45,999 nt of DNA from Nemertoderma westbladi (taxonomy: Eukaryota; Animalia; Xenacoelomorpha). Shown here piece after piece: positions 1 through 45,999 of this stretch (positions are counted from its first letter, which is position 1; every line of letters starts with the position of its first letter). The stretch is from positions 1-45,999 of the forward strand of contig JAUCBJ010002346.1 in NCBI GenBank assembly GCA_032718475.1, given 5' to 3'. The notes under the pieces were generated by a model. The model ran no database searches. It was not told the DNA's origin and worked only from the letters and a program-made list of their open reading frames with translations. Both the position numbers and the translations under genes were made by a program.

Positions 1-1916
1 TATTAAGGAGATAACACAATGTCAGAGTGAGAACAAAAAAATTAGATATGGTATCAATATATTACCATGAAGATTACTAGAAGTGATGAATTTTATTAAA
101 AACATTCACTTATATATATAAATTTGTGATGTGGCATAGTCAACGAAGAAGAGATGGTACGTGTCATAATCATCGACGAATAAGAAAAGAGATGGAGTGC
201 AACGTGGATGAATGGTTGGTTGTCTGAATAGGAAATACGTGAAAGAATATGAATCATAGGGTTGTGTGTGTAATAATCAATAATTATTATAATAAAAACG
301 TGCAGTATATAATGTTAGTGGTGGTAGCCTTTCAATATGACACAGATGCTGCGGGATTGGTTAGGTTGAGTAACTACTATGCAAATGTTGTTTGTATACG
401 TGTAGCCGGGACGTGGATTGGTGACAGCCGTGGTGGAGTTGGCAATCAATATAATATCTGCTGTAGTTGGTGGCCACGTTGTCAGCATATACAGTATACA
501 GTGGTTGGTTGGTTGCGTGAATAGGAAATAACTATGGAAATGTTCGTATACGTGTAGCCGGAAACGTGGTGGATTGGTAGGTTGCTTGGTTGAATGGATT
601 GGTGACAGCCGTCGAAGAGTTGGCGATCGATTCGATATAATAGGGTAGTGTGGGGCTAGCCACACGATGAGAGGTTTGGGTACGCGAAGATGAATATGCT
701 ATGGTTGGTTGATGCAACGACGCGAACCAATACTGACGGGAGGTAACAGCTGTAGGAGTAAGGAGGGCATCGCGAGGTTAGGCTACGCGTAGGTGATAGG
801 CAGCGATTGGCTGAAGGCAACGACGCGAATCAATATTGATGGTGACAGATGGTCATTAAACACCTCGATTTAGCACCGGAATTTGGCATTTTTTAATTGC
901 CTCCGAGATGTGGCCCGTAGCCCAGGCTAGGGAGGAGATAGCCGAGAACTATGCTTCTCCTACTACTTACCAGGGACCCAGCTCTTTATATCAGACTCAG
1001 ACTCTAACTTCCTAATTTATATCTTCAGCAATCAGTCCCAGCCCAAGCTTTTCCAGTGCACAGCCCAATCAGGCCTATTAGCTAACCCGCCATTGCAGCA
1101 TTGTCTATACCTATAAATGTGATAGATACCCGGTAGGCTTCCCTACATAGTTTGTTGTACAGTATAGCAGTACATAAGAAATTAAGATGATACCTGAAAT
1201 GAATGAATGAAATGAATATTTAATTTCGCGACAATTTTAATCAATAATTTCGGGGATTTACTTATAGCCATGCAACGCGTGGCTAATTTTATCTAAAAAT
1301 TGGTACCCAGTGTTATTTTTTTGTGCTCTTTCTATTTTCGACTGCTTTCGGTTGTGTTGCTCTTGAAGTACCTTCTCATTATGTGTGAAACTTGAAATCA
1401 ACAGTATAATACTGTATGTTTGAAACTTAAAAAATATAAATATTAAAATTTATTATTTCCATATTAGATATTCAAGATAATAATTCACAAAAATGTTTTG
1501 AAAAATCGAAACACTGGCATATAAACCATTTTATTGGTATGAAAGTAAGTGAAGAAACTTAAAAATGTACCATTATTAGATTGTATAGACATACTAACCT
1601 TATAATTAAATAGTAATTCATCATAATTATTATTATTACTATTATGTGCGCAAAAGAAAACAATAATACTCGCGCATTCCCTCGCAGTCGAGTTATTTAT
1701 ATAGAGTACGAAGATTTCTGAGTTTAAACATTTCAAAGTAATTGCGCGACATGCATTTGCTGCCAGTGTTGTAAAAGCATGAAATACCTATACAACAAGA
1801 AGTTATCATAAAACAAAAACATGATTGTGTCAAGTTTGTGGGATGCTTCCCAAAACCCAGATGTTAGTTGCTGTAAATAATTCACCTATTCATTAATTAA
1901 TTTCACAACCTTACTT

Positions 1917-1942
1917 CCCCCCCCCCCCCCCCCCCCCCCCCC
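1917..1942 (+). repeat. Poly-C tract (26 nt)
   Basis: Seen directly. Confidence 0.9.
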
Positions 1943-2069
1943 TTTGCGATTTCACTCTTCGTAGCGTCATTTCCTGGATTGACCTCTACAGAATGCCTTC
2001 CGCAGCCGGGCTAAACATACAGATCAGATCACCTGACGACTGTCGACAGCTGATTTCTGGTTGCATGTA

Positions 2070-2620
2070 ATGTGGGGCGAGCCACGCAGTCAGTGCGAGC
2101 CTTAGTGCACAATTACAATTAGTAAATAGGGCAAAATTTCATATTCGTCTGTCTGTCTGTCCATCTGTCTGTAATGAAAAATTCATTCGTAAGTAACTTT
2201 TGAATCGTTTAACCATTTTCAACCAAATTTTGTATGGGCATACTAGATAAAAAGTTCCAATATTTTTGAAAGTTACGGGTGAATACCGCCTCTCGAACTT
2301 TTGACTCCAGATCAAATCGAACTTGCTCAAGTTCGCGTGCTGCGCGACGCCCCACGAACGTGTGTAGGACTGTATGCAAACATTGTTTAGAGTTACATTC
2401 ATTCCCACATTCTGCCCGAGCCCGCATTCTTTCATGGTAGTTTCTTGGCTTGTCATCCTTCTTAATCTGCATTTTTAATCTAAAAATGACTGCGGAGAGG
2501 AGATACATGCTGTACAGAAAAATGTTTAAACAAATTAATTTCCGTCACTATGTTTGCACTGCACGTCATAGTATCATCATCCTATCACGTGGGGTTGAAA
2601 GTACAATTACAGTAGGCCTA
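2070..2620. mobile_element. Probable solitary DINE/Helentron-like element of another family (boundaries approximate)
   Basis: (GTCT)n at 2147-2171 followed by the core-like aaccattttcaaccaaattttgtatg. Confidence 0.45.
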
Positions 2621-2703
2621 CAACATTATTACTAACCTGTATAGCAATCTTAGACCAGTAGACTATTGCACTCCGGACATTGAGACCATGACAAAGTACA
2701 AGT

Positions 2704-2730
2704 TTACGTCATCACAGCTCTCTATATAAA
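2704..2730 (+). promoter_or_regulatory. CRE/ATF-like site (TTACGTCA) followed by TATA box (TATATAAA); possible upstream perilipin promoter
   Basis: Motifs seen directly at 2704-2711 and 2723-2730; function inferred only. Confidence 0.3.
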
Positions 2731-2873
2731 GGGAGTTCATACGATAATCGTACACCCTCTTTGTGACCTAATTAAGTTTCAGTAAATTTCAACTACTGAC
2801 CTACAGGTACAGTAATTAGGCCTACTTATTTATTATTTACCTTACAGCCTTACTGTAGCAGTAGATAGCCAGA

Positions 2874-3838
2874 CCGGTGTCACAAGGAAATCAGCCCCCC
2901 CCCCTAGAATATGCCCCCCGCCCCCGGGGCATTATTTCCTAGGATATTATGTCCCCCCGGGCAATTTTTCCTAGGAAATTTAGCCCGGGGGGGCATTTTC
3001 TCCTTAGGAAATAATGCCTCCCCTCAGGAAAATTAGCCCCCCTCAAAAGTCTGAAAACTGGTACGATACCGGTACCGGTCTGCTGGTAGCCACTTTTAAT
3101 CTACCAACTGCAGAACTTGTAATAGTTGGACTGTTGTAAGAATAGTACGGTGCCGGTCTGCCGGTAGGTAAGCAGGTAAGGCAGTAAGGGATGTAGAACA
3201 GCATACTGAAGTATCATAAGTCAGTAGGCTACTGTACAGCTGTAGTAAGTACTGGTATAACAGCAGTGCGAGTGTGTGGTGTTGTGTGGGCGCCGAGCAG
3301 CTCCAAGCTTTTTTAAGTCTGTAACCTGCTCCTTTCCCTGATTTGGTAAAGTGATTGTTTATTGTTTTGGTTAGAAAATCCCGCCTCTGTAACCTGCTCC
3401 TTTCTCTCAATTGGTAATGTTATCGTTTATTGTTTTGGTTAGAAAATCCCGTCTCTGTAACCTGCTCCTTTCCCTGATTTGCTAAAGTGACTGTTTATTG
3501 TTTTGGTTAGAAAATCCCGCCTCTGTAACCTGCTCCTTTCCCTCAATTAGTTAAATGATCGTTTATTGTTTTGGTTAGAAAGGCCTGCCTCTGTAACCTG
3601 CTCCTTTCCTTCATTTGGTAAAGTGACTGTTTACCGGTATTGTTTTGTATAATTTTTGTAAGTTTTAGTAGTAATAAGTTTTCTTTATTGTATAATTCAG
3701 GGGGGGGGGGGCATAATTTCCTAAGGGGGGGCATTTTTTTCCTAGGGAAATTTGCCCGGGGGGGCATTTTTTCCTAGGAAAATATGCCCCCCGGGCACAT
3801 TTCCCGGGGGGGGGGGGCATATTTTCCTGTTACACCGG
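2874..3838. mobile_element. MITE / non-autonomous DNA transposon with imperfect TIRs
   Basis: Left end CCGGTGTCACAAGGAAAT versus reverse complement of right end CCGGTGTAACAGGAAAAT. Both ends have subterminal ttcctagg/gccccc repeats. No clear TSD. Confidence 0.75.
3319..3633 (+). repeat. 68-bp tandem repeat, ~4.6 copies, inside the MITE
   Basis: ctgtaacctgctccttt starts at 3319, 3387, 3455, 3523 and 3591. Confidence 0.92.
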
Positions 3839-5776
3839 TACCTCAAACTTCCAATAATATTCTGTAGGCCTGATTCTTAATCCTGCAATCAGGTACCTGG
3901 GTACCGTATCGGTAAAATCCATTCTGCTCATCTCAAAGCTAACTCAGTACTCAGTAACTGCAACTTCTAACAGTCTAAGACTGAAGACTACGACTACAGT
4001 ACTACTGTACTACTGCTGTAGGCCTACTGTGCGAAGAAAGAACCGTGCACCCGTGACGCATACATCTGTAAATACAGAAATACCGACTGACCGATACGTC
4101 TACGAAAACTTGCTCCTTACCCATTTACCTCCGGCTCCGCCAGCCCCAGGCACCGCACCACCAGCTGACAGGCTGACCAGCCACCACAAAGGAACACTAC
4201 AAAGGAACGGCAAACTGTGAGTTTATTTTGAATCTTTAGCTGTTTAGCAGTTTAGTGCTTTACCGGGTCTGCTTTAGCTGTTTAGCCTAAACTTCTAAAT
4301 TATACCGGTCAGCCGGCAGCCACAGCCTGTAGTAGGCTTAGGTACGGTCTGTAGGACTATCTGAAACTAAAATGCATTTACAGCATTGCTGTTGTTCGCA
4401 GCTTGTGGCAGTGTGGCTTGGCTGCTCCTGCTAGCAGTGTTACAGTGCTAGGGGGTGTGGGTGGGTGTACCATGCAGCCATGTACTATCATATATATTAC
4501 AGTACAGCAGTATTGATTGAAACCACATGCCCTGATCAGCTGATGCCAGGCTGCCAGGTTGCTTGATGTCGTATACAGGTATATAATATATATTGCAGAG
4601 TGGATGCAGGGATGGTTAGATTGTGTCAGACTCAGACTGTATCAGTGTGTGGTAGGCCGGTAGGCCTACGATATAATGATTAGATGATACGACTTCATGT
4701 ACTACCCTGCTACTGTGCTACCACAGTACCACCGCACACCGCCACTGCTTAACGCTAACTATGTATCTATCTATCTATGCTAACTAGGGGCCTACCTGCA
4801 TATATATCTGTATTATCAGATTATAGGCCTATATCTGTGTCTATAGGCTTATACAATATTACAATATACATAAATCGTAAATACAGAAATACAAAGTAGT
4901 AGCCCTGCGCAAAGTTCAATATAACCGGCATCGGTGTGGTGATTGATTGCCAGTAACCGTGTTTTATTGCATTATGCACTATTGCACTATCATCCACTAG
5001 GCGTACCACTACACTACTTGCAACTGGAGATTATCTGCAATCGCGCAGTCTTATTTATTTATTACTGTATTATAGTCCTACATATTTCATTTATTAATAC
5101 AGTAATAGTTCGCTTATATTGGAGTCGGGAGTCGGATTATGTCTTCACGCGAAACTAAACTAACCGGTAACATTTACTGTCCATTAAATTTTATTTTGTA
5201 TGTTATTAAGTTGTTTGTCTGTGTATAGTGTTTGCGCTCAGTTAATGTTTGTTGTAGCAGGGTGGAGGAAATGATTACCTCTCATTACTTACATCACTGT
5301 TCCATTCTGCAAGTCTCGACCGAGTCTTGCAGAGTATTACAGATTACAGTATTATAGAGGTGGTAGGTGAACCTATGGATATATTACATATTTTTTATGT
5401 CAGGGTAGGGCAGAAGGAACAAGCAGCAAATTTGTCCCGACTATATTATTTCAGAAACCTTTTTATCGTGCATCTGCTGCCCCTCACCGAGGATGAAATT
5501 GGGATTTTGGTACAATATGTAACATGTCCGAACCTCAATTTCGAAAAGTTTTTTAGTTCTGCCTTGCTTCAGATTCAGAACCTATTTATGATTTTGGCTT
5601 CCTGGTCAGGGACACTCACCCTGTCCAGTAACTCATTCAGCCTTCACGTGAAGATTGTCAATACAATATAGCAATTTGCAATAGGCTATAGGATAGCTTA
5701 GACTTAGACATAGGGTTGCCTTCATGAGACTCGTGGTTAAGTTGGCTAAGTTTAGGTTTTAGGTTATGTTAGAATC

Positions 5777-5821
5777 GTTAGCATGGAGTGGGTGAGTACT
5801 ACTCACCCACTCCATGCTAAC
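5777..5821. repeat. Perfect 22-bp-arm palindrome, 1-nt spacer (centre 5799)
   Basis: gttagcatggagtgggtgagta C tactcacccactccatgctaac. Confidence 0.95.
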
Positions 5822-6232
5822 CTGTAGGGTGTAGGCATATGAGAAAATGCACTCATGTGGATGAAATACATAGAAAGTATAGCTATTAGACCCCCTAATT
5901 CTATCTAAACGCGATGTTAGTAATTATTCGACGCCTAATTCCATATATAGGTATATTGTTGAATTATAACAACACCCAGATTAATCTTCCTTGGTTAGGT
6001 TAAACTTATGTTAGGCACCTACTCAGTGAGTAGGTGCCTAACATAAGTTTAACCTAACCAAGGAAGATTAATCTGGGTGTTGTTATAATTCAACAATATA
6101 CCTATATATGGAATTAGGCGTCGAATAATTACTAACATCGCGTTTAGATAGAATTAGGGGGTCTAATAGCTATACTTTCTATGTATTTCATCCACATGAG
6201 TGCATTTTCTCATATGCCTACACCCTACAGGT
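5820..6232. repeat. Perfect palindrome, 206-bp arms, 1-nt spacer (centre 6026)
   Basis: acctgtagggtgtaggc...cctactca G tgagtagg...gcctacaccctacaggt. Confidence 0.95.
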
Positions 6233-6491
6233 ATTAGGGTTGGAATGGAACCCAGTTTCCGTCAAGTAACTGGGTTCCTTCAAATCATATTTACATCAAA
6301 TATATGGAAAGTTTATTTCAATATATATTTAATACTCTTATTCACGGACATTGCAATATTTACTTTTGCTTTAGGTTTACAATCAAATCGGTATTGTTAA
6401 AATAGTCATTGTCAGTAATATTTATTTTCTTCTAATTTCAGAATTTACCAATTTTAAACATTCGAAACGCCGTGTTTGCGAAAGAGGAACA

Positions 6492-7829
6492 ATGCCAGCG
6501 AGTTTACATGAACTCGAGCCAGTAGAGGAGGTTGATATGGGGGACACTAAACCGTGGACAGCGGAATCCCTTAATCAGGTAGCCCAGTGGCCGTTGGTAT
6601 CGTCTGGTTGGAGTCGCTTGTGGGATGTGTACGCGAGCACGAAGGAGTACAATCAGATGACGCAACTAGCTCTGGGATCAGTGGAGAAGTCCTTGAGTTC
6701 AGTGGCCAATCGCGCCACTCCCTACATGGACACGTTGGCGCCGCATCTCAGCAGAGCGGACCACTTTGTGTGCGGAAAGTTGGAAAACATAGAGGAGAGA
6801 ATCCCCATGGTTAAACGCGATCCCAAGGAAGTTGTCGCGGAGGTAGGCGCCGAGATATCGGCTCAAAAACAACGGCTAGTGGATGGGGTGGAAGCGGGGA
6901 GGGAGGCGATAACACAACGGGTCAACCGGAACAAACAGCTGCTGGTGGATAACCGTGACAGAGTGAACCACATGGTGATGGGGTATCTGGATGGGGCGAT
7001 CAGTAAGGCCGAGTCCGTGTTGGACTACTGGCTGCCGGAGCCGGAGGAGGATGGGGTAGATGCCGGGAGAGTGAAGGAGATTGTTGGGATCGTCGAGGAA
7101 GTTGATCCGGTTGCGATTCGCGTTCGTCGTCTCGGTAGCTCGGCGCGCTCTCGTGCCTATAAACACACGCAGAGGCGGTTGTACGCGATGCGAAATCGGG
7201 CGAAGCACGCCGTGGATAAGTTGCAGTACGTGGTAGTCGCTGTTGATTACTATAAGGGGGAGGCCCAAGGTCTGCAGCAATCCATGTCTGACCGCGCTCA
7301 TGGCTTGCAGCAATCCATGTGCGACCATGCTCAGGGTCTGCAGCAGTCCATGTGCGACCGTTTGGGCGCCCCCATCGACCCTACGGGGCTCCAACTCGCT
7401 CGCAACATGGCCCGGCAGCTGCGCGACTCCGCCACCGCACTGTTGGAGTACGCTCCACCGGGGCTCCGCTCCGGGCTGGAGCTGAGTCGGGACTACGCGG
7501 AGGGGTTGTATGCCGCGCTCCCGGGCTCCGGGCTCCTCTCGGCCCAGCAGCTGCTCGACATCCGACGCGGGATCCCGGCTGTTCGTTCCGCCGTCTACCA
7601 GCTCAGCGACGCGTTGCTCAACTCGTGGCTCGTCCAGCGGGTTTTGCCCCAGGTCGAGGTGGACCGCTTGGATCCCGAGCTAGCTCGGATGAGTTCTTCG
7701 GAAGAGGAAACCTCCGACAACGAGGTCCTCCGCTGCGCTAATCCTGGAACCCACAACGAACTCATCGTTTCCTTCGGTTCCAACGATGTTGTGTCCTCTT
7801 TCAGTTCGACGATGGACGATGAACATTAA
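6492..7829 (+). CDS. Perilipin-family (PAT) lipid droplet protein, perilipin-2-like, single coding exon, 445 aa
   Basis: N-terminus SLNQVAQWPLVSSGWSRLWDVYASTKE...ADHFVCGKLENIEERIP matches the PAT domain pattern (RVxxLPLVSS...Y..TK...AC..LD.IEE.LP). It also has the SESVLDYWLP-type motif and a helical C-terminal half. GC-rich ORF preceded by a good acceptor (ttttcttctaatttcAG, ending 6441). Confidence 0.9.
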   Translation: MPASLHELEPVEEVDMGDTKPWTAESLNQVAQWPLVSSGWSRLWDVYASTKEYNQMTQLALGSVEKSLSSVANRATPYMDTLAPHLSRADHFVCGKLENIEERIPMVKRDPKEVVAEVGAEISAQKQRLVDGVEAGREAITQRVNRNKQLLVDNRDRVNHMVMGYLDGAISKAESVLDYWLPEPEEDGVDAGRVKEIVGIVEEVDPVAIRVRRLGSSARSRAYKHTQRRLYAMRNRAKHAVDKLQYVVVAVDYYKGEAQGLQQSMSDRAHGLQQSMCDHAQGLQQSMCDRLGAPIDPTGLQLARNMARQLRDSATALLEYAPPGLRSGLELSRDYAEGLYAALPGSGLLSAQQLLDIRRGIPAVRSAVYQLSDALLNSWLVQRVLPQVEVDRLDPELARMSSSEEETSDNEVLRCANPGTHNELIVSFGSNDVVSSFSSTMDDEH

Positions 7830-8328
7830 TGTCCCTAAGCTCTACCGTGTGTTTATCATTTATTTATTATTAAAATATCCAAACTCACTCAACTCAACAC
7901 ACTCAACTCTTAGTTAACTCTCTCACAATGTAGGTCAGTCATTTATCCCGCTGTTTCGTTACTGTTAGGTGTTTTGTGGTAGTTTTTTTTCGTGTTACGG
8001 TACCTTAAAGTAAGTTAGCTATCATATAACTCTGCGATGGATGCACTCTATCTGTATTTAACCTGCTGTAATACAATGTTAAAATTAATTATAATTAACT
8101 ATGAAAAAATCAATTTGCTTTTTTTGACATAACGCCACCATTTTTGGCATTTGCGACCTTAGCTTTGAAGTGCAAAAACAAATTCAATGCGTCATTCAGC
8201 TGGCGCCTTTCTGGTAGACCATGCATGGGATCAATCAACACGTAAGTGAGCTAAGTGTTTGACACCTAGCCGTTTCAGATGGGGTGGCGTGCTATGGGAG
8301 GATGCGCGTGAATGAATAAGTCCGGGAT

Positions 8329-8520
8329 GTGACACATACCAGCACGTGATACAACTACCAACGCGTGACACATCTACCAACGCGTGACACATCTACCAAC
8401 GAGTGACACATCTACCAACGAGTGACAAAAAATAAAGGTGACATATCTACAAACGCGTGACAACTACCAGCACATGACATATCTACCAGCACGTGACATA
8501 TCTACCAGCACGTGACCTAC
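8329..8520 (+). repeat. ~20-bp minisatellite (gtgacacatctaccaacgc variants), about 9 copies
   Basis: Seen directly; abuts the donor of exon variant B. Confidence 0.85.
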
Positions 8521-8687
8521 TCGAGGTTTGATTTCACCCCGTTCCTCCATTAAACGTTGTAGGGATCGCGTTGTAACATGACTTCCCAGGATCTGTTCCT
8601 TGCTTATATAAATATCGTAAGTTAAGTTCAAACGATCGCCCAATTCCTTTAGTAAATCGAAGCAAAACCCAGAGCAGCAGGCGTCGG
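8521..8687 (-). CDS. grin1: GluN1-like S1 exon, variant B (ADACCSGFCFDLLKELGDRLNLTYDIYISKEQILGSHVTTRSLQRLMEERGEIKPR)
   Basis: Bounded by tttcttaCAG and GTAGGT, 167 nt, open, phase 1 to 0. Second copy of CCxGxCxDLL...TYD. Confidence 0.82.
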
Positions 8688-9491
8688 CTGTAAGAAATAT
8701 ACTGCGATAGGTAATAATTATGTGGGAGTCTGTCTGAAGTGTTAGTTATGTAGGTAATAATTATTCCAATAGACCCAGGATTGCGTGTGGCTGCATGAAA
8801 TAAACACTAATTAATTATTAATGTAATGCATAATTAATTAATTAATACTATATAAGGTCAATCATGTTAGTCGTAATAAATCAACCAAAGATAACATTTA
8901 AAAGCAATAAAATAGATTTTATTTCCAGTCAACCTTAAGGCGCCATATCTTAAGAAAAATATTTCAAGACCTGGAGATGAATTGAGAAAAAATAGGTTAA
9001 TATACCTAGAACCACATCACTGTAGATATAATGTTGGAGATGAAGTCGGAAGACAATTAGCAGAAAAATACTCAGAAGCTAGTTGATGCGCATTAGGTTA
9101 TGGAGCTGCACAATACGCATAATGTTTGTGTCGTCAAGTCATTTCGCGCGCCCATATTGTACAGGGTGTGTTCAGTCATTTCCAATGCGTTCTATAGCTA
9201 CTTCTAGAACGCAATGATTATTAGCCAATCCGGAAATTTATATAAAACTTAATTCAGCTGTTATTAAATATTATGTTATCTTATAATCTTTGTTTGGTAA
9301 TTAATACATAATGTAGAACCAAACGAAAATTCCGTTACAACATCCAAAATTTTTGGAAATTTAGGATTTCATCATTTTTTACTTTGATATATTTTCAAAC
9401 TCAAACAAAAATGTAGTGTCAATGACTGAGCAGATCTCTTACAATGTGGGCGGGTAGAATGGCTGTCTTAAGGTAGACAAGGCGCCCCTAC

Positions 9492-9613
9492 CAATTTTGA
9501 GGAGCCCACTGTACCATCAGCGGCTATCCAGATATCGTAGGTTAATTTAAACTTTTTGGCTATGACGTCCAGTAGGTCCACACAATATCCAGTACAACAG
9601 TACGTGTTCATAT
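9492..9613 (-). CDS. grin1: GluN1-like S1 exon, variant A (DMNTYCCTGYCVDLLDVIAKKFKLTYDIWIAADGTVGSSKL)
   Basis: Bounded by CAG and GTAGGG, 122 nt, phase 1 to 0. Contains the NMDA hallmark CCxGxCxDLL...TY. Confidence 0.9.
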
Positions 9614-9726
9614 CTGTGTAAAACAAATAGCAACAAATATCAGATATTTCATACATATTTTTATAATATACCGTTGCTTCCAACCTTATGTAACCATTAT
9701 TTATAGACATTATTTCATATTCCTAC

Positions 9727-9877
9727 CTGTTGAGTTATAACCACGCCTTTTGCAGGGGTACATCGCGGGTGTGTGGAATTTATTACTCAACTCATGGACT
9801 ATATCCAGTGTTCCACAATTGCCGCTAGGAGGCATATCTTTAACGATTACAAATGGAGACTCCTCCACACTCGTAAC
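9727..9877 (-). CDS. grin1: GluN1-like S1 exon with loop 1 (VTSVEESPFVIVKDMPPSGNC...MYPCKRRGYNST)
   Basis: Bounded by TAG and GTAGGA, 151 nt, phase 0 to 1. Contains the EExPFV motif and the two loop-1 cysteines typical of NMDA subunits. Confidence 0.9.
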
Positions 9878-9986
9878 CTACAAAACGCCAAAAATGTCAT
9901 TACCTTTTAGAGAACATCGGCCTACCACATTATTTTAATCTAATATTATTTCATATATTTGAATTTATAATAGAGTCACAACGAAC

Positions 9987-10221
9987 CCTGAGATGGCTCT
10001 TCACGTGTATTCCGTCGGGCTTCTCTCTCACCCCCCCAGGGTAAACTCTCCCATGTCGGTCGTTGAGCACCCATCCCCTCCCGTCAGACCAGGTCCCGAT
10101 GGTTGTCAAGCCGTTGCTCTGAACGTTTAGGAGGTCGTATTCGGAAACCACGCGGTCGCCGGCGTCGTTTAACGATAGAAACCCGGTCCGCCCCTTGGGT
10201 AACTCACTCGATGTTATCGCC
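9987..10221 (-). CDS. grin1: GluN1-like ATD/linker exon (GRTGFLSLNDAGDRVVSEYDLLNVQ...YPGGVREKPDGIHVKSHLR)
   Basis: Bounded by TAG and GTTCGT, 235 nt, phase 2 to 0. Aligns to GluN1 [25 protein letters not shown]...WPGGETEKPRGYQMSTRLK. Confidence 0.9.
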
Positions 10222-10739
10222 CTATCAGCAGAATATCAACAGTTTAACTTGTTTTGTAACGTGAAGTTGTGCCAATTAATTATCAAACGCAAATGAATTG
10301 CCCAAATAATTTTACACATCAATTGAAAATCATAATTGCCGCGACCAGTTTATAAGTAACAAAATATTCTTCAAAAATCTCAATTACTTTATTTAGAAAC
10401 AATCGACTTATGTAATAAGTCTTGATTATTAATTATCCATTGCTCCATTGTACGTGATAGCCATTATAGGCTAAAGTGTAAGATTTTTGAAATACTATAA
10501 AGGGCCTACACTTGTTTTAAGTCCAATAATTTAAGTTATTTAAATATGCCGTCCAGTCAGATGTTATGTAACGTGAGTTTTTGGTGGTGGGTATAATTCT
10601 ATGGGGTAATTTGCTATATCTCATTAATTTCTCAACTCGCTTTATTCAAATCTTTTTAGAGTTTTGGAAACCACCGCCGTTCTCCTTATTACTGTACAAA
10701 TATTAATAGAGTTTAGAAGAGATAAATTCGATAATTTAC

Positions 10740-10911
10740 TTGAATAATTCTTTTCCGCTGGCCCATATTGAAGAGTTACATTTTGTTAGTGGTTGGTCTA
10801 CTATACTTCCCGCAGCAATGCACTTTCGCACAGCTTTATCGATAAGCGCAACAGAGTCATCTATGTGATACCAGGTTTGTTCTCCGAATACTAGCCGAGC
10901 ACCAAACGTAC
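10740..10911 (-). CDS. grin1: GluN1-like ATD exon (GTFGARLVFGEQTWYHIDDSVALIDKAV...CNSSIWASGKELFK)
   Basis: Bounded by CAG and GTAAAT, 172 nt, phase 1 to 2. Aligns to GluN1 [21 protein letters not shown]...C...IWKTGPLFK. Confidence 0.87.
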
Positions 10912-11543
10912 CTGCACAATTAAAATTATATCTCGATTCATTATTATATTAAGGAATATTTCAGATACAGGAAGATTTGAGTGGATATTGAATATGGTAG
11001 AATACTTTAATACTTCTCAGAATATGGGTCTTTTAGGCCTTAAATGTAGATTCACAAATAGAATATACAGATTTAGAACACGTGGGTTCTACGGAAGGCT
11101 CTGGTTCGTATACGTAGTGTCGAGTGTATAAGTGTCGACACTCTAACTTCCAAGGTTCCAAACCAACCCTCCGTAACTCTCCAATGTTCGACGGTAAAGG
11201 AAAGGTGTTTCTACAGTAGGCCTATTTACCGTTACAGTGTGGACGTATCTCTGTGTTACAGCACCAGCAATGTGGTGTTCACACTTCAATTGAAAAGTCG
11301 AAAATTGTAACACATTGTATTAAAACATTTGTAGAATAGGCTTATGAATTTAATACTATTATCAAGGGCATAACTTTAAGGAAAATAGTACGTATGGCAC
11401 ATTACTGTCGCTGTTTAAGTACTAATATACAGTATCTAAAGCCCTTGACTAAGGCGTGGCATTAAACATATTCCCCTGTGTAACTATGCTCTGATTCAGG
11501 TGTCTATTCGGTTAGGTAACTAACTACTTTGAATTATACTTAC

Positions 11544-11650
11544 CTATGGGAGAAATGTCTAAAATCTGTTCTGTAACAATCCACATCCAACCCTCCTGGT
11601 ACATTCCCATGCTTTCAGCTTGCTTCAGTATTAGTTCTGCATCTACACGG
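11544..11650 (-). CDS. grin1: GluN1-like ATD exon (RVDAELILKQAESMGMYQEGWMWIVTEQILDISPI)
   Basis: Bounded by CAG and GTAAGT, 107 nt, phase 2 to 1. Aligns to GluN1 [26 protein letters not shown]. Confidence 0.85.
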
Positions 11651-14600
11651 CTGTGGAGGAAAATGTGTAGTGAGTAATGTAGGCCTAATGTGAAATTAAT
11701 ACAATATCAAATCCGCATATTTCAAAAATTAAAAAATTGACAGACACGCTGACAATAAATACTAGAAATATGAACTATATCCAACAATTCTCCGAAAATC
11801 GATATTTTAAGTATTTGTATAAAAGTATTTATTTTTTTGCTTCAAAGTATTATTTTATTTTAAATTAAAATAAATTAATTCATTTTTCATTCATTACATT
11901 AAATTTCAGAGTTAAATTAAGTATAGCTAGCCTTTAGAATTATTTGCATTTAACTAATAATATTTTGAAAAGAATAACGTAGACCCTACAAGCTGACATC
12001 AGAATGTACCGTTTATCTTGTGTTACTATTAAACATGTGAATAAATTAAAAAACAAAATTCAATGCAACTAAAAAAACTTATACAATATGAATAATATAT
12101 TTTCTTTAAAATATCCCATTTATTGTCCGCAAAAGTACGGACAATAAAGACTTAAATGTCCGCATTTGCGGACAATAAAGTAATTATTCAATCAATCTTC
12201 CAAAACTTCGGACAATAAAGTAATTAGCAAGTCGTTAGACTTGATTACTGTAAGAATTGTTGACTGACTGACTGGCTGGCTGGCTGGCTGACTGGCTGGC
12301 TGGCTGGCTGGCTGATCTACAGCCAAAACTACTCTAACGATTTTGATGAAATTTTCACAGCATCTAGATACCGCGATTCTAAGGTCCCTGGCATGATCGG
12401 CTACTCCGTCCATAGCCTCTGGGCTCGAAAAATAGAGATAAACGAAAAAAACGCCATAGGCGCAATGGTAAAATAACACCCATGACAGCTGGTGTCCTGA
12501 TGAAAAATGGCTTATGTAATGCATTTCTACACAAGGCTTAGTAATAAATCGATGAGGTTGCCAAGAGTATTATACTTAGTACACCCATACTGTTTGTTTA
12601 GGCCCTGCACTCTCTGTCAAAGCAAATATTAACTGGTTGATTTAGTTTGTGGTTCTACACAGGCTTAGTATAAATCGATGAGGCTGCCAACTGGTTGGTT
12701 TAGTTTGCAATCTATTACCGCCTCAGCTGAATAACTCTTCCCCCTGCTGAATGACTATTAGGTATACAGTGTATCGGCTACATTATGCCAACATTAATAC
12801 TGTGGAGGCTGTATGCTTATAAGGCGGAATGTTTACTCAGCCTCATACTGATACTCTTTAAGGCTTACACTAACATTATAGTTTGAAATATAAAAATAAC
12901 TGCTTATTATCTGTATTGGGTTAATCACGGTGGCATTCAAAATGTTTTGTTAGGTGAATGACATTTAGTGGCTAAGATTATGCTCTGTCAGATTCCCTTC
13001 ACACCATAGGCAAACATTGTTGAGGCTGAGGGAATTTAATTTAGTTTACTCTACTGAGTCATTCAGCTGAATGGATTTGAGCAATTGCCAAATTACAGAG
13101 TGGGATCTCTCTCTGACCATAGATAAATAACACTTCCCTTCTGAACAAAGGTAAACATTGTTGAGGGAACTTACCTTTGATTGACGACTTCCGACTTGCT
13201 TAACGGCGTCTTGACGCCGTCTCTAGTTAGCAAGTCGTTAGACTTGATTACTGTAAGAATTGTTGACTGACTGACTGGCTGGCTGGCTGGCTGACTGGCT
13301 GGCTGATCTACAGCCAAAACTACTCTAACGATTTTGATGAAATTTTCACAGCATCTAGATACCGCGATTCTAAGGTCCCTGGCATGATCGGCTACTCCGT
13401 CCATAGCCTCTGGGCTCGAAAAATAGAGATAAACGAAAAAACGCCATAGGCGCAATGGTAAAATAACACCAATGACAGCTGGTGTCCTGATGAAAAATGG
13501 CTTATGTAATGCATTTCTACACAAGGCTTAGTAATAAATCGATGAGGTTGCCAAGATTATTATACTTAGTACACCCATACTGTTTGTTTAGGCCCTAGGA
13601 CACTCTGTCAAAGCAAATATTAACTGGTTGATTTAGTTTGTGGTTCTACACAGGCTTAGTATAAATCGGTGAGGCTGCCAACTGGTTGGTTTAGTTTGCA
13701 ATCTATTACCGCCTCAGCTGAATAACTCTTCCCCCTGCTGAATGACTGTTAGGTACAGGTTATTGGCTACATTAATGCCAACATTAATACAGTGGAAGCT
13801 GTATGCTTATAAGGTGGAATGTTTACTCAGCCTTATACTGATACTCTGTAAGGTTAAGACTAACATTATAGTTTGAAATATAAAAATCACTTATTATTAT
13901 CTGTATTGGGTTAATAATCACTGTGGCATTCAAAATGTTTTATAGGTGATTGACATTTAGTGCAAGCTGAATGACTGTTAGTTACAGAGTACTACAGTAC
14001 TGCACTCTTATTTTATTTTTAAATCTTTCGTCCAACATTAATACTTTGGAGGTTGTATGCTTATAAGGCGAATGTTTACTCAGCTTCATACTGATACACT
14101 GTAAGGCTAACACTAACGTTATAGTTTAACACATAAAAATCACTGCTTATTATCTGTATCAGGTTACATACTGTGGCATTCAAAATGTTTAAATGTTTTA
14201 TAGGTGATTGATATTTAGTGCAAGCTGAATGACTGTAGGTTACAGAGTACTATTGCACTGTATTTTATTTTTAAATCTTTTGGCCAACATTAATACTGTG
14301 GAGGCTGTATGCTTATAAGGCGGAATGTTTACTCAGCCTCATACTGATACTCTGTAAGGCTTACACTAACATTATTGTTTGAAATATAAAAATAACTGCT
14401 TATTATCTGTATTGGGTTAATCACTGTGGCATTCAAAATGTTTTGTTAGGTGAATGACATTTAGTGGCTAAGATTATTCTCTGTCAGATTCCCTTCACAC
14501 CATAGGCAAACATTGTTGAGGCTGAGGGAATTTACTTTAGTTTACTCTACTGAGTCATTCAGCTGAATGGATTTGAGCAATTGCCAAATTACAGAGTGGG

Positions 14601-17007
14601 ATCTCTCTCTGACCATAGATAAATAACACTTCCCTTCTGAACAAAGGTAAACATTGTTGAGGGAACTTACCTTTGATTGACGACTTCCGACTTGCTTAAC
14701 GGCGTCTTGACGCCGTCTCTAGTTAGGAACCGAGAGGTTCATTACTGTAAGAATTGTTGGCTGATTGATTGACTGGCTGGCTGACTGACTGATCTACAGC
14801 CAAAACTACTCTAACGATTTTGATGAAATTTTCACAGTGGCTTGATACCGCGATTCTAAGGTCCCTGGTATGTTCCGCTATTTTGTCCATGAGCCGTGGG
14901 CTCGAAAAATAGACATAAACGAAAAAACGCCATAGGCGCAATGGTAAAAAACACCAATAACAGCTGGTGTCGTGATGAAAAATGGCTTATGTAATGCATT
15001 TCTACAGAAGGCTTAGTAATAAATCGATGAGGTTGCCAAGATTATTATACTCAGTACACCCATACTGTTTGTATAGGCCACCACTCTCTGTCAAAGCAAA
15101 CATTAACGGGTTGGTTTAGTTTGAAATCTAATATCGCCTCAGCTGAATTACTCTTCCCAATGCAATCTATGGGAATATCTCACTCTGCTAATGTAAGCTG
15201 AATGACTTAAGTACACAGTGTGTTGGCTACATTAATGCCAACATTATTGCAAAATGTTTTATTGTTTGATTACTCTCTGTCAGTCTCCCCTTCAGAACAT
15301 TGTATAGGAAATTTACTTTAGTTTACTCTACTGTGCCATTCAGCTGAAGGGATTTGAGCGATTGCCAAGTTACAGAGTTGGATCATTATCTGACCATAGG
15401 CAAAGGCAAATCTTGTTAAAATATACTTTTTCCATGTTTTTTTTTCTGACCAAAAATTTCAAAAAAAAATTTTTGTAGCCAGTACTGCCAATCGATTCGC
15501 CATCAAAAATAACGCAAAAAATTTTTTTTGCAAAATTTTAAATTACTGTAAATTTTTGGCGACTGGGGGGGGTCAATTTTTTTCGATCCGCTATAACTCC
15601 GGAACGCTTTGTCCAAATTCGATGGGGTTTTCATTTTTCAACTTAATTCGATGTCCTCTTTCAGCCTATCCATGTTTCGAAACCCCAAACAACGCCGTTC
15701 AAAAATAAATTTTTTCTAGTTCTAGAATTTTACAAATTTCAAAAAAGTTGCAGTATTTTATTAACGCCTTTACGGAATTCGATAGCGTTTTCGATTTTTA
15801 TATTAAACGCAATATCCTGAATCTCACTAGCCTAGTTTCGCGTCACCAATGCCAAGACTTCATACTTTTTGAGGAAAATTTTTCTAGAATAATTTTTATT
15901 TAATTACATTTATCGCGATTTCTTATTACTGGATGCACATGAATTGATGGAGTTTTCAATTTCTTAACTAAACACGATATCGCGCATCGCACCAGCGTGG
16001 TTTCGAAATTCCAAAACGAGGTCTTCACTAGTTGCAGGTCGATTTTGTTCTAGAATGGAGCAACTAATAATAGATCGAATTTATTAATAATTATTGTATG
16101 AAATATGATTGTATTTTTACATAATTATTAGTTCTATACTAATTCTCGTTGTCTCTTTTATTTAAAATAAAAAGTCGGTTCCTTATCGGGCCGCTAGGCC
16201 CGTCACTAGTTAGGAACCGAGAGGTTCATTACTGTAAGAATTGTTTACTGATTGATTGACTGGCTGGCTGGCTGACTGACTGACTGATCTACAGCCAAAA
16301 CTACTCTAACGATTTTGATGAAATTTTCACAGCGGCTGGATACCGTGATTCTAAGGTCCCTTGTATGTTCCGCTATTTCGTCCATGAGCCGTGGGCTCGA
16401 AAAATAGACATAAACGAAAAAACGCCATAGGCGCAATGGTAAAATAACACCAATAACAGCTGGTGTCGTGATGAAAAATGGCTTATGTAATGGATTTCTA
16501 CACAAGGCTTATTATAAATCGATGAGGTTGCCAAGATTATTGTACTTAGTACACCCATACTGTTTGTTTAGGCCCTAGGACACTCTGTCAAAGCAAATAT
16601 TAACTGGTTGGTTTAGTTAGAAATCTATTATCGCCTCAGCTGAATTACTCTTCCCAATGCATTCTATGAGAATATCTCACTCTGCTAATAATGTAAGCTG
16701 AATGACTTAAGTACACAGTGTGTTGGCTACATTAATGCCAACAATATTGCAAAATGTTTTATTGTTGGATTACTCTCTGTCAGTCTCCCCTTCAGAACAT
16801 TGTATAGGGAATTTACTTTAGTTTACTCTACTGTGCTATTCAGCTGAATGGATTTGAGCGATTGCCAAGTTACAGAGTTGGATCATTCTCTGACCATAGG
16901 CAAAAGACATCAAATGTTTTTAAAAAGATACTTTTTCCATGTTTTTTTTTTCTGACCAAAAATTTTTATTAGGAACCGAGAGGTTCATTACTGTAAGAAT
17001 TGCTCGA

Positions 17008-17046
<39 letters not shown>

Positions 17047-18464
17047 TGACTGATCTACAGCCAAAACTACTCTAACGATTTTGATGAAATTTTCACAGCG
17101 GCTGGCTGACCTGATTCTAAGGTCCCTGGCATGATCGGCTACTCCGTCCATAGCCTCTGGGCTCGAAAAATAGAGATAAACGAAAAAACGCCATAGGCGC
17201 AATGGTAAAATAACACCAATGACAGCTGGTGTCCTGATGAAAAATGGCTTATGTAATGCATTTCTACACAAGGCTTAGTAATAAATCGATGAGGTTGCCA
17301 AGATTATTATACTTAGTACACCCATACTGTTTGTTTAGGCCCTACCAACCACTCTCTGCAAAGCAAACATTAACTCGTTGGTTTAGTTTGAAATCTAGTA
17401 TTGCCTCAGCTGAATAACTCTTCCCAATGCATTCTAGGGGAGTATAAAAGTTTCTCCCTCTGCTAATGTAAGCTGAATGACTTAAGTACACAGTGTGTTG
17501 GCTACATTAATGCCAACAATATTGCAAAATGTTTTATTGTTGGATTACTCTCTGTCAGTCTCCCCTTCAGAACATTGTATAGGGAATTTACTTTAGTTTA
17601 CTCTACTGTGCTATTCAGCTGAATGGATTTGAGCGATTGCCAAGTTACAGAGTTGGATCATTCTCTGACCATAGGCAAAAGACATCAAATGTTTTTAAAA
17701 AGATACTTTTTCCATGTTTTTTTTTTCTGACCAAAAATTTCAAAAAAAAATTTTTCGTAGCCAGTACTGCCAATCGATTCGCCATCAAAAATAACGCAAA
17801 AAATTTTTTTTGCAAAATTTTAAATTACTGTAAATTTTTGGCGACTGGGGGGGTCAATTTTTTTCGATCCGCTATAACTCCGGAATGCTTTGTCCAAATT
17901 CGATGGGGTTTTTATTTTTCAATTTAATTCGATGTCCTCTTTCAGCCTATCCATGTTTCGAAACCCCAAACAGCGCCGTTCAAAATTTAATTTTTTCTAG
18001 ATTCTAGAATTTTACAAATTTCAAAAAAGTTGCGGTATTTTATTAACGCCTTTACAGAATTCGATAGCGATCAACTTAATTCGATGTCCTCTTTCAGCCT
18101 ATCCATGTTTCGAAACCCCAAACAGCGCCGTTCAAAAATTATTTTTTTCTAGTTCTAGAATTTTACAAATTTCAAAAAAGTTGCAGTATTTTCATTAACA
18201 CCTTTATGGAATTCGATAGCGTTTTCGATTTTTATATTAAACGCAATATCCTGAATCTCACTAGCCTAGTTTCGCGTCACCAATGCCAAGACTTCATACT
18301 TTTTGAGGAAAATTTTTCTAGAATAATTTTTATTTAATTACATTTATCGCGATTTCTTATTACTGGTTGCACATGAATTGATGGATTTTTCAATTTATTA
18401 ACTAAACACGATATCGCGCATCGCACCAGCGTGGTTTCGAAATTCCAAAACGAGGTCTTCACCC

Positions 18465-19232
18465 GAATGGAGCCGAGTTGAGCCCAATCAAGCCGAGCAA
18501 GCCAGACTGAGCCGAGTCAAGCCCAATCGAGTCGAGTCGAGCCCAATAGAGCCGAGTTGAGCCCAATCAATCCTAGTCGAGCCCAATTGAGCGGGACCAA
18601 GCCAAATCGAGCCCAATCGTGCCAGACTGGGCCAATTTGAGCCAAATCGAGCCGAGTCAAGCCCAATCAATCCCAATCAATTGAGTCGAATCGAGCCCAA
18701 TTGAGCCAAGTCGAGCCGGACCGAGCCGAGTCAAACCCAATCGAGCCGATTGAGCCGAATAAAGCTGAGTCGACTCAGACCGAGCCGAGCAGAACCCAAT
18801 CGAGCCGAGTTGAGCCGTGTCACGCCAAATTGAGCCGGACTGAGTCGAGTCGAGACCAATCAAGCCGAGTCGAGCCCAATCGAGCTGAGTCGAGCCGGAC
18901 AGAACCGAGTTGAGCATAATCAAGCCGAGTCGAGCCAGACTGAGCCGAGTTAAGCCCAATCGAATCGAGTCAAGCTCAATAGAGCCGAGTCGAGCCCAAT
19001 CAAGCCTAGTCGAGCCCAATTGAGCCAAGTTGAGCCAAATCGAGCCGAGTCAACCCCAATCAATCCCAATCGAGCCGATTCGAGCCCAACCGAGCTGAGT
19101 CGAGACGAATCGAGCCGATTGAGCTGAGTCGAGTCGAGCCCAATCAAGCCGAGTCGAGCCCAATCGAGCCAAACCGAGCCGATCAAGCCAAGTCGAACTG
19201 AATCGGGCCCAATCATGCCAGACCGAGCCGAG
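18465..19232 (+). repeat. Degenerate GAGCC-based satellite (gagcc/gagtc/caatc) in unit 5
   Basis: 5-bp periodicity with recurring 20-mer gagccgagtcgagcccaatc. Confidence 0.9.
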
Positions 19233-21121
19233 CTCGTTGTCTCTTTTATTTGAAATGAAAAGTCGGTTCCTTATCGGGCCGCTAGGCCCGTCACTAGTTA
19301 GCAAGTCGTTAGACTTGATTACTGTAAGAATTGTTGACTGACTGACTGGCTGGCTGGCTGGCTGACTGGCTGGCTGGCTGGCTGGCTGATCTACAGCCAA
19401 AACTACTCTAACGATTTTGATGAAATTTTCACAGCATCTAGATACCGCGATTCTAAGGTCCCTGGCATGATCGGCTACTCCGTCCATAGCCTCTGGGCTC
19501 GAAAAATAGAGATAAACGAAAAAAACGCCATAGGCGCAATGGTAAAATAACACCCATGACAGCTGGTGTCCTGATGAAAAATGGCTTATGTAATGCATTT
19601 CTACACAAGGCTTAGTAATAAATCGATGAGGTTGCCAAGAGTATTATACTTAGTACACCCATACTGTTTGTTTAGGCCCTGCACTCTCTGTCAAAGCAAA
19701 TATTAACTGGTTGATTTAGTTTGTGGTTCTACACAGGCTTAGTATAAATCGATGAGGCTGCCAACTGGTTGGTTTAGTTTGCAATCTATTACCGCCTCAG
19801 CTGAATAACTCTTCCCCCTGCTGAATGACTATTAGGTATACAGTGTATCGGCTACATTATGCCAACATTAATACTGTGGAGGCTGTATGCTTATAAGGCG
19901 GAATGTTTACTCAGCCTCATACTGATACTCTTTAAGGCTTACACTAACATTATAGTTTGAAATATAAAAATAACTGCTTATTATCTGTATTGGGTTAATC
20001 ACGGTGGCATTCAAAATGTTTTGTTAGGTGAATGACATTTAGTGGCTAAGATTATGCTCTGTCAGATTCCCTTCACACCATAGGCAAACATTGTTGAGGC
20101 TGAGGGAATTTAATTTAGTTTACTCTACTGAGTCATTCAGCTGAATGGATTTGAGCAATTGCCAAATTACAGAGTGGGATCTCTCTCTGACCATAGATAA
20201 ATAACACTTCCCTTCTGAACAAAGGTAAACATTGTTGAGGGAACTTACCTTTGATTGACGACTTCCGACTTGCTTAACGGCGTCTTGACGCCGTCTCTAG
20301 TTAGGAACCGAGAGGTTCATTACTGTAAGAATTGCTCGTGGCTGACTGGCTGGCTGATCTACAGCCAAAACTACTCTAACGATTTTGATGAAATTTTCAC
20401 AGCGGCTAGATACCGCGATTCTAAGGTCCCTGGTATGTTCCGCTATTTCGTCCATGAGCCGTGGGCTCGAAAAATAGACATAAACGAAAAAACGCCATAG
20501 GCGCAATGATAAAAATACCAGCTGGCACTCATGAAAAATGGATAGAGATGGCCTAGTAATGCTATTCTATAGGAATGGCCACCTAACAAGGAAATGCTTT
20601 CTCTGCCAAGTATTCTCCTCACTCTACAACTCAGACAGTAAGCAAACAAAAGCCGTGGGATTCTAATGTATTACATCATAAGCTGATTGCTCTCCCAATA
20701 GCCCTCACACACTCACTGAATCGAATGAAATCGTATATCTATTAGCTTAATGCGAATAGCTGGTAGCTGAATGCCATTTTAGTTATTGTGTACTGTTGAT
20801 TGCAGAGTTGACTGCTATGTTGTATGTATTTAATTAAAATAATTTTCGTAGAGGGAAGTTAATTTGGGATTACTTTCTATCAGATGTAAGCAAAGCTGTT
20901 CAATGGGGTGGGTCATGGGACCCAAATATAGTACATTATGCATGGCAAACATTAATAAAATCATTCAGTCAACCTGGAGGGTATTTGCTTAGTTAACTCT
21001 ACTGTGCGAAAAACGAATTTTTAATGTTACCCATACTTCAGGTGAATGAATTTTTAGATATTTGTACTGGAGGCAAGGATTTCTGATATAATTAAATATA
21101 TATTTCGATATTATGTAGTTG

Positions 21122-21622
21122 CGCCCTTCTAGCAGCACGTGAGATAATCAAGTAATAGACATAATATTTGACTTTGTCCCTTCGAGCAGCACGTGAGTTT
21201 TGCTTTGACCCTTCGATATATGTATTTGCGCCCTTCGAGCAGCACGTGAATTACATCAAATAATAGACACATTGTTTGACTTTGTCCCTTCGAGCAGCAC
21301 GTGAGTTTTGCTTTGACACTTCGATATATGTATTTGCGCCCTTCGAGCAGCACGTGAGATAATCAAGTAATAGACATAATGTTTGACTTTGTCCCTTCGA
21401 GCAGCACGTGAGTTTTGCTTTGACCCTTCGATATATGTATTTGCGCCCTTCGAGCAGCACGTGAATTACATCAAATAATAGACACATTGTTTGACTTTGT
21501 CCCTTCGAGCAGCACGTGAGTTTTGCTTTGACACTTCGATATATGTATTTGCGCCCTTCGAGCAGCACGTGAGTTTTGCTTTGACACTTCGATATATGTA
21601 TTTGCGCCCTTCGAGCAGCACG
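21122..21622 (+). repeat. 53/55-bp alternating minisatellite with invariant cccttcgagcagcacgtg core (also ~24616-24925 and ~26830-27062)
   Basis: About ten cores in unit 7, separated by two alternating spacer types. Confidence 0.9.
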
Positions 21623-21636
21623 GGGAGTCGACTCAG

Positions 21637-22196
21637 ACCGAGCCGAGCCGAGCCGAGCCGAGCCGAGCCGAGCCGAGCCGAGCCGAGCCGAACCGAGCCG
21701 AGCCGAGCCGAACCTAGCCGAGCCGAGCCAAACCGAACCGAGCCGAACCGAGCCGTGCCGAGCCGAGCCGAGCCGAGCCAAGCCGAGCCGAGCCGAACCG
21801 TGCCGAGCCGAGCCGAGCCGAACCGAGCCGAGCCGAGCCGAGCCGAGCCGAGCCGAGCCGAGCCGAGCCGAGCCGAGCCGAGCCGAACCGCGCCGCGCCG
21901 AGCCGAGCCGAGCCGAGCCGAGCCGAGCCGAGCCGAGCCGTGCCGAACCGAGCCGAGCCGAGCCGAGCCGAACCGAGCCGAGCCGAGCCGAGCGGAGCCG
22001 AACCGAGCCGAGCCGAGCCGAGCCAAGCCGAGCCGAGCCGAGCCGAACCGAGCCGAGCCGTGCCGAGCCGAGCCGAGCCGAGCCGAGCCGAGCCGAGCCG
22101 AGCCGAGCCGAGCCGAGCCGAGCCGAGCCGTGCCGAGCCGAACCGAGCCGAGCCGAGCCGAGCCGAGCCGAGCCGAATCGTGCAAGACCGAGCCGA
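21637..22196 (+). repeat. (GAGCC)n microsatellite, nearly pure, in array unit 7
   Basis: Seen directly; source of the spurious AEPSR/LGSAR ORFs. Confidence 0.95.
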
Positions 22197-24930
22197 GCTC
22201 GTTGTCTCTTTTATTTGAAATAAAAAGTCGGTTCCTTATCGGGCCGCTAGGCCCGTCACTAGTTAGGAACCGAGAGGTTCATTACTGTAAGAATTGTTTG
22301 CTGATTGATTGATTGACTGGCTAATCTACAGCCAAAACTACTCTAACGATTTTGATGAAATTTTCACAGCGGCTAGATACCGCGATTCTAAGGTCCCTGG
22401 TATGTTCCGCTATTTCGTCCATGAGCCGTGGGCTCGAAAAATAGACATAAACGAAAAAACGCCATAGGCGCAATGGTAAAATAACACAAATAACAGCTGG
22501 TGTCTTGATGAAAAATGGCTTATGTAATGGATTTCTACACAAGGCTTAGTATAAATCGATGAGGTTGCCAAGATTATTGTACTTAGTACACCCATACTGT
22601 TTGTTTAGGCCCTAGGACACTCTGTCAAAGCAAATATTAACTGGTTGGTTTAGTTTGAAATCTATTATCGCCTCAGCTGAATTACTCTTCCCAATGCAAT
22701 CTATGGGAATATCTCACTCTGCTAATGTAAGCTGAATGACTTAAGTACACAGTGTGTTGGCTACATTAATGCCAACATTATTGCAAAATGTTTTATTGTC
22801 AGTCTCCCCTTCAGAACATTGTATAGGGAATTTACTTTAGTTTACTCTACTGTGCCATTCAGCTGAATGGATTTGAGCGATTGCCAAGTTACAGAGTTGG
22901 ATCATTCTCTGACCATAGGCAAAGACATCAAATCTTTTTAAAAATATACTTTTTCCATGTTTTTTTTTCTGACCAATAATTTCAAAAAAAAATTTTTCGT
23001 AGGCAGTACTGCCAATCGATTCGCCATCAAAAATAACGCAAAAAATTTTTTTTGCAAAATTTTAAATTACTGTAAATTTTTGGCGACTGGGGGGGGGTCA
23101 ATTTTTTTCGATCCGCTATAACTCCGGAACGCTTTGTCCAAATTCGATGGGGTTTTCATTTTTCAACTTAATTCGATGTCCTCTTTCAGCCTATCCATGT
23201 TTCGAAACCCCAAACAGCGCCGTTCAAAAATTATTTTTTCCAGTTATAGAATTTTACAAATTTCAAAAAAGTTGCAGTATTTTATTAACGCCTTTACGGA
23301 ATTCGATAGCGTTTTCGATTTTTATATTAAACGCAATATCCTGAATCTCACTAGCCTAGTTTCGCGTCACCAACGCCAAGACTTCATACTTTTTGAGGAA
23401 AATTTTTCTAGAATAATTTTTATTTAATTACATTTATCGCGATTTCTTATTTACTTGCACATGAATTTACATGCACATTTACTTGCACTTATTAGCACAT
23501 GAATTGATGGAGTTTTCAATTTATTAACTAAACACGATATCGCGCATCGCACCAGCGTGGTTTCGAAATTCCAAAACGAGGTCTTCACTAGTTGCAGGTC
23601 GATTTTGTTCTAGAATTGAGCAACTAATAATGGATCGAATTTATTAATAATTATTGTATGAAATATGATTGTATTTTTAGATAATTATTAGTTCTATACT
23701 AATTCTCGTTGTCTCTTTTATTTAAAATAAAAAGTCGGTTCCTTATCGGGCCGCTAGGCCCGTCACTAGTTAGGAACCGAGAGGTTCATTACTGTAAGAA
23801 TTGTTGGCTGATTGATTGACTGGCTGGCTGGCTAATCTATAGCCAAAACTACTCTAACGATTTTGATGAAATTTTCACAGCGGCTGGATACCACGATTCG
23901 AAGGTCCCTGGTATGTTCCGCTATTTCGTCCATGAGCCTTGGGCTCGAAAAATAGACATAAACGAAAAAACGCCATAGGCGCAATGATAAAAACACCAGC
24001 TGGCACTCATGAAAAATGGATAGAGAAAGCCTAGTAATGCTATTCTATAGGAATGGCCACCTAACAAGGAAATGCTTTCTCTGCCAAGTATTATCCTCAC
24101 TCTACAACTCAGACAGTAAGCAAACAAAAGCCGTGGGATTCTAATGTATTACATCATAAGCTGATTGCTCTCCCAATAGCCCTCACACACTCACTGAATC
24201 GAATGAAATCGTATATCTATTAGCTTAATGCGAATAGCTGGTAAGCTGAATGCCATTTTAGTTATTGTGTACTGTTGATTGCAGAGTAGACTGCTATGTT
24301 GTATGTATTTAATTAAAATAATTTTCGTAGAGGGAAGTTAATTTGGGATTACTTTCTATCAGATGTAAGCAAAGCTGTTCAATGGGGTGGGTCATGGGAC
24401 CCAAATATAGTACATTATGCATGGCAAACATTAATAAAATCATTCAGTCAACCTGGACCGAGGGTATTTGCTTAGTTAACTCTACTGTGCGAAAAACGAA
24501 TTTATAATGTTACCCATACTTCAGGTGAATGAATTTTTAGATATTTGTACTGAAGGCAAGGATTTCTGATATAATTAAAATACAAGACAGGGGCTTGTTT
24601 CGATATATGTAGTTGCGCCCTTCTAGCAGCACGTGAGATAATCAAATAATAGACACAATGTTTGACTTTGTCCCTTCGAGCAGCACGTGAGTTTTGCTTT
24701 GACCCTTCGATATATGTATTTGCGCCCTTCGAGCAGCACGTGAATTACATCAAATAATAGACACATTGTTTGACTTTGTCCCTTCGAGCAGCACGTGAGT
24801 TTTGCTGTGACCCTTCGATATATGATGTTGCGCCCTTCGAGCAGCACGTGAGTTACAACAAATAATAGACACACTGTTTGACTTTATCCCTTCGAGCAGC
24901 ACATGAGTTTGACCCTTCCAGCAGCGTGTG

Positions 24931-25932
24931 TCAATCGAGCCGAATCATACCGATCGAGCCGAATAGAACCAATCGAAGCGATCAGGCCGAGTCAAGCCCA
25001 ATCGAGCCGAGTCAAGCCGAACAGAGCTGAGTTGAGCCCAATCAAGCCGAGCGAGCCAGACTGAGCCGAGTCAAGCCCAATCGAGTCGAGTCGAGCCCAA
25101 TAGAGCCGATTCGAGCCCAATCAATCCTAGTCGAGCCCAATTGAGCCGGACAGAGCCAAGTCGACCCCAATCGAGCCATACTGTACCAAGTTGAGTCCAA
25201 TCGAGCCGAGTCAAGCCCAATCAATCCCAATCGAGTCAGGACGAGCGGATTGAGCCGAATCGAGCCCAATTGAGCCAAGTCGAGTCGAGTCGAACCCAAT
25301 CGAGCCGATTGGGCCGAATCGAGCTGAGTCGACTCAGACCGAGCCGAGCCGAACCCAATCGAGCCGAGTCGAGCCGTGTCACTCCAAATTGAGCCGGACT
25401 GAGTCGAGTCGAGACCAATCAAGCCGAGTCGAGCCCAATCGAGCCGAGTCGAGCCCAATCGAGCCGAGTCGAGCCCAATCGAGCCGAGTCGAGCCAGACG
25501 GAGCCGAGTTGAGCTTAATCAAGCCGAGTCGAGCCAGACTGAGCCGAGTTAAGCCCAATCGATTCGAGTCGAGCCCAATAGAGCCGAATCGAGCCCAATC
25601 AAGCCTAGTCGAGCCCAATTGAGCCGGACCAAGCCCAGTCGAGTCGGACTGAGCCAAGTTGAGCCAAATCGAGCTGAGTCAAGCCCAATCAATCCCAATC
25701 GAGCCGTTTCGAGCCCAATCGACCCGAGTCGAGACCAATCGAGCCGAGTCGAGCCCAATTGAGCCAAGTCGAGCCAGACTGAGCTGAGTCGAACCCAATC
25801 AATCCGACTGAGCCGAATCGAGCTGAGTCGAGTCGAGCCCAATCAAGCCAAGTCGAGCCCAATCAAGCCAAACCGAGCCGATCAAGCCAAGTCGAACTGA
25901 ATCAAGCCCAATCATGCCAGACCGAGCCGAGC
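24931..25932 (+). repeat. Degenerate GAGCC-based satellite in unit 9
   Basis: Same pattern as 18465-19232. Confidence 0.9.
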
Positions 25933-27076
25933 TCGTTGTCTCTTTTATTTGAAATAAAAAGTCGGTTCCTTATCGGGCCGCTAGGCCCGTCACTAGTTAG
26001 GAACCGAGAGGTTCATTACTGTAAGAATTGCTCGTGGCTGGCTGGCTGGCTAATCTATAGCCAAAACTACTCTAACGATTTTGATGAAATTTTCACAGCG
26101 GCTAGATACCGCGATTCTAAGGTCCCTGGTATGTTCCGCTATTTCGTCCATGAGCCGTGGGCTCGAAAAATAGACATAAACGAAAAAACGCCATAGGCGC
26201 AATGATAAAAACACCAGCTGGCACTCATGAAAAATGGATAGAGATGGCCTAGTAATGCTATTCTATAGGAATGGCCACCTAACAAGGAAATGCTTTCTGT
26301 GCCAAGTATTATCCTCACTCTACAACTCAGACAGTAAGCAAACAAAAGCCGTGGGATTCTAATGTATTACATCATAAGCTGATTGCTCTCCCAATAGCCC
26401 TCACACACTCACTGAATCGAATGAAATCCTATATCTATTAGCTTAATGCGAATAGCTGGTAAGCTGAATGCCATTTTAGTTATTGTGTACTGTTGATTGC
26501 AGAGTTGACTGCTATGTTGTATGTATTTAATTAAAATAATTTTCGTAGAGGGAAGTTAATTTGGGATTACTTTCTATCAGATGTAAGCAAAGCTGTTCAA
26601 TGGGGTGGGTCATGGGACCCAAATACAGTACATTATGCATGGCAAACATTAATAAAATCATTCAGTCAACCTGGAGGGTATTTGCTTCGTTAACTCTACT
26701 GTGCGAAAAACGAATTCATAATGTTACCCATACTTCAGGTGAATGAATTTTTAGATATTTGTACTGAAGGCAAGGATTTCTGATATAATTAAAATACAAG
26801 ATAGGGGCTTGTTTCGATATATGTAGTTGCGCCCTTCTAGCAGCACGTGAGATAATCAAATAATAGACACAATGCTTGACTTTGTCCCTTCGAGCAGCAC
26901 GTGAGTTTTGCTTTGACCCTTCGATATATGTATTTGCACCCTTCGAGCAGCACGTGAATTACATCAAATAATATACACATTGTTTGACTTTGTCCCTTCG
27001 AGCAGCACGTGAGTTTTGCTTTGACCCTTCGATATATGTATTTGCGCCCTTCGAGCAGCACGGGGAGTCTACTCAG

Positions 27077-27440
27077 ACCGAGCCGAGCCGAGCCAAGCCA
27101 AGCCAAGCCGAGCCGAGCCAAGCCGAGCCGAGCCAAGCCGAGCCGAGCCGAGCCGAGCCGAGCCGAGCCGAGCCGAGCCGAGCCGAGCCGAGCCGAGCCG
27201 AGCCGAGCCGAGCCGAGCCGAGCCGATCCGAGCCGAGCCGAGCCGAACCGAGCCGAACCGAGCCGAGCCGAACCGAACCGAACCGAGCCGAGCCGAGCCG
27301 AGCCAAGCCGAGCCGAGCCGAACCGAGCCAAGCCGAACCGAGCCGAGCCGAGCCGAACCGAGCCGAGCCGAACCGAGCCGAGCCGAGCCGATCAAGCCAA
27401 GTCGAACTTAATCGTGCCCAATCGTGCAAGACCGAGCCGA
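27077..27440 (+). repeat. (GAGCC)n microsatellite in array unit 10
   Basis: Seen directly. Confidence 0.95.
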
Positions 27441-28392
27441 GCTCGTTGTCTCTTTTATTTGAAATAAAAAGTCGGTTCCTTATCGGGCCGCTAGGCCCGT
27501 CACTAGTTATCCAATCAATTTTTACCAATCAACGATCGAGAAGTTTACTGTTGATTTTACATTATTTATTGTAAATCATTAAATAGGCCTACATTGGTAA
27601 TAATTAATAAATTAGCATTCATTTTTTTCTCCTCGATCATCTTTATTTAATCTTGTTTAATAAAATAAAATTTGCTTAATACAATTATAAGCAACAACTT
27701 CAATCGAAATATCGAAAAATAGTTAAGAGACAAAACAGAAAGACGAAAAAGAAGAGAAAGCTGCCTTTACACGGGTCAAAGATCGACACAAAATGACCTA
27801 AAATAAAAATAATATAATTAATGTTTGAGTACTGCGGTTAAATACTACGTTGTCTAATTATACAAATAATATTTGTACAGTTAACCTACAGCAGCGCCTA
27901 TTAATATGACATAAAAAAACCAGATTTCCTATGGTAGGCCTACATCCTAGGTTATTATTAGCTAATTGATGCTTTATGAGCGCAGGTAGGCTAAACATAA
28001 TGATAAAAAGTAAATTAAAATTAAAATGTTTAGTAGGATCTTTTGCTCAAGAAGCTAGTTTAATCCAATTTTTGGTGTGAATATTTGATTAACGTTCTGG
28101 AATATCTTCTTCACTCTCAAAGTATAGCTCGTATATAGTAGCTACTGTAGTATTATTTCATTACACAATGGTGCAGAATTTATTTCAAATATGCGATAAC
28201 CTTGTTAAGTTAAACTTGTTATTCAAAAGTGAATATTTTAAAGAAAAATACATCTTTTACAAAAGAAAGTCATCCTTCAGTCGGACTATCAGTCGGACTA
28301 TCGGTATCCGTCTTCCCATCCTATCATACTTCCATTCCATCCTGGACTTTTCGTCTCAAACTTTCCATATTTATTACTTGCTGTATACTTAC

Positions 28393-28490
28393 TTGGCATA
28401 TAAAATAACAACTCGAACCACCTTGTCTCTGATTGGAATAAGAAGTTGACTGGCGTCTGTAAGACCGGAGTTAAACATGTAGTTGGTAAT
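28393..28490 (-). CDS. grin1: NMDA receptor GluN1-like, amino-terminal-domain exon (ITNYMFNSGLTDASQLLIPIRDKVVRVVILYA)
   Basis: Bounded by AG and GTAAGT, 98 nt, phase 0 to 2. Aligns to GluN1 [30 protein letters not shown], and its phase fits the 11650 exon. Confidence 0.8.
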
Positions 28491-29207
28491 CTAGAATGAA
28501 GAAAAAAAACTATAATAATAATAACTATAAAAAAATTTAGGGTTTTTAAATACTCTCGGGTTTTATGCTAGATTGACTCGACTTTAATTAATTAGCTGGG
28601 ATGCAAACACAAGCATATAGGCCTATACTTAGCTATAAACAGGTATATTAGAACACATTGTCTCGTTCCTTTGTTTGCAGCCAAGGGTAATCGATAATTG
28701 GTTTCTAGAATTGACGTAATTCTGTAGTAAACTTAACCAACGTTATTATCATAACTTAATTAATTATAGTAGTAGGCCCTACTTAATTATCTCCTATCTT
28801 TCTATTCGATATGTACCTTCACGTACCTCCTCAGAAAATTAAAGCTAATTGCCACAAAAACAACCAATCTACGCATTGTATCTGGTGAGTCTGAAATGGT
28901 TTGTTTACTTGTTGTTCACCCATCCCCATATTAGACAATTTTGACAGTCAACTTTGTAGAATTTATTGATAAAAATGTGCCGGTATATTAGACCCATACA
29001 AATTAAAGAAATGGTAGAGGTATATATGGTTATTTATGTGTTGGCTCCAGCTTATGTTTTTGCCTGCCCTTAGTAGTCTTGTAGTTTAAAAAAGAAATAA
29101 TGGAAATCGTGTTTTTTATAAACTTTAGAAGGAATCCTTTACTATACTATCAATTCTAAGTTTCTCCAGTGATAATTGATTCACTTCTGGAAGACCTGAA
29201 ATTGTTG

Positions 29208-29588
29208 AATAATATTGCTGTAGGGGGCAATAATATTGGTGTAGGGGGCAATAATATTGGTGTAGGGGGCAATAATATTGGTGTAGGGGGCAATAATATT
29301 GGTGTAAGGGGCAATAATATTGGTGTAGGGGCAATAATATTGGTGTAGGGGGCAATAATATTGGTGTAGGGGGCAATAATATTGGTGTAGGGGGCAATAA
29401 TATTGGTGTAAGGGGCAATAATATTGGTGTAGGGGGCAATAATATTGGTTTAAGGGGCAATAATATTGGTGTAAGGGGCAATAATATTGGTGTAAGGGGC
29501 AATAATATTGGTGTAAGGGGCAATAATATTGGTGTAAGGGGCAATAATATTGGTGTAAGGGGCAATAATATTGGTGTAAGGGGCAATA
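29208..29588 (+). repeat. 21-bp minisatellite (aataatattggtgtaRggggc), ~18 copies
   Basis: Seen directly. Confidence 0.95.
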
Positions 29589-29728
29589 TACAGAAATGTG
29601 CTAAAAAATTTAATCTGTATTATATTACGCAGATCAAAGTTTATGGAATACGTATTTAATATAAAGTGTTTATTAGTCAAAGTTCACGTGTTTGAAAATG
29701 TAGGAGGGTCAAGCGAACTACTGTCATC

Positions 29729-31802
29729 ATGGAGTCAAACAGCAATAGGTACAAGTCCCAAGGGCCTCATATGAAAACAGACAATGGAATTACACATCAA
29801 AAGCATTATAATCATCAAACAAATACGAGTAACCAAAATAAAGAGAACAATTGGAAAGAGGATAATAAATTGGACGAAAGCGACGGTGAATCATTGTATG
29901 ATATCAAAACGTATGAAGTAGACTTCAATGATAAACCAAATGACACTAACCAAAATAGTGAAGTTGATTATTTAAAGGACGACAACAACGAAGGGGATAA
30001 AAAGGTGGGGAAAGCATGGTGGTCCTCAAAACACGGTAAAAAAAAAGCAGGTATTGCGCAGAAAGGCTCTGAAAAACGGCGCGGAATATCGAAAATTAAA
30101 AATGCATCGAAATATGAAACTGATCAAACAGAAGAGTCTTATGAAGGCTCTGGGGAATATCAGCAAAATGTATACACTTCAGATAAAAAAAGTTATCCCA
30201 ACTCTGCTGTTTATAATAAAGAGCCTGAAGGAATAACCGAAATGAGTGATGAAGATAACTATGGCCTTCACAAACACCAGCATGAACACACCCATGATGC
30301 TTCTGCTAATGATGTTGATGTTGATGTTGATGTTGATAATGATTATGATGTTAATGTCGATGTTGATGATATATATGACGAAGAAGATCCCACCAGAGTT
30401 GCAGTGATTACACGGGAACCGAATGGGGGCAGCAGGGGTAGGAATGCAGTGGGTAGGTGTCTTAACTATTTCGGCAACTCTCTCTCTGGTGAGCCGGCCT
30501 CGGAAGAGAAAGCGAATGCGCCGATGTTTACGCACGCTTCAGTAAATGACTCAAAGTACAACCCCAAACACCATGCGTTTCACCCAACGACGGTCTACGA
30601 TGCCGACCAAGAGACAGTAATCTGCCCAGATAATTCGGCCCAGGATCCAACTACCCTCGTCGTGGTGTCCAGGGATCCAAACAAATCTGGCGTGGCGACA
30701 GTGCAACCACAACGACCTTTTCTAGAACTTCGCGACAAGTACGTAGTGATCGAGAAACAAAAAAAGCCAAAAGTACGTAGGCCAACGCCACCACCAGAAA
30801 CACGGGACATTTCGACTAGCTATGACCCAGTACAGGTAGCGGTACCGGTGGACAGGAGGGATATAGCGACGGAATACACTGCCAGACCTCCGCCAAAAGT
30901 GTTCATGGAACGGGGCACATCTTACCCGAGTCCCTCACCCCCAGTTGATGTAAAGAACCGCGGCACCAGTCCACAACCAGTTACCTATAACTATAACCGA
31001 GGAATTGGAGACGTTCTAGATTTATTTAAAGATGATTGCAAGGTACAAGGCAAATATCCATTAGATAATCTAAATATGTATAACTACTGCGGGACATGCA
31101 AAAATCCACATTGTTATCGCAGTCAATGTTATTACCATCATCGGCCTTGTAGCGCAGTGCCGCACAACAGACACCATAGCCATCCTACTCACCACTGCTG
31201 GCACTCATCGGGGCACTCATCGCGGCCCTGCACCCGTATAAACTCCCCTAGTTGTTACGAAGTAAAGGATCGAGCAACAGAATATAAACCCGATATTCCA
31301 CCGATACCTCGGATGCGAGATGCATCCGTTGGGTATGAATATAACCCATCCTGGAAGAGAAACCACTCCCACAGTCCGAAGAAGAATAAACCCTCGCAAA
31401 ATTACCTTCAGTCACCACGCAACTCATCTCCAGACGAGATTAGTTACCCAATGTGCAATACTCCAGAACATCAAAACGTTACCGAGACCAAGACCAATCA
31501 GCCAACTAGAATCAGCCAGCCTACCATTCCACAGTATTCAGATTACTACAATCCTGGGAGTCAGAGCAATGGTATAGATTTGAAAGCAGTTGACTCTGGG
31601 GGAGAGAAGAAGCGCGCATCATATGGTTCGCAAAGGTCGTCGCTTGGTTGTGCAGTGCATGGGCTAAACAGCTCGGTCGATACGAAAGCGTATAAACGTT
31701 GTGTGGAGTGCCAAAAGGAAACCAATATAGTGATTAACGGTAAATGCCCAGTATGTGATCAAATCAGTGATCCGAGCCGGCCTCCCTGTGGACGCTTATC
31801 TG
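29729..31802 (+). CDS. Unknown largely disordered protein, coding exon 1 (acidic tract, His/Cys-rich patch, CxxC-x11-CxxC near end)
   Basis: 692-codon ORF. A donor TCTG|GTTAGT at 31802/31803 lies just before the stop, in phase 1. Acceptor at 29703 and an upstream GTGAGT donor at 28885 suggest a 5'UTR intron. Confidence 0.75.
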
Positions 31803-32738
31803 GTTAGTAGACCTCCACCCATACATCAATATCAAAGAAAAACAGTACCTAGTGTGTTATAGTTACGTTTTATGTATTTCATGAAATGATATATTGGCTG
31901 AATACCACACTAAGTGGGTTACCATCGCAACCGAAAAAACGATTTAGTAAAACAGCCTTTCGACTTTAATTATTTTTTAAGTATAAAATAATATATGTAG
32001 GGCTTATCGTCCAAATATGTAACAATGTCGGAATTTCGTTTAGAAACAGCTGAGATATACTGATATAGGCTTTCAAAGATTGTTAATCAATGTTCTGGTT
32101 TTTTTTTATGTTTTTGTATTTTGTTTATCAGTTTACGTATGTGTAGCTACTCAATAGGCATACAGGTGTTGCCGACCTACTTTGAATTAAATAATACCTT
32201 CATATAATGTTGTGGTTTTGTGTTTTTTGGCTTATTGTTATTAATTTTTACATTTTTTAATTAATTAATAAAAAATTCCGCAAATCGCACTACTACTATT
32301 AAATAGAATAAATTGTCTCCGGCGAACGATAATTCTTGTAATATTCGATCCCAGCTGGTTCTCAACGAAATTCTGACATTTTTTCATATTTGGAAACATT
32401 GCATACCAAACATCCAAATGATATTAAGAAGTCGCGAATGATTTCATGAATGGCCACGATGGTGCCGCAATCAAAATACAGTCAATAGACCGTTCATTTA
32501 ATAATAAAGACTCAATGAGCGACTAACGCCTTTTTTGGCAATTCTGGCAATTTGGGTCATTAAAGCAAACTTGAGTTTTTTTTAAAAGGCCTCAAAAATA
32601 GTATTGCAATATTTGTTTGCTGGATGGTATGATTAGTTTATGTATAATTTGGACGATTCTTTTTATTATTATTATTATTTAAAAATACAAATTTTAACTC
32701 ACGTTAATTATAATTATATTTTTTGTTCAAAAACTCAG

Positions 32739-33328
32739 GCGAATTTCCAGACAAGGATGACATTAGTTCACTAATCGAGATGTTACAACAACACCGGAAC
32801 AGAATGTACCAGGGAAATTTGACAGCTGAAGACGGTTACAGCATGGAAAGAATGACCTTACTGCTCAATGCTATTAAACAGCATCTCAATACGCAAGAAT
32901 TGAGTAGCACGATAGCGTTAGACCCAACTTCAGCGGCCACCAACATAAATAAGCAACAAGTCTACAACTCACAAATAACAGGTTATAACAATAACAATAC
33001 ACAGTATGACCCACAAACAACAAGTTATAACAACGCATCGAATGGCTCACAAACAACATTGAATCAGAGGAATAATCCAACGGAAAACTACTATACATCC
33101 GAACCGACTCCCAAACAAGATATCGAGACGCGCGAGAAGTCGGTTCACTGGGTGTCCGAACCTCCTTCCGGTACAAAGAAAAGTAAAAGTAAGTCACCAA
33201 AAGGTAATAAATACGGTAAATCTGGGAAAATAGAAGTGGAGCAATTACAGCTCAATGACCAGCCACAACAGGATGTAAAGCCAAAAAAAGAGAAAAAACA
33301 TAAAACGGATAAAAAATTGAAAAAATAA
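32739..33328 (+). CDS. Unknown protein, coding exon 2 (helical segment, Q/N/T-rich, Lys-rich C-terminus); spliced product about 887 aa
   Basis: CAG acceptor ending 32738, phase 1 matching the 31802 donor (S-G-E-F), open to TAA at 33328. Confidence 0.7.
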
Positions 33329-33539
33329 AAAAGAATGAAGGTAGATTAGATTAGATTAGATAGAAACAATAGAAAAATCAACTGTAAAATCATTGTCGAT
33401 AAATGTAAAGGTTAAGTATATGATGTAGAGGATCACTTCTTATATTTAATAATTTATAAAAATTATGTTAAATAATATAGACACTTACTTATTCGCAGAT
33501 AACATTTTTAAAAATTTACGTCGTCGTACGCAACATCCT

Positions 33540-35990
33540 AAATCACAGCAGAAATACGATAGAGCCCACATCACAGCAGCAATACGGCAGGCCTACATCA
33601 CATCAGCAATACGGCAGGTACATCACAGCAGCAATACGGCAGGTCTACATCACAGCAGCAATACGACAGGCCTACATCACATCAGCAATACGGCAGGTTT
33701 ACATCACAGCAGCAATACGGCAGGCCTACATCACAGCAGCAATACGGCAGGCCTACATTACAGCAGCAATACGGCAGGTCTACATCACAGCAGCAATACG
33801 GATGACCTACATCACAGCAGCAATACGGCAGGCCTACATCACAGCAGCAATATGGCAGGCCTACATCACAGCAGCAATACGGCAGGTCTACATCACAGCA
33901 GCAATACGGAAGACCTACATCACAGCAGCAATACGATAGAGCCCACAACACAGCTGCAATACGGCAGGCCTACATCACAGCAGCAATACGGCAGGCCTAC
34001 ATCACAGCAGCAATACGGCAGGCCTACATCACGGCAGAAATACGGCAGGCCCAAATCACAGCAGCAATACGGAAGACCTACATCACAGCAGCAATCCGGA
34101 AGACCTACACCACGGCAGAATATGTGAGGCGTACATCGCAGCAGCAATACGGTAGGCCTACATCACATCAGCAATACGGTACGCCTATATCACAGCAATA
34201 ATACGGCAGGACTACATCACAGCAGAATATGGGAGGCGTACATCGCAGCAGCAATACGGTAAGCCTACATCACATCAGCGATACGGTACGCCTATATCAC
34301 AGCAATAATACGGCAGGCCTACATCACGGCAGAAATACGGCAGACCTACATCACAGCAGCAATACGGTTGGCCTATATCGCACCATCAATACGGCAGGCG
34401 TACATCGCAGCAGCAATACGATAGAGCCCACAACACAGCAGTAATACGGCAGGTCTATATCACAGCAGTAATATGGCATGCCTACATCACAGCAGAATAT
34501 GGGAGGCGTATATCGCAGCAGCAATACGGTAGGCCTACATCACATCAGGAATACGGTACGCCTATGTCACAGCAATAATACGGCAGGCCTACATCACGGC
34601 AGAAATACGGCAGGCCTACATCACAGCAGCAATACGGTAGGCGTACATCGCACCATCAATACATCAGGCGTACATCGCAGCAGCAATACGGTAGGCCTAC
34701 ATCACATCAGCAATACGGTACGCCTATATCACAGCAATAATACGGCAGGCCTATAACACGGCATAAATACGGCAGGCCTACATCACAGCAGCAGTACGGT
34801 AGGCCTACATCGCACCATCAATACGGCAGGCGTACATCGCAGCAGCTAGTACTAGGATCGGCATGCTGCATTGCAGGTACATTTTTAAAAATGCTGTGCC
34901 GGCTTGTCAACAAAATTGCGCCGCCACCACTCCCTATCACTAATGACATTTGCAAGATCATCCGCATCTTCAAGGCCAGTGTCGTTTAAGATGCGTCTCA
35001 AGAAAGTCATGGGCTGTCCATCATGCTTATTCACTCCATGAGGCTGCCAAAGTACAAGATTATGCACTGGCTGGTCCTCACGGCGAAAGCAATGTCCTGC
35101 AAAGCGGAGGCGATTTTGTTCTAGTGTCAAGCTTGGGGGAACCAATGAGACACCTCCAATGTTATATAGTGTCTGGTTGGAGATGTGTGCATTGTACTTG
35201 ACACAATGAACCCGGCGTAGCATTCTGGGGAATGTGCCATCCAGAGATTTGGTGTCCTCAACAGTTAGAGCCCAGCATGGACTCCCAAAGAGGAGTACTG
35301 GAACTACTGCTGCACTAATTAATCGGACCTTAAGTTTCCGATTAATTCTCGGTGACTTCCAAATCCTGGAAAGCCTATTCAAGGTTGCCCATGCCTTTCC
35401 CTTACGAATTCGAAGGTCCGCCCCTGGCTTCCGGATCCATGATCCCAGGTAACAGAAGTCGTCCACATGCTCAAGCATACCATCCTTTGAGCTTATGCTC
35501 ATCCGATCAGAGACTTGCTGAGGACTTTCAAAGTTAACTGTCAAAATTTTGGTCTTTCTGGAGTTAATAAAAAGACCAACACTAGAAGCAGCATTTTCTA
35601 ATGAGCTGAGGAGCCGTTGGGCTCCCTCTAGTGATTCTGAGAGTACTCCTAAGTCATCAACAAAGTCTAGATCAGTTATGTGCTTGGCAGGATTTCCTCG
35701 ACTTCTAGAGCCAGTAGGTGGAGTTATCATCACCCCATCATCATTATGATGATCTAAGGACATGCGTAGAACATAGTCAACCACAATTATGAACAAGAAT
35801 GGTGCAAGTGTGTCTCCCTGGAGGACGCCCCATAACACTTCAAATGGTTCTGTGTCACCGTCAACAGTAGACAGAAATGTTGCAGCAGCAATACGGTAGA
35901 CCTACATCGCACAGCAATACGGTAGACTTACATCATAGCAGAAAAACGGGAAATCTACAACACAGCAGCATACGGTAGGCCTACATCACA
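33540..35990 (+). repeat. 27-bp minisatellite (catcacagcagcaatacggcaggccta), interrupted by the LINE at 34847-35881
   Basis: Seen directly; resumes in register after the TSD. Confidence 0.92.
34847..35881 (-). mobile_element. 5'-truncated non-LTR retrotransposon (RTE-like clade) with 8-bp TSD
   Basis: Open RT C-terminal frame (GVLQGDTLAPFLF, LDFVDD, FCYLGS, RLRFAGHC) ending at 34885, very short 3'UTR. GCAGCAGC is duplicated at 34839-34846 and 35882-35889. Confidence 0.9.
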
Positions 35991-38784
35991 TGCTGGCCAT
36001 GCAAGGATTCCAAACATGTAACACAATCTCAATTTCGTCGTAAAATAGCTGAGATATTGGTGTTCAAAGAACCATGGTATTGCATCTTGGCGAGGTTATT
36101 AGATTCTATTTAATAAACACTCCATTCTGGAACATTTTTCTTATCCCCTCATTAATTATGATCTATATAAATTTGGAATTTTTTTGTACCAGAATAACGA
36201 CACTATAATCCAAGACATGTTGTATGTAGCAGATTCTAGTTTTATTCGTCACTTTCATTTGAGTTCTAGAATATATCATATATTTTACATTGAAAGGTAT
36301 ATTAAGCAATTGAGAATTAGTTGCTTGCCCCATCCACAGATACGTCATGTGAACAAATCTTAAAGGCCCGTTTCCGCGTTGCTTTTTTATGTTCGGTTTT
36401 CTAAGCTTTATTTTTAGTTTTTTATTCAAGCTTTTTTTGAGCTCTTTTTTCAAACTTATTTTTTAGCTTTTTATCAAGCTTATTTTGCCTTTTCTATATA
36501 AATGAATGTTCTAGAATTAAAGAATTTAAATTATGTTATTTTTTGTTGATTTGAAGTGACATGGTTTACTAGCCTACCTATACAGTAATTTTGATATGCA
36601 AATTTAATTTCTTGTCATACCACACTAATTTATACGTATAATCATAATTATTTAAAAATTCAACCCAGCTCTTTTATAGGATGTTTTTCGCGGGTGTTTA
36701 TGAGTTTTTTTAAACCTTTTAGTTAGCTTTTTTTGGAGCTTTATTCTTTAAGTTTAAACATTCTAAAATTCTCAGATTCAACTTGAAGCAATTAATTTCT
36801 AGAAATTTTACTAACTGAAACCTCGCAACATCAAAATAATAATTTTTTATGTTCTTATTATCGAATTCCCTCGACCAGACAACAGCTTCCAGTATAAAGA
36901 TACATTTTGGCTCTTCAGTAGAACGTTAGTATTACTCTTTAACGTGCTTTTAGTATCACATTATATTTCTTAACCTGACAGACCATTTTATTCTGAGCAA
37001 ATGGGCGCATACTGTATCATTTGTAACGTGCAAATGTAAACCTGACAATTTAAATTTAGATTCGCCAGACCTTTTTAAATATCGCCGCCGGCCGGTGCGG
37101 TGGCGTAAAGTCCGGATAATGAAATAAATAAATAAAATAGTGGCAAATGTAATAAATGACAGATAATAATTAGATTGAGTGATTTAGATTGATAACAAAA
37201 ATTAAGATTTAATAGTTTTGTTATGCCATAGCTGTACTATTGTCACACACATGTCTCGCAACTTGATTCAATGGCGCAAAATGACAAAAACACAAAACAA
37301 ATTTTGTAAAAGCTTTTGTGGGATAACTGATTCGTTTGCCTTGTTGGCCAGTTCCCCCCCAGTCGCTAAGAATACTCTCAAAGTGATCTATAACTAAAAA
37401 TAGTGCAAGTTACCAGCTTATTGGCTGATTTGCTATACGCAGGCATCTGGGCTCTGTTTAATCGGCCAACAAGCCTAGGGAGGTTGCGTCATAGCCTTGT
37501 GTTGTATCTCCCAATAGAATTTGAGTTAGCCTTGATTTTGACCTATCACAGAGTACTGAACTGAAAATTTCCTATCTCACTGCTCTTTCTCTGTGTTGAA
37601 CGGGAGCTTCGTGGAATAAGGGAGTTGGTATCCTCGTATAGAGCAGTAGTCACGAGTTTTTCAAAGCCACGAAAGAACGGCTTTTAGTGTTTTGTGCTTT
37701 CTGCTTTTTAGCTCAACACTAGTAGGTTTAATTACAAGGACATATATCCTTTAACCTGGCGACAGCAACTGCTGCCACACGGCTTTTAATAACTGCTGAA
37801 ACTGCTAAAATTACCTGCTCAATCAATATTGTATACTGCTATTTGTTGTCGGTTATTCATTATATTTGTTGATGAATTATTATATTGGAATAACGAGAAA
37901 TAACCCCGACACCCAATATTCTTGATATACCGAAGGTAAGAGAGAAAGGTTACAGATAAACGATTGTGACTTATGTTAAAGTGGTTTGAAGTGAATCTAA
38001 TGTTATTTGATAGACCCTACATGAGTCAGTCTGTGTTCCTTTTATATGTGACTAAAATCAGTGAAGATCGGCAGATTAGTGTGCAGTATTGTGCAGCATT
38101 GTGTATGAGTGAGTCTGTTAAAGAAGCATTCCTAAAGAATGCGCCATATATGTGAATTATAATTAAGCCATATCGTTGTGAGTAGTTTAAGTCATAACTC
38201 TGTTTATGTAGATAAAGCGCCACGTCCTAAAGGAACTGTTAATATTACCGAAGGTGAATAATATTGTCAGAGATTATATAATACTGTCAGTCGAATAATA
38301 CATTAGGCTTACATAGCAATAAAATTAAACCGTCGAACCCAATCTCCCGGGAATATCCAGCGGGTGAATGGTCGCGCACGGATTGGTTTCGACTAGTGTA
38401 GTAAATCAAATACTTGTCATAGGCTAAAAAGCGATTTAATATCTAGAAGACATCTTAATTTGGCGGGTTAAACTGCCAAAGGTCTGAAAGCGCGAACATT
38501 AAAGGATATAGCTTCTGTATTGCAGTAGGCAATAAAGCTGAAGTACCGGCAACCGGTACCCAGTAGGCCTGACTACCTAACCACCCGGACCGGTACCTAC
38601 AGCAGTACAGGTACAGCAGTATTATTCGATTCTGATAATTATATACCGGTAGGCCTTAATAATTAATCAGGGAGGGCCCGCCCTGGTTTTTTATTGAGAT
38701 TTTTACTTATTTCTGTCAAGTTTTATTTGTTTGTAGGCCAGTATTGAACAGAAGGCGTGTAAACCTGATCAGATTATACAGACG

Positions 38785-39355
38785 ATTTGTAGGCTGAGCT
38801 GTTGTCTGATTGTTGTTAAGTCTGAACGGATTGCAGTGTGTGTAGATCACCTGTCCGATTAAGTACGGTTAGGCAGTAGGGGCAGCGAACGCTGTAAGGT
38901 AAACCCCCAACTAAAGAATAAGTCGCACTACTGGGTTAGAGCGCATACTCCCTAATCATTTCGGAGTCTGCATGTCCTGTAGTTTATTTAGGCTTGAGAG
39001 TAGTCTGCCATCGTTTGGTCTGTACTTTGTTTGTGTAAGTCTGTACGGGTAGCGTATAATTTTATTTAGATAATTTGTAGGCTGGATAGTTGTCTGGCTG
39101 TTATTAGGTCTGAACGGATTGCCGCGTGTGTAGATCATCTGTCCGATTAAGTACGGTTAGGCAGTAGGGGCAGCGAACGCTGTAAGGTAAACCCCCAACT
39201 AAAGAATAAGTCGCACTACTGGGTTAGAGCGCATACTCCCTAATCATTTCGGAGTCTGCATATACCGTAGTTTGTTTAGGCTTGATAGTAGCCTGTCAGT
39301 GTTCGGTCTGTATTTTGTTTGAGTAGTTTGTACGCGTAGCGTAATATTTATTATT
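38785..39355 (+). repeat. 288-bp direct duplication in the BEL element leader
   Basis: tgtccgattaagtacgg at 38852 and 39140; identical core with diverged flanks. Confidence 0.9.
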
Positions 39356-40672
39356 CAGAGTTTATGCGATTATCCGCAACATTCATTCCCCAAGTTTGTT
39401 CCTACAGTAATTGTGTTTGTTATACATACCGCTATAGTTAAATTAACCCCGGTACTACACGGGCTGCTCGGCGTAGGTAAAGACTGGTGATTTTGTGCAT
39501 CGGTCACTCCAGCAGATGCTGTGGTTCTTTTAGCTGTTCAAGTATATTTAACTACTGATTATCTGTTGTACAAGTACTCGTACCTAATTTAGGGTTTAGT
39601 GTACAGTACTTTCCGAAGTAATTATTGTAGACATTATATCTGTGTTGTAAAGTGGTTGATAGGCACATTCGATTAGCTCTATTAACTTCTAGGTAGGAAC
39701 ACTCCGTGATACATAACGTAGAACCTATAGCGATACGGCTATAGGTCGTCAGGCGGTGGTATTTTTCTATCTAGACAACGTAGTGTATTTACTACTACTT
39801 ATTATTTCAAATACCGTAGTACCCTGTCCGTTGTAATAACCAGTTTTCTAACCCTTTGTTAGGCTGGTTTGTAGACTTCTTGTAAAATTACCCTAAAAAT
39901 TTCGTATTTTGTGTTTTTGTAAATTTTTGTGTTTATTTAGAGATTGTAATCTCAACCCGAATTGTACGTAATTTGTAGTATTAAGTAACTTAGGTAAATT
40001 AGAATTATTTGTTTTAGTGTCCTATACGTAACACTTCACTGAAAGCGCACCGCTTTGTGTAGTGATTACCCCAGAAATAATAACATTTATTTCAAACATT
40101 GACTAAACCCATTAAAACGGGTATAAATACATTATAAATCAAATCTAACGATTTATAAATAGTAGGCCTACCATACAACCATTAGGTCTCAATATCAGTT
40201 GGACTACTGCTCAAATAACGGTAATAAAGTAAGTAAAGTAACAAAGTAACCCTAAAGTAACAGAAATTCAATTATTTGAAATAATTGATATACCGGTATT
40301 TACGATAGGCCTATTATCTTTATTTCTATAAATCTAGGCTGAAATTATACCGGTACTTGTAATTAATTCTATTTCAGAATTATATATCCTACAAACTGTA
40401 AGCTGTATACCGGTATTCCAGATAGGCCTATTATATATTTATATATATTTGTGCTAAAATTATACCGGTATTCTGTGATAAACATAGTCTGTAATAATAC
40501 TTATATAGTTATATATACTATAAGTATACCGGTATTCTAATATATTATATATATATCACGCTACACTGAGTAGCAGTACCGGTAATTAATTACTAGGCTA
40601 GCAGTTAATACTGAGTTATTAGACTTACTCAGACTGTAATACAGCAGTAGACATTCAACGGTATACATAGTC

Positions 40673-43600
40673 ATGTCTGATACTAAGCAAAACCTGTCAG
40701 ACAGTTTATTAGATGTAACTATCTGTGACTCAGATAGAGACGCACAACCGTCTGGTCGTAAATCCAGTTCACCTCCCACTGTGAGGAAGGTCATCCCTCC
40801 AGTAGTAATAACAGAACCTAGGCTAGTCCAACATCGTAGGTCTATCATAGGCACTCGAGCTCAGGTCAAGCGGGACCAAAAGGCAGCGGAACAGCAACAA
40901 CCCGCTAGTCAAGAACTTATTCCTCAGAGGCCCAGCAGCTCCAGTAGTGAGGATACTGTGGAGCTGACACCCGAGCGCGGAGCAGAGATGACGGATGCGG
41001 TTTATACGGATCCCCTTCTCATCCTTCCTGCAGCCGTGCTCGCTGGGTTATTGATCGCGGTGGAAGAACACCAGATCGATTGGGCGAGAAGTCAACGGTC
41101 AACTAGAGATAGCTACGCGGGATACACGAGTGAAGAACTGAAGTCTATTGTCGAGTCGCAATGGAACTTCCCCGGACCCGGACTCCCGTTTGATTTATCA
41201 GAAGCTGCCTGGGAAGACATACACCGGATGGGAGTAGCCAAGGAAACCATCGATCCAGCTGTATGGAAGAGGTCCGCAGCCGGATACGCCCAGGGATTCT
41301 TCAGCTCTATGGAGCGAGTAGAGAGACAACTGTTTCAACAACCTCAAGGACCTCAAGAGCAGGGATCGCTGCTTTATCAAGTTAGAGAAAGAGTTTTGCG
41401 GATTAGGCTAATCTTATCCGCCTTTGAGGAGGCTTCTAAAAGAAAACAAGACACGTCGTTGCAAGTTGCCGTAAAAACTTGGTTTCAACGGGTGAGTCGC
41501 CAGGTTCAAGGAGCAGCTCAGTGGAAAGCTCAGTTGGAGGAGCGCTCAACCCATGGAGAATCGACGGACGCTATTTTTTCCCAAGTGGAAAGTGAAGCGA
41601 CGGCAGAGAAACCGCATAAGAAGGATGCCATTGATATCTATCTGTCAGACTATCAGCGTTTTTTGGGAGATGATGAGTTGAGGAGAAGGTTAGAGGGACT
41701 TAGCCCTAATAGCGAAGGAGCCAAACTCGTGTTAGATGCGATTGATGTGGATAGGTTAGCGGCGAACCAAGCTAAATTCGATGAACAACTCCGCATCGCT
41801 AGAGAACAAGAAGAACAAGTAAAGAAAAAACGTATAGAAGATAGAAAGACAGCGGCAGTGGCAGCAGCAGTGGCAGAGGCAGAAGCGGAAAGAAAAGCGG
41901 CAGCAGCAGTAGCAGCGGCAGAAGCGGAAAGAAAAGCGGCAGTGGCAGTGGCAGTGGCAGAGGCCGAAGCGGAAAGGAAAGCGGCATCGGCAGTGGCAGA
42001 GGCCGAAGCGGAAAGAAAAGCGGCATTGGCAACAGCAGAGGCAGTGGTAGAAGCCGAACGGAGGGCATCTGAAGAGGCAACCCAACTAGAGTTGGAAATT
42101 CTTCAAGAGAAGCAAGACAACTTCAATAAACAGTTAACAGCGAGCAATATGCAGATGATGAGTAGATCTACTCCCAAGAGACAGGGGTATACATCATCTG
42201 AGGAAGGCGATACCACCGACACTGAAGGCGGAAGAAATCGATCTCGCCTAAGCAGACGTAAAAGAACATTCCACCGGCAGAAATTGCCTGATTTGCCTCC
42301 AGCTGTTAGAAGGCAACTAAATAACACCAAAGTAGGTAGTACAGAACCCACAGACCAAATAATTACAATAGAGAGACTCCCTACTATAGTAGATGAGCCT
42401 GAAATAATTAGGCCTGTTCCCGAAGCTACCCTTTCGGTCGTAGAGACACCTGTACTCCCTGAACCTACTTCTCAATTCCCTTTGCACAGCACTAAGCTAC
42501 CTGTGCCCAACAGAACAGTCCATGAGACAGTGCATACCCTGGACTCCGAGCGAAATATTCCAGATTTGTCGCCCGTTGTCCCTCGTCCGCCCGCTACAAC
42601 GTTGGCGACTCCCGCTTCGGCGGTCGAATGGGTGGACGAGAGACGACGGGGGATGGATCTCCTGCTCGGGCAGATGCAGGAGACTGTCCAACAATTCAAG
42701 GGCACAGTAAGGGAAAGTAGGCTAGAGTTGCAAGAAGTGCAGCAAAGTATCGCGCTTGAACGCGATAAATTAGTAAACACCCAAAAGGGTATACCACCAC
42801 CCTCTATAACAATGTGTCAACCTGTTAGGTCTGAAGTATCGCATGCGCAAGGTGTGGAGCCTACACGCATCTATACTGCTAGCGAAGTAGAAACTCCTAT
42901 AGTGAACCCTATTAAGGGTAATTATAGACCTGTTGATAATGATATTCCATATAAAACTGATCATAATCCGAGAAATTTATATACCGATAACTCGATATTA
43001 AATAGCACGATGGCCCAAGAAAGTTTTACGCGTCAAATGGCTAGAACCGAAGCCCGGCAAGCGGTAAAGGTTGGAGAGATCGTCAAGTTCAATGGAGATG
43101 AGATGAAATGGTTACCTTTTAATGAATATTACAAAGATAACATACAGAACTCTGTACTATCTAATGGAGAAAAACTTAGATACCTCATCGAGTGCTTGGA
43201 AGGATCTCCCAAGTTAATGGCGTTAAAGTTTATTGGACATCCAGACGGATTAAGACAAGTTTGGGATACACTAAACATCAGGTATGGTAATAGGAATAAT
43301 ATCGCTGGGTACTTGTATGCAAAGTTAGTAGCGCCCCGAAAGTTTATTAGTAGCGGAATTATCGAGTTTTCCGATGAGATCCAGGAGATCTGCAGACAAT
43401 TAGATTGGCTAGGTAAGTCTCATGAGTATCAGAACACTATGGTTATTAGAGCAGTGGCTTCTACTTTACCGAAAGGTGGAGTAGGTACACGCTGGGATAA
43501 GAAAGTACTATATATGATGGAACAACAACGACGAGACCCTACCATGGCTGATCTCATGTCATTCTTGGATGGAGAAGTGAAATTGCAACTCCTCAAGCAA

Positions 43601-45999
43601 TCTCGAGAGAAGACACCGGAAAGCAAGGTAAGTGAAAAACCCGTCTCTAGGAGAAAAGTAACACCAGTATGTTATACTGATGACGGCGAAAGCCAAACTT
43701 CTCAAGGAGAAGATAGCGGGAAAGACACGGATAGATCTTATTACGTGAATAAAATGACTAAAGATCAGGTAAGTAAATTCAAGTCTCGAACAAATGACAG
43801 GAGGGAACAGGTAAGAAAAACTCCTCCCACGTCTCCCAAGAGAATTCAGGTGAGAAAACCCGAAGAAAAGGCAAGTGTACACAATGTGACTCAAAACAAG
43901 GTAAGTAACATCAAACCAAAATGTGCGCTGTGCGACGGGACCCACTATTTGAATAGGTGTGATGAATTTCTAAAGAAATCATTAACGGAGAGACGCGAAG
44001 TCATGTGGGATAAGCGGTTATGTTATAATTGCCTCAGACAAGGACACCAACGGCGAACCTGTTTCTCTGACATAAGGTGTGCAAAGTGTGGTGCGAAACA
44101 TCATATCTTGTTGCACGCTGAATTCGATCGAAATAGTCCGAATCAGGTAAGTGATTCCGAGCTACATGTCCAATTCAGTGATGTGAACGACACTGATCAA
44201 TCTGAGATGGAAGGATTCTATACAGATGAGTTCTCCGACGAAAACGAATCCTGTTACATGATAAATACCGCAGTGTATCGAGCACTCACATATGAAAAAG
44301 ATACAGACAACGACTTCACTCTAACTACTTCTGAACGACAACCATCTTGGAAAGAGCCATCTTCCAATGTAGGGATCCGAGAGTTTCCTGTGGTGCAAGT
44401 AAGGGTTCACGGACCTGAGAGGAGTTATGTAGTAAACGCCCTCCTTGACTCCGGCAGCACAGGAACATTCATCGATAAAGAGTTAGCCGAAGATATATTT
44501 GCTAGACAACCCAAGTTCCAAACTAAGCTCAACATGTCAGGCATTATGCAAGTTTGGAAATCTACAATAACAGCTGATTATTATGTAGGAGCGTTGTCCA
44601 CCCCCCAGGACGAATTAGGAAAAAACAGCATAAGGTCAGTGAAAATGGTGGCTATAAAGAACTTCGCTACTACTCAAGCAGACCTTTATGATTGGGACGA
44701 GGATGAGAGCATCCAACATCTTAACATACCTCGATTCCAGACTGATTATCCTGGAGTGCAAATACTCATCGGCCAAAACGCGCATGAGGCGCTGGAGACA
44801 TTAGAGAAACGGCCTGCTCAACCGCAGCCCCTACAGACCTATGCGGTAAGAACTAGAGTAGGTTGGTACTTTACTGGCCCTTCCCGTAGAACACTCAGAG
44901 AAAGACTACCTAATGACGACGTTCACCAGCTTTTTGATGAGGAAAATACCATCGATCTCCTTAAAGAAAACGAGGCTTGGCAAAACCAAGTGAACTTATG
45001 TCAACTTCTCTACCCATCTGAACGAGAAGCTTATAACGACGAGTTAAATGACGTCATTGAGCGTCATAATGCCAAGATTCGGGATGAACATGCCGTACGA
45101 TTCTTTACGCAAGAGGCGGTAGAGCCCAATTCATACGATAAAGCCTTGTCTGTGGAAGAGGAAAGGGCCAAGCAGATCCAAGAGACAACTACATGTTTCC
45201 TCAAAGATCAAGGTAGGTATGAAGTCGGTTTACCGTTCCGCAAGAAAGAACCGAAGTTCATCAATAACAGACCTTTGGCGGAAAAAAGAATCGCGCAACT
45301 CCATCGACGCCTTACGGCTAATTCTTCAGCGAAAGCAATGTATCAAACGCAGCTGGAAAAATTTATTAATAAGGGATACGCGGAGAGGGTACCGGAAGAA
45401 ACACCTGTGACTGAAAGAACGTATTATTTAACTCACCATTACGTTCCTAAACCCGGTAAACCCAATGAAGTGAGAGTAGTGTTTGATGGCTCCGCTCTTT
45501 ACATGGGTCAATCCCTTAACTCTGAATTGTTACCCGGACCCAACTTACTTCAATCTTTGTTGGGAATTCTTTTAAGATTGAGACAATATTCGATTGCTTT
45601 CGCCTCCGACATAGAAGGCATGTTCTTGCAAGTCAAAGTGTTGGATAGGGATCGAGATAGCCTACGATTTCTATGGTGGCCCGAAGGAGACCTCAACCAG
45701 AAACCGGTGGAGTACTGGATGACCATCCAGGCCTTTGGGATAATCTCAAGCCCTTCCAACGCCTGTTCGGTAGTGCGTACTACTGCAGAGGACAACAGAG
45801 AGGCCTTCTCTAAGGAAGTGATCGACAACATCAAGAGAGACATATACATGGACGACAATCTGAAGTCCCTTCCATCAGTTGAGGAAGCCATTGAGGTCGC
45901 TAAGGGAACGGTAGAGTGCTTAAAAAGAGGTGGGTTTCGATTAACAAAATTCACCAGCAACTCCCGTGAGTTTCTGGAGTCGATTCCTGCGGAAGATCG
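40673..45999 (+). CDS. BEL/Pao LTR retrotransposon gag-pol polyprotein (runs off window end)
   Basis: One frame from ATG 40673 carries a DUF1759-like gag region (KFNGDEMKWLPF, ~43085), three Zn knuckles (CALCDGTHYLNRC 43922, CYNCLRQGHQRRTC 44021, CAKCGAKHHILLH), protease ALLDSGS (44438), and RT motifs RVVFDGSA, SDIEGMFLQV, LRFLW and YMDD (45845). Its absence from the ORF track is consistent with no stop before the window end. Confidence 0.93.
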   Translation, partial: MSDTKQNLSDSLLDVTICDSDRDAQPSGRKSSSPPTVRKVIPPVVITEPRLVQHRRSIIGTRAQVKRDQKAAEQQQPASQELIPQRPSSSSSEDTVELTPERGAEMTDAVYTDPLLILPAAVLAGLLIAVEEHQIDWARSQRSTRDSYAGYTSEELKSIVESQWNFPGPGLPFDLSEAAWEDIHRMGVAKETIDPAVWKRSAAGYAQGFFSSMERVERQLFQQPQGPQEQGSLLYQVRERVLRIRLILSAFEEASKRKQDTSLQVAVKTWFQRVSRQVQGAAQWKAQLEERSTHGESTDAIFSQVESEATAEKPHKKDAIDIYLSDYQRFLGDDELRRRLEGLSPNSEGAKLVLDAIDVDRLAANQAKFDEQLRIAREQEEQVKKKRIEDRKTAAVAAAVAEAEAERKAAAAVAAAEAERKAAVAVAVAEAEAERKAASAVAEAEAERKAALATAEAVVEAERRASEEATQLELEILQEKQDNFNKQLTASNMQMMSRSTPKRQGYTSSEEGDTTDTEGGRNRSRLSRRKRTFHRQKLPDLPPAVRRQLNNTKVGSTEPTDQIITIERLPTIVDEPEIIRPVPEATLSVVETPVLPEPTSQFPLHSTKLPVPNRTVHETVHTLDSERNIPDLSPVVPRPPATTLATPASAVEWVDERRRGMDLLLGQMQETVQQFKGTVRESRLELQEVQQSIALERDKLVNTQKGIPPPSITMCQPVRSEVSHAQGVEPTRIYTASEVETPIVNPIKGNYRPVDNDIPYKTDHNPRNLYTDNSILNSTMAQESFTRQMARTEARQAVKVGEIVKFNGDEMKWLPFNEYYKDNIQNSVLSNGEKLRYLIECLEGSPKLMALKFIGHPDGLRQVWDTLNIRYGNRNNIAGYLYAKLVAPRKFISSGIIEFSDEIQEICRQLDWLGKSHEYQNTMVIRAVASTLPKGGVGTRWDKKVLYMMEQQRRDPTMADLMSFLDGEVKLQLLKQSREKTPESKVSEKPVSRRKVTPVCYTDDGESQTSQGEDSGKDTDRSYYVNKMTKDQVSKFKSRTNDRREQVRKTPPTSPKRIQVRKPEEKASVHNVTQNKVSNIKPKCALCDGTHYLNRCDEFLKKSLTERREVMWDKRLCYNCLRQGHQRRTCFSDIRCAKCGAKHHILLHAEFDRNSPNQVSDSELHVQFSDVNDTDQSEMEGFYTDEFSDENESCYMINTAVYRALTYEKDTDNDFTLTTSERQPSWKEPSSNVGIREFPVVQVRVHGPERSYVVNALLDSGSTGTFIDKELAEDIFARQPKFQTKLNMSGIMQVWKSTITADYYVGALSTPQDELGKNSIRSVKMVAIKNFATTQADLYDWDEDESIQHLNIPRFQTDYPGVQILIGQNAHEALETLEKRPAQPQPLQTYAVRTRVGWYFTGPSRRTLRERLPNDDVHQLFDEENTIDLLKENEAWQNQVNLCQLLYPSEREAYNDELNDVIERHNAKIRDEHAVRFFTQEAVEPNSYDKALSVEEERAKQIQETTTCFLKDQGRYEVGLPFRKKEPKFINNRPLAEKRIAQLHRRLTANSSAKAMYQTQLEKFINKGYAERVPEETPVTERTYYLTHHYVPKPGKPNEVRVVFDGSALYMGQSLNSELLPGPNLLQSLLGILLRLRQYSIAFASDIEGMFLQVKVLDRDRDSLRFLWWPEGDLNQKPVEYWMTIQAFGIISSPSNACSVVRTTAEDNREAFSKEVIDNIKRDIYMDDNLKSLPSVEEAIEVAKGTVECLKRGGFRLTKFTSNSREFLESIPAED

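Follow-up and report, generated by a model that had tools for sequence, protein, structure and literature searches.

Tandem copies of an S1 exon, candidates for one-at-a-time splicing, in a GluN1-like NMDA receptor gene of Nemertoderma westbladi

A 45,999-nt stretch of the Nemertoderma westbladi assembly GCA_032718475.1 (contig JAUCBJ010002346.1, positions 1 to 45,999; here called the window) carries part of a GluN1-like NMDA receptor gene in which one exon of the ligand-binding domain occurs in two adjacent, homologous copies, A and B. Based on the sequence of the locus, we think it probable that the copies are spliced one at a time, giving two subunits whose ligand-binding domains would differ in about 40 residues. 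The receptor exons and the features around the pair are as follows.

11650-11544, minus strand: exon e1, 107 nt, phase 1 to phase 0, AG/GT ends and open frame; amino-terminal domain (GluN1 profile positions 200-235, E 7.7e-6)
10911-10740, minus strand: exon e2, 172 nt; amino-terminal domain (profile positions 241-299, E 0.0023)
10221-9987, minus strand: exon e3, 235 nt; end of the amino-terminal domain and linker into S1 (profile positions 299-383)
9877-9727, minus strand: exon e4, 151 nt; start of S1, loop 1 and two cysteines; shared donor for A and B
9613-9492, minus strand: exon A, 122 nt, AG/GT ends; part of S1 reaching from the Cys-Cys pair to loop 2
9491-8688, minus strand: A-B intron, 804 nt, GT-AG
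8687-8521, minus strand: exon B, 167 nt, AG/GT ends; sister copy of A
8583-8521, minus strand: tail of B, 21 codons past the loop-2 Gly with no detected homology; its boundary is set by the putative donor at 8521/8520
8516-8329, no strand assigned: 19-nt minisatellite of about 10 copies, starting 4 nt past the end of B, inside the intron

Exons A (40 codons) and B (55 codons) both run from phase 1 to phase 0 and both have lengths of 3n+2, and the acceptor phases of both fit e4, which ends in phase 1. A sequence-only reading of this DNA had proposed the pair, and its coordinates, lengths of 122 and 167 nt, AG/GT ends, translations and phases were all reproduced here. The same reading held that including both copies or neither would shift the frame, and this was borne out: the chain of e1 to e4 followed by A and B meets its first stop at codon 274, and the chain lacking both ends in phase 1. 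Joined to A alone or to B alone, e1 to e4 give chains of 262 and 277 codons, respectively, each without a stop and ending in phase 0. Both exons matched Pfam family PF10613 (E 1.3e-6 and 7.7e-6, in both cases just short of the curated cut-off) and solved NMDA subunit structures (best E 5e-6 for A and 1e-4 for B), and they fall on the same GluN1 profile positions (424-461 for A, 426-465 for B). The splice sites of B are in line with those of the rest of the gene, with 11 pyrimidines in 17 positions at the acceptor (9 to 12 in the other exons) and 6 of 9 consensus matches at the donor (5 to 8 in the other exons); three AG sites lie between the best branch-point motif of B and its acceptor. A and B are adjacent, homologous, compatible in their splice sites, in the same frame and similar in length, the features expected of a mutually exclusive pair. 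Candidate pairs in a survey of human exons could differ by up to 20 amino acids (PMC5740500), and A and B differ by 15.

By its homology, the host gene is a fast-evolving GluN1-like NMDA receptor subunit. Searched against solved structures, e3 matched GluN1 chains best (top E 9.4e-9); among the best 60 of its 82 structure matches, 59 are named NR1, GluN1 or NMDA 1 and one is named "NMDA glutamate receptor subunit." The structure matches at the top for A, B and e3 are of the NMDA class only, and the amino-terminal domain and linker are closest to GluN1. A profile built from e3 and 14 of its 24 relatives led to three full-length proteins, two of them named NMDA subunit 1. Identity of e3 to full-length homologues is 29 to 36%, which makes it unusually divergent. 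The homology of e4 is weak (profile positions 383-409, E 1.3), and e4 alone gave no NMDA match among solved structures; its placement fits by frame and position. Word-index searches of longer proteins with exon B and with e3 returned nothing at an E value of ≤10, which is weak evidence. Among 26 GluN1-like loci examined, 10 have a GT four codons past the loop-2 Gly, exactly where A ends, and 7, read by eye, have a phase-1 acceptor before the Cys-Cys pair, as A does. Since e3 matches GluN1 best and the intron positions of A are shared with GluN1-like loci, we place the gene among the GluN1-like subunits and A in a conserved exon slot.

The two copies are likely old sisters, derived from one exon and kept by selection. 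A and B are identical at 14 of 32 residues, and the best identities of the two copies to other NMDA segments are 16/32 and 19/32, so that the distance between A and B is about that of either from other NMDA segments, or that between different NMDA subunits. In a tree with 62 other distinct segments, A and B nevertheless grouped together with support of 100/80 (33 columns, both on long branches, of 1.11 for A and 0.43 for B). They share a Leu where all 54 other ungapped segments have Phe, and an Ile at a position where only 1 of the 54 has Ile (the counts omit eight segments with gaps, and columns inside the search pattern are necessarily conserved).

Codon positions 1, 2 and 3 are identical between the copies in 21, 23 and 10 of 33 codons, and 11 of the 15 codons that encode the same residue differ silently. 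The Nei-Gojobori (NG86) estimates were a dN of 0.54 and a dS of 2.28, which is saturated, for a dN/dS of about 0.24; the other two methods gave no value. Against a profile of other NMDA segments, A scored 41.7 bits and B 40.4 bits. In simulations of neutral decay, the frame and splice sites of B survived in 33 to 59% of runs at 0.05 substitutions per site, in 5 to 14% at 0.2 and in 1 to 2% at 0.5, results that rule out a dead B over much of its divergence. B thus appears to have been under selection for most of its history; a recent silencing may have followed. The sequence-only reading suggested an old, selected duplication and listed dN/dS in related species among its checks. The value obtained here between the two copies, read with its saturated synonymous sites, agrees with that suggestion, as do the grouping of the copies as sisters and the state of B, which is no more decayed than A.

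The 3′ end of B is the least secure part of the exon model. Homology ends about 40 codons into the exon, and the tail beyond has an exon-like GC content of 0.46, versus 0.26 to 0.36 in the five introns of the gene. Other phase-0 GT sites lie nearby at 8578, 8512 and 8506, with 5 to 6 of 9 consensus matches, versus 6 of 9 for the site at 8521. As modeled, with the next exon absent from the window and the minisatellite at the donor of B, loop 2 of B is predicted to be 17 residues longer than that of A. A loop of such length has a precedent in a compact GluN1-like gene in another contig (locus L005, 924-1080), whose loop 2 has 29 residues versus 12 in two full-length references, indicating that a 17-residue extension is tolerated. 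In the tree, the S1 segment of that gene stands closer to A and B than any other row.

We compared the two copies at positions numbered as in GluN1; this numbering, presumed here, is anchored on GluN3A residue 605 (query residue 5 aligned with chain residue 575, ungapped). The Cys-Cys pair is kept in both A and B and the shared e4 has two cysteines, so the loop-1 disulfides are predicted to be able to form in both isoforms. At the position equivalent to F484, A has Val and B has Leu, in place of the Trp, Phe or Tyr found in all 54 other ungapped segments, counted as above; the aromatic residue that caps glycine in GluN1 is therefore present in neither copy. At positions 481 and 482, A has Asp-Gly and B has Glu-Gln, whereas Asp occupies the first position in 52 and Gly the second in 41 of the same 54 segments. 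D481 and K483 are described as glycine-site positions in the text consulted (PMC6685005).

The earlier proposal that the exons swap part of the agonist pocket therefore stands in part. As a swap at F484 it was overstated, since Val to Leu is a conservative change; the D481/G482 positions and loop 2 do differ. More striking than any swap at F484, in the predicted proteins, is the loss of the aromatic cap from both copies, and the differences that could matter are those at D481/G482 and in loop-2 length. With Asp-Gly gone and a longer loop 2, isoform B is predicted to depart from A in its sensitivity to agonists or in its contacts with other subunits. A bolder reading supposes a lineage-specific GluN1-like subunit that has rebuilt its co-agonist site, with the S1 splice switch toggling the need for co-agonist: A, with its Asp-Gly, would still respond to glycine or D-serine, and B, without Asp-Gly and with a long loop 2, would be insensitive or gated by another ligand. 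This reading strikes us as quite unlikely.

Only GluN1 profile positions of about 200 to 465, out of 885, are covered by the window. Searches with tblastn using three full-length proteins, and with two profiles, detected no exon in the window earlier than e1 or later than B: there was none in the 34 kb before e1, and the 8.5 kb after B contain neither the next ("WNG-type") exon nor any exon of the membrane domain. The introns visible in the gene are short (five, of 109 to 804 nt). The region encoded by the next exon was present in 65 of 80 NMDA-type loci that we surveyed, as a separate exon in 44; in those 44, that exon scored 57 to 162 bits and lay 54 to 3,657 nt away. The features flanking the receptor exons are listed here.

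5777-5821, no strand assigned: second hairpin, 45 nt, adjoining the 206-nt foldback
5820-6232, no strand assigned: foldback with perfect 206-nt arms and a 1-nt spacer; no other copy in the window
6492-7829, plus strand: intronless perilipin ORF of 445 amino acids (PF03036, E 4.3e-33), convergent with the receptor fragment
12200-27600, no strand assigned: repeat array of about 15 kb upstream of e1, with nested near-identical segments and short-unit microsatellites; 97% multi-copy in the window

If the receptor gene continues, the intron that follows B would enclose the perilipin ORF, which is 690 nt from B. This ORF contains a 33-nt internal repeat at 7272-7360 and is preceded by an acceptor-like site some 50 nt from its ATG. 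The foldback, centered at 6026, is possibly a foldback element or an assembly join, and a fault of assembly there could account for the missing receptor exons. The missing exons could be explained either by two very long introns with nested genes, by a wrong assembly join at the foldback, or by a gene that is a truncated duplicate.

Within the upstream array (12200-27600), no receptor exon was detected. One weak match to the GluN1 profile there (14326-14270, minus strand, E 3.4) falls within a repeat present in five copies, three codons after a stop, and was taken as chance. In translation, this segment and its four further copies give a short sequence like a conserved GluN1 amino-terminal motif, a likeness that is probably fortuitous, although the segment could be the relic of an amplified exon.

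Elsewhere in the window, none of the 16 open frames of positions 1-5700 matched a Pfam family at the curated cut-off, and these positions yielded no identifiable gene. An element bounded by inverted repeats at 2873-3839 surrounds a 68-nt tandem repeat of 4.6 copies (3318-3633). Two long open frames on the plus strand, at 29696-31804 and 32714-33325 (703 and 204 codons from stop to stop, with no Pfam match), are probably exons of one low-complexity protein. By eye, from their motifs, we take the region at about 35000-35900 (minus strand) to be a broken LINE-type reverse transcriptase fragment and that at about 41500-45999 (plus strand) to be a BEL/Pao-type LTR retrotransposon.

We propose that an old duplication of a single S1 exon within this lineage produced the tandem, intact copies A and B, and that the spliceosome would join e4 to one or the other. 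Whichever copy was chosen would then be joined to the same downstream exon, past a long intron holding the perilipin gene, and transcripts with both copies or neither, being shifted in frame, would be removed by nonsense-mediated decay. The Cys-Cys pair and the core of S1 would be retained in both isoforms; both would lack the glycine-capping aromatic residue and so would be expected to bind glycine weakly compared with an ordinary GluN1. The choice of B over A would change agonist sensitivity or subunit contacts and would not amount to a clean change of ligand.

As to how the copies might exclude each other, an A-B intron of 804 nt with GT-AG ends means that a steric block and U2/U12 incompatibility do not apply. 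Competing RNA pairing of the introns was no stronger than in shuffled sequences in any of four comparisons (of 30 shuffles, 17, 15, 30 and 3 equalled or exceeded the actual pairing in stability). This leaves frameshift with subsequent decay as the putative mechanism of exclusion. For human mutually exclusive clusters, the parts of the source consulted give exon lengths that are not multiples of three in 377 of 629 and propose decay of frame-shifted transcripts for most (PMC5740500).

Three other explanations bear on the same evidence. The pair may once have worked and B, or the whole six-exon locus, may now be silent, either as a recently decayed exon or as a truncated duplicate of a gene elsewhere. 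The lack of receptor exons upstream and downstream in the window would fit this, as would the position of the fragment between a repeat array of 15 kb and, 690 nt from B, a perilipin gene, the absence of the F484 aromatic residue from both copies and of Asp-Gly from B, and the minisatellite at the donor of B. We nonetheless consider silence unlikely, though well short of negligible, given that the ends of all six exons are canonical and their frames stay open over 262 to 277 codons, that B and A score alike against other NMDA segments, and that a fault of assembly at the foldback (6026) could account for the missing exons. Even if the locus is silent, both copies persisted in its parent gene over a long period. 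A second haplotype or other assembly artefact, or the leftover of a separate tandem paralogue, would account for B in another way, and the foldback and repeat array are indeed signs of rearrangement or misassembly in a region where A and B are as far apart as different NMDA subunits. That same distance, 14/32 identity with saturated silent sites, rules B out as an allele; no copy of e1 to e4 or of the flanking introns lies beside B, and the acceptor phase of B fits e4 exactly. We therefore regard a separate origin of B as very unlikely.

Still more improbable, in our judgment, is that B serves as a terminating exon, through read-through past a weak donor to a stop 18 codons on or through inclusion of A and B together, with a truncated or degraded product that lowers the receptor level. 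The frame of B does continue past 8521 to a stop inside the minisatellite, no downstream exon is seen in the window, and an AATAAA/ATTAAA motif lies at 7868 on the minus strand. Yet the donor of B is no weaker than that of A, and B keeps the S1 core residues and an excess of silent changes, for which a purely regulatory or truncating exon would have no need. We therefore continue with splicing of A or B, one at a time, as the preferred reading.

The pair looks specific to its lineage, based on a survey of other genes. Metagenome contigs were scanned with one peptide pattern, which gave 186 matches, of which 90 were confirmed and 80 loci were kept. A second copy of the S1 exon (at least 8 bits) was found in none of these 80 NMDA-type loci, 27 of which have at least 1 kb on both sides and none of which is from a close relative. 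One locus (L030) has, at 388-486, a weak match (15 bits) to GluN1 profile positions 602-634 upstream of the first detected exon of its gene, which is possibly a neighboring receptor gene or a duplicated piece. Two members of a Paramuricea cluster considered as S1 isoforms were rejected, as they differ only by three N-terminal residues.

The sequence-only reading knew of no described case of this kind. Our literature search, from which subscription journals were mostly absent, likewise found no description of a duplicated S1 exon in an NMDA receptor. GRIN1, GRIN2A, GRIN2B and GRIN3A have no entry in the part of the human survey's supplement that was covered (PMC5740500). NMDA classes are defined in PMC6307864, the main text of which does not contain the string "splic," and one Aplysia Grin1 splice variant is mentioned, with no position given in the text consulted, in PMC5225553. 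According to the portion of PMC3664776 consulted, GRIN1 variants come from exons 5, 21 and 22, and splicing changes receptor properties.

GRIN1 splicing as known so far leaves the ligand-binding domain untouched, and AMPA receptors tune theirs by flip/flop. If B is used, a flip/flop-like switch would have evolved independently in S1 of the obligatory NMDA subunit in this lineage. The pair would then serve as a natural experiment at positions 481-484 and in loop 2, where mutation alters glycine sensitivity in mammals. Its value depends on the use of B and on a functional difference between the isoforms.

Set beside known systems, the gene resembles the GluN1 class in its retained Cys-Cys pair, in having e3 closest to GluN1 and in the matching intron positions around A; it differs from that class in being more divergent and in having lost the F484 aromatic residue from both copies. 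Vertebrate GRIN1 belongs to the same subunit class, but its variation comes from cassette exons and alternative ends in the N- and C-terminal regions and not from duplicated either-or exons. The closest parallel is the flip/flop pair of the AMPA receptor genes GRIA1-4. There too an exon for the ligand-binding domain of an ionotropic glutamate receptor is duplicated in tandem, and the copies are mutually exclusive, as is probable for A and B. Flip/flop sits in S2, ahead of the last membrane helix. Its two copies have the same length and similar sequences, whereas A and B are identical at 14 of 32 residues and differ by 15 amino acids in length. The GRIA2 flip/flop exon, as given in the part of the survey consulted, has 115 nt and frame 2-0 and is, like A and B, not divisible by three (PMC5740500). 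Flip/flop is proven by RNA and function, whereas the either-or use of A and B is proposed from genomic sequence. With its place in S1 of a GluN1-like gene, and not in S2 of an AMPA-class gene, the A/B pair is like flip/flop and not a member of it.
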